A stretch of DNA of 62,291 nucleotides, taken from positions 1 through 62,291 of the IMG/VR virus record IMGVR_UViG_3300006750_000007; one strand, 5' to 3'. This DNA is from a virus. Taxonomy: Duplodnaviria; Caudoviricetes. The notes beneath the pieces are model-generated. The model saw only the letters and a program-made list of their open reading frames with translations. It did no database searches and was not told the origin of the DNA. Positions 1-62,291 of this stretch are shown one piece after another. Position numbers and translations under genes: made by a program. How positions within the stretch are numbered: the first letter of the stretch is position 1; each line of letters starts with the position of its first letter.

Positions 1-439
1 TGTTTGAAAAGGAGAAATATAGGTCTATAGGTCTAAGGGCGTAAGCCCTTAAACACATAAACTATACAATACATTTAAGCATTTGGATTGATTAACCAAT
101 CTAAGTTGGTCAATACTCCATCTATTATTACTTGTTCCTTTTTCATATGGCGATACGATTTAAGAATAGTGTTACCTATAGTGGTATTATACCTTATTAT
201 GATAAGGTATAGATTAGAGTCATAGGTATTAACTCGATTATACATAAAGTCCAACATATTAACATACTTTAATGTTGGTTAGTCTTTGTATCATGATATG
301 TCTTCAAAGATTACTTTAATATTTTAAATGTGTGAGGAGCTATAAACTCTCCTCCCTGCACTCAGCTGATGTGCGATTTTCCTATATGCCTATAGGGTGG
401 CTTTTAATATTAAGCTTTATTGATGTTCAAAAAGAGAGT

Positions 440-468
440 AAAAAAAAGGTATAGCCTTTAGGCTATAC
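440..468 (-). terminator. Rho-independent terminator of the 463..651 gene
   Basis: GTATAGCC-ttta-GGCTATAC (449-468) next to an A-run at 440-447 (U-tract on the minus strand); the ORF stop lies inside the stem. Confidence 0.7.
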
Positions 469-651
469 TCTTTTTGATACGAACTCGTATCCGATGGCTT
501 CGTCACTAAGACCAAGCGTTTTCGCTTGGGCGTGAGTGAAGAAGACGGAGCTAGGACGAGAAAGCTTTTTAGCTTTCTTGTCTAAAGAAGCGTTGAATTC
601 AACAATGACGAAATTATCTGTTGTTTTGATGTTGGCGATGATATTTTTCAT
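463..651 (-). CDS. small hypothetical protein (62 aa), divergent from the late module
   Basis: ORF with upstream hairpin and downstream terminator; higher GC than its surroundings. Confidence 0.7.
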   Translation of the reverse strand: MKNIIANIKTTDNFVIVEFNASLDKKAKKLSRPSSVFFTHAQAKTLGLSDEAIGYEFVSKRV

Positions 652-829
652 AACGCAATAGTATTAGCGGAGCGGGTTAGTTCCCACTCCATTACAAAGC
701 GCGGGTCTTTGATTGAGATGGTCAACGTATTCATAAATAAATTAAAAAAATATTTTCCCTAAAAAATTTTTTATATTATTTTTTTTATATCTTTACGCCA
801 GTTAACAACGATCACCACTACTCAGGATT

Positions 830-882
830 AAGCCTCCTGTCTTTCTTTCTTTCTTTCTTTTATTTCATCTCTCAGGAGGCTT
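830..882 (+). other. 10-bp inverted repeat enclosing a (CTTT)5 pyrimidine loop; possible small RNA or leader structure
   Basis: AAGCCTCCTG (830-839) / CAGGAGGCTT (873-882), 33-nt loop, intergenic. Confidence 0.5.
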
Positions 883-995
883 CTTCTTAAACATAAAATT
901 ACATTCATAATTATTCATATCTACTATAGAGGATAATAATGCCTTGAACTGAAATAGAAAGTAAACAGATTTGTTTACTAATTAAAAAAGAAAGA

Positions 996-1295
996 ATGAT
1001 AGCTTACAAATTATTTAGAGAATTGAAGGATGGTAATATTACACCATTATTTATTAATAAGAAATTAAGACTTCCTTTTAATGAGTGGATGCCTGCAGAA
1101 GAACATCGAACTAAAGGATTCGCATTTAGACCTGGATGGCATTGTACTCATAAAGCAGAGGCTCCTCATCTATCCTCTAAAGGGAGAATATGGTGTAAGG
1201 TGGAAATAGAGGACTACGAGATTATGGAGCGTCCTAAGCATCAAGGAGGCACTTGGTATTTAGCAAAAAAGATGAGAATTTTAGAAAGGATATAG
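996..1295 (+). CDS. hypothetical phage protein
   Basis: 99-aa ORF, A-rich start context, FRPGWHC / QGGTWY motifs. Confidence 0.8.
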   Translation: MIAYKLFRELKDGNITPLFINKKLRLPFNEWMPAEEHRTKGFAFRPGWHCTHKAEAPHLSSKGRIWCKVEIEDYEIMERPKHQGGTWYLAKKMRILERI

Positions 1296-1306
1296 AGATT
1301 TTTTCT

Positions 1307-1314
1307 TATCTTTG
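1307..1314 (+). promoter_or_regulatory. Bacteroidota-type -7 promoter element
   Basis: TATCTTTG matches TAnnTTTG, 30 nt upstream of ORF 1345; -33 element imperfect. Confidence 0.5.
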
Positions 1315-1344
1315 TTTTGAAAGAAATTATTAAAAGAAAGAAAA

Positions 1345-1749
1345 ATGGAGAAATACTACACACCAGAAATAGAAGAGTTTCATATTGGCTTTAAATATGA
1401 AATAAGAGATGGAGGACATTGGCATCAAAGTATTTATGCTTCTTCTCACGGATTAGATACTAGGACCTTAACAAATTTAGTCAGAGTCAAACACCTTGAC
1501 AGAGAAGATATAGAGAGTTGTGATTTTAAACAATCTAGCCTACATAGCAATATCTTTTTAAAGGATTGTGATGAATGGAATCACAGACCTGCAGAATGCA
1601 TAGGGATAAACTTTAACGAAGGGCTTGACCATATATTGATATTCTTTGTAGAGAAAGGAGGAAAGATTAAGTATGGGCAAACTATTTTCGCAGGGAAACT
1701 TAAAAACAAATCAGAACTTAAACGAATACTAAAACAGATAGGAGTATGA
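1345..1749 (+). CDS. hypothetical phage protein
   Basis: 134-aa ORF; N- and C-termini resemble those of 2033..2293. Confidence 0.8.
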   Translation: MEKYYTPEIEEFHIGFKYEIRDGGHWHQSIYASSHGLDTRTLTNLVRVKHLDREDIESCDFKQSSLHSNIFLKDCDEWNHRPAECIGINFNEGLDHILIFFVEKGGKIKYGQTIFAGKLKNKSELKRILKQIGV

Positions 1750-2033
1750 TACACACAGCAATTATTATTAGCATGGCATCTTTAGGATTTAGATGTATTA
1801 CTGGACCAGGAATGGTTTTTTACTTCCTGCGTAAACCATTTGAGAATGCTCATCCAATAATCAAGTATTTAGCTAAACCTTTAATCCTGTGCTCTACCTG
1901 TATGGCATCAGTTCATACATTAGTATGGTATCCTTATTTAATAGGAGAGTATAATTGGAATATAGTTATTACTATGTTAATGGTAGCATTTCTAAATACA
2001 ATATTGTATAAATTAATAGAATCATTTAAGTAA
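1746..2033 (+). CDS. small membrane protein with CxxC (DUF1360-like)
   Basis: hydrophobic segments, CSTCMAS motif, ATGA overlap with the previous gene. Confidence 0.6.
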   Translation: MIHTAIIISMASLGFRCITGPGMVFYFLRKPFENAHPIIKYLAKPLILCSTCMASVHTLVWYPYLIGEYNWNIVITMLMVAFLNTILYKLIESFK

Positions 2034-2293
2034 TGGAAGAAAGATATATTCCTTCTGAAGAGGAACTAAAAGAACTAAGCCTAGAAAAAGGAGAAGTCAC
2101 AGAAGTAAGTGGCTTTATCATATCGGCACATCAAGGAGATTTTCATATGGCTATATATGAGAAACAATTTGAACCTAATAAAGGATTTGTAGAATTTGTA
2201 TTACAAGATCCTAATAAAGGAATCGTATTTATTGGAATACTTAAATCATTTGAAGAACTTAAAGATCAATTAGAGAGATGTCGACTGAGCTAA
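2033..2293 (+). CDS. hypothetical protein
   Basis: TAATG-coupled 86-aa ORF. Confidence 0.7.
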   Translation: MEERYIPSEEELKELSLEKGEVTEVSGFIISAHQGDFHMAIYEKQFEPNKGFVEFVLQDPNKGIVFIGILKSFEELKDQLERCRLS

Positions 2294-2952
2294 AATACTC
2301 AAAAGATAAAAGAGTAGTCTTTGATGAAGGTCCTCATACTTACATGTTAGGTAAAAGACAGTTGACTTCGGTCACTACATTTCTCTCTAGGTTTAAGAAC
2401 AAGTTTGATAGAGAAGGTGTGTCTAAGGCTTATGCCAAGAAACATAAAATAGCTCAAGCTAAAGTGTTAGAGGAATGGGACCAGAAGAGAGATTTCTCTT
2501 GTGAGATGGGAACAGCTGTACATAAGATATTTGAGGATTATATAGATGGTAAAGGAATTATTGCTAGCGGAAAATATCCTAAAGAACAAGTAGCTATTGA
2601 CTTTATATATGATTATTTTGTAAGTGGGAAGCTTACTCCTATAGAGTCTGAGTTAATTGTGTATGATACTAAGAAAGGATTAGCAGGACAGATAGATTGT
2701 TTAGCTAAAAAACCTGATGGTACTGTAGTGATGCTAGATTGGAAAACTAATAAGAAGTTAAATGATACTGGCTTTGCTGGTCAAAGAATGAAACAACCTT
2801 ATACTCATCTACAGGATTGTAATCTTAATCACTATGCCATGCAATTAGATATTTATAAATCTATGTGTAAAGAATATGATATTAAGAAAACATTTATTGT
2901 CCACATAGGATTTGATAAATATCAAGTAATAGAAACAAAAGAAATATTATGA
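2278..2952 (+). CDS. PD-(D/E)XK exonuclease (RecB/Cas4-like superfamily)
   Basis: SVTT, GTAVH, AGQIDCL, LDWKT and YAMQLDIY motifs. Confidence 0.85.
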   Translation: MSTELKYSKDKRVVFDEGPHTYMLGKRQLTSVTTFLSRFKNKFDREGVSKAYAKKHKIAQAKVLEEWDQKRDFSCEMGTAVHKIFEDYIDGKGIIASGKYPKEQVAIDFIYDYFVSGKLTPIESELIVYDTKKGLAGQIDCLAKKPDGTVVMLDWKTNKKLNDTGFAGQRMKQPYTHLQDCNLNHYAMQLDIYKSMCKEYDIKKTFIVHIGFDKYQVIETKEIL

Positions 2953-3149
2953 GTAAACTAACAATAGAAATAGATTTTAAAATAGGACAGATGGTTTATT
3001 TAAAGACAGATCCTGAGCAAGTAATCTTTATGGTAACTGCTCTTAAAGTAGAAGCAGACTGTGTATTATATGAATTAGTTGCGGGGCTTACAAGAGGCCA
3101 ATTCCCTTCTATAGAGATATCTGAAAGTAAGTCAATAGAATATATGTAA
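2949..3149 (+). CDS. hypothetical protein
   Basis: 66-aa coupled ORF with FKIGQMVYLKTDPEQ. Confidence 0.7.
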   Translation: MSKLTIEIDFKIGQMVYLKTDPEQVIFMVTALKVEADCVLYELVAGLTRGQFPSIEISESKSIEYM

Positions 3150-3158
3150 GAAGTTTTA

Positions 3159-3189
3159 TTTGGAATTATAATATAAAGTGTTATATTTG
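3159..3189 (+). promoter_or_regulatory. Bacteroidota primary-sigma promoter (-33/-7)
   Basis: TTTG (3159-3162), 19 nt, TATATTTG (3182-3189): consensus TTTG-N19-21-TAnnTTTG; intergenic upstream of ORF 3216. Confidence 0.75.
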
Positions 3190-3215
3190 TAAATACAAGT
3201 TGCAATTATAATTAT

Positions 3216-3581
3216 ATGTTAAAGGAAATTCCTATAAAATGTACTGATAGAAACTTCTATCGGTTTTACGTAGAGCTATTGAATCCTATAGCCAAGTTAC
3301 GGAAAAAAGAATTAGACGTCTTAGCTCAACTTTTATATTATGATAACAAATATAGAAGTCTCGAAGAGAAGATAAGATACAAGATACTTTTTGATCAAGA
3401 TACTAAATTAGAAATAAGAGAGGTCCTGAATTTATCAGAAGCCTCTCTAAATAATAATTTATCAGAGCTCAGGAAGAAGAAAGTAATTAAAAATAATCAG
3501 ATTGCTAAGGGTTATAGAGTAACTCCAGGCAAGCATAATAAATTAGTCTTCAACTTCATAATACATGCTGATTCAAAATAA
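3216..3581 (+). CDS. putative winged-HTH DNA-binding protein
   Basis: IREVLNLSEASLNNNLSELRKKKVI resembles an HTH plus wing. Confidence 0.6.
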   Translation: MLKEIPIKCTDRNFYRFYVELLNPIAKLRKKELDVLAQLLYYDNKYRSLEEKIRYKILFDQDTKLEIREVLNLSEASLNNNLSELRKKKVIKNNQIAKGYRVTPGKHNKLVFNFIIHADSK

Positions 3582-3789
3582 GACTAAGAGAATTATTAAA
3601 AGGTTGGCTACTAAGTATAATCTATCTGAAGCAGAAATTACTAAGATAGTTTATGCAGGAATTACACTGATGAAGGATAAGATGAAAGAGGGTGACGGAT
3701 ATAATGAAGAAACCTATAGTAATACTAGAATAAAAGGATGGGGAATATTTGCAGTAAGACCCCATCGATTTAAAAAGAAAGAAGAATGA
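3565..3789 (+). CDS. HU/IHF-like DNA-binding protein
   Basis: small basic protein with helix-helix followed by RIKGWGIFAV. Confidence 0.6.
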   Translation: MLIQNKTKRIIKRLATKYNLSEAEITKIVYAGITLMKDKMKEGDGYNEETYSNTRIKGWGIFAVRPHRFKKKEE

Positions 3790-4337
3790 ATCTATTAGAA
3801 GTAACTAGAAAGGATGGACTGGAGATAAATCCTCACTTACTCGTGATAAAAGAGTTTAAGAAAATATGGACTAGAGATAGGAGTAAAAATAAAGCTAACG
3901 CTCAGAATGAATTAGCGTATATATATTATTGGTGTTCTGCTAAGTCACCTTATAGAAAATACCCTAATGAAGAAAGGACTGATAGGATTAAAGAAGATAT
4001 CTTCGATAAGAATCCTAAATGGAAACCTGATCAGTTAATAAATGATGCATGTATTAAATATATAGAGTTAACTACTTCTATTTATATGGAATTACTACAG
4101 GATGCTGTTGGGGCTGCTCAACAATTAAGAAAATACTTTCAGATTGTTAATGTAGAAGATATGGATGAGAAAGGTAAACCTATATACGCCGCAAAAGATA
4201 TCATAGCTAATATGAAATCAATAGGAGATGCTATCACTGGTCTTAAGAAATTAGAAGAAGAGGTAGAAAAAGATGAGGCTAAGACAGACTCAAAAATTAG
4301 AGGAGGAGGACAAAAAGGAATATTTGAAGATGCATAA
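3786..4337 (+). CDS. conserved-looking protein upstream of TerL (small terminase candidate)
   Basis: 183 aa, C-terminal coiled coil ending IRGGG; function inferred from position only. Confidence 0.45.
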   Translation: MNLLEVTRKDGLEINPHLLVIKEFKKIWTRDRSKNKANAQNELAYIYYWCSAKSPYRKYPNEERTDRIKEDIFDKNPKWKPDQLINDACIKYIELTTSIYMELLQDAVGAAQQLRKYFQIVNVEDMDEKGKPIYAAKDIIANMKSIGDAITGLKKLEEEVEKDEAKTDSKIRGGGQKGIFEDA

Positions 4338-4443
4338 ATATATACAGACGGGTACTGATATTATTATAACATGGTGCTCGACATCTACGGATGAAGATTT
4401 AATAGATATAAAGTATCAATATATAAAAGATGGAGAAAAATAA
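4330..4443 (+). CDS. possible 37-aa ORF missing from the track
   Basis: ATG at 4330, TAA at 4441; overlaps both neighbours and fills the gap. Confidence 0.3.
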   Translation: MHKYIQTGTDIIITWCSTSTDEDLIDIKYQYIKDGEK

Positions 4444-4867
4444 TAAAGTATTCAGAGTAAGATTTCATTTGCAAGCAGGAGAGAACTTTGAAAAATGGCA
4501 AGTCAAAGATGAATTAAATAATATAAAGTTCTATGATCCTAAAGAGGTTACTCTAATAATGGAGAATTGTACTCTTAAGAATAGAAGAAAGATTGCACAG
4601 AAAATTAACAAAGGAGCTAATAAGACTGTATGTGCTTGGGTACAATGTACTAGAGTTACTCCTGTTAAACCAAGATACGATGAGTTAGGAATTATTGTTC
4701 ACTATAGTCCTCGTGAACATCCATTCTGGGAAACCAGAGGAAAGTGTTTAGATAACAAAGATTTTGGAGTATTAATTACTGAAGGAAAACTTGTAAAGGC
4801 TTTATTACCAAAACATATTAGAGATCAACATGAAGAAAAAAAAGCTGATAATACCATTATTCGATAA
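4430..4867 (+). CDS. hypothetical protein
   Basis: 145-aa ORF, RVRFHLQAGENFEKWQV and NKTVCAWV motifs. Confidence 0.75.
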   Translation: MEKNNKVFRVRFHLQAGENFEKWQVKDELNNIKFYDPKEVTLIMENCTLKNRRKIAQKINKGANKTVCAWVQCTRVTPVKPRYDELGIIVHYSPREHPFWETRGKCLDNKDFGVLITEGKLVKALLPKHIRDQHEEKKADNTIIR

Positions 4868-6878
4868 GGAGAAGTCATTTGATAAGCATGATAATTTTAG
4901 AGAAGCTGCCCTTCACTTTAAAGAGTTTGGTAGATATACTAATTATACTCCGAACGATCATCCTGGTTCTCAATATTACAAGTATTGGGAAGAAGAGCAT
5001 CGTCGTTGTATAGAAGGATTAAATTTAGGATGGGATTTTATATCAGGTTATAATTATTGGTATCTTAATTATTCTCCCATACAGGTAGTAGAAGCACTAG
5101 AAGAAGTTAGTGAAGATGGTAGAGTTGAGGGTAGAAGGTTTGAAGACTTTCCTGCGTTCTGGGATGGTGATTATTATTACTATCATTATTTAGAAGAAGC
5201 AGAAAATCGAGGTAAACATGGTTCTGTTTTAAAAACAAGGGGTAGAGGTTACTCATTTAAAGGTGGGTCAATGTTGACTCGTAATTATTTTCATATTCCT
5301 AAGTCTAAATCTTATGCAATGGCATCTGAAAAAGCTTATCTTAATGAAGATGGTCTTCTTACTAAAGCATGGGACATTATGGATTTTGTTGATGAACATA
5401 CTCCTTGGTCTAAACGTAGACATTTTGCTGATAGACAAATGCATAGAAGAGCTAGTTATTCAGAAACTACAGGAGGACTAAAAATAGAAAAAGGATACAA
5501 GTCAGAAATTATTGGAGTATCATTAAAAGATAATCCTGATAAAGCAAGGGGAAAAAGGGGTAAGCTAATACTTTGGGAGGAAGCAGGAAAGTTTCCTGGT
5601 CTACTTAAAGCCTGGCAAGTAGCACGGCCATCAATGGAACAAGGTAAAATTACTTTTGGTTTAATGATTGCGTTTGGTACAGGTGGTACAGAAGGGGCCA
5701 ACTTTGAAGCGCTAGAAGAAACATTTTATAATCCTAAAGGTTATAATATTCATCATATAGAAAATATTTGGGATAAAGGTAGAGAAGGAACACAGTGTGG
5801 ATTCTTTATGCCTACTCTTATGAACTATGAAGGATGTTATAATAAATACGGAAGGAGCGATCAAGACAAAGCAAAAGAATGGGAGGATAAAGAAAGAAAA
5901 CTAATTAAAGAGAATGCTCAAAATGCTAATGCTTATTCTCAACATGTAGCAGAGAATCCTTATACTCCTCAAGAAGCAGTGATGAGAACTGCAGGTTCTA
6001 TATTCCCAATTAGATATTTAAGAGAACATCTTACTGAAATAGAATCAGACACTAAGAAGTATATAGATACTTCATGGATTGGTAAGTTTGTAGTAGAAGC
6101 TACAACTGGTAAAGTTGATTGGAAACTGGACCCAGATGCTAGACCAATTACTGCATTTCCACTTACAGATTCAAACAATATTGATGGAGCTCCCGTTCTA
6201 TATGAAATGCCTTATAGAAATGCTGATGGAGATATTCCTTATGGAATGTACATAGCAGGATGTGATCCATACGATCATGATGAATCTCAAACAAACTCGT
6301 TAGGTTCGTTATTTATAATGAATGTTCTTAACGACAGGATAGTAGCTGAGTATACAGGGAGACCTTCCACGGCGGAAGAGTTTTATGAATTGTCACGTAG
6401 AATATTAATATATTTTAATGCTAGAATGAATTATGAGAATAACCTTAAAGGATTATTTACATATTTCAAGAATAAGAATGCAACTCACTTACTTACTGAT
6501 ACTCCTGAAGTGCTGGTAGACAAAGAAGTAATGACTACAACTATGTTGAACCGTAAGAAAGGTACACCTGGTACGGTAATGGTTAACAAATGGGGCCGAG
6601 AATTAATTAAGACTTGGTTACTAACTCCTTGTCCAGATAATCCAGACGTAATGAATTTACAAAAGATTCGTTCCATCCCACTACTAAAGGAGTTAATTTA
6701 TTGGAACAAGGAAGGTAACTTTGATAGAGTTTCTTCGTTAATCATGTTAATGATTCAAAAACAAGAAGTTGCACGAATAGATGTTCATAAAGAAAAAAAA
6801 ATAAAAACATTATCGCAAGATCCATTTTGGGATAGGCCATTTAAAACACAAAATAGCTATAATAAATGGAACTTATAA
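4830..6878 (+). CDS. terL: terminase large subunit
   Basis: KTRGRGYS P-loop variant, LILWEEAG Walker B, GTGG coupling motif, GCDPYD and FDRV nuclease motifs; directly upstream of portal. Confidence 0.93.
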   Translation: MKKKKLIIPLFDKEKSFDKHDNFREAALHFKEFGRYTNYTPNDHPGSQYYKYWEEEHRRCIEGLNLGWDFISGYNYWYLNYSPIQVVEALEEVSEDGRVEGRRFEDFPAFWDGDYYYYHYLEEAENRGKHGSVLKTRGRGYSFKGGSMLTRNYFHIPKSKSYAMASEKAYLNEDGLLTKAWDIMDFVDEHTPWSKRRHFADRQMHRRASYSETTGGLKIEKGYKSEIIGVSLKDNPDKARGKRGKLILWEEAGKFPGLLKAWQVARPSMEQGKITFGLMIAFGTGGTEGANFEALEETFYNPKGYNIHHIENIWDKGREGTQCGFFMPTLMNYEGCYNKYGRSDQDKAKEWEDKERKLIKENAQNANAYSQHVAENPYTPQEAVMRTAGSIFPIRYLREHLTEIESDTKKYIDTSWIGKFVVEATTGKVDWKLDPDARPITAFPLTDSNNIDGAPVLYEMPYRNADGDIPYGMYIAGCDPYDHDESQTNSLGSLFIMNVLNDRIVAEYTGRPSTAEEFYELSRRILIYFNARMNYENNLKGLFTYFKNKNATHLLTDTPEVLVDKEVMTTTMLNRKKGTPGTVMVNKWGRELIKTWLLTPCPDNPDVMNLQKIRSIPLLKELIYWNKEGNFDRVSSLIMLMIQKQEVARIDVHKEKKIKTLSQDPFWDRPFKTQNSYNKWNL

Positions 6879-6923
6879 AAATAAATAATTATTATTGTAA
6901 ATTGATAAAATTCAAAAAAAGAA

Positions 6924-9389
6924 ATGGCGTATAATAATTTAACTCAGTTTCCTTCTCAAAAGAAATCAACTGCTCAAAAATTAGCGAGTAATAAAAAATG
7001 GGCAAAGGAATGCATTGATGCTTCTGAAGGTATTACAGACTTTAAAGACAATAGAATTCGTAGATCTTATTATAACAAGAAAGTCAACTATGATTTGTAC
7101 AATGATATCTTAGATCAAAATGATATTCAACAAGTTACAAATCCAATGGGATTACGAGATACTTCATTTCCTGCTAAGATGCAAAACTATCCAATAGCTA
7201 ATCCTAAGATAGATCTTTTATTAGGTGAAGAATATAAAAGAAGATTTGATTGGAGAGTACGTTCTGTAAACTCAGATGCTATATCACAAAAGGAAGACGA
7301 AAAGAAAAATCAAATAATGCAACTGATGAAGGAGCATTTAACTGAAGATGTATTTGATGAAGAAGAAGCAAAAAAAGAATTACAAAAATTAAATAAATAT
7401 CTTAATTACGATTACCAAGATCTTAGAGAATTAAATGCTACTAGACTTCTTACATATTTATACAAAGACCAAAGCCTTAAAACAAAATTCAATGCAGGAT
7501 TCTTAGACGGTTTAATTTCAGCAGAAGAAATTTATTGTTGTGATATTATATCAGGAGAACCAGTAATGAGAAAAGTAAATCCTCTTAATCTTCATACTTT
7601 ACGTAGTGGAGATTCTCATTTTATTGAAGATTCAGATATCATAATTGAGTTCTCATATGAATCAATAGGGAGAGTAATAGATATGTTCTATGACGAACTT
7701 ACGCCTAAAGAAGTAGATGACTTAGAGTCTGGTCATTCTTTAAAGAGCGAAACTAATTCACCATTAAATCATAAAAGTGCTAATGCTATTTTTGATCTTA
7801 GCACTTTAGCACAAGAACGTAATGGACAAGATGGACTGGTTGAAGTAAATTCAAATGCTGATCAATCTTATACAGGTGGAACATACGATACTGAAGGCAA
7901 TGTAAAAGTTACTAGAGTAGTATGGAAATCTAGAAGAAAGCTAGGCAAATTAAAATATTACGACGAAGAAGGAAACGAACAAGAAAAGATTGTTGACGAA
8001 AACTATAAAGCAGAGAAAGAGAGAGGAGAAGAAATTAAATGGATTTGGGTTAACGAATGGTGGGAAGGTACAAAAATCGGGGAGAATATTTATGTTAAAA
8101 TTGGACCACGTCCTGTACAATACCGTTCAATGGATAATCTTTCTAAATGTTATCCTGGATATGTAGGCACACTATATGCTACTAATGATTCAAAAGCGAA
8201 ATCATTAATGGATAGAATGAAACCATATCAGTATCTATATAATGTATTTATGTATAGAACTGAATTAGCATTTGCTAAATCTAAAGGTAAAATTGCACAA
8301 CTTGATTTATCTTTAGTACCAGACGAATGGGAACTTGATAAATGGATGTACTATGCTGAAGTATTAGGATGGGCCCCTGTTGACAGGTTTAAAGAAGGAA
8401 CTAAAGGTGCAGCTCAAGGAAAATTATCTGGGCAATTCCAACAACCTACTCAAGTATTAGATATGGAGATGGGTTCATATATTCAACAACATATTATGAT
8501 GTTAGGATATCTAGAGAACCAAATGGGAGAAATAGCAGGTGTTACTAAACAACGTCAAGGACAAATAGAGAATAGAGAATTAGTTGGAAACGTTGAAAGA
8601 GCAGTTAGTCAATCATCTCATATTACTGAGAAATGGTTTTCTGTTCATGATAATACAAAACTAAGAGCGCTAGCTACTTTATTAGAAACAGCTAAGTACG
8701 CATATAAAAAAGGTTCTAAGAAATTACAATATGTAACAGACGAGTTACAAACTGTAATGTTTGAAATAGATGGAGAAATGTTTAACGAAGCTGACTATGG
8801 ATTATTTATCTCGAATACTAATTCGGATATGGAATTACTTGCTTCTCTTAAGTCACTTGCACATGCAGGTATACAGAATGATAAGATATCGTTCTCACAA
8901 CTTATGGATATATACAATTCAGAATCTATATCTAGTATTCGTAGAAAAATTGAGAAGAGCGAAGCAGACAAAGCTCAAGAAGTTCAAGAAGCTCAAAAAC
9001 AACAACAAGAGCACGAGCAACAAATGGCAGCTAAACAACAAGAAGTTCAAAAAGAACTTCAACAAATGCAAATCGATAACCGTGAAGACGAACAAGCTCA
9101 TGAGATGGAGAAAGCATTACTGGATAGTAATACTAAACTTCAAATTAAAGCTATGGATTTCAACACAGGAGAAGAAAGAGATGATGATGATACTAATGAC
9201 AATTCTGTTAGAGATGACATCGATTTACAAAAACTTGTTCAATCTGGAAAGAAGATAGAGCAAGACTTTCAGTTGAAAAAAGAACAACTAACGGAAACTA
9301 AACGTAAGAACTTAGCCGACGAAAGAATAAAAAATAAGGATTTGAAGCAAAAAAAGGAGATAGCCTCCAAGCCTGCTATGACTAAATAA
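6924..9389 (+). CDS. portal protein
   Basis: 821 aa after TerL; NYPIANPKIDLLLGE, WIWVNEWWEGTKIG; coiled-coil C-terminus typical of crAss-like portals. Confidence 0.88.
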   Translation: MAYNNLTQFPSQKKSTAQKLASNKKWAKECIDASEGITDFKDNRIRRSYYNKKVNYDLYNDILDQNDIQQVTNPMGLRDTSFPAKMQNYPIANPKIDLLLGEEYKRRFDWRVRSVNSDAISQKEDEKKNQIMQLMKEHLTEDVFDEEEAKKELQKLNKYLNYDYQDLRELNATRLLTYLYKDQSLKTKFNAGFLDGLISAEEIYCCDIISGEPVMRKVNPLNLHTLRSGDSHFIEDSDIIIEFSYESIGRVIDMFYDELTPKEVDDLESGHSLKSETNSPLNHKSANAIFDLSTLAQERNGQDGLVEVNSNADQSYTGGTYDTEGNVKVTRVVWKSRRKLGKLKYYDEEGNEQEKIVDENYKAEKERGEEIKWIWVNEWWEGTKIGENIYVKIGPRPVQYRSMDNLSKCYPGYVGTLYATNDSKAKSLMDRMKPYQYLYNVFMYRTELAFAKSKGKIAQLDLSLVPDEWELDKWMYYAEVLGWAPVDRFKEGTKGAAQGKLSGQFQQPTQVLDMEMGSYIQQHIMMLGYLENQMGEIAGVTKQRQGQIENRELVGNVERAVSQSSHITEKWFSVHDNTKLRALATLLETAKYAYKKGSKKLQYVTDELQTVMFEIDGEMFNEADYGLFISNTNSDMELLASLKSLAHAGIQNDKISFSQLMDIYNSESISSIRRKIEKSEADKAQEVQEAQKQQQEHEQQMAAKQQEVQKELQQMQIDNREDEQAHEMEKALLDSNTKLQIKAMDFNTGEERDDDDTNDNSVRDDIDLQKLVQSGKKIEQDFQLKKEQLTETKRKNLADERIKNKDLKQKKEIASKPAMTK

Positions 9390-9469
9390 AAAAGCTATAA
9401 GCTAATTTTTATTGTTAGAAACACTAACAAAAAATTGTAAAATCACTAAACAGTAACTAATATTGCATT

Positions 9470-10648
9470 ATGAATTTAGACGGAGAAATAAATTTTGATA
9501 TAGACTTGAATTCAATCGGAGACGAAATGATTCAAGTAGATATGCCAGCTGGCGCGGACGTTGCATCCTCGACAGAAGACCCAGAAACTCAAGAAATTGG
9601 GAAAAACTCAACAACCTCAGAAACCGCAGTGGACGCAGGAGAGGCGAAAGAGAAAGATCCGAATCTTATTGAGATTCCTGATACACCAACCAATCAGTCA
9701 AAGACTGAGGATAATAATTCTGGAAAGAGCCCTTCTCAGAACGCTAAGGCGTCTGATTCTCCGACAGATAATAAAATTGCAACTCTAGCTAAAGCATTAA
9801 CTGAGAAGGGCGTTCTTTCTGAAATACCTGACGATTTTGATGGTACAGTAGAAGGATTACTTGGATTAGTAGGAGGAGAAGTAAACATAGGAATACAATC
9901 TTATAAAGATTCGCTTCCTGAAGCTATTAGAAACGTTATCGATAATTACGAAGAAGGAGTTCCTTTGGACAGAACAATCGCTAATCAATCTAGACAAATA
10001 GAATACAAATCCATTACTACAGAATCTATAAATGATAATATTGAGCTCCAAAAAAGATTGGTAGCTCAAGATCTAATCAACAGAGGATACTCGGAAGAGA
10101 AAATCGCTAAAAGATTAGAAATGTTTGAAAACAATGAAAGTCTGATGGAGGAAGCAAAAGATGCTCACTCCACTTTACTTCAAGCTGAAGAATACCGCGA
10201 AATAGAAATGAAGAAAAATGCAGCGGCTAATTTTAAAAGGCAAGAAGATAACAATAGAAAGACTTTAGAAGATATTAAAACTTCTATTGACGCATCTGAA
10301 GAGATTGTGCCAGGAATGAAATTAAATAAAACTTCTAGAGACAAGTTATACAAATCATTAACCTCTCCAGTAGATAAAGATGCAAATGGAAATCCCATGA
10401 ATGCAGTCGCTGCTACGAGAGCTAAAGATGTGTTAAAGTTCGAGACTACTTTGCATTACTTACATCAGTTAGGTGTATTTAATGGAGATTGGTCTAAGTT
10501 AACAAAAGTAGCTAAGAGTAGCGCCTCTAAAGAATTAGAAGCCCTTCTTGATAATACTAATGACTTCAACGGAAACAATTCAGGTTCAGCAGGAGTATCT
10601 CCTGGTGCTGGTTCGGTTCTAGAAGGAATGAAGATTTTTGATAAATAA
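9470..10648 (+). CDS. probable capsid scaffolding protein
   Basis: acidic, low-complexity N-terminus, helical; between portal and capsid. Confidence 0.6.
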   Translation: MNLDGEINFDIDLNSIGDEMIQVDMPAGADVASSTEDPETQEIGKNSTTSETAVDAGEAKEKDPNLIEIPDTPTNQSKTEDNNSGKSPSQNAKASDSPTDNKIATLAKALTEKGVLSEIPDDFDGTVEGLLGLVGGEVNIGIQSYKDSLPEAIRNVIDNYEEGVPLDRTIANQSRQIEYKSITTESINDNIELQKRLVAQDLINRGYSEEKIAKRLEMFENNESLMEEAKDAHSTLLQAEEYREIEMKKNAAANFKRQEDNNRKTLEDIKTSIDASEEIVPGMKLNKTSRDKLYKSLTSPVDKDANGNPMNAVAATRAKDVLKFETTLHYLHQLGVFNGDWSKLTKVAKSSASKELEALLDNTNDFNGNNSGSAGVSPGAGSVLEGMKIFDK

Positions 10649-10673
10649 GTAACAAGTAAAATTTAAATAATAT

Positions 10674-12152
10674 ATGTTAATTTCACCACTACAAAAGTAT
10701 GAGCCAAAAGATTGGACTGGCCTTACTACCGAAAATCACTTAGGGGCATTGTTCGCAATAGAACCTCAATTAGTGACAAGTTTAATTGAAAATATCTACC
10801 AAGTAAATCTTGGCGATGATTTAATTAGCTTTATGAATCAATTTCCAGTTGAACATCTTGAAGATGACAGACCATATGAATGGATGTTACAAGGTGCAGA
10901 TGAGAAAAACTATCCGTTAGTTGCTTCTTATGCTGATTTCGACAAAAATGCTTTACCAGCGAATGCAGGTATTAACATTACAAGGTTTGTCTTAGAATTT
11001 CCTGAAAGAGGATTCGAAGCTACTGACGTTATTGTTGGTAACAAACCAGATCTATACAAGTTGAGAGTTGTTGCAGATCCTGTGCCTGCTGGAACTAACT
11101 ACTTATATATGGTTGAATTAGTAACAGGTGATAGCAACCTTTCAGTTCCTGCTGAAGATGTAGCTGCTGGTACTAAGTGGTCTAAAGAATATTCTTTAGT
11201 TGAACAAACACTTTCAACTAGAGGTGGACTTACAAGTCACACTTCTCCTTTCAGAATGCAGAATGTAATGTCTATGATTCGTAAGCAATACACTGTACCT
11301 GGAAACATGATCCGAAAAGGTAAGAATAAGCCATTGGCTTTCTCTTGGAAAGATCAAAGTGGTAAAACTCAAACTGCTTGGATTAATAAGTTAGATTATG
11401 ACTTTATGGTTCAATGTCGTAGAGAAATGGCTAGATTGTTAATGTTTGGAACATCTAACAAAAAAGCTGATGGTACTTATGGTAACGCTGGAGATTCTGG
11501 ATTCGAGATTCGTTCTGGAGCTGGTTTAAGAGAGCAAATTGCTCCTTCAAACAAATTCATGTACAACAACTTCGATCTTGATTACTTGACTGAAACATTG
11601 TTAGGTTTATCTGTAGGGAAATTACCTGAAGATAAGAGACGATTTGTATTAGGAACTGGAGAGTACGGAATGTATCAATTCCATAAAGCTGCTGAAGAAA
11701 AAGCTTCTAACTTTACTCCTAACTTTTCTCAAGATAGAATTTACAAGTCTGGAGAAAACAAAATGGGATACAGAGGTCAGTTCTTAGAGTATAAGACTGT
11801 AAACGGTATTACTGTTGAACTTATGCATGTACCTCAATATGATGATCCAGTTAGAAATAAATTGTATCACCCAGATGGAGGTTTAGCTGAATCTAGACGT
11901 TATACTATCATGGACTTCGGTACTGCCGATGGAGACGCAAATATCAAGCGTGTTGCTATGAAAGGAGATGAAGAAATCTTCAAGTATATCCCAGGTTTAA
12001 GAGATCCTTATTCTCCATACAACAACTTGACTAAACCAGGAATGGCGTCTACATCTGTTGATGGTTACGAAGTACACAAAGCGTACATCGGAGGAATAAT
12101 GGTTAAAAATCCAATGAGAATGGCGGAATATATTCCGAACATTTTAGCATAA
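10674..12152 (+). CDS. major capsid protein
   Basis: GLTTENHLG, SGAGLREQI, YDDPVRNK...HPDGGLAESRRY motifs; high-expression codon bias; followed by a terminator. Confidence 0.92.
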   Translation: MLISPLQKYEPKDWTGLTTENHLGALFAIEPQLVTSLIENIYQVNLGDDLISFMNQFPVEHLEDDRPYEWMLQGADEKNYPLVASYADFDKNALPANAGINITRFVLEFPERGFEATDVIVGNKPDLYKLRVVADPVPAGTNYLYMVELVTGDSNLSVPAEDVAAGTKWSKEYSLVEQTLSTRGGLTSHTSPFRMQNVMSMIRKQYTVPGNMIRKGKNKPLAFSWKDQSGKTQTAWINKLDYDFMVQCRREMARLLMFGTSNKKADGTYGNAGDSGFEIRSGAGLREQIAPSNKFMYNNFDLDYLTETLLGLSVGKLPEDKRRFVLGTGEYGMYQFHKAAEEKASNFTPNFSQDRIYKSGENKMGYRGQFLEYKTVNGITVELMHVPQYDDPVRNKLYHPDGGLAESRRYTIMDFGTADGDANIKRVAMKGDEEIFKYIPGLRDPYSPYNNLTKPGMASTSVDGYEVHKAYIGGIMVKNPMRMAEYIPNILA

Positions 12153-12163
12153 AATATATAACT

Positions 12164-12200
12164 AGGCAGTCTGCAGAAAACTGTGGACTGCCTTTTTTTT
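12164..12200 (+). terminator. Rho-independent terminator after the capsid gene
   Basis: AGGCAGTCTGCAG-aaaa-CTGTGGACTGCCT followed by a T-run. Confidence 0.9.
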
Positions 12201-12217
12201 AATTAATAATAAATAAA

Positions 12218-13090
12218 ATGGAGAAAAAATCAGTAGTTGCAACTGAGGAGTTTAATCCTCTACAAGAAAAAACAATTAGAATAGTAGCTGTGCCAAGGAG
12301 TAATAATTTACCTCCTGATCACGACGGAGCATTTATGTTCACTGGAACAAAACATAGTGTTTGTTTACCGTTCGACATTAAGAAAAATGGATTGTGCAGA
12401 GTCCTCACAAGAGAGGAACAAACGTTCTTTGAAAACGAATTAGATTTAGAAAAAGGAGATTTATCTGTCCATAAAAAGAAAGATAATTTCTGGCATACGT
12501 TCTACGTAGTTCTAAGTAAAGATGATCACTCATTAGATCTTAGTGATCCAATGGATAATCTTCGTTACAGAGTACTAGCTGTACAACCAGATGTAGCCCC
12601 AACATGGGAGCAAAGATATAGTTCAGGTGCATATAAATTTGCATTAGTGGATGATGAAGTTAAAACGAGAATTGCTGTGAAGCAAACAAATACTCGTAAA
12701 GATGCGTATAAGTTCTTAGGGAAGGTTGAAGACCATCCAGATAGAATGAGAGACGTTCTTCGTATCTATGGAGAAGATCCTGGAGCACGAGGTAAGAAGA
12801 AAAAAGATGAGTATAGAGAAACATTAGTTAAATCTTTAGGAGACTTAATTGATGATGATGCTAAATTAGAAAAACTAATGTTAGTAGTAGCTGATCCTCA
12901 TTTTGAAATGAAAATATTTATTGAAGATGCACTTGCGATTGCAGCATTAAAGAAAGAAGGTACTAAGTACTATCTTCCTGGAGATGATAAAATCGGTGGG
13001 ACGCTTCAAGAAACTATAGATTATTTTAAAAACGCAGTAAACCAAGATGTTTATTTGAAAATTAAAAATCAAATCGATATAAGTAACTAA
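12218..13090 (+). CDS. conserved crAss-like protein downstream of the capsid gene
   Basis: 290 aa, LDLSDPMD motif, conserved synteny. Confidence 0.65.
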   Translation: MEKKSVVATEEFNPLQEKTIRIVAVPRSNNLPPDHDGAFMFTGTKHSVCLPFDIKKNGLCRVLTREEQTFFENELDLEKGDLSVHKKKDNFWHTFYVVLSKDDHSLDLSDPMDNLRYRVLAVQPDVAPTWEQRYSSGAYKFALVDDEVKTRIAVKQTNTRKDAYKFLGKVEDHPDRMRDVLRIYGEDPGARGKKKKDEYRETLVKSLGDLIDDDAKLEKLMLVVADPHFEMKIFIEDALAIAALKKEGTKYYLPGDDKIGGTLQETIDYFKNAVNQDVYLKIKNQIDISN

Positions 13091-13821
13091 TGCAGTATTT
13101 AACAGCCGCCGAAATGAAAGTTGAGTTTGAAATCTTATTTGATAAGATTACTAACTTATCAGCACCAGGATATGATAATGATGAAATATCATTATTCTTA
13201 AACTTAGCGCAAGAGAGAATTTTAAAAGGCAGACTGAATCCGAAAGGAAATAAATACGGAGATACATTTGAAGAAACAGAGAAAAGACGTAAAGACTTTT
13301 CTGAATTAATAAGAGATGCTATAGATGGGAGTGGTAATTTAACCACTTCCATTTCTAGTAATCAAAACGGAATACTTCCTAATGGTGTATTTTTTGATTT
13401 ACCTCTAGACTTTTTATATGCTATTACAGAAAGAATAGAAAGCGATATTGTTTGTGGAACAAGCTTTAAACAAATAGATGTTAAGCCTATTACTCATGAC
13501 CAATATAATATTAATGTAAATAATCCATTTAAACAACCTGATGATAAATTAGCTTGGAGAGTGGACTTTAGTAGAGAAAATGTAAGTTCTACAGAAAAAA
13601 AGAGACATGAAATTATAACTGATAGTTCATATTCTCCAAAAAAGTATTACCTTCGCTATATTAAACGTCCTGTGGACATTAATATTGATGGAGCCATAGA
13701 TTGCGAATTAGATGCTGCAATACATAGAGAGATTGTAGCAAAGGCCGTAGAAATAGCATTAGAGACTGTTCAAGACCCAAGATTCCAATCAATGAAGATT
13801 GAAAATAATGAAATTGAATAA
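13090..13821 (+). CDS. head-tail ring/adaptor protein
   Basis: APGYDNDEISLFLNLAQ, FEETEKRRKD, YYLRYIKRP...CEL...HREIV. Confidence 0.65.
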   Translation: MQYLTAAEMKVEFEILFDKITNLSAPGYDNDEISLFLNLAQERILKGRLNPKGNKYGDTFEETEKRRKDFSELIRDAIDGSGNLTTSISSNQNGILPNGVFFDLPLDFLYAITERIESDIVCGTSFKQIDVKPITHDQYNINVNNPFKQPDDKLAWRVDFSRENVSSTEKKRHEIITDSSYSPKKYYLRYIKRPVDINIDGAIDCELDAAIHREIVAKAVEIALETVQDPRFQSMKIENNEIE

Positions 13822-13852
13822 ATAAATAATAATTAACTTAAAAACGTGTAAA

Positions 13853-15145
13853 ATGAACACAACAACAAATTCACAACTTTTACTGGTAGCTCTAGATGTA
13901 GCTAGAACAGCTTCAGTAAGTTTAGACCCTACATCAGCTGACTATTTAGCTGACGGAGAGGTAGTAGTAACAAGAGAAGATGGTAGAACAATATTAGTAG
14001 CCGCTGCTAGTCCAATGCCAGCTAAAGTAAGAGTCGTACAACGAAAAGGTGATAAGCTAGTAGCTTCTCCAATTCTTGACGGAAGCAAATTAAAATCTTA
14101 TAAAGGTGCTGCATATGCTGCTGCAACTGAACAAGTAACTTACATTGGATATAATGGTGCAAGCGAAGCTATTGACGTAATCAATTCTAATGTTTACTTA
14201 ACAAGAGTTATCCGTCAGGATACACAATCTACTTTCTTAAATAAAGAAATGATGAAGTTTGGTACTTTAAAATCTAGTGCTTCTGCTTCTCAATCTGAAA
14301 TTTCTTTAGGATTAGCTTCTTCTTTAATTGCTAACTTTGCAAGAGAACCAGAGAAAGAAATTAAATTCGAAAGTGTTTGTGATGACGCAGGCGCAATTAT
14401 CCCTACAGGGACAGGTACAGTAAATGTATCTAACGGTTCTAAAGTTATCACATTCGCAACTGCGGTTGATAATGCAACTGGAGCAACTGTATTATTAGTT
14501 AATGAATTTTTAAGATTCGGAACTGCTGTAACTGATCCAGTTTATAAGATAATGTCTATCGATGTTCCTAATGAGCAAATCACTTTAGATCGTCCTTATG
14601 AAGGCGTTTCTGATAGTGCTGTAGCTAATAATACAATCGAGCGTATTACTGTAGCTTTAGGTGCTGCTGCTGACTGGGGTGTTAAAATGACTGGTCTTGC
14701 TAGAAAATTCACTGCTGGTACTTTCAAATATTCTAAAGTAAGATTTGAAGTAACATTAGCTGAAGACTTCGGTACTACAGTTGTTACTAAAAGTGCTGCT
14801 GCAACAGAAGGTGTAGGAATGTACGAACAAGTAGCTGAACTAGAATGGTTTGTAGGAAGTAACGCAATCGAAAGAATTGGTACTCCTTCTCCAGTTATTA
14901 CTGCTTCAGTAGGAACTGAGTCTGGTCACGGATACGGATGGATTGAAATTGCTTGCGATAACGTATCTCATGTAGGCGTTGCAGGACCTGCAGTTTCTAA
15001 AATTGAAGTAAAAATTGCTTGTAACGGTGGAGCAGCTGGTGGTACTTTTGGTACTTCTATTACTGATAACACTAACGGTGTTGCTGATACACTTGATGCA
15101 TGGGCATCTGCTCATGGCGGATTTGCTGCTTCAGGATTAGCATAA
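13853..15145 (+). CDS. abundant virion protein (auxiliary capsid/decoration candidate)
   Basis: Ala/Thr/Val-rich, capsid-like codon bias, own terminator. Confidence 0.6.
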   Translation: MNTTTNSQLLLVALDVARTASVSLDPTSADYLADGEVVVTREDGRTILVAAASPMPAKVRVVQRKGDKLVASPILDGSKLKSYKGAAYAAATEQVTYIGYNGASEAIDVINSNVYLTRVIRQDTQSTFLNKEMMKFGTLKSSASASQSEISLGLASSLIANFAREPEKEIKFESVCDDAGAIIPTGTGTVNVSNGSKVITFATAVDNATGATVLLVNEFLRFGTAVTDPVYKIMSIDVPNEQITLDRPYEGVSDSAVANNTIERITVALGAAADWGVKMTGLARKFTAGTFKYSKVRFEVTLAEDFGTTVVTKSAAATEGVGMYEQVAELEWFVGSNAIERIGTPSPVITASVGTESGHGYGWIEIACDNVSHVGVAGPAVSKIEVKIACNGGAAGGTFGTSITDNTNGVADTLDAWASAHGGFAASGLA

Positions 15146-15161
15146 ACAAATAATTATAAAT

Positions 15162-15197
15162 AATATATAGAGCTCTTCGGAGTTCTATATATTTTTT
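15162..15197 (+). terminator. Rho-independent terminator with cUUCGg tetraloop
   Basis: AATATATAGAGCTC-TTCG-GAGTTCTATATATT followed by Ts. Confidence 0.88.
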
Positions 15198-15230
15198 GTA
15201 TTTTTACCTTAACATTATATCCTTTTTTTC

Positions 15231-15806
15231 ATGGCATTAGAATTAAAAATATCCGCTTGTATAAAAAACTCTTGTAACGAATTACAAATAGAAGACATTA
15301 CTGGAGTTTATGATGCTAGTGCTAATCCAACTGGATGGGAAAATGCAGCTACAGTATTAGCAGCAAATGTTTCAACAGTCGAACTTATTATCACTTATCC
15401 TGATGGAACTTCTCAAACAGAGACTTTAACGTCTCAATTTCCTGGTACAGTTACAGGAATAATTACTTACGACCCTATTACTGTTTCTGACCTATCAAGT
15501 TTCTCTGATGGGCTTTATAGTATAAAATATAAAGTAACTACAGATACAAACGTAGTTTACTCAACAATTTTACGACCTTACTTTACATGTTTAGCAGAAT
15601 GCTCAGTAAATAAACTATGGTCCGCATATGCATCTGCATTTTGCGCTTCATCTTGCGATGTTGAATTAAAATTAGAAAAAGCTCAATTAGGCGAAGCGTT
15701 ATTGAGCGCTATACGTTCAGCAGTATTATGTAATAATACAACAGCTGCAGATAGTTTATTAGAAAGATTAACCCGACTTGCAGCCTACGAGGACTGCGGT
15801 TGCTAA
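15231..15806 (+). CDS. tail hub/collar-like structural protein
   Basis: Ig-like N-half (DGLYSIKY), Cys-rich helical C-half ending DCGC. Confidence 0.5.
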   Translation: MALELKISACIKNSCNELQIEDITGVYDASANPTGWENAATVLAANVSTVELIITYPDGTSQTETLTSQFPGTVTGIITYDPITVSDLSSFSDGLYSIKYKVTTDTNVVYSTILRPYFTCLAECSVNKLWSAYASAFCASSCDVELKLEKAQLGEALLSAIRSAVLCNNTTAADSLLERLTRLAAYEDCGC

Positions 15807-15820
15807 AAATATTATAAAAC

Positions 15821-16807
15821 ATGTCATGTAATTGCTCAGACCAATGCTCAACTCCTATAACAATCCCTACAGGAAATGCAGGAAATAATGGGACCGATGG
15901 CTCAGATGGAATATTCGGAGGCTTTTCAAGCAACTGGTTATTTTCTAGTTCTACTTCAACAGGACCATCAGCAACAGAAATAAGATTAAATAATGTTACT
16001 CCAGCATCAGTAGCATTTATATATCTAGCTGACTCAAATGCAAATAGTATAGATATGAGTGCTTTTCTTACTAGTTTTTATAATGGAGCTAGTTTTGGAA
16101 AAATAAGATTATATAAAGAAGACGATAAAACTAAATTTTGGTTAGGAACAATAACTGCTGTTACAGATAATGGCACAGATTTTCAATTAACTGTAACTCA
16201 TATTCAAAGTAACGGTACGTTTACTGCTGCAGATTCTATTATTGTTTCATTCGCTCCTGCAGGTGCAGATGGTGCGATTGGTGCAGCTGGTTCTAATGGA
16301 ACTAACGGTGTTGATGGAGTAACAGTACTTCACAATGATTTAGCTACTTACTCAAGATCGACTGCTTCTTTTGCTAGCGTTGCTTCTTATACAGTTCCTA
16401 TTGGAACATTAGCTACTAATGGTTCAATGTTAAAAATTAAACTTCTTATAGATAAAACTATTGTAAGTGACATTTCTAGTGGTATTCAATTATATATTAA
16501 TGGAGCAATAGCTCATTCAGGAATAGGTGGCTCACCATCTCAATTTAAATTCCAACAATCTGCAACTCATTCTATATTAGAATACACTCTTCATAGAATA
16601 TCTAATACCTCAGCAGCTTCAGATTATAGATCAGTTTCAATGGTAGACTATCAAGAGCAAAGAGCTGTAGCAGGATTTGAGAATGCTGTATCAATAGGAG
16701 TTCTAGACTTTGATGGAGCTACTACTAATATAGCAGTATATATTAAAGGCAATGGAACTGATAATGTAAATCTTAAAGGATTTTCAGTAGAGCACTATAT
16801 AAAATAA
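15821..16807 (+). CDS. tail fibre-like protein with short collagen-like Gly-X-Y stretches
   Basis: GNAGNNGTDGSDG and GADGAIGAAGSNGTNGVDG; N-terminal MSCNCSDQC. Confidence 0.65.
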   Translation: MSCNCSDQCSTPITIPTGNAGNNGTDGSDGIFGGFSSNWLFSSSTSTGPSATEIRLNNVTPASVAFIYLADSNANSIDMSAFLTSFYNGASFGKIRLYKEDDKTKFWLGTITAVTDNGTDFQLTVTHIQSNGTFTAADSIIVSFAPAGADGAIGAAGSNGTNGVDGVTVLHNDLATYSRSTASFASVASYTVPIGTLATNGSMLKIKLLIDKTIVSDISSGIQLYINGAIAHSGIGGSPSQFKFQQSATHSILEYTLHRISNTSAASDYRSVSMVDYQEQRAVAGFENAVSIGVLDFDGATTNIAVYIKGNGTDNVNLKGFSVEHYIK

Positions 16808-16813
16808 CAAACA

Positions 16814-17689
16814 ATGATTATAGAAACTTATAAAGATATAGAAATACAAGCTGGAGGTCTGGTTTATGAAGGAGCCACTTCTGCTTCTGCAAATATTGAT
16901 GTTAACGATCCTACAATAGTTTACAGAATTAAAAGTACTGGTAGTCCAAGTATGGGAGCTAGTTATACTGTAGCTACTACAGGTACTGCTATTAAAGGAC
17001 ATAAAGTCACTATTAAATATGAAGCTACTGTAGACTTTAATGGTAATACTCTTACATTAATGGGAACAACTATTGATGTAGCTTATGAAGCTAAGAAATT
17101 TATTGTAGAATCTATTTATGATGGCGCAGCTTGGAATACAATAGTATCAGTTGATTTTGATCAATCTGATATTATTATTGCTGACTCTATTAAAGCTGAT
17201 TCAGTAACTAGTACAAAAATATTAGATGATGCTATTATTTCATCAAAAATTTTAGATGGCGCAGTAATAGCTTCTAAATTAGATCCTTCAATACTACCAA
17301 TAAAAGCAGTAAATGTAGCTATTCCTTCTGCTGATATATTGACTGGTAATGTTACTCCAATATCATTAATAATCGATAACGTTAAAGAATCTTATCTTCT
17401 TTTAGGTGCATCAATGAAATCAGATGCAGGAGGAACAATTCCTTATGCTACTAATACAATTATTCAAATATTTCAAAATACTGCACAAGAACCTTTATTT
17501 GAAAGTGATTTATTAGGATTTGCTACTGGAGTAGAAAAAAGATATCAATTAGCAAGTCACGACCCAATTATTAATAGAAGTCAAATTATTTCAAATAAAG
17601 GATTTAATATGACTATAAAAACAGGAAATCCTACTGCTGGAGACAGTGATATAAGCATACTTATATATTATATGGTAATAACAAGTTAA
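16814..17689 (+). CDS. tail fibre/spike-like structural protein
   Basis: repeats of the form V/IxSxKILDxA; beta-rich. Confidence 0.55.
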   Translation: MIIETYKDIEIQAGGLVYEGATSASANIDVNDPTIVYRIKSTGSPSMGASYTVATTGTAIKGHKVTIKYEATVDFNGNTLTLMGTTIDVAYEAKKFIVESIYDGAAWNTIVSVDFDQSDIIIADSIKADSVTSTKILDDAIISSKILDGAVIASKLDPSILPIKAVNVAIPSADILTGNVTPISLIIDNVKESYLLLGASMKSDAGGTIPYATNTIIQIFQNTAQEPLFESDLLGFATGVEKRYQLASHDPIINRSQIISNKGFNMTIKTGNPTAGDSDISILIYYMVITS

Positions 17690-17690
17690 A

Positions 17691-18257
17691 ATGTATACGT
17701 TAAGTTGTAGAAATAAACATATTCAAGCAATACAGTGTCTTCACGGTCAACTTGGAGGTACTCTTGCTACTGCTCTTGCAACAGGTAGAGGAGATACTTC
17801 ATGTTTAATAAAAAGAGTTAATATTATACGTGCGTATTTAAGAATTCTTTATTGCCATTGGGCTCCTACAAAAGAAATGAATCATTTATCTTCTATAAGT
17901 ATAGATGCATTATCTGTTAGTCTTACTATTGATCAAACTACTGTCGCAGGAGGGCTTATACAATATTCTAGCGCAGGAGTAACAAATTACATTGTAGGTC
18001 TTGAAGCAATTTTAGATATGTTTGATGCAGATCCTAATATATCTGGAAATATAGTCGGAAATAAATTATACATTTGGTCAAGTAGTCCAGATGCTCCAGT
18101 ATATTCAAATCTTACAAATATTACAGTAGAAGAATTAACTAACTCTACAGAAGATTTTTTATTAAAAAAGAATTGTTTAACTGACTCACAAATAAATGAC
18201 ATTATAACATCAGCATATAAAGTTCTGGAAACAGAATCAGGATGTGGATGTTCTTAA
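17691..18257 (+). CDS. tail hub-like structural protein
   Basis: NCLTDSQI and terminal CGCS. Confidence 0.45.
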   Translation: MYTLSCRNKHIQAIQCLHGQLGGTLATALATGRGDTSCLIKRVNIIRAYLRILYCHWAPTKEMNHLSSISIDALSVSLTIDQTTVAGGLIQYSSAGVTNYIVGLEAILDMFDADPNISGNIVGNKLYIWSSSPDAPVYSNLTNITVEELTNSTEDFLLKKNCLTDSQINDIITSAYKVLETESGCGCS

Positions 18258-18272
18258 ATAAAATAACATAAC

Positions 18273-18542
18273 ATGGACGCATCACAAGAATTATTAAATA
18301 AATCAATAACAGGAACTAATCCTTACTTTATTTCAGATACTGCTACTCATACTGGATTATCTGGTTATGCTGTATATGCTATTGAAGATACAGTAATAGC
18401 AGGATTTGTACCTTCTCCAAAAGGAAACACTTTAGTAGCTGAAACTATATTAGCAGGTCATATTTGGTATTTATCATGTACAGAACTTACTCTTACTTCA
18501 GGAGCATGTTTTGTATACAATCATCATACTATAGCAGGATAA
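18273..18542 (+). CDS. small beta-rich virion protein
   Basis: 89 aa ending LTLTSGACFVY; precedes the LamG gene. Confidence 0.55.
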   Translation: MDASQELLNKSITGTNPYFISDTATHTGLSGYAVYAIEDTVIAGFVPSPKGNTLVAETILAGHIWYLSCTELTLTSGACFVYNHHTIAG

Positions 18543-18567
18543 GGAATCATTAAATAAAGTTAGTATT

Positions 18568-19974
18568 ATGTCATTAGGACTAGGATTAAATCTATATAAA
18601 ACAAAAGCAACTGGCGCAAGCGGGAGCGGGGCCTATTCTAATACTAAGAGCCTAGAGTTTGACGGTGTAGACGATAGGGTAGACTTTGGAATAACCAACG
18701 CTGGAACTAATGACGTATCGTTTAGCTTCTGGATGAAAACTACAATGGTAGTAGCTTCCTTTGGCTCTGCAACCGCTTTTGGAGGAAGGGCAACTGTAAA
18801 CGGAGACACATATACTTTAGGTCGTTTAAGCTATATTATATCAAGTTCTACTATTTTAAGAGTTAGGTGTTTTAACACTTTCGGTACTACTCAGATAAAC
18901 GATGGAAATTGGCATCATATAGCTTTTACCCACAACTACACAACTAAAGAAACTAAAGCGTATGTAGATGGAGGGCTAGAAGTTACTGTAACTTTTCCTG
19001 CTCAAGCCAACGCTTTTTTTGTTGCTCAAGGATGGAATGGTTTTAATGCTGCATATCAATATAGTGGCAATGTAGACGAACCAGTATATTTTCAAAGAGT
19101 ATTAAGCCCTACCCAAATAACTGACATCTATAACAGTGGAGTACCTACCGATTTAAGCGACTTCAGTCCTTATGGCTGGAGTAGAAATGGAGATAATGGT
19201 TCTTGGAAGTCTCCACAATGGCTATTGCCTAATAATGAGAACAAAGATAAAGTATCAAATTATAGTTTTGATTTAGATGGTATTGATGATTATATTGATT
19301 TAGGAAATGACAGTAGTTTAGATATTTTTGGCTCTGACTTTACTATTTCACTATGGGCTAAGTGGGGAAATCAAACAAGTAACTCAAATGGATTAATTAA
19401 TTTTGCAGCTAATACAAACAAAGCAGTAATTACTTTAGGTTTTAGCAGTCAATATGGAAAAATAAGTTTTGGAACGGGTTCTTCATCTACAATAGGTATA
19501 TTGTATAATTGCGGTAGTGGGTATAATGATAATAACTGGCACCATGTAATGTGTACATTGCAAGGTAGTACGAGGACAGTATATGTTGACGGAGTTGATA
19601 TTTCTTCAACGGGTAGTGGTTCTAATATTTCAGTTGGCTCAAACAATGACATAGGTAATAGAGCAAGGAGTAGATACTTTGTAGGTAATATTGACGAGGT
19701 AAGTATTTTTGACTCAGTTATACCTATTGGTGATTTATGGGATGGTAGCGGAGAACCTACTACGCTACCAAGCGGAGCAGTAGCTCATTATAAAATGGGT
19801 AAAGAAGCTACTTTCAGCGGTGGAGTTTGGACTGTGCCCGATGCAATAGGCAGTAATGACGGAACATCTAACGGGATGACAATAGAGGACAGAGTAGGCA
19901 ATGCACCTAATTCAGAAAACAATGCTTTATCTTTCAACATGGATGAGGTGGACAGGGTAGAGGACACACCTTAA
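18568..19974 (+). CDS. LamG/concanavalin A-like lectin protein with two tandem domains (receptor-binding candidate)
   Basis: SLEFDGVDD...FSFWMK...DGNWHHIA...YVDG...GNVDE and FDLDGIDDY...ISLWAK...NNWHHV...YVDG...GNIDEV. Confidence 0.85.
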   Translation: MSLGLGLNLYKTKATGASGSGAYSNTKSLEFDGVDDRVDFGITNAGTNDVSFSFWMKTTMVVASFGSATAFGGRATVNGDTYTLGRLSYIISSSTILRVRCFNTFGTTQINDGNWHHIAFTHNYTTKETKAYVDGGLEVTVTFPAQANAFFVAQGWNGFNAAYQYSGNVDEPVYFQRVLSPTQITDIYNSGVPTDLSDFSPYGWSRNGDNGSWKSPQWLLPNNENKDKVSNYSFDLDGIDDYIDLGNDSSLDIFGSDFTISLWAKWGNQTSNSNGLINFAANTNKAVITLGFSSQYGKISFGTGSSSTIGILYNCGSGYNDNNWHHVMCTLQGSTRTVYVDGVDISSTGSGSNISVGSNNDIGNRARSRYFVGNIDEVSIFDSVIPIGDLWDGSGEPTTLPSGAVAHYKMGKEATFSGGVWTVPDAIGSNDGTSNGMTIEDRVGNAPNSENNALSFNMDEVDRVEDTP

Positions 19975-19986
19975 AAATATAAAAAA

Positions 19987-20253
19987 ATGAATAAGAAAAC
20001 ATACGCAATAATTAAACTCTCAGACATAGGCTTAATAGACTTTTCTCAAGTGGCTCAGAGTTCAGCATCCACAGTTAGAAAAAGTTTAGACAATACTCAA
20101 TTTGTAATAAAATGGCAGGAAGGATATGAGCCTACTTTTATAGAGGACGGCTCAGTTATTCCAGTAGGAATTTACAATCATTCTGAGGTGCTAGAATTAA
20201 TGGGTACACCTTTTTGGAGCGGAGAAGTAGAGGAAGAAATGAAAAAGATTTAA
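19987..20253 (+). CDS. small protein accompanying the LamG gene
   Basis: IDFSQV..SS..TVRKSLD.TQFVIKW. Confidence 0.65.
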   Translation: MNKKTYAIIKLSDIGLIDFSQVAQSSASTVRKSLDNTQFVIKWQEGYEPTFIEDGSVIPVGIYNHSEVLELMGTPFWSGEVEEEMKKI

Positions 20254-20260
20254 AATTTAT

Positions 20261-20491
20261 ATGATGGAACAAGTATTAGAACATAATCCGATAGTTAATT
20301 TAGGTGGAGCCACAACAGTATTCGCATCAATATTTATGAATATATGGAATTACTTATCATTAGAAAACATAAACTTCTTTTTAGTCTTTGTTACTTCTAT
20401 AGGAGGTTTAATATTTTTATTCTATAAAATAAAGCATGAACGTAAAAAAATTAAACTAATAGATAAACAACTAAACGAGGATGAAGAATAA
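20261..20491 (+). CDS. holin-like membrane protein
   Basis: two hydrophobic segments, charged C-tail, in lysis cluster. Confidence 0.5.
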   Translation: MMEQVLEHNPIVNLGGATTVFASIFMNIWNYLSLENINFFLVFVTSIGGLIFLFYKIKHERKKIKLIDKQLNEDEE

Positions 20492-20942
20492 ACTAATCGA
20501 AGGAATAAAGAGCCAGTTGGTTACTTTAATCATAGGAGGATTAGTAGTTGCAATCGTATTTTTAAAAGACATTTTTAAAGCTGGAGCTGATGTTAAAGCA
20601 CAAGAAACGTTCATTACATTTTTAAAATCAAAAGAATCTGTTAAGTTTATAGATTCTAGATCTGATACAGTATTTATTAATAAGATGCATGATCCTTTAT
20701 CATGGGATTTTATATTTGATAATAAATATTTTAAGCGATACACAGAAAATAAAACAGAAGAGTTATCTACAGCAATAGATAAATTATTTCTTGAATCTTC
20801 TCTTCTAATGTTTAATAAAGTTGATAGTATAGCAAAAGAAATTGGGATAAGAACAGATGAATTGTTACCTTTAGCGATTGAAATAGGAAAAGCTTATGAA
20901 TCGGGAGAATTAGAAGTAAGAATTGTAAGAGCAACATTTTAA
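20481..20942 (+). CDS. membrane-anchored protein (lysis cluster)
   Basis: single N-terminal TM segment. Confidence 0.55.
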   Translation: MKNKLIEGIKSQLVTLIIGGLVVAIVFLKDIFKAGADVKAQETFITFLKSKESVKFIDSRSDTVFINKMHDPLSWDFIFDNKYFKRYTENKTEELSTAIDKLFLESSLLMFNKVDSIAKEIGIRTDELLPLAIEIGKAYESGELEVRIVRATF

Positions 20943-20953
20943 AAAATATAACA

Positions 20954-21145
20954 ATGAAAAATTTTATAGATAGATTATTTAAAAGTGGATTAATAACAAC
21001 TATGCTAGGTATTTGTATTCTTGGAATAGGAGTATTTCTTTATATTAGTAAAGAACATAATGAAATAGAAGCTGGTGCAGTTTGTACTATCGGATTACTT
21101 CTATTAAGAAGTAAGGATTCTTTAATAGGAATATCTAAGAAATAA
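20954..21145 (+). CDS. holin-like small membrane protein
   Basis: 63 aa, two TM segments, TAATG-coupled to the endolysin. Confidence 0.55.
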   Translation: MKNFIDRLFKSGLITTMLGICILGIGVFLYISKEHNEIEAGAVCTIGLLLLRSKDSLIGISKK

Positions 21146-21660
21146 TGGAAACTCTAAGAGGTTCTATAGTAAGTTATGCTTTTGAATACTTAGGTCAAGA
21201 AGAAATTAAAGGAAATATGGGATTTAAGGATCCTGTATTTAATGATAAAATGAACTCAGTTGGAATGGTTAATGGATATGCTTGGTGCTGTCTATTTACT
21301 GAACTCTGTTGGGTTGAAGCTTATAAAGAATTTAATCCTGAAGTGTTACCTTTACTAGCTAAAGAATTTACAGCTGGAACTGTTAAAACGTTTCGACATT
21401 TTAAATCATTGGGATGGACAAGTAGAACTCCTGAAGCAGGCGACATAGTAATATGGCAAACATATAAAAGAGGTAGAGCTAAAACTAGTGGGCATGCTGC
21501 AATAGTAATTGAAGTTAATGGCAACTCATTAAAAACTATAGAAGGGAATACAAATGATAAAGGAGGGCGAGAAGGATACATTGTTGCTCAAAAAAATAGA
21601 ACTATTAATTTTGATAATAATAATGGCTTAAGAATGTTAGGATTTATTAAACCATTATGA
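21145..21660 (+). CDS. CHAP-domain peptidoglycan hydrolase (endolysin)
   Basis: AWC, PEAGDIVIW, GHAAIV, TIEGNT, GFIKP. Confidence 0.88.
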   Translation: METLRGSIVSYAFEYLGQEEIKGNMGFKDPVFNDKMNSVGMVNGYAWCCLFTELCWVEAYKEFNPEVLPLLAKEFTAGTVKTFRHFKSLGWTSRTPEAGDIVIWQTYKRGRAKTSGHAAIVIEVNGNSLKTIEGNTNDKGGREGYIVAQKNRTINFDNNNGLRMLGFIKPL

Positions 21661-21726
21661 AAATAAAAGACTTTATTTATGCAACTATACAGTTATTTAT
21701 AGTGTATATAATAGAAAAAAGATATT

Positions 21727-22341
21727 ATGGGAAAAGAATGGAATATAGAAACTTATACAAAAGAAACTCTATACAAGATTGTTCTCGTCGTTCTTTTATT
21801 TATCCTCCTGTTCCGACACTGTGGATCTGATAAAAAATTTAGTCCTGATAAGACTATTGTGGTTAAAAGTGATACTGTATACGTGAAAGGAAATGATATA
21901 CTCATTCCCTTTCTCGATACAGTTTTTATAACTAAAGTAGTCACTAAAAATGTAAAGCCAGAAATCATATACCTTAAAGATAGTTCTCAACTAGTTAAAT
22001 ACGATACTTCTATAGAAGATAGTTTACTAACGGGAAACATCAGTACTACTATTCAACTTCCAAGTAAAAGTCTAATAGAACAAACGTTCTCATATACTCC
22101 TAAGTTTCCTAAAAGAATTCTTAGAGTAGACACAGTTAAGATAGAAACTACAATAGAAACAACTATTCGAAATGAGAGAAATATACTAGTTGGAGTAGGG
22201 ATTGGAGCAAGTAAAAATAACTTATCGATTAATTTAGGCGGCGGATTTAGAGACAAACAAGGAAGAGATTATTTTTATCATTTTGATATGTTGCAAAAAT
22301 CCCATAACTTTGGGATACAAATACCATTAAGATGGCGATAG
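21727..22341 (+). CDS. spanin-like membrane protein
   Basis: N-terminal TM followed by Cys, DTVY/DTVF repeats, C-terminal beta strands; follows the endolysin. Confidence 0.5.
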   Translation: MGKEWNIETYTKETLYKIVLVVLLFILLFRHCGSDKKFSPDKTIVVKSDTVYVKGNDILIPFLDTVFITKVVTKNVKPEIIYLKDSSQLVKYDTSIEDSLLTGNISTTIQLPSKSLIEQTFSYTPKFPKRILRVDTVKIETTIETTIRNERNILVGVGIGASKNNLSINLGGGFRDKQGRDYFYHFDMLQKSHNFGIQIPLRWR

Positions 22342-22727
22342 GAAAAACAATAGATCAAATAGATAGGCTTCATAAGACACATAAAGCTATATCTGGACAA
22401 GTTTATGATTCAGAAGATGGTAAACAATATCTTGGATTAGCTAGTGGACGTCTTAAATTTATTGGTTCAATAAATAATCAAGTTAGTTATGACAATGGAA
22501 TCTCTACTGTAGCAAATATTGGAAAATATAATAATGAACAAATAGAAGCTCAACTTGATCAAGTTGAAACAAACAGATTAGATATTTTAACGCATCCTTA
22601 TAGTGGAGTTTCTTTTATTCCGACAAACAGAATCTTAACAATTATCGAACATAGTCAAATGATTAATTACGGAGAGTTAAGAATTAGTGGAGTTTTAGAT
22701 ATAGATGGCGACTTAATTTTAAAATAA
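22332..22727 (+). CDS. hypothetical structural protein
   Basis: 131 aa with beta-rich C-terminus. Confidence 0.6.
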   Translation: MAIGKTIDQIDRLHKTHKAISGQVYDSEDGKQYLGLASGRLKFIGSINNQVSYDNGISTVANIGKYNNEQIEAQLDQVETNRLDILTHPYSGVSFIPTNRILTIIEHSQMINYGELRISGVLDIDGDLILK

Positions 22728-22733
22728 TAAACA

Positions 22734-23789
22734 ATGGCACGGATACAAATAGGAACAGAGAACGGTTCTACACTAGGCAATCCAACAACAGGAGACTTTT
22801 ATATCTTTATAGATAGTAATAATGCCAATAAATATACCTTAAGAGATAGTACAGGAACTGATACTATTTTAGGTGGTGGTGTAATTGGTGATTTATTATC
22901 TACAAACAATTTATCAGATGTTGCTAATGCTGTTACTTCACTATCTAATTTAGGGGGAGAACCTGCATTTTCTAAGAATACAGGATTTAATAAAAATCTT
23001 GGAACAACCGCAGGAACTGTTTTAGAAGGAGATAAAAATGCTGCTATTGCATTGAATACAGCAAAATCAACAAACGCTACACATACAGGAGAGGTAACAG
23101 GTAACGGAGCTTTAACTGTAGATAGTACAGCTATAAGTAATAAAGCTTCTGTAACAGCAGCAAGTGGAATGGAGGTTCTTGTTAATGATGCAGGTACTCT
23201 TAAAAAAGCTGATGCAGATGACTTTTTAGGAGGAACAACTAATTTAGGAGCAACTGCTAATGGAACTTCTTTAACAGTAACATCTTCAACAGGAACTAAC
23301 GCAACTATTCCAGCTGTTACTACTTCTGCTTGGGGGGCTATGACAGATGAAGACAAAACAAAACTTGATGGCATTAGTGCAGGGGCTGACAAATATTATT
23401 CTCAAAACTTAATTGACACAACAGGAGGAACTATTGACGCTCCTTACGGTACTCCTGCAATATTAACAAGTTCAGCTAATTTTTATATTACAGTAGTTGA
23501 AACAGGTACTTATATTATTCATGGCAGTGTAAATACAGACAATGATTTAAATAAAGATAACAATGCCTTAGAGTTGGTATATGGGATAGACACAGGCTCT
23601 GGAGCAGCAATAGGCCCTGTTCCTTATCAACAAAATTTACAAGGCAAGAAAAACAAAAGAAACGGTATCCAGGGAACTTGGCTTGGAGTGTCATTAACAG
23701 CAGGAGATAAAGTTCATATGTATATGAGTACTTGTGATGATAGTTGTACTTGGTTAGGTGGAAGAATATTTATAGCACAATGGAAATAG
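22734..23789 (+). CDS. tail fibre protein
   Basis: NNLSDVANA..SLSNLG, THTGEVTG, GAMTDEDKTKLDGI fibre motifs; Thr/Gly-rich. Confidence 0.75.
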   Translation: MARIQIGTENGSTLGNPTTGDFYIFIDSNNANKYTLRDSTGTDTILGGGVIGDLLSTNNLSDVANAVTSLSNLGGEPAFSKNTGFNKNLGTTAGTVLEGDKNAAIALNTAKSTNATHTGEVTGNGALTVDSTAISNKASVTAASGMEVLVNDAGTLKKADADDFLGGTTNLGATANGTSLTVTSSTGTNATIPAVTTSAWGAMTDEDKTKLDGISAGADKYYSQNLIDTTGGTIDAPYGTPAILTSSANFYITVVETGTYIIHGSVNTDNDLNKDNNALELVYGIDTGSGAAIGPVPYQQNLQGKKNKRNGIQGTWLGVSLTAGDKVHMYMSTCDDSCTWLGGRIFIAQWK

Positions 23790-24130
23790 ATAATCCTTGT
23801 ATAAAATGTATGGGAAGTTGTTGTTCTTTAGAGGTAGATATAAGTAGAGATGAATATAATAAGTTTATAAAAATGGGTTTAGAAAATAATTTAACAAAAA
23901 ATATCTCTAAATTTATAATAGAGCATCCAGAATTTAAAGAAAAAGAAAATGATTTAGATGAGATGTATGAAAATGAATATGCGGTACTAAAATCAGGAAA
24001 AGATGGGTATTGTATGTTTTTGGATAGAAAAACAAGATTATGTAATATTTATAATGATAGACCAGATACTTGTAAAAATTTTAGTAATAAATCAAATGAT
24101 TGTAAAAAAATAAAAAAATGTATAGCTTAA
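23780..24130 (+). CDS. YkgJ-family CxxCxxCC cysteine-cluster protein (start at 23780 more likely than 23744)
   Basis: CIKCMGSCC ... CMFLD ... LCNIYNDRPDTCKNF. Confidence 0.8.
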   Translation: MEIDNPCIKCMGSCCSLEVDISRDEYNKFIKMGLENNLTKNISKFIIEHPEFKEKENDLDEMYENEYAVLKSGKDGYCMFLDRKTRLCNIYNDRPDTCKNFSNKSNDCKKIKKCIA

Positions 24131-24642
24131 TAATTTCCACACTAAATACTAATGCAGATGCTAAATACTTTAGCAAATGGTTAAGGGATAATTATACACT
24201 TACTTATAAGGGATTATCTATAGGAGGAAAAGTTATTATCCAGTTTAGTGCCGAACCTTCAAAAGCTAATAAAGCTACTATAACAGACAGGTATCAATCA
24301 TTAACTACTGAAGATGTTTTAGTTTTAGAAAATATAATTATAACTTACGAAAAAAGAACAAACGATGGACTTAATTATTACAATGAAATTAGAGCAGATT
24401 TATCTTTAGAATATAATCAAGAAGAAATTGATATTAAACAAGCAAATTATATTGAAACAAAATTAATTAATGTTAAAAGCTTTTTGTTGTCTGGAGATTG
24501 GGTAACAGCTCAATATCAAACAGACAATGTACTTGTAAAAGAGGGTAAAGTTTCTGAGGAGGACATAGAGAATGGCTTTACTCAGGAAAGATACGACAAC
24601 CTAAAAGAGCAGATAGATATATACGTTAAAGCTAACTATTAA
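24118..24642 (+). CDS. hypothetical protein (possible fibre-associated protein)
   Basis: 174-aa ORF, LLSGDWVTA motif. Confidence 0.65.
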   Translation: MYSLIISTLNTNADAKYFSKWLRDNYTLTYKGLSIGGKVIIQFSAEPSKANKATITDRYQSLTTEDVLVLENIIITYEKRTNDGLNYYNEIRADLSLEYNQEEIDIKQANYIETKLINVKSFLLSGDWVTAQYQTDNVLVKEGKVSEEDIENGFTQERYDNLKEQIDIYVKANY

Positions 24643-24666
24643 AATATAAACATTAGAATATAAGAT

Positions 24667-25377
24667 ATGACACTTAACGAATTAGCATATGACCTTTTAG
24701 AGAGAGTTCGAGCAGAACTTTCTGATGACGAATACATAGATAAACGTCAACTTAAATTTTGGATCCATAATCAAAGAGCATTATGGCTCAGAAATGAATT
24801 AAATAGAAATAGAACTATAGATTCTAATATTATTCAAGACTTAGGTTGTGTAGAATTAGAAGTAGTTGATGCTTCTGCTTGTTCAGATATTCCTGTAGGA
24901 TGTTCTGTACTTAGAACTATAAAAGATATTCCTAACACTATAGAATTACATAATAAAACATTGATTACTAGAATAGGACCTTTAGACCAATCTATTCCTG
25001 ATTTTACTTTTACATCTCATGAAAGAGCAATCTTTTCAGGTAATGGTAGATATAATGTAAAACATGTCTACGCATATTTGTTAAATAATAAAATGTACCT
25101 TAAATTTGATGAAGAGTGTAACCTGGAAGCTAAAATGTTAACTCATGTAAATATTCGAGGAGTATTTGAAGATCCAACAGAAGTAGCTACATTTACAGAT
25201 TCAGACGGACAAGCTTGCTATTCAGATGACGAAGAGTATCCTTTGAATAGATGGATGTATAATTATATAAAAGATGCTATAGTTAAAGCTGATCTTTCTA
25301 ATATGATTATGTTACCTACAGATTCAACAAATAATGCAAATATAGAATTAAGCGGGCTTCAAGATGGCAAAGGATAG
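24667..25377 (+). CDS. tail ring protein
   Basis: MTLNELAYD..., QDLGCVEL, IRGVFEDP, YPL; synteny with IHF-Ttub-Tstab block. Confidence 0.65.
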   Translation: MTLNELAYDLLERVRAELSDDEYIDKRQLKFWIHNQRALWLRNELNRNRTIDSNIIQDLGCVELEVVDASACSDIPVGCSVLRTIKDIPNTIELHNKTLITRIGPLDQSIPDFTFTSHERAIFSGNGRYNVKHVYAYLLNNKMYLKFDEECNLEAKMLTHVNIRGVFEDPTEVATFTDSDGQACYSDDEEYPLNRWMYNYIKDAIVKADLSNMIMLPTDSTNNANIELSGLQDGKG

Positions 25378-25870
25378 AATCAAAACACATATTGGGTCAG
25401 CAGACATTTATGCCTTCTATAGAAGAAATACAGATAACAAAACTGTAGAACGTTCAACCTTTAGTAAAATTACTGATGAGTTTAACGAGTCAATAATGAA
25501 TGCTGTCATATATGAAGGTTTTGAATTTTCTCTACCGTTTAGATTAGGACATATAAGAATAAGAAAGCATAAGCCAATATTAAGATATAATGAAGACGGG
25601 TCTTTAGATAAAACTCCATTACATCCAGACTGGCAAGCAACTAAAAAGTTGTGGGCTGAAAATACAGATGCTAAGGAACGAAAGCAATTAGTCTTTCATA
25701 CTAATCCTCATACTAATGGATATCAGTATAAATTCTTTTGGCATAAAAAACATTGCAATATTAAAAACCATACATCATATTGTTTTATTCCTAGTAGAGC
25801 TAACAAGAGAAATCTTGCAGCACTATTAAAGAACCCTGAGATGATGAAACAAATACAATTTTTTGAATAA
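25364..25870 (+). CDS. IHF-like protein of the crAss-like tail module
   Basis: FSLPFRLGHIRIRK, DWQATKKLW, NPHTNGYQYKFFW. Confidence 0.7.
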   Translation: MAKDRIKTHIGSADIYAFYRRNTDNKTVERSTFSKITDEFNESIMNAVIYEGFEFSLPFRLGHIRIRKHKPILRYNEDGSLDKTPLHPDWQATKKLWAENTDAKERKQLVFHTNPHTNGYQYKFFWHKKHCNIKNHTSYCFIPSRANKRNLAALLKNPEMMKQIQFFE

Positions 25871-26676
25871 TGGCACTAAATGGAAAATACGTACGTATAG
25901 AAAACATACTTGAAAGAGTATACACAGATTATGGATTTGAAGACGATCTAGAATGGATAAGCGCTATCAACTGGATAGGTGATGCTCTAGATAAGATTGG
26001 TGCTCCTGCTCCATTAACTAAAAAAGTTACTGACGCTAATGCAAAATTTGGTCATTACGACCCTATTGTTATCTGTAATCATAGAGGAGATCTTCCTTGC
26101 GACTTAGCTCAAATTATATCTTGTAGAGAATATACTACTAAGAGTCCAATGACAGAAGCTTCTTCTACATTTCATATTTCAGCTAACTCAAATGTAGATA
26201 CTACTACTTCAGGATACTTAAATAATGAAACATTAAGTTCTACTACTGAAGCAGATAATGTAGTAAAGTTTTCACAACCACTTTCATATGAACTTAATGG
26301 AGGAAAGATATTTACTTCATTTAAAGATGGTAAAATTGAAATGGCTTATTGGGCATATCCAACAGATGAAAGAGGTTATCCTCTTATTCCAGATGAGATA
26401 TATTATAAAGAAGCATGTACTAATTATATTGCTCATAAGTTATCTAGAAAATTAGCAGGACGTAATCAATACAATCCTCAAATGGCTGCTAACATAGAAC
26501 AAGAATGGTTATTTTATGTTAACGCCGCTAAACAAAAAGCATTAATGCCGTCTATAGATAAGATGGAATCGATTAAGAATCAATGGCTTAGACTTATACC
26601 ACAAGTCAATGAACATGATAGTCACTTTGTATTCTTAAGCGATCAACAAAATCGAACAATTCATAACGCTAGATAA
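25870..26676 (+). CDS. tail tubular/ring protein
   Basis: IFTSFKDGKIEMAY...TDERGYPLIPD; between IHF-like and tail stabilization genes. Confidence 0.7.
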   Translation: MALNGKYVRIENILERVYTDYGFEDDLEWISAINWIGDALDKIGAPAPLTKKVTDANAKFGHYDPIVICNHRGDLPCDLAQIISCREYTTKSPMTEASSTFHISANSNVDTTTSGYLNNETLSSTTEADNVVKFSQPLSYELNGGKIFTSFKDGKIEMAYWAYPTDERGYPLIPDEIYYKEACTNYIAHKLSRKLAGRNQYNPQMAANIEQEWLFYVNAAKQKALMPSIDKMESIKNQWLRLIPQVNEHDSHFVFLSDQQNRTIHNAR

Positions 26677-29600
26677 TGCCAGCAAGCAAGAATACTTACA
26701 TAGGGGGACTAGATAGAAATACGTCAAAGTCAAAGTATAAGAATACTAATTACTATGACGCAAAGAATATTAAGGTAATCACGGAAGGTGGTCTATCTAC
26801 TGGTTCTATTGAAAATGAAAAAGGTAACAAGTTTACTTTTAGTATTCCTGATTTACCGAAACAATTTGTTATTAAACCTAGTACTATATCAAGTGAACTT
26901 ACAGTTAACTTTGGAAGTATTGGTACTCAAGTAATAAATAATGTAGTAGAGAGTAACGTTTATCAAACTCTTATTTCACATCCTACTATGGCTGCACTTA
27001 TAACAGCTGGAGATGTAGAAGTTGTCGAAGTAGGTGAAACTGCTATTGTATATGATCTTACAGATCAAAGTATAGGTTGGATGAGTCCTGAGTATATGGT
27101 AGATGCTACATCTAAAGTAACAAGTCCTAAAATAATAGGACACGGAATGCTTCATGATGATGTTATATTATTCACTACTTCATCAGAAGAAGAAACTCCT
27201 GTAGGTACTGATGGACAGATTTGGAAATTTAAATATGATGAGATTAACGGTACTGTAATAGGAATTAACGGTATAGAATTAGATAGAAAGGTACATTTAT
27301 TGAATAACAGTAAGTTAAATTTTTCAACTAATTATAGAATAGAAGAAGCAGTATGCAGATATGAAAATATTAAGACAGGTAGGATATATTTTACTGATTA
27401 TAATAATTCACTTAGAACATTTAATGCTTATTCAGATAGAATCTTACTTAAACAACCTTCAGAATTTGACATTGTCGATTCTATTTCTATGTCCATTCCT
27501 GTTGTTGATGGGATTGGCATTGGTGGGATTGGCGCTGGGTCAGTAGTACAAGTAGGATATAGATTAGTAAATACAATTTCAGGTACAGTTACTACTATGA
27601 GTCCTTCAAGTACTCTAATTCATCTTACTCAATATGATTCAAATTTAGAAGACTATCAAACATATCAAGGTTCGACAGCTGGAGCAGTAGCTAATTCTAG
27701 ATCTATTACTTATACAATTAAGGATATAGATATTGATTATGATTTAATAGAACATTTTGCAGTTGTATATTCATATCAAGATAATCCTACTATTGTAAAG
27801 TTCTCCGAGGAAGCAGTACCTGCTACAGGAGAATTAACAGTTACATTTAATGGAACTGAAGACTATATTTATTTTACATCTTCTGAGTTTAATATTCTTA
27901 ATCAATCGTTTGTTGCTAAAACATTAACTAGTATTGATGATAGATTAGTTGCTGCAAATATTAAACAAGCTGAATTTGATGTAGACTTTGATGCTAGAGC
28001 ATATAGATTTAATTCTGGTTCTAACGTCATTAAACTTCACGATACGAATAATAATGAAATTTCAAAGGATACTTCTCAACCATCTTTTAATTGGTCAGAT
28101 ATTCCTGAAGATCATGATGCTATAAACTATTACAATCAAGAGTATCCTGAATTTTACATAGGTAATGGAGGAACTCAAAATGATTGGAAAAATAACTATC
28201 AAAAGAAATATCAAAAAGGTTCTACTACCGTTCTTGGAGGAACAGGAGGAAAAGTATCATATAAGTTTGTAAGCAAGAGTTTAAGCGGAAATGAAAATTT
28301 GGCTAATCCTACTACAGTACCTGGAGGTAGTGGAGGACATATTGTTGTTCCTAGATTTCTTTCAAGTGATGGTCCATCTATATTAGGAACTAAAAATGCA
28401 GATGGTACTAACAGAGAATATCCTATAGCAGATCAATATAAAAATCAAAAGTCACCATTAATCTCTACTCTTTGGACAGGTTATGCTAGAGGCGAAACTT
28501 ATAGATTTGGTATTACATTCTTTGACCTTAAAGGCAATCCTTCATATGTTAAATGGATTGGAGATATTAAATTTCCTAATCAATACGATGGAATACCTAG
28601 TACTTTTTCGACAGGTTCTCCTTGGAAATTAATAAATAGTGATTCAACAATAACAAGCATCAGAAATATAGCTATTGAATTTACTGTAGATATTAGTTCT
28701 TTAGTTGGAGAGATATCTGGATTCTCTATTGTTAGAGCTGAAAGAAAAGAAAAAGATAAAACTAGATTAGGTACTGGCGTAATTTCTCAATTTGAAGGAG
28801 TAGAAAAAGATCTCGATCAAAAATATAATATATATTCATCATGGAGAAATACAGTTAATTTAGATAATTCAGAAATGGGAACTGAATTTGATAAAATAAA
28901 CGGAGCTTCAGATCAAAAATGTATTACTATTTCTGATAGATTTTCTCACACTGAGGCTTTTGGAACTAGTACTCCATATAAAAACTTAATTAATTTTAGG
29001 TCTCCATTATCTCAATTTAGAAATTATAATAATTATAATTCTACATCTTTAGATTGGTTACAACCTACAGAAATATTTTTTACTAAATTAGTAAATTGTT
29101 ATAATGATACAAGTGATAAATCTTATGCTTTTTACATGAAAGTAGAAGAGTCAACAAATCCTTTAAGAACTAGCACATCTTCTAATAGTTCAAGTCTTAC
29201 TGGTCATACATTAGGAAGATATTTTTTAATTAATTCTGAAAGAGAACTTAAATCTGGAGAAGCAATAGATTTTAATGAATCAGTATTTGATGGTTTTGAT
29301 AATTCTTCAGATTATAATTACTTACTTAATGCTTATCCCACATTAACTAATAATTCTAATAACAAAGGTGAAGTATTAGGATTAGGAAATAATACTCATC
29401 TTTTAAATATGAGAGAGCCTAATCTTAACCCATTAGTTCCTGATTGGTGGACAGATCCTTCTGTATTATTTGGACTTGGAAATTCTTCTACTTTAAATAA
29501 TTTTTTCTACTCAGGTCAACAAGGATGGAATAATGAAACACATAGAAGAAATCCATATCTTACATCTGTATCTTATAATAGATTTGTAACTAATCAATAT

Positions 29601-31271
29601 GGAGGATGGTCTCATTTACAAAGAAGTAAAACTAAATATATAGAAACAGGTCATTTTCAAACAGTTAATGAGATTAATAGCGGAGTTCTTACTTCTGATG
29701 TTTGGGGAGGAGATACATATACTACATATCATGATGAGGAAATGATTGTACCTTATTCAGATAGAGACCAATCTTCTAGTCAATCATTTGAACCTCCTAT
29801 AGATAAGAAACAAGTAGGAATAGCTGTAGTTTATCCTGCAGAGACTTCTATTAATACTCATCTTAGAATAGGAAAACATTGGGCTAAAAGTAAAGATTAT
29901 GATACTAATTGGTTATTATTAGATGGAACTCAAGCATTCGAAGATTTAGATTTCAACGAAGTTTATAATCAACAATCAAATATTAAAGCTACTTATATAG
30001 CAAAAGATCCTATAGCTCCTGTAGTTGAGGAGTTTCCTCATATGATAAAAGTATCTGAAGCCAAGATAGATGGAGAACTTATCGATAACTGGGCAACTTT
30101 TAAACCTCTTGTGTTTGACGAAGTAGAAGGATTACACGGTCCTATAAATAAGATTGTAGCATTTAGAAACGCATTACTATTTTATCAAACTAATGCTGTA
30201 GGTTCAGTAATTATTAATGAAAGAGTAGCTATTCCAAATCAACTTGGAGACGCTATTGTTTTAGGAGATGGTTCTGTAATTAATAAACCTTCATATGTTA
30301 CTAAAGAGACAGGAGCTCTACATCAGTTTTCAGTAGTGTCTACTCCAAGAGCAGTCTATCATTATGATGATGTTCGAAGAAAGATATATAAATTTGCTGG
30401 AGAAATGATAGCCGTTACTGATTTAAAACATATATCAAGTTTTTTCAATGACATAATAGGAAACCTTATTAAAAATGATAAGACTCTTCAAGATATAGGT
30501 AAAGGAGTACATTCTACTTATGATTACAAAAACAATAGAGCAATCTTTACTTTCTTAGGAGTAGATGTTATAAAAGATTGGGTAAGCGGAACATTTGAAT
30601 CAGGACAAATAATTGTTTATGGAGGAATGTATTATCTTGTAAATAGTAACTTTACGTATACTGCATCAGATAAATTTGAAGACCCTCAAACCCCTGATGA
30701 CTTTGATACCACAGTGTATCCTAATTTAAAAGGCGATTTTAAGAATGGATTTACTATTACGTATAATGAACTAATAGACTCGTTTGAATCATTTATGGAT
30801 TATGTTCCTCAGATATATATGGATTGTAATCGTAGATTATTAACTGTAGACCCTGAAGCTAAAGGAAAAGCTTATATACAAGATGATGGGACATATGGAG
30901 AATTTTATGAAAATAAATATGATTCTCATATAGAACTACTTATTAATCCTCATGCTGATTATACTAAAGTATTTGATAATATCGAGTTCAAGTCAGAAAT
31001 AAAAATCGATGATGTAGATCAACCTACAGAAACCTTATCATCTCTACAGTTCTATAATGATTACCAAGACACAGGAGTAATCCCTTTAGTGATAGGTACG
31101 AACATTCAAGAAAGAATGAGAACTTGGAGAAGTCGTATTCCTAGACACAATGGAACTAAAGCAAGAATGAGAGATTCTCATATTAGATTGATTTTAAAAT
31201 TTGAAAATGATAATAATAAAAGATTAGTTCTTCATGATGTAATAACTCACTTTAGAGTAGCTAACATGTAG
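26676..31271 (+). CDS. tail stabilization (muzzle) protein
   Basis: 1531 aa; GGLDRN, IYFTDYNNSLR, GYARGETYRFGI, GGDTY, GPINKI, KVFDNI, RMRD. Confidence 0.8.
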   Translation: MPASKNTYIGGLDRNTSKSKYKNTNYYDAKNIKVITEGGLSTGSIENEKGNKFTFSIPDLPKQFVIKPSTISSELTVNFGSIGTQVINNVVESNVYQTLISHPTMAALITAGDVEVVEVGETAIVYDLTDQSIGWMSPEYMVDATSKVTSPKIIGHGMLHDDVILFTTSSEEETPVGTDGQIWKFKYDEINGTVIGINGIELDRKVHLLNNSKLNFSTNYRIEEAVCRYENIKTGRIYFTDYNNSLRTFNAYSDRILLKQPSEFDIVDSISMSIPVVDGIGIGGIGAGSVVQVGYRLVNTISGTVTTMSPSSTLIHLTQYDSNLEDYQTYQGSTAGAVANSRSITYTIKDIDIDYDLIEHFAVVYSYQDNPTIVKFSEEAVPATGELTVTFNGTEDYIYFTSSEFNILNQSFVAKTLTSIDDRLVAANIKQAEFDVDFDARAYRFNSGSNVIKLHDTNNNEISKDTSQPSFNWSDIPEDHDAINYYNQEYPEFYIGNGGTQNDWKNNYQKKYQKGSTTVLGGTGGKVSYKFVSKSLSGNENLANPTTVPGGSGGHIVVPRFLSSDGPSILGTKNADGTNREYPIADQYKNQKSPLISTLWTGYARGETYRFGITFFDLKGNPSYVKWIGDIKFPNQYDGIPSTFSTGSPWKLINSDSTITSIRNIAIEFTVDISSLVGEISGFSIVRAERKEKDKTRLGTGVISQFEGVEKDLDQKYNIYSSWRNTVNLDNSEMGTEFDKINGASDQKCITISDRFSHTEAFGTSTPYKNLINFRSPLSQFRNYNNYNSTSLDWLQPTEIFFTKLVNCYNDTSDKSYAFYMKVEESTNPLRTSTSSNSSSLTGHTLGRYFLINSERELKSGEAIDFNESVFDGFDNSSDYNYLLNAYPTLTNNSNNKGEVLGLGNNTHLLNMREPNLNPLVPDWWTDPSVLFGLGNSSTLNNFFYSGQQGWNNETHRRNPYLTSVSYNRFVTNQYGGWSHLQRSKTKYIETGHFQTVNEINSGVLTSDVWGGDTYTTYHDEEMIVPYSDRDQSSSQSFEPPIDKKQVGIAVVYPAETSINTHLRIGKHWAKSKDYDTNWLLLDGTQAFEDLDFNEVYNQQSNIKATYIAKDPIAPVVEEFPHMIKVSEAKIDGELIDNWATFKPLVFDEVEGLHGPINKIVAFRNALLFYQTNAVGSVIINERVAIPNQLGDAIVLGDGSVINKPSYVTKETGALHQFSVVSTPRAVYHYDDVRRKIYKFAGEMIAVTDLKHISSFFNDIIGNLIKNDKTLQDIGKGVHSTYDYKNNRAIFTFLGVDVIKDWVSGTFESGQIIVYGGMYYLVNSNFTYTASDKFEDPQTPDDFDTTVYPNLKGDFKNGFTITYNELIDSFESFMDYVPQIYMDCNRRLLTVDPEAKGKAYIQDDGTYGEFYENKYDSHIELLINPHADYTKVFDNIEFKSEIKIDDVDQPTETLSSLQFYNDYQDTGVIPLVIGTNIQERMRTWRSRIPRHNGTKARMRDSHIRLILKFENDNNKRLVLHDVITHFRVANM

Positions 31272-31386
31272 CATTAGAAATTTTATTTGCTTCGTATTAC
31301 TATATTAATTATTTTTACAAAGTTATGCCAAATCCTACTAAGTCTAAGTCATCTAAAAATTCTACTAAACCTACAAAAGTTAATTT

Positions 31387-33453
31387 ATGCCAGATACAGA
31401 CCCAATAAAAAAACTAACTGATAAAGAATATCAAAAAAGAGCTGACAACAGCAAACACTATTTTAACTATTCAGGTTCAAGAAGTAATGCTGGAGTTCCA
31501 ACAAACTACAATGAAAGAGTAGAATTTTATCCTGGAGTTCAAGACGGAGTACGTCAATATGAAGATATCGAAGGAAAGTTAACTTCATTTAATAGCCTGA
31601 TAGCTCCTGTTAGAGCAGCATTTTTAGCTAGAGGTAGAGCTTTAACTACTGCTGAAGCTGAAGCTATTTCTCCTGGAATTGGAGCTCTAGAACAAGAGAT
31701 AACTGATTGGATGGGAACTCAATCTACAATGAAAGGTAAAGTTCCTTCATTTACAGGAAATACAGAAATAGAGTCAGGTCTAGGACTAAGTGCTCAAAGA
31801 GGTCAGACTATGTGGGGGCCAATGAGAACTTCACAATCTTATGGAGTAAGTAGAGAACCTTTTGATTGGAAAAAAGAAAGAAGAAAAACACCTGGTTCTG
31901 TATCAAATGCTGGAGAAATTCAACAAGAAGGTATATTAGGGCCTACAGGAAAACGTGATTTAACTCAAACTTCATTAAATAGAGAAGTTCAAACAGACAA
32001 CGCTGCATATATTAATAATCCTTATCTTTCACAAGAACAAATACTTAGACAAAGAAAGACAGATGCTAAACCAATAAGTAAAACTTTTCATGCTGCTGGC
32101 GGTCAATTAGGAGATATAGAGCGTATAGAACCTAAAGGCGCACAAGAGATACAAACTTTAGGATTTGATCCTGCAGAAGGAATGGATGAATATCTAGCAA
32201 AGATAAATTTAGCAACATACAATAAAGATGTTCCTAGTGGAAATTACACTAGAGAAATGGAGGGTCATAATATAGATTATAGTTTAGGATACAATCCAAC
32301 TACTAGAGAAGAAGGTTTACCTTATAAAAGTCTAAGTGATCGTTTTAAAGATCTTACAGACCCATTTACTGGAAAAGGCATAAGACAAACAAGAAAACAA
32401 AGTAATATTCAATATGGTGTAGGTGGAGATATAGGTGCTGGAGTTGTTCCGACTCAATTTGGAGTAGGAGGCATGATTAATCAAGGGGTAGATGCTGTAT
32501 GGGGTTTATTTGGAGATAATGAGTCAACCGCTGCTGATATGGTTTCAGGAGCAGCAGGTGCAGTAGGAGGATTCTTTACAGGTAACTATGGAGAAATGAT
32601 TGACCAAGGAGGAGACGTTTGGGGAGGAGTAGCAGAATTAAGCGAAGACTCTTCAGGGAAATTTGGAAAAGGATTAAATAAAGTAGCAGAGTCTGCAGAA
32701 TCATCATCTCATATGGTAGGTAAATATATGCAAGGTGATATTCAAGGAGGAAACCAATGGCTTGGAGAAACTTTAAATGATACTGGAAATTTAATAGGTG
32801 GAGACGTAGGTTCAGGATTTAATCAAGCTGGAGATTTTGCTAATAATAATTTAGCACAAGCTAATCAAGCTATAGGAGTAGGTCAAGGAATATATGGAGC
32901 AGCTTCACAATTTATGGCTAACGGAGGCCCTTTTAATAATGATGGGCCACTAGCTCAACCACAAGGAGACATATACTTACCTTTTGATGGAACTAGACCT
33001 TCTTATACTGACGCTAGTGGTGAAGAAAGGTCTGAATATAAAATAGGTATAGGAACTGAAAAAGGAGAGATGGTTATACCTACTGTATGGGATGGGGAAC
33101 AGCATACTGAAGATGAAGCTGTTGAAAGATATTTTAATACAGGAGAACATATGGGAGGCCCTTATGGTTCTATAGAAGAAGGAGAACGTGCTGCAAAACT
33201 TAGAACTAACATGTACAATGAACATCCAGCATATAGAAAAGAAAATGCATACGGAGGACAAATAAATCCTTATGCATGTGGAGGAAAAATGAGACATGGT
33301 GATGGAGGTAACTTATCAAACACAACTAAGTATAACGGATTAACACACGAACAAGGAGGATTACCTTTAGGAAATACAAATAACGAAGTAGAAGATGGAG
33401 AAGTGAGATGGGATAACAATGGAGAATCTTGGATTTTCACAAATAGATTTTAA
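31387..33453 (+). CDS. internal virion cargo protein with repeated xxGG motifs
   Basis: Gly-rich; C-terminal GLTHEQGG...EVEDGE...IFTNR; follows muzzle gene. Confidence 0.6.
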   Translation: MPDTDPIKKLTDKEYQKRADNSKHYFNYSGSRSNAGVPTNYNERVEFYPGVQDGVRQYEDIEGKLTSFNSLIAPVRAAFLARGRALTTAEAEAISPGIGALEQEITDWMGTQSTMKGKVPSFTGNTEIESGLGLSAQRGQTMWGPMRTSQSYGVSREPFDWKKERRKTPGSVSNAGEIQQEGILGPTGKRDLTQTSLNREVQTDNAAYINNPYLSQEQILRQRKTDAKPISKTFHAAGGQLGDIERIEPKGAQEIQTLGFDPAEGMDEYLAKINLATYNKDVPSGNYTREMEGHNIDYSLGYNPTTREEGLPYKSLSDRFKDLTDPFTGKGIRQTRKQSNIQYGVGGDIGAGVVPTQFGVGGMINQGVDAVWGLFGDNESTAADMVSGAAGAVGGFFTGNYGEMIDQGGDVWGGVAELSEDSSGKFGKGLNKVAESAESSSHMVGKYMQGDIQGGNQWLGETLNDTGNLIGGDVGSGFNQAGDFANNNLAQANQAIGVGQGIYGAASQFMANGGPFNNDGPLAQPQGDIYLPFDGTRPSYTDASGEERSEYKIGIGTEKGEMVIPTVWDGEQHTEDEAVERYFNTGEHMGGPYGSIEEGERAAKLRTNMYNEHPAYRKENAYGGQINPYACGGKMRHGDGGNLSNTTKYNGLTHEQGGLPLGNTNNEVEDGEVRWDNNGESWIFTNRF

Positions 33454-33455
33454 CT

Positions 33456-35291
33456 ATGGCTAACAAGAAAAAACAAAAATTGTCATTTGCTCAAAGAGCA
33501 GAAAGAATAATGAAAAAATACGAAGCTAGACCTGACGATACTGCTGCTCAGGATTCTAAGAACCGTGAACTTAGTGTTCTACAAGAAGAACAAAAATTAG
33601 AAATGCAAAACAGAGCTATGGAAGCTGCAGAAACTATGAAGTCTCTGGGCTATGGTCACATGTTAGCTTCTGATGAACCTCAACAAGGTCCACCTCAACC
33701 TTCTCAAGAAGAGATGATGGCTATGCAACAGCAACAAGCTATGATGCAACAACAAGGTCAAGGTATGCCTCAAGGACAACAAATGGCTGCTTATGGTGGG
33801 CACATAAATAGATATAAATGGGCTAAACCTACCAAAGAAGACGCAGAAGCTGTAAATAAAGTATTGCCTAAATGGATGCAACATGCTTACGGAGGTGATA
33901 TTAATATGTATCATTCTGGAGGAGAAGTAGGACATACTCATGATGATACTAAAATGGGACCGAATCCCTATAATAATATAAATGCTGCTCGTGAAAAGTA
34001 TGAAATAGCACGTAGAAAATTTAAACCTAAAGGATTTAAAAAAACTAAATATCATTTAGAAAATTTACCAGAAGCAGAAGAATATCGCGAAGCATTAAGA
34101 AATGCTCCTAAACATGTATTAGAGCAATATGATATAAACAGATCAAAGCATTATAGTTCTCCTATAGAGATGTTAAAAGACTTTGATGAAAGAAATACTA
34201 CAAAAACTAAGGCTCCGATTGAAAATTATAATATTTATGATGACTATAAGGCAAGTACAGATAGTTTAAATGAATTGGCTTTTTTAGAACAACAAGCAGA
34301 ACTTGGAAAGCACACGGGAGCAATGGCAAATAACTATGACCATTTTAAAGACAGAGCAGATTATGCTAGTTATAAAACGGATATGAGTCCTTCTCTTAAA
34401 AAATATTATGATGATAATATTAAAAAAATAGGTATTGAAGGGCAACAAGGATTTTATCATTCTCCTGATTATGCTATACCTAAAAAAAATGTTTATAATA
34501 AAAAGTATCCTTTAAGTTCTTCTAATTATTTTTCTGAAGATGAATTAAAGGCTAAAGGTACAGCAGAAAAAGCAGCTAAAGCTAAAGCAGACAAAGAGCG
34601 TGCAGAATATAATAAAATAGTAGCTGCAGGAGGTAGAAACTTTATAGAAAGCAAAGCTTACGGTGGGCATATGAATAAGTATGCGCCTGGAGGAGAATTT
34701 GAAGCTGAATCTGTTAACCCTTGGATTGCAGCTGGACAATTAGCTCCTGATGTATATGGTCTTGCTCAAAACTTAAGACCAGGTGATGACTTTACATCTA
34801 AAAAGATGGATTCAAATATTTATACAGATACTAGTGCAGAAGAAGCTGCTATTGATAGAGCTACTGGTTCTGCTGGGGCTGGACTTAGAGAGAATTTAAG
34901 ACGACTTGGTTCTGCTGGAGCTAAATCTGCAGCAGTTACTGGAGCTACTCAAATAGCTACTGGAGCTGGAGCTCAAAAAGCAGGAGTAATATCTCAAGCT
35001 CAACAACTAGATGATAAAACTAACTTAGGAATAGAAGCTCAAAATAATGCATTAATTAATGCAGATGCTCAATTCAATATGCAACAAGAAGGAGCTAGAA
35101 GAACAGCTACTGAACAATATCTTAGAAACATCGGACAAGAAACTGTTCCTGGTATAGCACTAGACCAAACGCAAAATGAAATGCAAGCTGCAATAATTAA
35201 AGCGCTAGGAAGTGGGGACTATGCATACGAAGGAGGAATAGAAGATTTAATTTTAGCCTTTCAAGGAGGACAAGCTAAAAAAGGAGAATAA
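33456..35291 (+). CDS. internal virion cargo protein with AYGG repeats
   Basis: SFAQRAERI N-terminus, Q/M-rich tract, Ala/Gly-rich C-terminus. Confidence 0.6.
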   Translation: MANKKKQKLSFAQRAERIMKKYEARPDDTAAQDSKNRELSVLQEEQKLEMQNRAMEAAETMKSLGYGHMLASDEPQQGPPQPSQEEMMAMQQQQAMMQQQGQGMPQGQQMAAYGGHINRYKWAKPTKEDAEAVNKVLPKWMQHAYGGDINMYHSGGEVGHTHDDTKMGPNPYNNINAAREKYEIARRKFKPKGFKKTKYHLENLPEAEEYREALRNAPKHVLEQYDINRSKHYSSPIEMLKDFDERNTTKTKAPIENYNIYDDYKASTDSLNELAFLEQQAELGKHTGAMANNYDHFKDRADYASYKTDMSPSLKKYYDDNIKKIGIEGQQGFYHSPDYAIPKKNVYNKKYPLSSSNYFSEDELKAKGTAEKAAKAKADKERAEYNKIVAAGGRNFIESKAYGGHMNKYAPGGEFEAESVNPWIAAGQLAPDVYGLAQNLRPGDDFTSKKMDSNIYTDTSAEEAAIDRATGSAGAGLRENLRRLGSAGAKSAAVTGATQIATGAGAQKAGVISQAQQLDDKTNLGIEAQNNALINADAQFNMQQEGARRTATEQYLRNIGQETVPGIALDQTQNEMQAAIIKALGSGDYAYEGGIEDLILAFQGGQAKKGE

Positions 35292-35302
35292 AAAAATACA
35301 AC

Positions 35303-38011
35303 ATGGCAAATAACGCATTCAAATCAAATATATATCATAAGCCTGGACAAGCTAAATACAAATCTCAGTTTGTTCCTATGCCTTTAGATTTTATGGCTAA
35401 ACAAATAGCAGGTAAACAAGCTAAGTATGATAAGCAAGATTTGCTTATGGATAAAGATGCCTTATGGGACCAAGTTTCATTACCTGGTTATGATACTAAA
35501 TATGTAGAGGATAGAAAAAAGCAACTCACTGAATTACAAGAAACTTTTGCAGGAAAAGATTTAGGTTCTTCTCAAGTACAAAAAGAGTACGCTAAAGCTA
35601 TGAGAAAATTTAGAGATGATCCAGATAATAAAAAAGTTAAAGCAGCTGTAGATCTTCATAATAAATATCTAGCTAGAAGAGAAGAATTAAATAAGAAAGG
35701 AGCTATAGCTGATGCTCCAGTATGGTTCAGAGATTATGAAAAAAAATATAAAGAATATACTAAAGAAGGAGGATTAGGATTTCTTGGTCCTGGACTTGGT
35801 AGTCATCTTATTACAGAAGGAGTAGACATAAGAGAACATGCAGAGAAACTATATAATAATATGGGAGAGTCTGGAGCTGACTATAAAAAACAGTTAAATA
35901 ACACTGGAATATATTATGAAAAAGGCAAAGTAGGAATAAGTGGAAAAGATATATCAGATAAAACACGAGCTGGACTTAGATCTTTTGTTGAAGGACCCGC
36001 AGGAAAACAATTAAGCGCAGAGTATGACGCATTAGTAGAAGATGGAATGATAGATGAATCAAAAATCTCTAAAGGAGACTACATTAAAGATTATCTATTA
36101 GGCGTTGGTTCAGAACGTATTCATATGAAATATACTGGTACAGATGCTGCTGCTTTAAACACACTAAGAAAAGAAAAGAAAGAAGCAGATGAAAAAGTTG
36201 TTTATGCTCCTACTGGTTTAGAACTTGACGAAACAGAAAGTAATAAAACTACCATGTTAGATTTAAAAAATGACATGAATGATTTTGATTCTAAAATAAC
36301 AGAATTTGAAGAACAAATAGCAGCGAAACCTGTTCATATGTTTGACCCTATCACATATGACGAACAAGGTAATAAAATATATAGCGATAGAGATAAAGCA
36401 TATAACATTGAAGTTGCTAAAGAAGATGCTTATTTAAACTATCTTATATCAGAAAGAGATGCTATTAAGAAAACATTTGATGCAGAAGATGCTAGATTAG
36501 ATGCAGCATATGATAAAAGTGTAGATAGAGCTTCTATAATTAATGCTACTCCTCTTAAAGGTACGTGGATGGGAGATATATTAAGTAAGTCTTATAGTGA
36601 TCCTAATCAAAAACAAGAAAATATAAGTAATATCGTTAATGGAACAGCTGCTTCATTAGGATTAGAAGGAGATGAATTAAATAAGTTTAATATTGGAATG
36701 CAAGCAACTTCTGAAAATGAAACTTTAGCTGCTGCGTTACAAATATTCGAAAGTGGAGAAGGAAGTAACGAAGCAGGAACGTTATTCGGTTTTGAAGTAT
36801 CTGAAGGAGGCAACTTAACTTATGGTAATCTTCAAAAATTATTTAACGAATTAGGAGTAGATATAGATGTGACTAGCGATGGTCTTCATTCACTTGGTTC
36901 TACAGTAATTATGAAACAAGAAAGTCCACAAGCAAATTCAAGCAAGATTAATTATTGGAGAACAAAATTAATTGAAGGAGTAGCTGCTCAAAATGGTGTA
37001 AATTTTAAAGATATTACGAGTATTGATGGAAAAGTACAATATGAAAAAAATAATATATTAAATGATTTTACTACTAACTTTAGTCAAATCGCTACTTCTC
37101 AATTAGATAAAGATAAATGGAAACAAAATAAAATAGCTAGTGGAGAAGGTGGAGTAGTTAATTATAATCATAATGTAGGACTAGGTGTACCTAAAGGAGA
37201 CTTAGTTATTTATAAAAATGGAAGTACTAAAACATTTAAAGCAAATGACAAATTTATAGAAGCTGACATGAATAATAATGCTAGTAGTTGGGGATTATAT
37301 AGTAGAGACGGAAGACCATTAGAAGAGGCATTATTAGGAAATGAAGCATATACAGGATTTATTTTTGATTTGAGTCAAATATCAGATGCTAAAGTAGATA
37401 AACTTTATGGTGACAAAAAAGAACGAGACGCTAATGGGAAAGTAGTTGGAGAAGTAGGAGAAGGATATACATTTAATGTAAAAATTCCTTATACTTACAC
37501 GAAAGCGAATGGAGATATAGGAAAAGGAGAAATAAGAAGAGACATCTATGCGACAGAGCCTGTAGGAAATAATGGTAGCTATGCTAATGAAACAAGAATG
37601 TATCAGAAAGAAAATAGAGACCAAGCATACAAAATAAATCCTCTTTCTGAAGTTGTTAAAAATTATGCATACGACAAAGACTCTCGTTCAAGTAGTAGAA
37701 TCACTAGTCAACTGATTACTCAAAAAGAAACTGCAAGTACAGAACTTGCTAATTTAGCTCTTAACTATGTTTTAAATGATGCTGGCGCAACAATGAAAAC
37801 AGTTCCTGTATATAGAGGAGGAATGGTTGATGGATTTGATGCTGTATTTAGTCTTACTGGTAAAAGCGAAGATGCTATTGAAAAGTACTTTACTACTGAA
37901 GATGACATTGATGAATTTTTAAATGATATGACAAACTTAGTTCAGTTAGCAGAAACAGGAGAATTAGATCAAAAGGAAATAAATGCCATATTGGACGAAC
38001 TATTAAAATAA
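35303..38011 (+). CDS. large cargo/ejection protein
   Basis: 902 aa, YKSQFVPMPLD N-terminal motif, no Cys, precedes the giant genes. Confidence 0.6.
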   Translation: MANNAFKSNIYHKPGQAKYKSQFVPMPLDFMAKQIAGKQAKYDKQDLLMDKDALWDQVSLPGYDTKYVEDRKKQLTELQETFAGKDLGSSQVQKEYAKAMRKFRDDPDNKKVKAAVDLHNKYLARREELNKKGAIADAPVWFRDYEKKYKEYTKEGGLGFLGPGLGSHLITEGVDIREHAEKLYNNMGESGADYKKQLNNTGIYYEKGKVGISGKDISDKTRAGLRSFVEGPAGKQLSAEYDALVEDGMIDESKISKGDYIKDYLLGVGSERIHMKYTGTDAAALNTLRKEKKEADEKVVYAPTGLELDETESNKTTMLDLKNDMNDFDSKITEFEEQIAAKPVHMFDPITYDEQGNKIYSDRDKAYNIEVAKEDAYLNYLISERDAIKKTFDAEDARLDAAYDKSVDRASIINATPLKGTWMGDILSKSYSDPNQKQENISNIVNGTAASLGLEGDELNKFNIGMQATSENETLAAALQIFESGEGSNEAGTLFGFEVSEGGNLTYGNLQKLFNELGVDIDVTSDGLHSLGSTVIMKQESPQANSSKINYWRTKLIEGVAAQNGVNFKDITSIDGKVQYEKNNILNDFTTNFSQIATSQLDKDKWKQNKIASGEGGVVNYNHNVGLGVPKGDLVIYKNGSTKTFKANDKFIEADMNNNASSWGLYSRDGRPLEEALLGNEAYTGFIFDLSQISDAKVDKLYGDKKERDANGKVVGEVGEGYTFNVKIPYTYTKANGDIGKGEIRRDIYATEPVGNNGSYANETRMYQKENRDQAYKINPLSEVVKNYAYDKDSRSSSRITSQLITQKETASTELANLALNYVLNDAGATMKTVPVYRGGMVDGFDAVFSLTGKSEDAIEKYFTTEDDIDEFLNDMTNLVQLAETGELDQKEINAILDELLK

Positions 38012-38020
38012 AATAATAAT

Positions 38021-41000
38021 ATGTCGGAAGAATTAGACCCAATAACAGGACTCCCAGGTGATCCTCCTGAGAAAGTAACTAAACTTACATTATCTAAAGA
38101 TCAAATTAAATCTTTAGCTAATAAAGCTAATCGATATTCTAGTCGAGGATTAAGCGCTACTCAAGTAGGAGGACCAGACGTAATAAAAGATATTAGACAA
38201 AAATATTCTGATATTGAAACTAAACCTGGCAAAGTTCATTTACAAAATATAGATAAACTATATAAAGGTTTAGAATATGCTGGTTTAAAGCATAAAGCTA
38301 AACTTGCTGAAGAACAAGGATTCTGGGGAGAACTTGGAGGAGCTGTTGCTCAAACTGCAGCAGAAATTGTTGGTGGTACATTAGAAGGTGTAGGTTACTT
38401 AGGTGATCTTACTCACTGGGGAGATATTATCTCAGGAGGAGACGGAGACTGGGAGAACTGGTTATCAAGCGCTGGTTCAAGCTTAAAAGAATATGTTGCT
38501 GAAGCAGCACCAATACACGAAAATCCATTAAATCCTTCTACTAGAGAATGGTTTCTTTCTGGAGTTCCAACTGTAGCGTCATTTGTAGGAATGATGATAC
38601 CTGCAGTAGGTACAGTTTCAGGATTATCTAAAATAGGAGCATTAGGTAAAGCTGCTAGAATATCAAGTAAAACTAGCGATTTAGCAACGCTTCTTAAAGC
38701 AGGAAAATCAATAGAGATTGCAAAGACTATTTCTGTCGGAGGAAACAGAGTCAAAGGATTATCTACTGCTATAGTATCTCGTCACATTGAGAACATGATG
38801 GAAGCTAACGGAGTTTGGCAAGAACAAAAACAAAAACTTATTTTTTCAGGAGTAGATTATATGACTGCAGAAAAGGAAGCTAGTGAAGCTGCAATGCAAG
38901 TATACAATCAAAACTGGGTAATGTTAGCTCAAGATTTACCTCAATATATGATGTTGGGTAGAGGAATGAATGCTGCCAGAGGAGTTAAATCTATTCGTCA
39001 AGCAGCTAAAATGGGAGACGATGTAACTAAGTCTGCATTTAAAAAGACACTTGGAGTAGTAGGAATAGGAGCATCAGAGGGGGCTGAAGAAGCATACCAA
39101 TATGTAGTATCTCAAGATGCTATGTACATGAGCGATTATGCTAATGGTTTAGTAGCAGAAAAAGGATTTTCAGAAAGACTTGGAGAATATATTAAAGAAG
39201 AAGAATTCTTTGATTCAGTATTTTTTGGTGCTTTAGGTGGAGTAGCAATGAACACTATGGGGAAACCTATTACTAGAGCTGGAGATGGAATAGCTAATAT
39301 GGCTAGACATATAACAGGTAGAGAATCTAAAGATGGTTTATGGGGAGGATTTAAAAAAGATTGGAAAGAAGATCCTAGAGTACAAGAACAAATACATAGA
39401 GCAGCTAAGATATCTTTCTTATCTAAACAACTTGCTGAAGCTGCAGAAAAAGATGTTAAGTTAGCATACGATAACTTAAGAAATCAAGGGGTTGCTGATA
39501 TGGTTATGGAAGCTGCAGCTGTAGGAAACTATGATAGAATGGTTAACGAGATTAAAGAACTTCAAAATATGACTCCTGAGCAATTAGAAGAGTCTCAAGT
39601 CACTGAAGAATTTTTAAATGAAATTCCATCTATCTTAAAAGAAGCAGAAGAAATTAAAGACATGTGGAACGCAGAAACTAAAAGCACTCTGCCTAAGTAT
39701 GTAGGTACAATGGTTTCTGCTAAATACAAGTTAAAGAAATTAAAAGATCAACAAGGAGGATTACAGGACGAGTTAATGAAAGCTAACGAAGACTTTAATT
39801 TTGGAGAACTTCTTACTGAAGCTGGTCAAGATTACTTAAAGAACGAATACATTATTCAATCCCTGAAGAGATCTATTGAGCAGGCTGAATTCATACTTAA
39901 GAATAAGCCTCACATGAGCGAGTGGGAGAAGACTCAATTAAAAGAACAAATAGGAATTAAAGATGAAAAAACAGGAGAGTGGGCATCAGGAAGTTGGAAT
40001 GAAGAATTAGAAAACGCTAAACAATTTAGAGTAGATTCTAAAGCATCAACAAAAAAAGAATTTAAAAATTCTATTGAACTTAGTAATAAAGATAAAGAAT
40101 TAATTAAGAGAATAATAACTACTCCTAGTTTAGATGTAGTTAAAGCTCAAACTAGACTTAATTGGAATACAGCTAATATTAATTCTCATCTTAATTCTTT
40201 AGTTAGATTAGGACAAACAGAATATCAAACTCAAATAGAAGACTTTCAAAAAGCTCAAGTAAAAACTAATGAGAAGATTGGTAAAATTAGACAACTTTAT
40301 AATGATGTAAATTCTGGACAAGAAGCAACATTAGAACCTCAACTAGGTGAAGATGGTAAATACTATGAGCATGTTAGACCTTTAAATCATTTCAATAATC
40401 AATCTAAGATTAGAGAAGCTGAAGAAATATTAGAGACTCTAGATGAAGCAGAGAAAAAAAGATTTGCTCCAGTAATAGAAGAAATGAAATCTATCGTTGA
40501 TGATAACAGATCTGTATATCAAAAACGAGCTAGACAAAAGAATAACAAAGCTAAAAGAATTAAAGGTCTTAAAGGATATCATAGAGTAAATAGATTAGCT
40601 AAGAAGTTAAATGCATTTCGTGAAAATAACGATCCTAGATTTAGAGAACTTACTCCTAGCGAATTGTTTATTTCTGACCAAGATGTATTCAGAGTTACTT
40701 ATAAAGGTAAAGACGGAGTACTTTCTCAAGAAGAAGGGGAGATGACATTTACTCCTAATGATGGAGGAATTCCTCATATTATATCAGGTAGAACATCTAA
40801 ACAAACTCTAGAACAATTAGGAATAGGAATGATTAGTGAGTACGCTTATCCATTAGAGTTCTCTGTTGAAGGAGATTCTCTAGGTATTTGGATAGGAGAT
40901 AACTTAATGTCTTTCAGTACTTTAAATCCTCTTAGTTCTATTAAATGGGATAAGAATGAAAACCTAGCTTCTATTACATTAAATGATTCAAAAGGTAATC

Positions 41001-44000
41001 CTGTTGTAATTACTAACCCTCAGTTAGTTGCAGAGTTATCAGAATTTGTATATTTGTACCAAGAATTGGTAGATGAGTTCTCTAAAGAAGAGGAAAATGT
41101 ATTTTTACCTGAACACGGAGTAACAGTTCAATACAATACATCTAATCCTAATAAGTCTAAATTATATAAGACTGATGAGAATGGACAATTATATGAAGTA
41201 CTAGGAGAACTACCACTACAAGAAAATGGAAAGTACACTATTAAAGGTGTAATACTTAACAAATTTTTAGATAACTTTAAGATAGGCGTACTTACGCCAA
41301 TGTCTAAGAATAAAATAATTAAAGATAGAGACTATGCAAACAATACAGCAAAAGCTAAACAACAAACTCAAGAACAGGCAGCTAGCCAAGAAGCTGGCTT
41401 CAATGAGCCTACAGGACAGACTGAAGTTTCTGAAGCAAAGAAGCGAGGAGAAGAAGTAGAAACAGAAGTAGCTGATGATATAGAAGAAACTGAAGAGGTG
41501 GGAGCAGTAGCTCTATCTGAGTCAGGTGATAATGTAGAAGTAGAAGGGGAAAAGGGTAAGATAACTGTAAATTCTTCTGATACTATAGGAGGAAACTTTG
41601 ATAATTTATCTCCTGAAGAACAAGCTGAATTAGAAGCCGCTGGATTTGGACAAGGTCCTAATGAAGAACAAGGCCGTAATGAAGAACAAGAACAATATGA
41701 AAATGAAAATGAAGAAGAAAGTCCATTTAAAGAAGATGTGGATGAGACATCTACTGAAGATGAGCAACAGACTACAGAGGACGTAGAAACTATTATTTCT
41801 GAGGAAGCTTGGGAAGAATTTGTAGATGAAGATTATGTTTCTCAAGAAATCTTAGAAGGAATAGCTAAGAAAATGAGAGACGGAATTCCTTTTACAGAAA
41901 AGGAACTAGCAGTATATCAATCAAAAGCTGGAGAAATAGAAAGTATAAATATAATTCATTCAACTAAAGAAACAGAAAATCCTCAATCAGGATTCTTTAC
42001 TGTAAAATTAGCTACAGGATTAATTGTTAAATCTCCTTCTCATAAGTTATTAATTAATGATAATGGAGAAATAGAACAAAGAAAAAGTAAATTAAAAGAT
42101 GGTTCTTTAGAGGATCAACCTTATGTATTTAACTTTGATATGTTAAACAATCCTAATGTTAAAGAAGGACACGAAGTTAAGTTTGTTCATACTCCTACTA
42201 AATATTCAGAAGAGCAAGATGTAGAACCTGGAGAAGAATTTATTAACGCTCCTATATATGTATTCTATAAAGACGGAAAGAATTGGGCTCCTGTAGGATT
42301 ATTACAAGCAGGAAATACTAAGGAAAGAAAACTAATCTTTGACGCATTAAAGACTAAAGACGAAGTTAAGGCTACGATTAAGAATCAGAAAGTTAAACAA
42401 GAGATGTATTCTTCTAATGCATCTAACTTTAGAAATAGAATAGACCATAATACTGGAGAAAAAGTTTTTCAAAGTGCTCATGATTCTTTAAGTACTGCTT
42501 GGGTAGAAACTAGAGATGGTTTTGAATTAACTAATGAAGCGCCTATTATTATTCTTTCTACAGAGGGAACCTCAAAAGCAACTGATACTTCATCTGAACC
42601 TAGATTCTACGATAGAGATTTAGATCCTAAAATAGCATCTGATGTTTCTAGGTCTGAAATTAAAAAAATGAAAGGAGACCAAGAAGGTCACATATGGGCA
42701 GCTGTAATAAATCCTAGTGGAATATATGTTCCATTTAAATTATCTACTAGTAACTTAACTCAAGAAGCTAAAGATAAAGTAGAAGAGTTAATACTCATGG
42801 GAGATTATGATGCTATAAATGAAATTACTCATTCTAACTATGATTCAGATTTATCTAGGGAATATGATAAATTCTTTCAAGTTATAAATACAGGAAAATC
42901 TAAATTTATAAGATTCAAACATAAAGGAATAATATATAAAATAGATCATGCTCAAATAAATAAAGGTTTAAAAGGAGAAAAGATGACCATGTTTCTTCAA
43001 GCATTAGACTTAAAAGGAAAAAGCCTACAATCTATAAAAGATAAAAAAGGAAAAACAATAAAGAAAGAAGTAACCTTAGAAGAGTTTAAGGGAATGATTT
43101 CTGAACTGTTAAACAAAAAGAAATTTAATGTTATTAATAGTAACTTAAGAACAGGAGAGAATTATGTTAGTCCTATTAGTGGTAAAGAGTATAACTCATA
43201 CGAAGATTACTTAACTGGAGCTAAAGATATAGATGGAAATGAAAATGCTGAATCTCCTGCTGAAGGACCTAATGATGCAAACTCTATTCTTCAATCTGAC
43301 CTTTGGGGACATAATGGAAGTTTCTTCTTTGACCAAGGTGTAGACTATGAAATAGATGAAGTTTCTAAAAAGAAACCTGCAACTAAAAAAACAGTAAAAG
43401 CGAGTACTCCTCAACCAACACAAACTACTGAGGTTAAAGAAGGTGTGTCTGAAGTATTTAAAGATAATAAGGAATTATCTAATATAGGTACAGAACAACA
43501 ATATTCTAATTATTTAGACACTATATTCCCTGATAGTCAAACAAATGAGATATTTCATCATTGGAGTATGAAAAATATACCAATAGGAGAAAAAATAGGT
43601 GAAGATATTTTAGGTAGAGTCCAAGGAATTTGGCTATCAAAAAACAAAGAGCATTGGAAGGATATTGTAGGAAATAAAGCTAAACGGTTAAAGCAAGAAT
43701 TAAAAGAAAACTATATAATAGTAAATGCTAAGAATATTTTTGTTAGTTCTACTGTAACGTCTCCTGATGGTAAAAGTTTCCCAAAAGGGTATGATGCTAT
43801 ATTTGCTTATGATGAAGCTCCTAATAATTATGAAGGCCCATTAAAATCTGAATTTAAAACAATAGATGATTTTGAAGCAGTAATCAAATCAAAAGAGCAA
43901 TTGCATGAATTAGGTTCTAAAGAAGATGTACAAGGATTTAGAGAGTTTGTTAGTAAATCAACACAAACTAGTGAGGTTGATTTAGGTACTGAAACAGCTC

Positions 44001-46696
44001 CTAAAGGAGGTAAGGTAGATATTGATATAGTTAAAGGAAAATCTCCTCAACCTGGGGCAGTAGTAGCATTTAGAACTGAGGGTAAGACAGAGCAGAATAT
44101 GATTGATGCTCTTGAAGATAATGCTGTAGGTAATCCTTTTGGTCCTTATGCGGCTATAAAAGAAAAGACTGTTGTATCAGTTACTAGATTTTTAGATTGG
44201 TTAGAAGGTAAAGGAGATACAAACGTAATGCAAGATTATAGAGATGCTTTATTGGCTAAAGTTCCTGAACTAAAAGGTAAGACAATTTATTACTATAAAG
44301 ATTTAGGAAGACCTTCTCATGCAACAGCTTTAGATTATTTCCTAAATAAGGCAACTACTCAACCACAAACTAGTGAGGTTGAAATACCTAAAGTAAATAT
44401 TGGAAAACCTACAATAGATGTAAACATAGGTCCCGATACTGGAATTTTTGCAATAAAACAAGGCAATAAGGTAATAGGAGATATAAGTGTAAGTTTTGAA
44501 GGAAATTTCAAAGAAGGAATTATACCTAAAGGTACAGGAGAAGCTTTTATTGCTGGAGTAGAGATATATGAAGATTCAAATAAAGGTGAAAGATTTGGAG
44601 TAAGTGCTTATGTAGAAGTTGCAAACTATATGGCAAACCTTGGATACACATTAAGTTCTGGCATAAGCACTTCGGAATCAGCTAAAAGAGTTTGGGAAAG
44701 TCTAGTAAAAAGGGGGTTGGCAATTAAATCTGGAAACAGTTTTTTATACAAACCAACACAACAAACTAGTGAGGTTGAAGTATTATCAATAAGTCAACCT
44801 ACTCAAAGTGAAGAAAATTGGATAATGGAAGTTCAACAAGAAGATGGTAGAATATTGAAAGTTCAGACTATGAGTATGAGAGATAGAACATCTGACAGAA
44901 AAATAGAAGATGTAACTATAGCTATTGTAGATAAAAATACAGATATAGAATTAAATGAAAGTGAGATTAAAAAAGATTTACCTAGAGGAGGGAAAGAGAA
45001 ATTTAGATTACTTAAAGAAAGAAGAGACGCTCAAGCATCTGCTATATTAGGAGAAGCGTTAACAGCTTCTTTTAAAGGAGTGATGTTAGTTAATGTTTCT
45101 GAAAGAACTGCATACTTAAATGCTATAAGAAATGAGTTTAAACCAATTAGTAAGGTTGAAGGAAACATAACTCAGGATAATAAAAGCTACTATAGAGGTC
45201 AAATAGAAAAGCCAACTATTGATAAAGATGGCAATCTTGTTCTTTATGGAATAGAAGATGACTTATATAAAAGAGCAGGTTTAAAAAGTAAAGGAGTTTC
45301 AATGACAGATAATTTAGAAACTGCTGTAGGATATGGTGAAGGTCAACTTGAGGGTGCTGAAGCAAGATTTGATGATGAATGGGGCTATGATATAAATACT
45401 TGGGAAGCTGAAGATGCCTATAATGAACTAAAAGATAATGGATATTGGTTAATACAAATACCTAAAAACATTTCTAATGAGATAATAAAAGAAGCAGGGG
45501 AAGTTAAGGTTATTGGTAATAAAATTATAATCCCTAAAGGTCAATTCAAAATTGAACAGATTAGTGAAGTTGAGACTAAGAAAGAAGTAAAAAAAGAAAA
45601 ATCAGAACCTTTATTTTCAGAAGAACTTACTCCTCCTAAAACACGAAAAGTTAAAGCAGTTAAGAAACATAAAGGTACTGCTCAAGAAGTAACTACTGCT
45701 AAGATTAATGATATAGTTAAAGAGTCAGATAACTTTGAACTTGCTACTGTAGAACTAGAAGACGAGTATGGAGATATAATTGACGAAAGTGTTTATCTAG
45801 ATACAGAAACTAATGAACTAATAGAAAGACAATCTAATGCTGTTGTTAGATATATCAATGGAGATCCTATAGATTCATCTAAGCCTGATGTAATTGCTGG
45901 TGCAGCTGTAGGTAATTTAGTCGATATCTTAGGTAGAGAAATCTTTGCTGGCAACAAAATTAATTTTGAAGCTATTCAAAAAGAAGCTAATAAAGCTAAC
46001 GAAGAATCAGGATACAACATAAAAGTTGGAGAAGATGTAGTGACTAAATTGAAGCTAATACTTAGTAATGTTTACGATGAGCTTATTGCTAGTGGACATA
46101 CTATAGTATCTAAAGATGTATTTATTACTGCTCAATATAATAATAAAGAAGCTCAACTATCTGGTCTTTCTGGTATAGGAGGAACTCTCGATTTAATAGC
46201 AATAGATAAGAATGGAATTGCTCATATTATAGATTTTAAAAATATTAAGCTCACTGAGAAAAATAAAAACCGTATATTTGAAAATATATTTGGAGGAGGA
46301 AGATATACATCGAAAGTAGAATATTGGTCTAACCAACAAACAGCATATAAAATTATAACGGAGAAATACGGAGTTCCCGTAGGTTCTATAAATATTTTAG
46401 GGGTGAGTACTGAGTACGAATACGACGAAACTGATAGCGAAATTGAACTTAAGAATGTGACTCTTACTACAGAGCTAGTAAAGACTCCAAATAAGTATAT
46501 ATCTCCATTATCAAATGGACTTATTCAATTAGAAGAAAGCGACATCATCAAAAAAGAATTACCTCCTAGAATTGGAAATGAAGTATTCACAGGAAAAAGT
46601 GCAACATCTGATCCAACTGAATCATTTGACTTAGATGTTGAAGATGATTCAAATGATGCAGAAGCTGAAGCATTCTTAAAAAATAAATGTAAATAA
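38021..46696 (+). CDS. giant polyvalent ejected virion protein (2891 aa) with internal effector-domain array and C-terminal PD-(D/E)XK nuclease
   Basis: Gly/Ala-rich hydrophobic N-region, acidic linker, repeat-delimited modules, GTLDL...IIDFK...NQQTAY. Confidence 0.8.
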   Translation: MSEELDPITGLPGDPPEKVTKLTLSKDQIKSLANKANRYSSRGLSATQVGGPDVIKDIRQKYSDIETKPGKVHLQNIDKLYKGLEYAGLKHKAKLAEEQGFWGELGGAVAQTAAEIVGGTLEGVGYLGDLTHWGDIISGGDGDWENWLSSAGSSLKEYVAEAAPIHENPLNPSTREWFLSGVPTVASFVGMMIPAVGTVSGLSKIGALGKAARISSKTSDLATLLKAGKSIEIAKTISVGGNRVKGLSTAIVSRHIENMMEANGVWQEQKQKLIFSGVDYMTAEKEASEAAMQVYNQNWVMLAQDLPQYMMLGRGMNAARGVKSIRQAAKMGDDVTKSAFKKTLGVVGIGASEGAEEAYQYVVSQDAMYMSDYANGLVAEKGFSERLGEYIKEEEFFDSVFFGALGGVAMNTMGKPITRAGDGIANMARHITGRESKDGLWGGFKKDWKEDPRVQEQIHRAAKISFLSKQLAEAAEKDVKLAYDNLRNQGVADMVMEAAAVGNYDRMVNEIKELQNMTPEQLEESQVTEEFLNEIPSILKEAEEIKDMWNAETKSTLPKYVGTMVSAKYKLKKLKDQQGGLQDELMKANEDFNFGELLTEAGQDYLKNEYIIQSLKRSIEQAEFILKNKPHMSEWEKTQLKEQIGIKDEKTGEWASGSWNEELENAKQFRVDSKASTKKEFKNSIELSNKDKELIKRIITTPSLDVVKAQTRLNWNTANINSHLNSLVRLGQTEYQTQIEDFQKAQVKTNEKIGKIRQLYNDVNSGQEATLEPQLGEDGKYYEHVRPLNHFNNQSKIREAEEILETLDEAEKKRFAPVIEEMKSIVDDNRSVYQKRARQKNNKAKRIKGLKGYHRVNRLAKKLNAFRENNDPRFRELTPSELFISDQDVFRVTYKGKDGVLSQEEGEMTFTPNDGGIPHIISGRTSKQTLEQLGIGMISEYAYPLEFSVEGDSLGIWIGDNLMSFSTLNPLSSIKWDKNENLASITLNDSKGNPVVITNPQLVAELSEFVYLYQELVDEFSKEEENVFLPEHGVTVQYNTSNPNKSKLYKTDENGQLYEVLGELPLQENGKYTIKGVILNKFLDNFKIGVLTPMSKNKIIKDRDYANNTAKAKQQTQEQAASQEAGFNEPTGQTEVSEAKKRGEEVETEVADDIEETEEVGAVALSESGDNVEVEGEKGKITVNSSDTIGGNFDNLSPEEQAELEAAGFGQGPNEEQGRNEEQEQYENENEEESPFKEDVDETSTEDEQQTTEDVETIISEEAWEEFVDEDYVSQEILEGIAKKMRDGIPFTEKELAVYQSKAGEIESINIIHSTKETENPQSGFFTVKLATGLIVKSPSHKLLINDNGEIEQRKSKLKDGSLEDQPYVFNFDMLNNPNVKEGHEVKFVHTPTKYSEEQDVEPGEEFINAPIYVFYKDGKNWAPVGLLQAGNTKERKLIFDALKTKDEVKATIKNQKVKQEMYSSNASNFRNRIDHNTGEKVFQSAHDSLSTAWVETRDGFELTNEAPIIILSTEGTSKATDTSSEPRFYDRDLDPKIASDVSRSEIKKMKGDQEGHIWAAVINPSGIYVPFKLSTSNLTQEAKDKVEELILMGDYDAINEITHSNYDSDLSREYDKFFQVINTGKSKFIRFKHKGIIYKIDHAQINKGLKGEKMTMFLQALDLKGKSLQSIKDKKGKTIKKEVTLEEFKGMISELLNKKKFNVINSNLRTGENYVSPISGKEYNSYEDYLTGAKDIDGNENAESPAEGPNDANSILQSDLWGHNGSFFFDQGVDYEIDEVSKKKPATKKTVKASTPQPTQTTEVKEGVSEVFKDNKELSNIGTEQQYSNYLDTIFPDSQTNEIFHHWSMKNIPIGEKIGEDILGRVQGIWLSKNKEHWKDIVGNKAKRLKQELKENYIIVNAKNIFVSSTVTSPDGKSFPKGYDAIFAYDEAPNNYEGPLKSEFKTIDDFEAVIKSKEQLHELGSKEDVQGFREFVSKSTQTSEVDLGTETAPKGGKVDIDIVKGKSPQPGAVVAFRTEGKTEQNMIDALEDNAVGNPFGPYAAIKEKTVVSVTRFLDWLEGKGDTNVMQDYRDALLAKVPELKGKTIYYYKDLGRPSHATALDYFLNKATTQPQTSEVEIPKVNIGKPTIDVNIGPDTGIFAIKQGNKVIGDISVSFEGNFKEGIIPKGTGEAFIAGVEIYEDSNKGERFGVSAYVEVANYMANLGYTLSSGISTSESAKRVWESLVKRGLAIKSGNSFLYKPTQQTSEVEVLSISQPTQSEENWIMEVQQEDGRILKVQTMSMRDRTSDRKIEDVTIAIVDKNTDIELNESEIKKDLPRGGKEKFRLLKERRDAQASAILGEALTASFKGVMLVNVSERTAYLNAIRNEFKPISKVEGNITQDNKSYYRGQIEKPTIDKDGNLVLYGIEDDLYKRAGLKSKGVSMTDNLETAVGYGEGQLEGAEARFDDEWGYDINTWEAEDAYNELKDNGYWLIQIPKNISNEIIKEAGEVKVIGNKIIIPKGQFKIEQISEVETKKEVKKEKSEPLFSEELTPPKTRKVKAVKKHKGTAQEVTTAKINDIVKESDNFELATVELEDEYGDIIDESVYLDTETNELIERQSNAVVRYINGDPIDSSKPDVIAGAAVGNLVDILGREIFAGNKINFEAIQKEANKANEESGYNIKVGEDVVTKLKLILSNVYDELIASGHTIVSKDVFITAQYNNKEAQLSGLSGIGGTLDLIAIDKNGIAHIIDFKNIKLTEKNKNRIFENIFGGGRYTSKVEYWSNQQTAYKIITEKYGVPVGSINILGVSTEYEYDETDSEIELKNVTLTTELVKTPNKYISPLSNGLIQLEESDIIKKELPPRIGNEVFTGKSATSDPTESFDLDVEDDSNDAEAEAFLKNKCK
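43420..45571 (+). repeat. six dispersed in-frame 16-nt repeats, consensus ACAAACTAGTGAGGTT
   Basis: copies at 43420 (15/16), 43963, 44365, 44761 (exact), 45142 and 45556 (13/16); spacings 543, 402, 396, 381 and 414 nt. Confidence 0.9.
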
Positions 46697-49600
46697 TGAG
46701 ATATTGTCCTAATATAAATACAAAAGAGTTTAAAGAGATGGAAGCATCTCTAGGTAAAGAAGTTGCAACTACAGTATGGTTTAATAATAATGGAAATCAT
46801 ATAGAAATGGACCGTAATGGAAAACCATCTCAATTATTTAAAGATGCTGTTTCTTTTTATGGAAGTAGATCTGAAGCAATTAAAATTAAAGCTCAAATAT
46901 TTACTAAGTCTTATCTTGCTAATGATAACTGGATTAATAATAAAACAGAACCTACCATTATGGATATGGACCCTGATTTTAATTCTGTTGAAACATTTAG
47001 AATTGAACATGAAGGAATTATTAAATTAGATGAAGCTAAAACTTGGTTAGAACAAAGAGGCATTCCTTTTAATTCTGCTACTCAAATAGTAGAAATAGCA
47101 AATCATATTCCTGCTTACGCAGCAGGATCATATACTGATGGACTTGTTTATTTATCTTTAAATTCTCCTATAGGAACAGCATATCATGAAGCATTTCACG
47201 CTGCCTTTTCTGGATTCCTTACTCCCGCTAAAAGAAAAAAGATATTAAAATTAGCAAAAGAAAGATACTATAAAAATGAAGACCCTAGAAACGTATACAT
47301 GAATGTATCCATTGATAACTATCGAGGATACTTTCAAGAATATGGTTCGCAAGAAGGTTATGAAATGAGTGTATTAGACAACAAATTAGTAATAACTAAA
47401 GACGGAGTCAAAGTATCTAATGAAGAATTTAAAGATATAGTTGAAGAGTTAAATGAAATGGTGCTAGAAGAAAGACTAGCTGATGAATTTAGAATGTTTG
47501 TTGAATCAGAAGGAACTTATGCTCCTACTGAGAAAGGACTAGTTGCTTTCTTTAAAAGTTTATTGAAACATATTAAAGACTATATGAGTCATAAGTCAAC
47601 TATCGATACATTCTTTAAAGATATTGAAGGTGGTAAATTTGCTCAAAAAAGATTTAAGTATTTAAAAGGAAAGAAAGATAAGTATTCTATTTATGATGAC
47701 TTTACTACTGATCAAGTTGAATCAGTAATAAATATTATTACTAGTAAGTTTGCTACTACTATAGATATGCAAGACATTAAAGATGTTGATCCTAACGAAG
47801 TAATGGAGAATCTCAGATCTATATTTGTTAAAAGCATGTTCAGAAAATTAAATCCTGAAACTAATAAATACGAAGCTATAAACGTTGAAGATGCTAAAGC
47901 ACTTTATCAAAGAATGACCAATGGAGACCTTACACTTCCTACAGGAGTTAAAAGGACTAAACAATGGAAAGAACTTTTTAGTATCTACCAGAACTGGTAT
48001 AGTAAAAAAGATGAGTCAGGCAATACTACATATAGAGGATGGGCAGAATTAGCTAAAAAAGAATTAAAAGGTTTTGGATATACTATAAAAGGAGATTTAG
48101 TTGAAAGTGCTGAAGAAGAGTCTTTAGGTAGTGGAGAAAAAGATCATAGTAAAGCAGCCATAGAAAATAATAGAAAAGATACTTTATCTCAAAAGGTTAA
48201 AAACTTTTTGTCTAGAATAGTTAAGTATACTCCTGACGGAAGACCTTCTATGTCATTTTTAGGAACTACTGAGTTTATGCCATTCTCTGAAATGTATCAG
48301 GATGTAGCTCATATTGTTACTAATACTACTGATTGGAACTCTATGATGTCAGAACTTAAAAGAAATGCAGCTCAAAAACCAGCTGTAGGCTATGTGTACA
48401 GACAGCTTAAAGAAAAAATGGAGAGAGGAAACTTAGAAGATCTAAAGTTTATCGCTTCTTTCTATTCTAATATGGAAATGACTTATGTTGATTTTATAGG
48501 TGGAACTCAAGAAGTAGTATATGATCAGGAAACAGGAATGCCTACAGTATCGATTAAATACTTTAACTCCAATCAAAATAAAGTAGGAAGAATGTTAAGT
48601 CGAAGATGGTCTGCTAGCGCTCACCGTCCTGATGGATTAGGTTTATTTGAACTTAAGGGACTTAAGTTCAAGATTAATCAAAATAAAGTCGCTCTTCTTG
48701 AAAGAGAATATAAGATTATAAAAGAGATTAGAACAAAAGATTCTATAATTGAGGATCGTCATATTGACGCTTTAATTAGTTTTATGAATACTATTGGAGC
48801 TGATATTAGACAAGTTGATTTTAAGAAATTATTAGATGAAGGATTAATTATAGATAATAATTTATTGAAAGGTGGAGAACTATATAGATATGTTTATTCT
48901 GGTCAATCTATTCATTCTAATAATAAGAGAGGATTCGGAGTTCTTATTGATTCATTAATAGATAATAGAGATCCTTACAAAGAACAGTCAGGAATAATTG
49001 AACGATTTATTAGAATAGGAGAACAATTTGAAATTGAAAGTCAAGGTTCATTTATAAATAGCGCTAACAAATCTGTATATCCTGTTAATATGCATACTAC
49101 GATGAGTAGAATATTTAATGCATTTAAGAAATACAGATCTTCTTTATCTGATTCTTATTGGAATAAGTTTGTAGAACAATATAAAGGAGACAAAGCTTTA
49201 TTTCCTCAAGGACAAACAGAGAGTGTATATGATGACTTATTCTTAAGTTCTATAATGGCTACTCATCCTAAAGGAGCACATAATAACTTCTTTACTAAAA
49301 TATTTAAATTTGAAGACTTTGATGGATTCAAAATGAAAGGAGAAGTTGACCATACTTTTGATTATTCATCTCTTACTCCAGTTACAACAACATTAAATAG
49401 GCTTAACTTATTTATAAATAATTCTAGTAAGGGTACTATGAAAATAGCTCTTCCTACAATGGCTGATAGAAATAGAGGAGTATTTGTAAGTCTTCCTAGA
49501 ATATCTACACAAAAAGGATTACACCAATATTCTAAAAAGAGTATTAATAATATATTAAAGGGAATGATTTATCAAGACCTAATGAGAATAGGTCAAGTTT

Positions 49601-52600
49601 CAGAACAGATAAAAATAAGCTCTAGAAATAAAACTCAGTTATTATTTACTCCAGATAGCAAAGGTAACTATAGAGGTCTTGAATTTCATCAATTCCCTTT
49701 TTTAAACAAATCTGATAATCCAGCAGTAAAAAAATTATTAGCTTATGCTAAATCTTCAAAAGAAGATAAGTCTGTATTAGCTGAAGAAGATGTTGAAATA
49801 TGGCTAGATGAAGCAATGCTCATATCTAAAGATAATATAGAAAGAGAACAATTAATTAAAAACAAAAAAGATAAAGATTCTTATGTAGATATAACTGAAT
49901 TTATAGATTCTCAAGTAGAAAGTTTAAAAGAAAGATTAGACGAATACGGAATAGAATCAAATAAGAATAAGAAGAAAGCTCAATTAGATTATAGTGCTCT
50001 AGCTAAACTTTATACTAAGTCAGGAAGTGTATCTGAGTTTAGAGAAAACCCTGATGCATTCTATAGAGATTTTATTATTGCTGGTCATGTTAGTAAGATG
50101 TCATTTATTAAAATGTTGACAGGAGATCTTTCATTATATAAAAGTACTGAAGCTTGGTCTAAGCGTGTTGGTGGATTAGGAACTCCTGGACAAGAAAGTT
50201 TTCAATCTGACTTTATTCCTGGAATAGAATATGGAGATAAGCCTACTTATAACATGGCTGTAATCAAAGATATTTATAAGAAAGACACAGTCAATTTAGA
50301 TTTCTTAGCTTCTGTATTTGGAGAAAAACCAGTTAAAGCATATAGAAAAGGGAAAGGGTCCAATAAAACGGATGCTATGGGATTCACTACATTAGACAAG
50401 CATATGAGAAAGATGCAAGCTCATGATATGTGGACAGATGAACATCAAAAAGCTTACGAAAACTATAACTCTAGAGATCGTCTTTCTAGAAACATAAATG
50501 GCAAATTCGAATATGTAAGAGAAGATGGAGTAATAGTTCGTCCTAAACTTACACCTATTAAAACATACCATGATGGCATGTATTTAAAAAACGGTAAGAT
50601 GGTTCGTATTCTTATAAAACACTCGACAATGCCTTTGTTAATGGAGTTTACTAAAAACTATCCTCATTTTGAGCAACTTAGAAAAGCTATGTTGAAAATG
50701 AATATTGATGAAGTAAATATGGATTCTGCTGTTAAAGTTGGAGCAGAACATATAACAGAATTAAAATATGATGAAAGTGGACTTATTTCTAATTTAGATG
50801 ACCTTCATTCTATGGAATTAGAAACTAGATTCCAAAGAGTTCCTCAAACTATTCCTAGTAAAGTTAGAGATTCTAAATTAGGTTCTCAGTTAATGAAGTT
50901 AATCGTAGCCAATTTAAGAAAGAACTATTCTAATTATGAATTTAATGTTGGAGGAAAGATTGTTAAAGGAGATGAAATGATTGAAAAATATCATGATGTT
51001 CTTGAAGCAATGATAGAAAATGGAAGAGAAAAGTTATTTAAAGAAATTGGATACGATAAATTTCTTGCTTCTAATCAAGATAAAGAATCAACTAAAAAGT
51101 TTTTACAAAATCTTAGAAATATTCTTGAGAAATCTGGAGAAGAAAGAGATCTTCCTGATAACTACTTAGATGCCCTAGCTATTGTTGATAGCATTGTAGA
51201 AGATGTCGAACGTTCTAATTTTAAAGTTCCTTTGGCTTTTCCAACTATTCAAAATAAGTTTGAACAAATTATTCTTTCATTAGTAAAGAATAACGTAATG
51301 AGTCAAACTATTAATGGCGAATCTCTAGTTCAAATTGCTGAGTTTGGAGCTCATAAAACTAGTAAAGAACTTAAGTTTATTCACGGCGAGAAACATGTAG
51401 TAGATTTTAAAGATATATCAATATCTTATTTTGTAAATGTAAGAGGAGGCAAGTTTAAAAGCGCCAAAGAAATATCCGTAGGAGGAATAGTTCAATATAA
51501 TGGAGATAATTATCATGTTACAAAAAAGAAAGGCGATAAAATAACAATAGTCAAAATTGAAGCTGCTGAAGTAGACATACCTTATAAATTAGCTGAAAGA
51601 TTAAAATTACCTAGACATCCTGTTACTGGAGAATTCATTGTAGACCCTGAAAGTTTCCCTGAAGAATTACGAAATATAGTTGGTTATCGTATCCCAACTC
51701 AGGGTAAATCATCTATGCTACCTTTACGAATTAGAAAGATTTTAACTCCCGCACAAGGAAAAGCAATAATTGTACCTGGAGAAATTACTACTCAAATGGG
51801 GTCGGATTTTGATATTGATAAGTTATTCTTAATGATGCCTAACTATGATATCAAATGGAAAACTAAAAATGGAGATGTCTTTGACGAAAAAGGATCTTTT
51901 GTTTCACAAATGAAAAAGAGAGGTTTTGACATTTCTAGAAAAGATGCTAGCAAGTTAATGGAAGATGAAGACTATGTCCAAGATATGACAATAATCTCTG
52001 ATTCAGGAGTTGCAGACATTGGAGACCTTATAGAAGCTAGGAAAAAAACATTATCATTTTTAAATAAAAAGTTTAAAGAACTTAATCCTAAATTAGTAGC
52101 TGAAAAAGTTTCTTATGATCTTGAAAATCTCCACGGCGCTAAAAGAGAGTCATTAGAAAATGCATTTCTAGATATTGCATTAGGCATTCTTACTAATCCT
52201 ATAGTAGGTAAAGAGCTTATTACTTCTGTAGATTCTCAAACGTTTCCTCAATTAGTAGAAATAATGGCTCCAAAGTTAAAAGATTATATTTCTGAGTTAG
52301 ATCCTGCTAATTGGTCTACTGAAATAGACCTTGAGATAAGAAATAAAATGGGTAAAATTGGTATTGGTATTTATGCTGTAGCATTAAATGGTCAGGCAAT
52401 AAGACAACACTCTAAGCAACCTGTTTTATTAAATGAGCAATACTCAGTAAAGTTTGACGGCAAAAATATTCAAAATGTATCTGAAGAATACGATGAATTA
52501 GGTAATCCAATTACAGAACATTTCAACAAGCACTTGAATATGTCTGTGGATAATGCTAATGAGCCGATGATGGAAGTATTAAATGATAATGCATTTACAT

Positions 52601-54258
52601 CTCCTGTTACATCCCTAATTATCTCTTCAGGGATTAGTAACAATGGATTACAAGTTAAAGGCAAAGATGAATTAACTGGAGATCCAGGAGAAATTGCAGC
52701 GTACTTTAGAAATCAGCCTATCATTAGAGAATTTACTAATTACTATATTAATGAAAATGGTAATCCTTCTCAAATTAGAACTTTAGCTAATAAGTTTTTA
52801 AAAGAAAAAGGATATAATAATATAAAAATAGAAGGTCTAAATGGAACTGTTAATATATCAACTAAAGAACTTCAAGATAATATAGGTCTAGATGTAAAGG
52901 ATGCATTGAGTCAAGAAGAAGTTATAAATAATTTTATTCTTTATCACGATGCAGGTAGAATGATGAATAATTTAAATAAAATTCTTAATGCTGATAGAGT
53001 TAAATTTTCAAATGTTGCTCAATTAGAAGAATTTTTCGCCATTTTAAAAGAAGTAGAAGATTTAGAAAGCGATGATAATCCTAATGGAAGAAATAGATTC
53101 TTTACTGGATTTGAAGGACTAGTTCGAGGAGATGATTTTAGATTATCTAAAGCCTTTAGAGGTGGATTAGAAACAGCTAAAGAATTGTCTGATTTATTTT
53201 TCCCTTTTCAAAAGAGTGGAATAAATAAAGCTAAAGAATTAATGAGAGAAGGATTGAATAAAAGAAGATTTACAGCTGAAGATTATAAAGTAATTAATAA
53301 ACACTCTTTACTTTATATGTTTAGTCAAAGACATATTGTAAGTCCTATTTCTCCATTATTCTCAACCGCTTCTATTAATTACTTAATGAAAGGAGATAAT
53401 TCTATAGATAGACAATTAATAAGTATTAAGACTCAGATTGAAGATTCAGAAGAAGGGGATGCTTTATTCAGTCTTAAAGGAAATGCATTTTTAAATAGAT
53501 TATTTCCTCATCCTGATAATTTTAAAAATAAAGAAATAACTGTAAATGGAAGGGGAGAAGAAGTTCCTTTTAGTGAAGTTAAATCTTTAATGTTTGAGTT
53601 TGGATATGATAACGACGTAAAAGAAATCAATAATATAACTCATTCTTTTAAAAAATTATATGAACATCCTTTACCAGAAGTTCGAGACTTAGCTAAAAAT
53701 TTAGTTTACTATCAAGTTCTATCTAAAGGATTTGATTCAGGACCTAATTCTTATGCAGATTTAATCCCTATAGAAGTGTGGAGCGATAGACAATTATCCT
53801 TACAACCAGGGAAAGAGGAATCAATGATTGAGTTTTTTAATAATAATTATACAGTATTTGAAAATGGAAAATTCTTTAAAGGATTCTTCGAAGGATTTGT
53901 AAAAAATAATACTCAAGCACGGAATCTTATTCCTAAAATGAAGAAGATAGATCAGAAACATATACAAGGAGAAGCCTTTACTGCAACAGATAGCAATAGA
54001 CAATTATTTGATAAAGACATGGGATTTGTAGATTATTTCATTACTTTTGATAAAAGTGTTAAGCAAAACGTTTTATTTAAGAAGGAAAGTGGAGACAAAG
54101 GAGATAGAGCAACTTACAATGTAATAGAAAGAGAAGGGATACCTTTTAAACTTATGGCGTATAACATTGATCAAAAATCTGATTTTGCAGACATTTATCC
54201 AGATGCTCTTACAGTAGCAAAAATTAATGATTTAAACGGTAGAAAAAATTGTATATAA
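46696..54258 (+). CDS. virion-encapsidated single-chain two-barrel RNA polymerase (phi14:2 gp66-like) with N-terminal zincin-like domain
   Basis: GYRIPTQ and GSDFDIDK catalytic motif (51805-51819); HEAFH (47185-47199) with downstream EERLADEF. Confidence 0.9.
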   Translation: MRYCPNINTKEFKEMEASLGKEVATTVWFNNNGNHIEMDRNGKPSQLFKDAVSFYGSRSEAIKIKAQIFTKSYLANDNWINNKTEPTIMDMDPDFNSVETFRIEHEGIIKLDEAKTWLEQRGIPFNSATQIVEIANHIPAYAAGSYTDGLVYLSLNSPIGTAYHEAFHAAFSGFLTPAKRKKILKLAKERYYKNEDPRNVYMNVSIDNYRGYFQEYGSQEGYEMSVLDNKLVITKDGVKVSNEEFKDIVEELNEMVLEERLADEFRMFVESEGTYAPTEKGLVAFFKSLLKHIKDYMSHKSTIDTFFKDIEGGKFAQKRFKYLKGKKDKYSIYDDFTTDQVESVINIITSKFATTIDMQDIKDVDPNEVMENLRSIFVKSMFRKLNPETNKYEAINVEDAKALYQRMTNGDLTLPTGVKRTKQWKELFSIYQNWYSKKDESGNTTYRGWAELAKKELKGFGYTIKGDLVESAEEESLGSGEKDHSKAAIENNRKDTLSQKVKNFLSRIVKYTPDGRPSMSFLGTTEFMPFSEMYQDVAHIVTNTTDWNSMMSELKRNAAQKPAVGYVYRQLKEKMERGNLEDLKFIASFYSNMEMTYVDFIGGTQEVVYDQETGMPTVSIKYFNSNQNKVGRMLSRRWSASAHRPDGLGLFELKGLKFKINQNKVALLEREYKIIKEIRTKDSIIEDRHIDALISFMNTIGADIRQVDFKKLLDEGLIIDNNLLKGGELYRYVYSGQSIHSNNKRGFGVLIDSLIDNRDPYKEQSGIIERFIRIGEQFEIESQGSFINSANKSVYPVNMHTTMSRIFNAFKKYRSSLSDSYWNKFVEQYKGDKALFPQGQTESVYDDLFLSSIMATHPKGAHNNFFTKIFKFEDFDGFKMKGEVDHTFDYSSLTPVTTTLNRLNLFINNSSKGTMKIALPTMADRNRGVFVSLPRISTQKGLHQYSKKSINNILKGMIYQDLMRIGQVSEQIKISSRNKTQLLFTPDSKGNYRGLEFHQFPFLNKSDNPAVKKLLAYAKSSKEDKSVLAEEDVEIWLDEAMLISKDNIEREQLIKNKKDKDSYVDITEFIDSQVESLKERLDEYGIESNKNKKKAQLDYSALAKLYTKSGSVSEFRENPDAFYRDFIIAGHVSKMSFIKMLTGDLSLYKSTEAWSKRVGGLGTPGQESFQSDFIPGIEYGDKPTYNMAVIKDIYKKDTVNLDFLASVFGEKPVKAYRKGKGSNKTDAMGFTTLDKHMRKMQAHDMWTDEHQKAYENYNSRDRLSRNINGKFEYVREDGVIVRPKLTPIKTYHDGMYLKNGKMVRILIKHSTMPLLMEFTKNYPHFEQLRKAMLKMNIDEVNMDSAVKVGAEHITELKYDESGLISNLDDLHSMELETRFQRVPQTIPSKVRDSKLGSQLMKLIVANLRKNYSNYEFNVGGKIVKGDEMIEKYHDVLEAMIENGREKLFKEIGYDKFLASNQDKESTKKFLQNLRNILEKSGEERDLPDNYLDALAIVDSIVEDVERSNFKVPLAFPTIQNKFEQIILSLVKNNVMSQTINGESLVQIAEFGAHKTSKELKFIHGEKHVVDFKDISISYFVNVRGGKFKSAKEISVGGIVQYNGDNYHVTKKKGDKITIVKIEAAEVDIPYKLAERLKLPRHPVTGEFIVDPESFPEELRNIVGYRIPTQGKSSMLPLRIRKILTPAQGKAIIVPGEITTQMGSDFDIDKLFLMMPNYDIKWKTKNGDVFDEKGSFVSQMKKRGFDISRKDASKLMEDEDYVQDMTIISDSGVADIGDLIEARKKTLSFLNKKFKELNPKLVAEKVSYDLENLHGAKRESLENAFLDIALGILTNPIVGKELITSVDSQTFPQLVEIMAPKLKDYISELDPANWSTEIDLEIRNKMGKIGIGIYAVALNGQAIRQHSKQPVLLNEQYSVKFDGKNIQNVSEEYDELGNPITEHFNKHLNMSVDNANEPMMEVLNDNAFTSPVTSLIISSGISNNGLQVKGKDELTGDPGEIAAYFRNQPIIREFTNYYINENGNPSQIRTLANKFLKEKGYNNIKIEGLNGTVNISTKELQDNIGLDVKDALSQEEVINNFILYHDAGRMMNNLNKILNADRVKFSNVAQLEEFFAILKEVEDLESDDNPNGRNRFFTGFEGLVRGDDFRLSKAFRGGLETAKELSDLFFPFQKSGINKAKELMREGLNKRRFTAEDYKVINKHSLLYMFSQRHIVSPISPLFSTASINYLMKGDNSIDRQLISIKTQIEDSEEGDALFSLKGNAFLNRLFPHPDNFKNKEITVNGRGEEVPFSEVKSLMFEFGYDNDVKEINNITHSFKKLYEHPLPEVRDLAKNLVYYQVLSKGFDSGPNSYADLIPIEVWSDRQLSLQPGKEESMIEFFNNNYTVFENGKFFKGFFEGFVKNNTQARNLIPKMKKIDQKHIQGEAFTATDSNRQLFDKDMGFVDYFITFDKSVKQNVLFKKESGDKGDRATYNVIEREGIPFKLMAYNIDQKSDFADIYPDALTVAKINDLNGRKNCI

Positions 54259-57200
54259 TGGCATGTTCGTTAGACACCCTTGGTAAAGGAAAAAGTACAC
54301 TATATAAAGAGTTAACAGATACTTATGGTGAAGATATTGCAGACAGTGTATTCATAAAAATTCATTCTGAAGATTTTAAACAGTTTTTTGGTAACTGGGA
54401 ATTGTATTATAACTATGATTATATTAAAGATAATATTCTTATTCCTAATCATAAAACTAGAGAGGCTGCTTCAGCTCACGCTAAAGAATTAAATGACCGA
54501 TTCGGTAAAGGAAGCGCTCAGGCTATATCAAAAAGAGACGGAACAAAAAAAGTTATTCTTAATCGTCCTATAAATGTATCAGCTGCTGTAAATAAGCAAG
54601 GCGAACCAATGTTGATGTATAATCTAGATTCTTTTGATACATTTACTTCTGATAAAAAGAAAGCTGGACAATTCGATTCTTCAGGTTACTCTGGTCATTT
54701 TCCTGTACCTTCTATAGGAGAAATAAAACCTATGTTTCTTAACGTAGCTAGTTTTGACTCTAAAGTAGGAACAGTAGCAGTAGCAACTCATACACAGGTA
54801 CAAGTAGCTGGAACTTTTCATACTAATGAAGCTAATACTATGACTCTTGGAGAATTACAGAAAGAGGAAAAAGTCATTAAAGAAAAAACTAAATCTCTTG
54901 AAAAAGGGGATAAATCTGCAGAATCATTAAGAAAGCTCGAACTTTTAGCTAGACGTTCTATAGATATTCTAAGAAAGAAGAAGACTATCTATGAAGCTAA
55001 GAATCAAAAAGGAGGAGTAGCAAAAATGAATAAACTAATAAGCTCTATAACTAGAAAAATTAGAGATAAAGAATTTAGTACTGCAGTATTAAATTTTATA
55101 TGGTATGGATTTGAACGTTCTAATAATATAGATATTAAAAGTATAACAAATATAGAAGATAAGTATTGGGCTAAAGGCGCAACAAAAGAAGATAAAAGAA
55201 AACAACTTCAACGATTAGAAAAAGCAATAGACGCTTTATCTAGTTTTGATGTTGTTACGAAGTTCTTCGGTCAAATAAAAGGTATTGCTATTAGCGATCC
55301 TAGATTTGATGAAGAAGTAATAAATAGAGAATTTAGAAATAAATATATTGCTGTAATTAAAAGTAATATAAGAAGTGCTAGAGAGGCTTATCTAACATTA
55401 GCATATGACTTAGGAGCTGATTTTCTAATGCAGTTTAATTCTGATCCTAATCTTACTAAAAAGAAACTTCAAAGTATGTTTGTCCATATGACAGACGATG
55501 TTCATAATCTTACTGCTAAGTTTGGAGCTATGGCTGATTCTAGAGATCAAGTATTAGCATTAGTAGCAAAAGCAATAGAGAGAAAGAAGAACGAAGTAGC
55601 TAAAAGAGAACAATATTTTCAACAAACTAAATTAAGAGTAGAGGCAGAACTTCTTCAAAAGTTTCAAGGTAAGAAAGTATCTCATGAAGCAATGTATAAT
55701 TTTATGCTTGAAAGAGATGGAAACGGAAAGTTAACTGGTCATTATATTCACCCTAATTCAGAAAAAGGTAAAGCTTTACCTGCTCCTCAACTTAGATTTT
55801 TAAACTTCTTTCATTTAGAGTACAGTAACGCTCAAAAGAAAATTCATAAAAACTTTAGAAGAGGAACTGAACTTCCTACTATACTTAAAAATTTAGACGA
55901 AAGAATAGCAGATAAATCTTCTACAGGAGTTATAAAAAGTACTATTAAATCGACTAAAGAAAAATTTACATTTACAAGTGACGAAACTGAATATATAGAA
56001 ACTTTAACTGATGAAAATGGTAAAGTTATCAAAGTAGTTCCTATTAAATATATAAGTCATGAAGCAATTGATCCTAATGATATATCAGTAGATTTAGAAT
56101 CTTCTCTTTCTAGATTTGTAACTATGGCTGATAATTATGAAACTATGAATGGCATAGTTACTGAAATAGAAGGAATTAAAATGTTACTATCTGATAAAAG
56201 ACAAGTTACACAAAAATTAGGTTCTAAAAAATATTTAACTAAGGGAACAACTAAAGAAGCTACTAAAAGTGCAATAGAATCTAATGCGTATAAAATGCTT
56301 GTTGACAATGTTGATATGCAGTTATATGGAGAATTTAAAAATATAGAATCTGAAGGAGCTTTAAATGTTGGTAAAACAGCAGATACAATAAGAGGACTTA
56401 CAGCAACAGTTCAATTAGGATTTAATCCTCGTTCAGCATTAAATAATTTAACAATGGGTAATATGGCAAACTTCTTTGAAGGTAGAGGAGGCCAATTTTA
56501 TACTAGTACTCATTTAAGAAAAGCTAAAGTAATATATGCTAAAAATTTACCTGGTTTTTTATCTGATGCTACTAAGAGATATAATAACAATATGATTAAT
56601 ATCTTTATGAATCAGCATAATATTTTTCAAGCATTTGATGATTTTGGCAAACCTTTACCTTCTCATGTAGCAGCAAACAGATTTATGTCTAATGCTAGTC
56701 AATTAATGCAAGAAGGAGGAGAGCACGAAATTCAAGTAGAACAAGCTGTAGCAATACTACTTTCTCATAAAGTAATAGATGGAAAAGTTTATAGCTTTCA
56801 AGAGTATATGGTAAAAGAAGGAGTAGCTAATAATAAAGCAGAAAAGAAAAAATTTGAAGCTCTTACTTCAGTATTTGAAACTTTAAAGAAAGAAGATAAC
56901 ATTACAACTAGTTCTGTTAGTAATGAAGAAATGGCTAAACTAACTGAAAGAATTAAAGCATTATATAGAAGAAGTCACGGTAACTACTCTAAACTTACCA
57001 AAGCTGCTGCTAATAAACAATGGCAATATAGACTTGCTTTGCTATTTAGAAGTTGGTTACAGCCTGGATTTGATAGACGTTTTGCTCCAGAGAAGTTTAA
57101 TTCTGGAAATGAAAAAAGAATGGTCCCAAATGAAGCAGGAATTCCTACAGAAACAACATTTGAAGAATTTCTAAGAAGTAATAAGGTTACTAATAGTCTT

Positions 57201-57824
57201 AAAACTAGAAAAGAATTTAAAAAACATAAAATAGTAGAGTCTTCTGTAGAATATGCATTTAATCAACAATTAGGAGCTCACATCGGAGGTAATTATCGTA
57301 TAGCTTATAACTTCATGAGACAATTAGTTAGAGATACTGAAGGTATAGCACTAATGACAGCATATAGAGGAGAAAATGGATATAATAATCTTCCTGAATG
57401 GAAGAAATCTGCAATTAAATCTACAGTCACAGAACTTGCTACATTTGCTTTACTTATTGTAGTAGTAAATGCATTAGCTGAAATAGGAGGAGATGACGAT
57501 GATAGTTTATTACTTAATGCTACAGTATATCAAATGTATAGATTAAAATCTGAAGTTGGTTTCTGGATAAATCCTTTAGAAGTTCCAAAGATTTTAAGAT
57601 CTCCATCAGCTACTTTAGGTATGACAGAAAAAATAGCAAAAGCAATAGGCTATTCTTTAGAACCATTAGTTACATGGGAAGATTGGTCAGTATATAAAAG
57701 TGGATATCATAAAGGAGAAACAAAAGCAGGAAGATACTGGAGAGATGTAACTCCTTATTATGGACAAATAAGTTCGTGGTATGACTATGGAGAATATGTC
57801 AAAAACGTAAAAAAATTCATGTAA
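54258..57824 (+). CDS. third giant ejected virion protein (start at 54258, MACSL, preferred over 54249)
   Basis: TAATG overlap with the RNAP stop; helical; HGNYS...LFRSW; hydrophobic segment near the C-terminus. Confidence 0.75.
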   Translation: MACSLDTLGKGKSTLYKELTDTYGEDIADSVFIKIHSEDFKQFFGNWELYYNYDYIKDNILIPNHKTREAASAHAKELNDRFGKGSAQAISKRDGTKKVILNRPINVSAAVNKQGEPMLMYNLDSFDTFTSDKKKAGQFDSSGYSGHFPVPSIGEIKPMFLNVASFDSKVGTVAVATHTQVQVAGTFHTNEANTMTLGELQKEEKVIKEKTKSLEKGDKSAESLRKLELLARRSIDILRKKKTIYEAKNQKGGVAKMNKLISSITRKIRDKEFSTAVLNFIWYGFERSNNIDIKSITNIEDKYWAKGATKEDKRKQLQRLEKAIDALSSFDVVTKFFGQIKGIAISDPRFDEEVINREFRNKYIAVIKSNIRSAREAYLTLAYDLGADFLMQFNSDPNLTKKKLQSMFVHMTDDVHNLTAKFGAMADSRDQVLALVAKAIERKKNEVAKREQYFQQTKLRVEAELLQKFQGKKVSHEAMYNFMLERDGNGKLTGHYIHPNSEKGKALPAPQLRFLNFFHLEYSNAQKKIHKNFRRGTELPTILKNLDERIADKSSTGVIKSTIKSTKEKFTFTSDETEYIETLTDENGKVIKVVPIKYISHEAIDPNDISVDLESSLSRFVTMADNYETMNGIVTEIEGIKMLLSDKRQVTQKLGSKKYLTKGTTKEATKSAIESNAYKMLVDNVDMQLYGEFKNIESEGALNVGKTADTIRGLTATVQLGFNPRSALNNLTMGNMANFFEGRGGQFYTSTHLRKAKVIYAKNLPGFLSDATKRYNNNMINIFMNQHNIFQAFDDFGKPLPSHVAANRFMSNASQLMQEGGEHEIQVEQAVAILLSHKVIDGKVYSFQEYMVKEGVANNKAEKKKFEALTSVFETLKKEDNITTSSVSNEEMAKLTERIKALYRRSHGNYSKLTKAAANKQWQYRLALLFRSWLQPGFDRRFAPEKFNSGNEKRMVPNEAGIPTETTFEEFLRSNKVTNSLKTRKEFKKHKIVESSVEYAFNQQLGAHIGGNYRIAYNFMRQLVRDTEGIALMTAYRGENGYNNLPEWKKSAIKSTVTELATFALLIVVVNALAEIGGDDDDSLLLNATVYQMYRLKSEVGFWINPLEVPKILRSPSATLGMTEKIAKAIGYSLEPLVTWEDWSVYKSGYHKGETKAGRYWRDVTPYYGQISSWYDYGEYVKNVKKFM

Positions 57825-57836
57825 ATTAAAAACATT

Positions 57837-59207
57837 ATGGGAGAAGAAACTGGTATAAAAAGATATTTTTATTCTAATGAAGATTATATTATTAAATCTT
57901 TTAAGTCAGGAATGAAAAGAGGAAAAATTGGAGAATTTATAAAAAATAAATATAATATTGATGTTACAGATAGAACATGTAGAAGTCATGTATATGATAT
58001 TTTAAAAAAAGCAGGCCTTATTGATAAGGTTGTCGAAACAATAGAAGAAATAGGACTTATTGATTTTGAATCTACTACAGATACAAAAGACTATGATAAT
58101 TCTAAATCTATAAATTTTGATTTTCCTAAACCTGAAGATAAGAAAAAACCAGAAAAAGCAAACATCGAAGATAGACTAATTGAAGAATGTGAAAAATATG
58201 GTCTCGACCCTTCTGCGGTGAGCTCATATAAATTTGTTAATCACAATGGTCAAGATAAATTAAATATTGCTTTTCACCCCGATTACAAAAAAGACAACAG
58301 AACATCTGACGACTGGCTTGATAACTTCAAAGATATGATTGAAGATAGAATCGATCCTAAAATACCAACAGAAGTTAAAGAAGGAGAAAATATTCTAATA
58401 ATGAATATAGCTGATCTTCATGTAGGAATGGACCCAAATTTTGAAGGTTCTAGTATTTGGGAAGCTACTTGGACAAAGCAAGACATTATTGACGTAGCAT
58501 ATGAAATAGTTGCTTTCATTAAAAAGAAATTCGCTACAAAAGCATATCAATCAACAGTATTGAATTTATTAGGAGATTTAGTTGATGGATTTAACGCCGA
58601 AACTACAAGAGGTGGACATAAGTTGCCTCAAAACATGTCAAATATTGAACAATCTGACATAGTAGTTCTTTTCTTATATACTATAGTACAAGAATTACAC
58701 AAAGAAAAGATTCCTCTTTCTGTATATGGAACTTCTAATTCAAATCATGGTGGAGATTTTGAACATTTTACACTTCAAAAGTTTCAACTAATGGCTCAAT
58801 ATGAGTTCGGTACTCCTATAGTGATATCTAAGAAGTTAGCATTAGGATATAATTTACCTGGAACTAGAAAACCAGTTATGATTATGCACGGTAAAGATAA
58901 GCAATTTGCTACTAGACCTTTCCCCGCCAAAATTGATGACAAAGATGACTATAAAATAGAAGCTATTATAGATGCAGTTTGTGATAGACGTTCTCATCTT
59001 AAACCTATTGTATTTAAAGGAGATTCTCATCAGCATGTAATTCAATCTAAAAAGAATTATGAGTGGATAGCATGTATGACTAATGCTCCATCATCTGATT
59101 GGGTGAAAAACAACTTCTTTAATACCTCTAAAGGAGGAATAACATACTCAATATATAGCATACTTACCGATACTGTAGAAACAGGACTTCTTCCTTTCGA
59201 CGAGTAA
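57837..59207 (+). CDS. calcineurin-like metallophosphoesterase with possible N-terminal HTH
   Basis: ADLHVG, LGDLVDG, SNH, MHG, GDSH motifs. Confidence 0.8.
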   Translation: MGEETGIKRYFYSNEDYIIKSFKSGMKRGKIGEFIKNKYNIDVTDRTCRSHVYDILKKAGLIDKVVETIEEIGLIDFESTTDTKDYDNSKSINFDFPKPEDKKKPEKANIEDRLIEECEKYGLDPSAVSSYKFVNHNGQDKLNIAFHPDYKKDNRTSDDWLDNFKDMIEDRIDPKIPTEVKEGENILIMNIADLHVGMDPNFEGSSIWEATWTKQDIIDVAYEIVAFIKKKFATKAYQSTVLNLLGDLVDGFNAETTRGGHKLPQNMSNIEQSDIVVLFLYTIVQELHKEKIPLSVYGTSNSNHGGDFEHFTLQKFQLMAQYEFGTPIVISKKLALGYNLPGTRKPVMIMHGKDKQFATRPFPAKIDDKDDYKIEAIIDAVCDRRSHLKPIVFKGDSHQHVIQSKKNYEWIACMTNAPSSDWVKNNFFNTSKGGITYSIYSILTDTVETGLLPFDE

Positions 59208-59216
59208 ATCGAATAT

Positions 59217-59256
59217 AAAAAAAAATGCAGGAACCGTAAAGGTTCTTGCATTCTTT
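59217..59256. terminator. bidirectional terminator between convergent modules
   Basis: AATGCAGGAACC-gtaaa-GGTTCTTGCATT with an A-run on the left and T-rich sequence on the right. Confidence 0.85.
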
Positions 59257-59272
59257 AACAAAGCGACTAACT

Positions 59273-59491
59273 TTAATCATTAAAATAATTTCTAACAGTT
59301 CTTTGCCAGAACCACATCAAAATTATTACCGTAAAAATTATTACACTATTTACAATCCATTTTTCTGTTAAAATATTAATAATAGATACTACTAATAATA
59401 CTAAAATCAAATGTAATGCTATAGTGCTAATTAAAGCTGGCTTACTACTAGCAAGCCAACTACAAAATGGAAATTTTCTTTTTTTCATCAT
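59273..59491 (-). CDS. small two-TM membrane protein
   Basis: basic N-terminus and two hydrophobic helices. Confidence 0.55.
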   Translation of the reverse strand: MMKKRKFPFCSWLASSKPALISTIALHLILVLLVVSIINILTEKWIVNSVIIFTVIILMWFWQRTVRNYFND

Positions 59492-59530
59492 CTTAAATTT
59501 TAAAAATTAGACACTCCATTAAGTTTTCAT

Positions 59531-59560
59531 TTGTGTTTTTACTTGTGTTTTTACTTGTGT
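59531..59560. repeat. 2.5 tandem copies of TTGTGTTTTTAC
   Basis: direct reading, intergenic. Confidence 0.7.
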
Positions 59561-59601
59561 GTTAATTTATCACGGAAATGATTCGTTTTAGTCTTCTTTA
59601 T

Positions 59602-59868
59602 TTATTTTAGTTGTTTATACTTGAGTAACTTAGATTCTAATGATTTACATCCCTTATATTCACCATAAGCTCCTTCAGAAGCTATTCTAGCAAATGTCAG
59701 CATATCTTTATCTGTCCATTCTAAAGGTTTAGGTAAAGGGGATTCATAACCAAATTCTTTTTCTTGTCTTAATTCATTTAATGACCTTCGTCTAGTAATT
59801 TTCTTATCGTACATAGCTTCAATATTTATTATTTGTTTTTCAAGAATATATCTTCCTATCTTACTCAT
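59602..59868 (-). CDS. hypothetical protein
   Basis: 88-aa ORF in a tightly packed minus-strand run. Confidence 0.65.
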   Translation of the reverse strand: MSKIGRYILEKQIINIEAMYDKKITRRRSLNELRQEKEFGYESPLPKPLEWTDKDMLTFARIASEGAYGEYKGCKSLESKLLKYKQLK

Positions 59869-59869
59869 T

Positions 59870-60148
59870 TTATTTCTCTATTTCTCCTGTACCATTACAA
59901 TAATCACAAACTTGCGTTATATAATTACTAAGGTGCTGAGTTCCATTCTCACAATGTGAGCAGTCTACTGTATATGTACCATCTACTTGTAAATCATATT
60001 TACTAGCTATATCGTATATATTTTCTTGTATAGCAATGAAGCCATCATCTGACCTATCCCATGTATTATCTAATGCCATTTGGCAGTCTGTTAGTATCTG
60101 TGATAACAAGTTCTCTATGTCTACTTTCATGATTATTTTTTTATCCAA
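59870..60148 (-). CDS. hypothetical protein with DnaJ-like zinc finger
   Basis: CSHCENG...CDYCNGTG. Confidence 0.7.
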   Translation of the reverse strand: MDKKIIMKVDIENLLSQILTDCQMALDNTWDRSDDGFIAIQENIYDIASKYDLQVDGTYTVDCSHCENGTQHLSNYITQVCDYCNGTGEIEK

Positions 60149-60399
60149 TTATCCCAAAGAGGATCTGATCCTCTTTCTTTAAAAACTTCTATTGTAGGAG
60201 ATGATAAATTTTCTTTTGGTGTCATTTGTACTGAAGTATCATCTAATGTTTCATAAGTAAGATCCATATTCATATCCATACTCCATAAATCATTAGAACA
60301 TTCTATTTCGCCTGACTTTAATTTAGTCAAAACTTCTTTTTCTCTCTCAGGCGGTATTTCTACTCTTTCCCAAGTTGTTATTTTAAAATCTATATACAT
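60133..60399 (-). CDS. hypothetical protein
   Basis: 88-aa ORF starting MYIDFKITTWER. Confidence 0.7.
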   Translation of the reverse strand: MYIDFKITTWERVEIPPEREKEVLTKLKSGEIECSNDLWSMDMNMDLTYETLDDTSVQMTPKENLSSPTIEVFKERGSDPLWDNWIKK

Positions 60400-60410
60400 A
60401 ATTTAATGTT

Positions 60411-60620
60411 TTAAGGTAAATAAATTACAATATTCACTACTGTATATATTAATGATATAAGATTAAAGATAAGTGCAAAACTAAAGAGTAAGAAATTATC
60501 TCCAACAGCCTTTTCTAAAGCATCTTCAACATTATGTTTAATATTATATTTATATCTTTTATATATAATCCTATCTAATAAGAAAGTGATTATAAATACT
60601 AATACTGTTAATGTTATCAT
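60411..60620 (-). CDS. small membrane protein
   Basis: two hydrophobic segments; ATGA/TGAT overlap with upstream gene. Confidence 0.6.
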   Translation of the reverse strand: MITLTVLVFIITFLLDRIIYKRYKYNIKHNVEDALEKAVGDNFLLFSFALIFNLISLIYTVVNIVIYLP

Positions 60621-60973
60621 AATTTAATATTTTTAATTTTTTTAATATATTCAGGGTCTTTAGCATATCCTAAGTCTGTTAAGAACTTATAATAATCTCC
60701 TCCTTTATATTTATACTGTATTTTAGTTATATATGCATCACAGCTTTCTTTCCAGTTATCAAATATAAGATACTTGTGGTCATATCTAAGGCCAAATAAG
60801 TTATGTCTGGCTCTACAACTATAAGATTTAAAATGTCCTGTCTCTAATACAGCTTGTGCTGTTACTATTTTGGGGTATTCACATTTTATTTCTACTAAAT
60901 AGTCATATACTTCTTGTTTAGTTTGAGTAATACCAAAAATTGGAATTAATAATAATATTAATAAATTTTTCAT
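60617..60973 (-). CDS. glucosaminidase (GH73-like) peptidoglycan hydrolase with N-terminal signal sequence
   Basis: AQAVLETG, NLFG, GYAKDPEY; MKNLLILLLIPIFG. Confidence 0.82.
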   Translation of the reverse strand: MKNLLILLLIPIFGITQTKQEVYDYLVEIKCEYPKIVTAQAVLETGHFKSYSCRARHNLFGLRYDHKYLIFDNWKESCDAYITKIQYKYKGGDYYKFLTDLGYAKDPEYIKKIKNIKL

Positions 60974-60983
60974 ATTATTTTTA

Positions 60984-61283
60984 TTAAGTTAAATAATCAA
61001 TATAAGGGTTTTCTCCTGAACCTTTTAATTTCTCTATTTCTTCTTTTAGTTTTTCTATTTCTGCATTTTGTTCTTTAAATACATTAATTTGATCTCTAAC
61101 CATATCTCCTAACATTTTGTTTTGTGCTAGAACAGTTTCTGTTAATATGCAATTATCACTAAGATTTTCTAATACATCTCTTTGTCTTGGAGTTATGCCG
61201 TGAAATATAACATGTCCAAACTCTGGATGCTTTACTTTTATTTCATTTTCTTTACTCATTATTTCTTTTTTTGGGTCCAACAT
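60984..61283 (-). CDS. hypothetical coiled-coil protein (start may be 61259)
   Basis: EIEKLKEEIEKLK heptads. Confidence 0.6.
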   Translation of the reverse strand: MLDPKKEIMSKENEIKVKHPEFGHVIFHGITPRQRDVLENLSDNCILTETVLAQNKMLGDMVRDQINVFKEQNAEIEKLKEEIEKLKGSGENPYIDYLT

Positions 61284-61446
61284 TCTTTTTAGTAAGCATA
61301 TCCATCAGGTTATCCATTCTAGCAGGTACAACTTTAAATGAATTACATACATCACAACACCTACCTTCTTTAACAGGCGTTGCATTATTTCCATAGCCTA
61401 TATATTCTAATGAACATATACAACATTTTTTAATTTCTCTACTCAT
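61252..61446 (-). CDS. small zinc-finger-like protein
   Basis: CCIC...GYGNNA.PV..GRCCDVCN. Confidence 0.7.
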   Translation of the reverse strand: MSREIKKCCICSLEYIGYGNNATPVKEGRCCDVCNSFKVVPARMDNLMDMLTKKNVGPKKRNNE

Positions 61447-61489
61447 CTTTGTTTTGGTTTAGTGTGGTTTATTTCTTTGTTATATTTAA

Positions 61490-61723
61490 TCATTCACTTG
61501 GGTACATTGTATTATCAAAAGAATTAAGTAAAGTTTTAGCTAACTCAATAGTTTCTTCCTCTGTTAATTGTATGTAGCCATCAGAGTTGCTTACTGTTAA
61601 TTGCAACATCCTACCTTTTTCTGCACCACCCCAAAACCTTGTTAAACTCATAGTAGTTTCTATTCTTTCAGTGCTTAATTCTGATTCTTTTATTCCTTTT
61701 AATGTTTCTATGTGTGTACTCAT
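61490..61723 (-). CDS. hypothetical protein (cassette-like gene)
   Basis: 77 aa; LTRFWGG..KGRMLQLT. Confidence 0.7.
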   Translation of the reverse strand: MSTHIETLKGIKESELSTERIETTMSLTRFWGGAEKGRMLQLTVSNSDGYIQLTEEETIELAKTLLNSFDNTMYPSE

Positions 61724-61753
61724 AATTTATAATTTTTTAAATCGTTCATAACT

Positions 61754-61812
61754 AAAATATAACAACGTGTATAGCACATTAAAACGATGCCATACACAAT
61801 GCGTTAGCATTA
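61754..61812 (-). repeat. attC-like imperfect palindrome 1
   Basis: minus strand TAATGCTAAC-gcatt-GTGTATGGCA-tcgttttaatg-TGCTATACAC-gtt-GTTATATTTT, immediately after a stop codon. Confidence 0.7.
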
Positions 61813-61815
61813 ATA

Positions 61816-62097
61816 CTACGTCCATAGTGCTAATCTAATTTTCATCAACCTATTAAGCATTTCATTGTCTTCATCATCATTATCAAATGAATCATCATTT
61901 TTACGCTTAACCCACCATTTGTAAAGTAACCTTACTTCATCTACAAAGTCCTTGTATGCTTCATAATCGCAATGGGTGTCAACATTTTCTTTTTCAACGC
62001 AATCTTGTAATATCTGAAAACAAGCGTGTAGCATTATGTGGTCTCTATCAACCCATTGCTTTGCGTTTGGTAAGCTATCAATCTTTAGTATTCTCAT
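61816..62097 (-). CDS. hypothetical protein (cassette-like gene)
   Basis: 93 aa; WVDRDHIMLHACFQIL...LYKWW...LWT. Confidence 0.75.
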   Translation of the reverse strand: MRILKIDSLPNAKQWVDRDHIMLHACFQILQDCVEKENVDTHCDYEAYKDFVDEVRLLYKWWVKRKNDDSFDNDDEDNEMLNRLMKIRLALWT

Positions 62098-62122
62098 AAT
62101 CTGTTTTTAAAATAATCCGTAC

Positions 62123-62180
62123 TAATGCTAACAATATGTAACAGCCATTAAAACGACCTGTTACACGGAGCATTATATGC
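62123..62180 (-). repeat. attC-like imperfect palindrome 2
   Basis: minus strand GCATATAAT-gctccg-TGTAACAG-gtcgttttaatgg-CTGTTACA-tatt-GTTAGCATTA. Confidence 0.65.
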
Positions 62181-62291
62181 AATTTTGCATTTTATCCTCC
62201 CAATATTTTTTTCTTTTATAATGATAATAACCAATAGGTGAAAAATGTATTCCATCTTCATCCCATTTAGTATTAGCATCCTCCATTATAA
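62173..62291 (-). CDS. 3' end of a gene probably starting beyond the window
   Basis: open frame ...MEDANTKWDEDGIHFSPIGYYHYKRKKYWEDKMQNCI*, stop inside palindrome 2. Confidence 0.5.
   Translation of the reverse strand, partial: IMEDANTKWDEDGIHFSPIGYYHYKRKKYWEDKMQNCI

Follow-up and report, generated by a model that had tools for sequence, protein, structure and literature searches.

An in-frame DNA joint as a probable homology patch for domain-cassette exchange in a giant polyprotein gene of crAss-like phages

The window analysed here, the whole 62,291-nucleotide stretch of viral DNA, carries a giant open reading frame, P0001, followed by the gene for a virion RNA polymerase (vRNAP). Towards its 3′ end P0001 is divided into domain-sized cassettes by six copies of a short coding sequence, which we call the joint. 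The features of the locus are as follows (L148 is a metagenome contig and X2 an independent marine run, both compared with the window below).

38021..46696, plus strand: giant ORF P0001, 2891 aa, directly 5′ of the virion RNA polymerase gene
43411..43438, plus strand: joint 1, encoding QTTEV, 1 mismatch in the 16-mer; left-hand homology with L148 ends at 43439
43436..43963, plus strand: cassette 1, 176 aa, ART-PolyVal-like via homologues
43954..43981, plus strand: joint 2, exact 16-mer; the 402-nt deletion of the X2 contig has its left edge here
43979..44365, plus strand: cassette 2, 129 aa, no fold match; present or absent between near-identical strains
44356..44383, plus strand: joint 3, exact 16-mer
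44381..44761, plus strand: cassette 3, 127 aa, GNAT-like via a homologue
44752..44779, plus strand: joint 4, exact 16-mer; right-hand homology with L148 restarts at 44758
44777..45142, plus strand: cassette 4, 122 aa, orphan
45133..45160, plus strand: joint 5, decayed, encoding PISKV, 3 mismatches; identical in L148
45158..45556, plus strand: cassette 5, 133 aa, predicted ADP-ribosyltransferase fold, AF2 pLDDT 81
45547..45574, plus strand: joint 6, decayed, encoding QISEV, 3 mismatches
45572..46693, plus strand: C-terminal unit, 374 aa, PD-(D/E)xK nuclease-like via a homologue
46696..54258, plus strand: vRNAP, 2520 aa; its start overlaps the P0001 stop

The vRNAP frame matches 6vr4_A (phi14:2 gp66) with a phmmer E value of 2.2e-21, and the surrounding structural module is crAss-like, with Crass_capsid (E 9e-127), crAss_MUZ (E 4e-134), ring proteins 1 and 3/4, and terminase and portal PHROGs. 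In relatives L063–L067 the vRNAP and the upstream protein form a single fused ORF of 3638–5447 aa, and the two are likewise fused in L069. A crAss-like structural module with an adjacent or fused vRNAP is the arrangement of Crassvirales virion transcription blocks, and the late/virion neighbourhood of P0001 is the one expected of polyvalent proteins. From this gene position the P0001 product probably travels in the virion and leaves it together with the DNA; the phi14:2 and PhicrAss001 homologues are known to be present in virions and ejected, as described in sources that include bioRxiv 10.1101/2020.03.07.982082.

By tblastn to the giant ORFs of other crAss-like loci, P0001 has a conserved N-terminal part (approximately aa 95–1135 and 1370–1790), and the cassette array begins just beyond it, at aa 1801. 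Direct scans of the whole protein and of each cassette assigned no Pfam or PHROG family (best E at least 0.088, below cut-off). The C-terminal 1198 aa had no tblastn match in GenBank phages, the N-terminal 1200 aa retrieved no relative from viral contigs, and a search of PDB sequences returned nothing for P0001 or for the 1191-aa ORF downstream.

A first-pass annotation of this DNA had described a 16-nt motif recurring six times in P0001, and we recovered every copy: those at 43963, 44365 and 44761 are exact, that at 43420 has 1 mismatch, and those at 45142 and 45556 have 3. The core codons are CAA ACT AGT GAG GTT, encoding QTSEV. All copies lie in frame within the ORF at 38021–46696, at the reported spacings of 543, 402, 396, 381 and 414 nt. 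Allowing up to 3 mismatches, the window contains 7 matches against 0.71 expected, and no shuffle out of 100 gave as many. The seventh, at 6291, was set aside as chance-looking, being inside the terminase gene and out of frame. The CAACC or CAAC noted upstream of the motif belongs to a longer stretch of conserved DNA, from approximately −10 to +17 around CAA, so that the 16-mer forms the core within a longer joint, of approximately 28 nt, roughly A CCA ACA CAA / CAA ACT AGT GAG GTT / GAA.

The core includes codons that are rare in this phage. Across 20 ORFs in the window, GAA accounts for 82% of Glu codons and GAG for 18%, as had been suspected; AGT makes up 23% of Ser codons and GTT 39% of Val codons. 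From this usage, the probability of the codon string given QTSEV is approximately 0.008. AGT-GAG-GTT is kept in the variant copies. The palindrome ACTAGT, which had been singled out in the core, is nothing special in itself: of its 19 occurrences in the window, just 3 lie within joints.

Each interval does hold one unrelated, domain-sized unit, as first proposed: the six units between or after the joints measure 176, 129, 127, 122, 133 and 374 aa, and the best BLASTP E value among them is 0.12. Of 9 homologues of cassette 1 that were scanned, 8 hit PF18760 and 2 of these pass its cut-off. Cassette 3 is assigned through homologue P0105, which matches PF00583 with 22.2 bits (cut-off 20.7); P0064, the other scanned homologue, gave no match. 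The C-terminal unit is assigned through homologue P0085, which matches PF12705 with 22.2 bits (cut-off 22), while three other scanned homologues do not. The predicted structure of cassette 5 was compared by VIA-align (wide), and nearly all of the top 50 matches belong to the ART superfamily (best Z 7.8, rmsd 2.7, 80 residues aligned); Foldseek at E ≤ 1e-3 and a profile search of PDB sequences were both empty. Cassette 2 gives 24 HSPs to other proteins, with identity reaching 87% inside unrelated giant proteins. Its AF2 model (pLDDT 72) had no Foldseek match at E ≤ 1e-3, and its profile returned just weak PIWI matches from the PDB, with E at least 0.05. Cassette 4 has no Pfam family and, among the best 150 matches, no homologue except P0002.

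The description of the units as effector domains therefore stands in part: ART-PolyVal, GNAT and PD-(D/E)xK types are indicated via homologues and an ART fold for cassette 5, while two cassettes are without a type. Counting homologues and the cassette 5 fold, the polypeptide carries at least two distinct effector-type domains, as polyvalent proteins do. The cassettes may have an anti-host or anti-defence role. We also considered a second joint family built on GVSELF... and YSQYLD... motifs and rejected it, as each motif occurs about once per protein; the two look like halves of the ART-PolyVal N-terminus, elsewhere split by an inserted cassette-5-like domain.

Cassette content varies between close relatives, and the breakpoints fall at the joints. 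When orthologous sequence was aligned, L148 proved to have a single 481-nt cassette in place of the three in the window (1318 nt), between flanks that are 97.4% and 98.0% identical to the window at the nucleotide level. Homology stops at window position 43439 and restarts at 44758, inside joints 1 and 4, and a joint at 43411->44750 in runs X3 and X4 is compatible with the L148 form. A module-deletion junction was found as well. The 1047-nt contig from run X2, which differs from the window by 1 other letter, jumps from 43961 to 44364 and thus lacks exactly cassette 2 (402 nt), leaving a 19-nt shared joint. These 19 nt are fewer than the Logan word size, which we take to be 31, so words spanning the junction must exist in the reads. 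Four further joints from contigs of the runs (43419->45562, 43439->43959, 43978->44751 and 43422->44365) were not counted, their sides being just 20–29 nt long; they may derive from the joints of other phages. The contigs showed neither excised circles nor recombination intermediates.

The same sequence joins cassettes in many other phages. The exact 16-mer was found at 62 loci in viral contigs, 57 of them in the QTSEV frame of ORFs of at least 258 aa; the remaining 5 looked like chance, in frames of 6–34 aa. These 57 loci were anchored by exact match, and the identity of their joints is partly ascertained for that reason. At 46 of them there is similarity over at least 120 aa to the giant ORFs of vRNAP loci. 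Over the vRNAP catalytic region the window is 28–29% identical to L064, L065 and L067 (22–31% by BLASTP), and the joint is nonetheless identical. Joint-bounded cassettes also occur at differing polyprotein sites, for example in the polymerase region of L066. When vRNAP loci were gathered by protein homology instead (80 kept of at least 490 candidates), just 4 of the 80 had the joint, all on contigs that the 16-mer scan had already retrieved, and the relatives closest by polymerase, L069 (45%) and L068 (39%), are without it. The joint is therefore not a general crAss feature. It was not found in 50,697 GenBank phage records (88 records matched, all with E at least 0.8), and a 21-mer form had no match in the genome collection, against 14 of the 57 viral loci.

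Among the 57 in-frame loci, the left flanks form 33 clusters and the right flanks 34, with 41 different pairings, and alignments between loci end within a few bases of the motif. HSP ends that are internal to both loci lie within 25 nt of the motif in 62 of 169 cases on the left and 52 of 156 on the right, counted over pairs that are not independent. L006 and L013, for example, are identical through GTT and unrelated thereafter. One site holds 0, 1 and 2 cassettes in L020, L001 and L042, respectively, and another, compared in L003, L009 and L058, holds none or two different cassettes. Cassettes have also been transferred between distant backbones: the L148 cassette is 95.5% identical to one in L058 over 533 nt, joint to joint, with the rest of L058 unalignable, and L001 and L056 share a cassette that is 93% identical between flanks of 68–72%. 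The view of the array as an in-frame plug-in system is thus supported, both by breakpoints at the repeat and by cassette content that varies between near-identical strains.

Since this evidence comes mostly from metagenome assemblies, which are prone to mis-joining at repeats, we asked whether the arrangements could be assembly chimeras formed at a short repeat that is a mere linker inherited with its cassettes. All of the comparison sequences are metagenome contigs, and many Logan contigs end or branch at joints, leaving loose ends. The same arrangements nevertheless recur in separate records (L001/L007/L026 and L003/L028/L029/L036/L062), the L148 form is seen in L148 and agrees with joints from runs X3 and X4, just 19 nt are shared at the X2 deletion joint, and all variant arrangements retain long open frames. 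We regard chimerism as a highly improbable source of the pattern.

What is conserved at the joint appears to be DNA. In 23 variant joints with 1–2 mismatches, 4 changes were synonymous and 27 non-synonymous, against an expectation of 20% synonymous; a reversed-pattern control gave 0 matches of this class in open frame. Look-alikes with 3 mismatches numbered 37 in open frame versus 4 for the control and include chance matches, so the synonymous/non-synonymous argument rests on the 1–2-mismatch class. At third-codon position −4, outside the search word, all 67 of the 67 distinct joints have A, irrespective of the residue encoded. Where TSEV occurs within a domain, the common codons TCT GAA GTA are used instead. 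With rare codons kept and variants mostly non-synonymous, we conclude that it is the DNA, not the peptide, that is conserved; (K/Q)P(T/A)QQTSEVE is most likely a flexible inter-domain spacer.

The converse reading makes the peptide primary. On this view QTSEV(E) would serve for protease recognition, or as a spacer that the protein cannot do without, the polyprotein being cut into effectors and polymerase during maturation or after ejection, much as in MARTX toxins, and DNA identity and exchange would be side effects of recent spread. The fused ORFs of 3638–5447 aa in relatives fit this, as joints lie at the seam that matches the stop/start overlap of the window, and so does the exposed-linker character of the first five residues in both cassette models (pLDDT <50). 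Fused polyproteins of this kind are described as 'likely cleaved', and gp65 orthologues as carrying a zincin-like protease, in the available text of bioRxiv 10.1101/2020.03.07.982082. The residues themselves, however, vary freely in variant joints (T to A/S/N/I, S to T/N, E to G/D/K, Q to P/K), the 1–2-mismatch class has just 4 synonymous changes among 31, and the rare codons are retained across phages whose polymerases are less than 30% identical. A zincin-like protease was not found in P0001, which has no Pfam family and no HExxH or HxxEH motif, and Pfam found no protease family in P0001 or the neighbouring genes. We consider a primary role for the peptide unlikely. The two explanations are compatible, in that a peptide function would not exclude a DNA joint.

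A conserved DNA word could also act in translation, as a Shine-Dalgarno (SD)-like GAGGT pause between domains or through the tandem TAG TGA in the −1 frame, both of which can be read in the joint. In the window, however, just 2 of the 34 gene starts are preceded by an SD-like tetramer, against a background of 18%, so phage and host appear not to use SD pairing, and there is no start codon at a usable distance 3′ of the joint. On the gene-start count we rejected the Shine-Dalgarno reading, and a translational or RNA signal of either kind seems extremely improbable.

We turn next to recombination. On the evidence above, the joint of approximately 28 nt is likely to be a homology patch for cassette exchange in the gp65-like/vRNAP polyprotein gene. 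It would provide homology common to otherwise unrelated domain-coding cassettes, always in one frame. Recombination between joints, within one genome or between co-infecting genomes, could proceed by short-homology recombination, single-strand annealing or replicative template switching, and would delete, insert or replace whole cassettes with the ORF still open. Each phage would thus come to hold its own set of domains, ADP-ribosyltransferase-like, acetyltransferase-like, nuclease-like and others. Two observations count against this. The exact span shared by joints in unrelated contexts has a median of 19 nt and a maximum of 37 (804 pairs), and reaches at least 25 nt in 8% of pairs; such spans are near or below the length that RecA-type recombination needs. 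RecT or ERF annealing proteins were found in none of the 5 motif-bearing records. In its favour, an AAA_24 protein, of a family that presumably includes Sak4-type phage recombinases, is present in all 3 of the complete ones.

A dedicated machinery would be another way to account for the joint: a site-specific recombinase or homing-like nuclease acting on an integron-like array with free circles. The very tight conservation (16 nt near-invariant, approximately 28 nt in all, across distant phages), the precise junctions and the presence of joint-bounded cassettes at various places in the polyprotein, including the L066 polymerase region, would all suit it. Against it, tyrosine recombinases (integrases, PF00589) and serine recombinases (PF00239) were found in 0 of the 5 motif-bearing records (3 of them at least 98% complete, and a set separate from the 62-kb window); the consensus joint, as read from its sequence, has no attC-type inverted repeat beyond the 6-nt ACTAGT that is common in the window; and decayed joint copies stay in place. 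Such a machinery is very unlikely.

Selection for exchangeability would be compatible with the data for the homology patch, and so would exchangeability as a by-product of some other function of the sequence. A bolder form of the hypothesis, which we think quite unlikely, is that the joint is a selected exchange site, a 'protein integron' that draws, maybe with circles or a joint-specific nuclease, on a pool of cassettes shared by unrelated marine phages and places them in frame in the ejected polyprotein, and that its nine-residue peptide is cut after ejection. If true, each infection would deliver a custom set of free anti-defence enzymes.

Phages need constant renewal of their counter-defences, and this locus shows a concrete route, the swapping of whole domains via an in-frame joint, in a carrier protein that probably accompanies the genome into the cell, ahead of any phage gene expression. 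The joint would explain how polyvalent proteins diversify with their giant ORFs unbroken. Strains that are 97–98% identical differ in cassette content, so turnover is recent and experimentally testable. The joint is also a sequence handle with which to catalogue hundreds of candidate injected effectors, mostly of no known fold, in marine crAss-like phages, and modular protein arrays could be designed on the same natural principle.

Several known systems resemble the array. MARTX toxins likewise carry an array of unrelated effectors in one giant delivered protein, with content that is mosaic among strains, and a cysteine protease domain cuts between the effectors; for P0001 neither a protease domain, by Pfam, nor a sign of cleavage was found. 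The phi14:2 gp65-gp66-gp67 and PhicrAss001 gp47/gp49/gp50 blocks correspond to the locus in position after muzzle and cargo genes, in giant size and in the adjacent or fused vRNAP, and the available text of their descriptions mentions no cassette array or joint.

In the cdiA VENN system (Poole et al. 2011, PMC3150448), as here, a short conserved coding motif is followed by abrupt divergence; homology between VENN modules is described as running 'precisely' from motif to motif, and recombination was proposed to reload toxins. Homology in our array breaks in the same way at motif-encoding DNA. In CDI, however, expression is confined to the last domain, orphan modules stay silent and an immunity gene comes with each module, whereas here all cassettes are translated in one tandem frame of a phage virion protein and, being contiguous in one ORF, are without cognate immunity genes. 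The PeSL cassettes of T4-type phages (Arbiol et al. 2010, PMC2839356) are also variable units flanked by repeated conserved elements, at which recombination deletes, inserts or replaces genes so that closely related phages differ, as they do here. PeSLs are approximately 100 bp long, intergenic, and contain a promoter and a terminator, and mini-circles have been demonstrated for them but not for the joint cassettes. The joint acts like a PeSL, yet at approximately 28 nt, coding and frame-keeping, it is of another kind.

The closest parallel in content is with polyvalent proteins (Iyer et al. 2017, PMC5512222), in which many unrelated effector-type domains, ARTs included, share one phage polypeptide, with fusion to a virion RNA polymerase and delivery with the DNA. 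Cassette 1 falls, via its homologues, in ART-PolyVal, the Pfam family named after them. The polymerase here is of the crAss two-barrel type (6vr4) rather than the N4 type. The available text of that paper merely raises the 'possibility of recombinational variability' and uses the word 'linker' 0 times. The array can be placed with polyvalent proteins and with VENN- or PeSL-type cassette exchange; what it adds to polyvalent proteins is a joint conserved as DNA, at which cassette polymorphism has been demonstrated.

Pfam identifies a Crassvirus major capsid protein, a muzzle protein and tail ring proteins in the window, and PHROGs add a terminase and a portal; the 62,291-base window belongs to a crAss-like phage. 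The features considered here are as follows.

Features of the window
Downstream of the muzzle gene, upstream of P0001: three ORFs of 688, 611 and 902 aa
38021-46696: P0001, the 2891-aa giant ORF
46694-46698: overlap of the P0001 stop with the start of the virion RNA polymerase (vRNAP) gene, a 2520-aa ORF
59273-62097, minus strand: eight short ORFs (72-118 aa) in an opposite-strand block, after an exonuclease-like gene (57837-59207); the early region probably begins here

The 2520-aa ORF matches the phi14:2 gp66 structure 6vr4_A (phmmer, E 2.2e-21) and is the vRNAP. Passages of bioRxiv 10.1101/2020.03.07.982082 state that genes adjacent to gp66 in phi14:2 encode virion components, that gp65 orthologues carry a zincin-like protease, and that in some phages the three giants are fused into one polyprotein, 'likely cleaved'. 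The PhicrAss001 atlas, in the part bearing on this, lists three RNAP-associated giants as cargo proteins detected in virions. Because these virion data concern the phi14:2 and PhicrAss001 giants, it is by its position that P0001 may be considered packaged and ejected. A long acidic, Glu/Asp-rich low-complexity stretch (~aa 1140-1260; window 41430-41800) lies between its conserved N-part and a second conserved block.

From aa 1801, P0001 contains six copies of a ~28-nt DNA repeat, the joint, whose 16-mer core encodes QTSEV. All six were found where the first-pass annotation had placed them, with 1, 0, 0, 0, 3 and 3 mismatches in order, and 0 of 100 shuffles gave as many matches. Copy-to-copy spacings are 543, 402, 396, 381 and 414 nt, and every copy shares the reading frame of P0001 in the QTSEV register. 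The units they set off (122-176 aa, plus a 374-aa C-terminal tail) show no relation to one another (best E-value between them 0.12), bearing out the claim that each interval holds an unrelated, domain-sized unit. The Glu codon of the repeat had also been called unusual, and GAG does account for only 18% in this phage; AGT (23%) and GTT (39%) are likewise minority codons. A two-mismatch copy in the terminase gene (6291-6306), out of the QTSEV frame, is probably due to chance.

A search for the 16-mer in other phages, proposed with the original claim, was run as an exact-match scan over 2.9 million viral contigs and returned 62 loci. At 57, an ORF of at least 258 aa reads the word in the QTSEV frame and is usually open over the whole 4-kb locus; the peptide context is (K/Q)P(T/A)QQTSEVE. 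The other five, with frames of 6-34 aa, look like background. Of the 57, 46 resemble giant ORFs of vRNAP loci over at least 120 aa. In each of five motif-bearing records examined across 20 kb (L063-L067), vRNAP and the upstream protein form a single ORF of 3638-5447 aa with joints between the gp65-like N-part and the polymerase, save that in L066 they lie between the N-terminal and catalytic regions of the polymerase. Since the L066 joints fall inside the polymerase region, more than one polyprotein site is used, and joint-bounded cassettes are not confined to one. The two L066 joints, at aa 3220 and 3392 of the 5447-aa ORF, bound a ~170-aa cassette. In the window, the cassette array occupies the seam between the overlapping P0001 and vRNAP ORFs. 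The polymerases of the five records are 22-31% identical to that of the window (BLASTP; 28-29% over the aligned catalytic region), and despite this every base of the joint is the same. It is not a general crAss feature: when protein homology was used to collect 80 vRNAP loci, only four of these carried it (at most two mismatches), all of them on contigs that the scan had already returned. It is missing from the nearest relatives, and L069, a 45% identical locus in which the two proteins are also fused (4210 aa), has no array at all. No copy of the joint turned up in 50,697 GenBank phage records, and its 21-mer form had no match in 185,579 prokaryote genomes. Another long array, with homologues of cassettes 1 and 2, occurs in the representative protein P0006 (5140 aa), which has five QTSEV-like joints (aa 1904, 4412, 4529, 4662 and 5036).

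Pooling all loci gave 67 distinct joints (at most two mismatches, open frame), in which DNA is conserved from about -10 to +17. Position -4, which is the third base of a codon and lies beyond the search word, is A in 67/67, whatever the residue encoded. The 23 variants at one or two mismatches show 4 synonymous changes against 27 non-synonymous, where random mutation of the 15-mer would be expected to give 20% synonymous; the reversed pattern, used as a control, gave 0 open-frame matches at this level. Variant peptides (QTTEV, QSSEV, QASEV, PTSEV, QTSGV, QTNEV and others) are each one base from the consensus, and a TSEV within a domain is encoded TCT GAA GTA, unlike the joints. Because peptide selection with free codons would give the opposite pattern, it is the DNA rather than the peptide that is conserved, in agreement with the earlier suggestion that conservation exceeds the needs of a peptide.

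Alignment of orthologues, a check suggested at the outset, showed that cassette content varies with breakpoints within joints. Full-library HMMER with aa 1801-2891 of P0001 returned 866 relatives. P0002, encoded by the near-identical contig L148, is 95% identical to P0001 across roughly the first 1840 aligned residues and 98% identical across the final 645; the DNA aligns at 97.4% (35030-43439) and 98.0% (44758-49693). The stretch between these flanks measures 1318 nt in the window, where it comprises cassettes 1-3, and 481 nt in L148, where it holds a single cassette; homology breaks within joints 1 and 4. The L148 cassette is 95.5% identical to one in locus L058 over 533 nt, joint to joint, and no other part of L058 aligns. 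A module-deletion junction had also been sought, and was found when assembled contigs, not reads, from four marine runs of other studies were compared with the array. In run X2, a 1047-nt contig with one other letter joins 43961 to 44364, an exact removal of cassette 2 with 19 bases shared at the joint. Runs X3 and X4 join 43411 to 44750, consistent with the L148 form.

Similar changes were seen across the 57 loci. Internal BLASTN alignment ends fall within 25 nt of the motif in 62/169 cases on the left and 52/156 on the right (pairs are not independent). When the 300 nt flanking each of 67 exact joints on either side were clustered, the left flanks fell into 33 clusters and the right flanks into 34, paired in 41 different combinations; one cluster of right flanks stands behind four from the left, and one of left flanks stands ahead of four from the right. 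L006 and L013 are identical through GTT and then unrelated; L033 matches L012 to the left of the motif and L003 to the right. Between the same flanks, L020 has no cassette, L001 one (339 nt) and L042 two, and at one site L003 has none while L009 and L058 each have a different one. A DUF7831 cassette is 87% identical across two contexts (L054, L012), and an L001/L056 cassette is 93% identical between flanks of 68-72%. In these comparisons, cassettes are gained and lost exactly at the joint. Chimeric assembly cannot account for those arrangements that recur in separate records and runs, nor for the 19-nt joint of X2, whose contigs were built from words of 31 letters.

For cassette 1, 8 of 9 scanned homologues matched PF18760 (ART-PolyVal), 2 above the cut-off. 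One of two scanned homologues of cassette 3 passed the GNAT cut-off, and one of four for the C-terminal tail just passed that of PD-(D/E)xK. None of eight scanned cassette 5 homologues had a Pfam family, and Foldseek alone gave nothing significant for its AlphaFold model (pLDDT 81); in a wide VIA search the aligned chains were almost all of the ADP-ribosyltransferase superfamily. Because the best score was middling (Z 7.8, rmsd 2.7 over 80 residues), we assign this predicted fold with moderate confidence. The cassette 2 model (pLDDT 72) had no fold match, and cassette 4 had no relative save P0002 among the best 150 hits. Joint-bounded cassettes of other loci include DUF7831 and cpYpsA SLOG domains. 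The window cassettes have homologues both within other giant proteins, at many different positions, and among small proteins that stand alone. The families make an anti-host or anti-defence role plausible. Many of the best 150 hits contain the start of cassette 1 (window 43436-43540, aa 1806-1840; GVSEVF...YSNYLDTIFPDS) at 50-65% identity. Its two halves are separated in several other proteins by a cassette-5-like domain of ART fold, apparently a nested insertion.

Where joints stand in unrelated contexts, the exact stretch that they share has a median length of 19 nt and a maximum of 37. The simplest reading is short-homology recombination or template switching at joints during replication, with co-infecting or concatemeric genomes as substrates; repeated exchange would keep the joints alike. 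An enzyme specific for the joint might possibly drive exchange; none of tyrosine recombinase, serine recombinase, RecT and ERF was found in the five motif-bearing records (three 98-100% complete). All three complete relatives (G003, G004 and G005; 111-117 kb) encode an AAA_24 protein of about 225 aa, above the Pfam cut-off. This family contains Sak4-type phage recombinases, and the protein is a candidate recombinase. GAGGT in the joint could be read as a translational signal, which is unlikely because an SD-like tetramer precedes only 2 of the 34 gene starts in the window; their leaders are A/T-rich, as is usual for Bacteroidota phages.

As a pattern, joints and cassettes are well supported. 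Of the proposed in-frame plug-in system, the cassette changes at joints stand (L148, X2, flank clusters), and recombination is the presumed mechanism. No conserved in-frame DNA joint in such proteins was described in the literature searched, where 'QTSEV' retrieved only unrelated papers. PMC5512222 describes polyvalent proteins, among them virion RNAPs with fused ART domains; its relevant sections do not contain the word 'linker' and raise recombinational variability as a possibility only. In the relevant sections of PMC3150448, cdiA module homology extends between successive VENN sequences, and recombination is proposed to act between the stretches that encode VENN. These stretches behave similarly to the phage joint, although the cdiA modules are silent and orphan and come with immunity genes. 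The PeSL elements found in T4-type phages, as presented in part of PMC2839356, mediate the same kinds of insertion, deletion and replacement, but they lie between genes, are about 100 bp long and are regulatory cassettes.

What the first reader, a model, noticed from the sequence alone, without database searches (positions are those of the whole stretch)
61479..62291. Integron-like cassette array (attC-like sites) among the small minus-strand genes
Seen on the minus strand: two palindromes of about 55 bp (62123-62180, 61754-61812), each starting at or just after a stop codon with ..TAAC/TAAT and ending GTTA... They share an 11-nt loop (CATTAAAACGA on +, at 61777 and 62146) but have different, self-compensating inner stems. 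The GTTAGCATTA before the 93-aa gene is the exact reverse complement of TAATGCTAAC after that same gene. GTTATATTT before the 77-aa gene likewise matches AAATATAAC after its stop (61479-61487), where the rest of the site is lost. Known: this own-end complementarity is the hallmark of integron cassettes integrated at G/TT from circles. Inference: a lytic phage acquiring single-gene cassettes (one is 369 bp) through attC-like recombination. No integrase is in the window, and the sites are slightly shorter and spaced differently than canonical attC.
Basis: partly seen in the sequence, partly recalled or inferred. Interest (0 to 1): 0.82.

Follow-up and report, generated by a model that had tools for sequence, protein, structure and literature searches.

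The report
Integron-like gene cassettes in a phage
Two small genes at the end of this marine crAss-like phage contig sit in hairpin-bounded cassettes of a widespread family that, in other phages of Bacteroidota, forms long arrays next to its own recombinase gene, much like a bacterial integron.

Summary
Both hairpins, the shared 11-nt loop and the inverted 10- and 9-nt ends around the 93-aa and 77-aa genes are at the stated coordinates.

They belong to a large family in viral contigs. The inner stem covaries at 10 of 10 pairs and the TAAC/GTTA boxes are invariant.

In 95 of 136 neighbouring site pairs, the flank after one site pairs with the flank before the next. Same-site pairing is at the random level, 17% against 15%.

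The window has no integrase. In five large phage records one small tyrosine recombinase of the Xer/IntI group lies just downstream of an array. Of 42 close homologues with upstream sequence, 40 have sites upstream on the same strand. A conserved hairpin-less junction precedes the recombinase gene.

One member, in Polaribacter phage P12002L, was published as a predicted attC, but IntI1 did not recombine it.

Best reading (0.65): an integrase-less fragment of a phage-borne, integron-like cassette system. The recombinase lacks the IntI insertion, the cassette genes face the recombinase and no recombination has been shown. An RNA role for the hairpins is not excluded.

The parts
62120..62184 (-). 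Site B, an attC-like hairpin site. 5' box TAAT (62175-62172, a mutated TAAC that overlaps the stop codon), inner stem, loop TCGTTTTAATG (62156-62146), GTTA (62132-62129), variable hexamer GCATTA (62128-62123).
   Evidence: CM hit of 66.5 bits. Aligned with 62 other family members.
61804..62172 (-). Cassette 2 (369 bp): the core of site B, a leader beginning GTTAGCATTA, the 93-aa ORF (61816-62097) and a tail ending TAATGCTAA. The two ends form a 14-bp helix with one G.T pair.
   Evidence: Homologues are bounded at the same boxes. A metagenome contig keeps the leader and tail but skips the ORF (joint 61825>62111).
61751..61815 (-). Site A, an attC-like hairpin site. TAATGC (61812-61807), TAAC (61806-61803), 9-bp stem, the same loop (61787-61777), GTTA (61763-61760), hexamer TATTTT (61759-61754).
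   Evidence: CM hit of 69.7 bits. The identical core occurs in L026 and L142 with other flanks. Contigs from 4 metagenome studies match only about 61760-61806.
61480..61803 (-). Cassette 1 (324 bp): the core of site A, a leader beginning GTTATATTTT, the 77-aa ORF (61490-61723) and a tail TAAATATAA.
   Evidence: In 4 of 4 contexts the homology starts at GTTATATTTT and ends at TAAATA[TC]AAC. Weak PHROG matches of unknown function.
61479..61488 (-). End of cassette 1: TAAATA plus TAAC, with no hairpin after it. On the + strand it reads TTTCTTTG|TTATATTTA, which looks like a junction with a secondary GTT site or a truncated site.
   Evidence: No fold. The sequence after TAAC is unlike both the family's G-plus-hairpin and the recombinase-proximal motif. 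The near-identical relative L132 diverges from the window upstream of 61461.
62173..62291 (-). Part of a third cassette (37-aa ORF 62173-62286) that runs off the contig end. Its tail hexamer is TGCATA (62181-62176).
   Evidence: The window is the whole record held.
61444..61460 (-). Leader AAACCAAAACAAAGATG of the 64-aa gene. This is where homology with relative L132 resumes. L132 repeats this leader in front of several small genes.

Best explanation
The two hairpins are recombination sites (attC-like) of a phage-borne, integron-like gene-cassette system. The window holds an integrase-less fragment of such an array: two whole cassettes and part of a third.

How a site and a cassette look in the family:
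- A site reads, on the gene-sense strand: cassette tail (AT, six variable bases, TAAC), G, about 4 unpaired bases, a covarying stem, a loop, the stem's partner, 1-2 bases, TT, GTTA, six variable bases, GT.
- The loop is either the conserved TCGTTTTAATG or a long one of 60-120 nt.
- The six variable bases after GTTA pair with those before the TAAC of the next site. Each gene is therefore closed by a helix of about 16 bp, which would extend the hairpin if the cassette were a circle.

What complete elements look like:
- Arrays of up to 15 same-strand sites within the 8 kb fetched upstream end at a conserved hairpin-less junction (TAAC, then TA..TATAT).
- That junction lies about 50 nt before the start of a 266-268-aa tyrosine recombinase of the Xer/IntI group.
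- I infer that this enzyme exchanges one strand of the folded site at the TAAC box, which reads G|TTA on the other strand. It would insert and excise units made of a hairpin plus the gene downstream of it.

In the window:
- The array has no recombinase in cis.
- Site B carries TAAT instead of TAAC.
- The last cassette ends at a non-hairpin junction.
- These cassettes are probably captured, now largely fixed, cargo shared with unrelated marine Bacteroidota phages.

Shown: site structure, covariation, own-end pairing, linkage to the recombinase, the conserved junction and cassette turnover. Inferred: catalysis by this recombinase, the crossover point, circular intermediates and which nucleic acid folds.
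For: - **Family size.** The pattern loop-N11-TTGTTA gave more than 131 viral-contig loci, many with several sites 300-1000 bp apart.
- **Structure.** In 64 distinct sites all 10 inner-stem pairs show compensatory changes, 98.1% of cells are paired, and 0 of 500 shuffles reach this. TAAC/GTTA are invariant except for one U.G.
- **Own-end pairing.**
  - 95 of 136 distinct neighbouring pairs have at least 5 of 6 variable positions paired; for gaps up to 400 nt it is 68 of 81.
  - Same-site pairing is 41 of 247, and random pairing 15%.
  - An earlier, stricter test gave 10 of 23 against 0 of 119 for the same site.
- **Recombinase linkage.**
  - Each of 5 large phage records has PF00589 matches at a single locus close downstream of an array on the same strand. 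In G003 the match is in two pieces.
  - In the 80 loci found with that protein there are 252 same-strand sites upstream and 9 downstream. The opposite strand has 16 and 1.
  - Among homologues at 60% identity or more, 40 of 42 have at least one upstream site. At 48-59% it is 14 of 21, and below 48% it is 0 of 6.
- **Junction.** The recombinase-proximal junction motif was found in 48 of 48 loci examined, 45 of them distinct.
- **Turnover.**
  - Two contigs with 99.5% identical recombinase genes carry different proximal cassettes.
  - Two contigs with 100% identical genes differ in their distal cassettes.
- **Enzyme class.** The recombinase falls in the XerA/XerC/XerD/IntI group.
- **Same cassettes in other contexts.** Homologues of the window's genes are bounded at the boxes.
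- **Prior prediction.** The primer sequence of the published P12002L_attC1 carries the family loop. The model finds 5 sites in that phage, 3 of them above 50 bits, beside methyltransferase genes.
- **Folding strand.** G.T outnumbers A.C by 126 to 8 in the closing helix and 20 to 2 in the inner stem. The gene-sense strand therefore folds. With the recombinase drawn on the left, this is the 'bottom' strand, as in integrons (integron rule recalled).
Against: - **No recombination shown.** None has been shown for any member. IntI1 failed on P12002L_attC1, the only member tested.
- **Window.** It has no recombinase.
- **Enzyme.** The family's recombinase lacks the IntI-specific insertion and reaches no curated NCBIfam cut-off. 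Its closest cultured relatives are annotated as ordinary phage integrases, so it could be a lysogeny integrase sitting beside a plastic region.
- **Hairpin-gene linkage.** Cores are not stably linked to either neighbouring gene. Of 9 homologous cassette pairs, both cores differ in 4, only the upstream core is shared in 2, only the downstream core in 1, and both in 2.
- **Exchange point with L132.** The window and its 98% relative L132 exchange genes at a conserved leader, not at a hairpin.
- **Bacterial copies.** Single copies of the hairpin lie beside ordinary genes in Bacteroidota genomes. That also fits a terminator-like element.
- **Folding strand.** Sense-strand folding fits RNA equally well.
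- **Site finder.** It demands exact TAAC and GTTA and a stem of at least 10 bp. Sites are therefore missed, and 41 of 136 neighbouring pairs do not pair.
Confidence: 0.65

Rival explanations
1. The sites are regulatory RNA hairpins, in the manner of the PeSLs of T4-type phages. They would act on the transcript as a terminator, a processing site or a stabiliser. The helix that closes each gene would be an RNA helix. Genes would be shuffled by homologous recombination between the conserved hairpins, and the recombinase would merely be the phage's integrase sitting beside a plastic region.
For: - The strand that folds is the mRNA-sense strand (G.T 126 against A.C 8).
- 85 of 95 cassettes have their longest ORF on that strand. 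The stop codon lies in or beside the helix.
- Long cores enclose the 5' UTR and the start codon.
- Single copies follow ordinary genes in Bacteroidota genomes.
- Cores shuffle on both sides.
- The exchange with L132 lies at a leader motif.
- PeSL-mediated shuffling and mini-circles are documented (abstracts of PMC2839356 and PMC4122927).
Against: - Homologous recombination alone gives no reason for each gene's two ends to be complementary while the two flanks of one site are not (17%, the random level).
- The scan flags no terminator at either site, and promoter-like hits are below the shuffled mean (18 against 25.2).
- No Rfam family matches.
- None of the five large records encodes RNase III.
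- This reading does not explain the tight, one-sided, strand-specific linkage to one recombinase clade, or the shared TAAC boundary at a hairpin-less junction.
Confidence: 0.2
2. The hairpin cores themselves are small selfish palindromic elements, REP- or MITE-like, that spread in Bacteroidota and their phages and insert between TAAC and GTTA. On this view the genes are passengers, not cassettes.
For: - The same core, with its boxes, recurs with unrelated flanks in many contigs and in 4 metagenome studies. The similarity breaks exactly at the outer edges of TAAC and GTTA.
- Solitary copies occur in bacterial genomes, and some have self-complementary flanks, for example L233.
Against: - Inserting a palindrome would not make the flank after one copy complementary to the flank before the next copy, hundreds of bases away.
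- No target-site duplication was noticed in the flanks listed; this was not tested formally.
- Long cores contain the start of the downstream gene.
- Cassette ends occur without any core.
Confidence: 0.08
3. Chance palindromes in AT-rich intergenic DNA.
For: The genome is 32% G+C. Short AT-rich inverted repeats are common in such DNA.
Against: - The exact 11-mer loop occurs only in these two hairpins.
- CM hits are at E about 1e-13.
- The family has full covariation.
Confidence: 0.01

Closest known systems
Classical integrons (IntI integrase, attI, arrays of cassettes each with an attC)
   Same: - Hairpin sites of about 57-150 bp with AAC...GTT outer boxes, an unpaired spacer and an inner stem.
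- Each cassette's start is complementary to the outer box of its own site.
- Same-orientation arrays lie next to a tyrosine recombinase of the Xer/IntI group, with a distinct hairpless junction beside that gene.
- With the recombinase drawn on the left, the strand that folds is the bottom strand.
- The cut position is compatible with G|TT.
- Integrase-less clusters and single sites also occur.
   Different: - The recombinase has 266-268 aa and lacks the IntI-specific insertion. It scores 151-161 bits on TIGR02249 against a cut-off of 265, and it aligns to IntI4 only over residues 21-180.
- No conserved extrahelical bases are seen, and the inner stem is fully paired.
- Many sites have a conserved 11-nt loop.
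- The outer helix is about 16 bp with a conserved G.T pair, instead of 7 bp.
- Cassette genes face the recombinase. They sit downstream of their own hairpin, and long hairpins enclose the gene's start.
- The carriers are phages of Bacteroidota.
Clusters of attC sites without an integrase (CALINs) in phage genomes (Qi et al. 2023, PMC9892861; abstract, section 3.4, Table 2 passages and supplementary primer table read)
   Same: - That paper reports integrase-less attC clusters in virulent phages, among them Polaribacter phage P12002L.
- Its P12002L_attC1 primer sequence carries this family's loop and boxes.
- The model built here finds that site and four more in P12002L, beside methyltransferase genes.
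   Different: - The paper treats the sites as ordinary bacterial-integron attC sites. attC1 was predicted by HattCI only, and it was the one site of six that IntI1 did not recombine.
- In the parts read, the paper describes no dedicated recombinase, no conserved junction, no family-wide own-end rule and no arrays in large phages.
PeSL regulatory cassettes of T4-type phages (Arbiol et al. 2010, PMC2839356; Comeau et al. 2014, PMC4122927; abstracts read)
   Same: Conserved stem-loop modules flank small non-essential genes in plastic regions. They serve as exchange points, and mini-circles have been reported for them.
   Different: - PeSLs are a sigma-70 promoter plus a terminator, and they recombine by homology.
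- They have no dedicated recombinase and, per the abstracts, no complementarity between a gene's own two ends.
- No promoter or terminator signal was detected at the window's sites.
Integration of CTX phage by XerCD at a folded single-stranded hairpin (recalled, not looked up)
   Same: A Xer-type recombinase acts on a site formed by folding one DNA strand, and one strand is exchanged.
   Different: There the host's enzymes integrate a whole phage genome at dif. There are no arrays and no cassettes.

Membership tests
Integron (complete) | An integron integrase: a tyrosine recombinase carrying the IntI-specific extra segment | tested here: not met
   The window has no PF00589 match. The family's recombinase scores 151-161 bits on TIGR02249 (cut-off 265), in two stretches. 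It aligns to IntI4 (2a3v) only over residues 21-180, but to XerA (4a8e) over its full length.
Integron (complete) | attC sites: an imperfect hairpin with outer boxes ending AAC and starting GTT | tested here: met
   TAAC/GTTA are invariant in 64 distinct sites, apart from one U.G. Window site A has both boxes. Site B has TAAT in place of TAAC.
Integron (complete) | Conserved extrahelical bases in the inner (L) stem of attC | tested here: not met
   The 10-bp inner stem is 98.1% paired, and the alignment of short-core sites has no conserved bulge column.
Integron (complete) | The start of each cassette is complementary to the outer box of its own site, not to that of the preceding site | tested here: met
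   Window: 10 of 10 and 9 of 10 bases. Family: 95 of 136 neighbouring pairs, against 41 of 247 for the same site and 15% at random.
Integron (complete) | An attI site between the integrase gene and the first cassette | tested here: inconclusive
   A conserved hairpin-less junction (TAAC, then TA..TATAT) lies about 50 nt before the recombinase start in 48 of 48 loci examined. Its function is untested. Nothing like it is in the window.
Integron (complete) | Recombination of the sites by an integron integrase | not testable with these tools
   The published assay was negative with IntI1 for the P12002L member. The family's own recombinase has never been tested.
Integron (complete) | Detection by the IntegronFinder attC covariance model | not testable with these tools
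   That model is not on hand. According to the legend of Figure 2 in PMC9892861, P12002L_attC1 was predicted with HattCI only, and attC2 with HattCI plus Infernal.
CALIN (two or more attC sites, no integrase nearby) | At least two sites close together in the same orientation, with no integrase on the contig | tested here: met
   Two sites 369 bp apart on the minus strand, and no PF00589 match on the contig. This holds only if the sites are accepted as attC-like. The contig is 63% complete.
PeSL (promoter plus terminator cassette) | A strong sigma-70-type promoter joined to an effective stem-loop terminator | tested here: not met
   The scan flags no terminator at either site, and promoter-like hits are not enriched (18 against 25.2 in shuffles). 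The scan does not cover Bacteroidota-type promoters.
Known structured RNA family (Rfam 15) | A match at the gathering score | tested here: not met
   There were 0 matches in the window. Only chance-level hits appeared at E up to 10. Twelve related loci gave no family apart from one tRNA.

The most novel reading that the evidence does not exclude
Phages of Bacteroidota, from about 40-kb siphoviruses and crAss-like phages to 300-460-kb giants, share a pool of gene cassettes run by their own integron-like machinery.

That machinery would comprise:
- a minimal Xer-type recombinase;
- a conserved insertion junction beside its gene;
- hairpin sites that fold on the gene-sense strand.

Cassettes bring their own expression signals, and in long sites the start of the gene lies inside the hairpin. 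This would be either an independent invention of the integron principle or a relative of its ancestor. The solitary hairpins next to ordinary genes in Bacteroidota chromosomes would be its footprints in host genomes.
Probability: 0.5. Interest if true: 0.9.

Novelty: new variant of a known kind. Interest (0 to 1): 0.82.

Why it matters
**A second gene-capture platform.** If the recombinase does move these cassettes, this is a second, phage-borne platform built on the integron principle but with a simpler enzyme.

**What it would explain.**
- How unrelated marine phages come to carry the same small genes. The window's 93-aa and 77-aa genes recur at 89-96% identity in other contigs with different neighbours.
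- How methyltransferase genes come to sit beside such sites. In P12002L and Tenacibaculum phage JQ they flank the sites.

**A testable handle on origins.** The recombinase is closer to XerA than to IntI, so it may bear on where integrons came from.

**Annotation.** The family can be used to mark cassette boundaries in phage metagenomes. These sites are currently unannotated, or are taken for bacterial attC sites.

**Tools.** It offers new pairs of recombinase and hairpin site.

Tried and rejected
**Searches that found nothing**
- Rfam gave nothing, in the window or in 12 related loci.
- DNA similarity of the region to GenBank phages gave no match. The 65-nt site gave only Tenacibaculum phage JQ and chance hits.
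- Terminal repeats of the contig: none.
- RNase III in five large records: none.
- The motif as a word in papers: only primers.

**Ideas considered and dropped**
- Terminator or promoter reading: not supported by the scan.
- A frame link between the loop's ATG and the downstream ORF was worked out by hand and found out of frame. The start-less ORFs were instead explained by start codons inside long cores.
- Ribozymes, bulge-helix-bulge introns, translational bypass and shufflon-type inversion were dropped, for two reasons. No core motifs match any of them, and all sites in an array have one orientation.
- tRNA-like cassettes: ARAGORN found only one ordinary tRNA, outside the sites.

**Tests that did not decide**
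- The test of whether cores are linked to the upstream or the downstream gene rested on only 9 pairs and was indecisive.
- Reads: only contigs were available, so circles or rare excision products could not be looked for. The 62134>61773 item with 7 letters between could not be interpreted. Parts of the stretch without cover say nothing.
- Of the 121 pattern hits in bacterial genomes, 79 lacked the stem or box and were set aside as chance.

**Looked at but not followed up**
- The split recombinase in G003 was not examined further.

**Steps not run**
- No structure or complex prediction was run.
- The protein databases were not searched for the cassette proteins.
Full report
**What is in the window**

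The window is the whole record held: 62,291 bases, 32% G+C, no terminal repeats. Its large terminase is about 44% identical to those of crAss-like phages. CheckV rates the record 63% complete. Near-identical DNA turns up only in marine and seawater metagenomes.

The last 3 kb carry small genes on the minus strand.
- Site B begins at the stop codon of the truncated last ORF. Site A begins 3 nt after the stop of the 93-aa gene.
- Both sites have the loop TCGTTTTAATG. The 11-mer occurs nowhere else in the window.
- Their stems differ but each pairs with itself, and both end in TTGTTA.
- GTTAGCATTA in front of the 93-aa gene is the exact complement of TAATGCTAAC behind it.
- GTTATATTT in front of the 77-aa gene matches AAATATAAC behind it, and no hairpin follows there.

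**A large family**

Many contigs carry several copies 300-1000 bp apart, and contig sizes run from 4 to 464 kb.

I aligned 64 distinct sites and counted base pairs.
- The boxes TAAC and GTTA are invariant, apart from one U.G.
- All ten inner-stem pairs show changes on both sides, and 98.1% of cells are paired.
- None of 500 shuffles, and none of the slid controls, comes near this.

A covariance model built from the alignment finds only the two sites in the window. In the loci it also finds a second class with the same outer boxes but cores of about 70-130 nt. Rfam has no family for either class.

By this alignment, site B's 5' box is a TAAC mutated to TAAT. The signal between sites is the real one.

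**The own-end rule**

I wrote a simple finder: TAAC, a stem of at least 10 pairs just inside, then GTTA. It found 247 distinct sites and 136 distinct neighbouring pairs.
- In 95 of the 136 pairs, at least five of the six variable bases after GTTA of one site pair with the six before TAAC of the next site. For gaps up to 400 nt the figure is 68 of 81.
- The two flanks of a single site pair in 41 of 247 cases, which is the random level of 15%.
- An earlier, stricter count gave the same picture.
- The helix runs on to about 16 bp. Position 11 is a G.T pair in 68 of 95.
- G.T outnumbers A.C by 126 to 8 in this helix and by 20 to 2 in the inner stem. The gene-sense strand is therefore the one that folds.
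- 85 of 95 cassettes have their longest ORF on that strand. The start codon lies a median of 39 nt after GTTA, and the stop lies in or next to the helix.
- After long cores the ORF is open from the G of GTTA, because its start codon lies inside the core's loop.

**The recombinase**

The window has no tyrosine recombinase. I searched five large phage records that carry arrays; one has terminal repeats and is rated 100% complete.
- Their sites are all on one strand and lie in clusters of 3-6 kb.
- Each record has PF00589 matches at a single locus. The gene encodes about 266-268 aa and lies close downstream of an array on the same strand. In G003 it appears split.
- The protein has the catalytic domain plus a SAM-like N-terminal domain.
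- Its best NCBIfam match is the XerA-type model at 179-195 bits, against a cut-off of 220. The integron-integrase model gives 151-161 bits against 265, in two stretches.
- It aligns to XerA over its full length, but to IntI4 only over residues 21-180. It therefore belongs to the Xer/IntI group but lacks the IntI insertion.
- Its nearest cultured relatives (31-40% identity) are annotated integrases of Cellulophaga and Polaribacter phages.

Starting from this protein, 80 further loci were fetched.
- Same-strand sites number 252 upstream and 9 downstream. The opposite strand has 16 and 1.
- Among loci with at least 1 kb of upstream sequence, 40 of 42 homologues at 60% identity or more have an upstream site. 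At 48-59% it is 14 of 21, and below 48% it is 0 of 6.
- The gene between the last site and the recombinase differs from contig to contig.
- That gene ends with the usual tail and TAAC. What follows is not G and a hairpin but a conserved TA..TATAT stretch, about 50 nt before the recombinase start. A loose pattern found this in 48 of 48 loci examined, 45 of them distinct.
- Two contigs with 99.5% identical recombinase genes carry different proximal cassettes. Two with identical genes share the two proximal cassettes and differ further out.

**How it maps onto an integron**

Turn the picture so that the recombinase is on the left and reads leftward; for the window this is the + strand. Each site then reads outer box ending AAC, core, outer box beginning GTTA.
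- The right-hand box of one site is complementary to the left-hand box of the next.
- The conserved junction sits where attI would be.
- The folding strand is the bottom strand.
- The junction is compatible with a cut at G|TTA.

This is the layout of a classical integron, as I recall it. The differences are that the genes point toward the recombinase and that each hairpin lies upstream of its own gene.

On this reading the window holds:
- cassette 1, 61480-61803 (site A plus the 77-aa gene);
- cassette 2, 61804-62172 (369 bp; site B plus the 93-aa gene);
- the start of a third cassette.

At 61479|61480 the + strand reads TTTCTTTG|TTATATTTA. That looks like insertion at a secondary GTT, or like a truncated site. 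Site B has A in place of the G at 62172.

**The window's cassettes elsewhere**

The 77-aa gene recurs at 92-96% identity in three contigs. In all four contexts the similarity starts at GTTATATTTT and stops at TAAATA[TC]AAC. The hairpins upstream differ in two of the contexts, and only one context has a hairpin downstream.

The 93-aa gene has nine relatives, eight at 89-95% identity and one at 34%.
- Together with the window, three contexts have GTTAGCATTA upstream.
- Three have TAATGCTAAC downstream, five have variants of it, and two have neither.
- In L026 the same pair of ends encloses an unrelated 163-aa ORF.

Contigs from four metagenome studies match only about 61760-61806, from GTTA to TAAC, with unlike sequence on both sides. 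One contig keeps the leader and tail of cassette 2 but skips its ORF.

The 98% relative L132 lacks both cassettes. It rejoins the window at the leader AAACCAAAACAAAGATG, not at a hairpin.

**Prior work**

Qi et al. 2023 (PMC9892861) reported integrase-less attC clusters in phages. Their primer for P12002L_attC1 carries this family's loop and boxes. It was predicted by HattCI only, and it was the one site of six that IntI1 failed to recombine.

The model built here finds five sites in P12002L, 3 of them above 50 bits, and two in Tenacibaculum phage JQ. They lie next to methyltransferase and Mom-like genes.

Full-text searches for phage integrons, for attC with Flavobacteri-, and for the motif itself found nothing describing the recombinase, the junction or the arrays. 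These searches cover only the library held.

**Host genomes**

Of these, 42 have the stem and box. Nearly all of the 42 are in Bacteroidota; a few are on small contigs binned with archaea or other phyla.

Most are single copies beside ordinary genes. An exact 10-nt partner lies within 1.5 kb in 5 of 33 cases upstream and 5 of 33 downstream, against 0.25 and 0.41 in shuffles. Some solitary copies have self-complementary flanks.

**Weighing**

The own-end rule, the one-sided linkage to one recombinase clade, the shared TAAC boundary at a hairpin-less junction and cassette turnover beside a constant recombinase together favour site-specific cassette exchange. I put this at 0.65.

Against it:
- No recombination has been shown, and IntI1 failed on one member.
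- Cores are not stably linked to either neighbour.
- One exchange lies at a leader rather than a hairpin.
- Solitary copies beside ordinary genes, and folding of the sense strand, fit an RNA element as well.

The RNA and homologous-recombination reading (0.2) cannot explain why a gene's two ends pair while a site's own flanks do not. The two roles may also coexist.

Noticed in passing
window 60620-60973 (-) and L145 5783-6319 (+): The 118-aa protein three genes downstream of the window's cassettes has a glucosaminidase domain (PF01832, 1.9e-14). It is 33% identical (E 4e-12) to the 178-aa protein that directly follows the recombinase in record G001. This may be a trace of shared gene order, with the recombinase missing from the window.
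   Followed up: partly
L132 9780-11000 (-); window 61444-61460 (-): In the 98% relative, five small genes are each preceded by nearly the same leader, AAACCAAAACAAAGATG. The window has it once, exactly where similarity to the relative resumes. It looks like a second, homology-based exchange point in this phage's early region.
   Followed up: partly
L018, L024, L032, L034, L149 and others (long-core sites): Genes that start inside long cores share an N-terminal leader of about 25 aa. It ends in a motif such as NLNISDV, which is encoded by the conserved 3' strand of the hairpin, and is followed by unrelated sequence. The hairpin thus dictates part of the protein.
   Followed up: partly
L034 (-), 171-nt cassette listed: One cassette has no convincing sense ORF. 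It holds three copies of a GTTCGATTC-like stretch reminiscent of tRNA T-arms. ARAGORN finds no tRNA in L034.
   Followed up: partly
window 1-990: The left end of the contig has almost no long ORFs. It is rich in short repeats and G+C-rich hairpins, for example a doubled TATAGGTC followed by a palindrome. It may be a regulatory or end region.
   Followed up: no
G003 (L147 about 6146-7200; L230): In the 464-kb record the recombinase matches in two pieces about 800 nt apart. The gene may be interrupted or broken.
   Followed up: no
L233-L312 (bacterial genome contigs): CAAX-protease-like genes (PF02517) lie next to solitary hairpins in three unrelated Bacteroidota genomes (L234, L272, L277).
   Followed up: no
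window 57837-59207 (+): The 456-aa protein next to the small-gene block matches phage exonuclease families (phrog_22398, 4.4e-34; weaker matches to phrog_284 and phrog_704). It has no Pfam hit.
   Followed up: no
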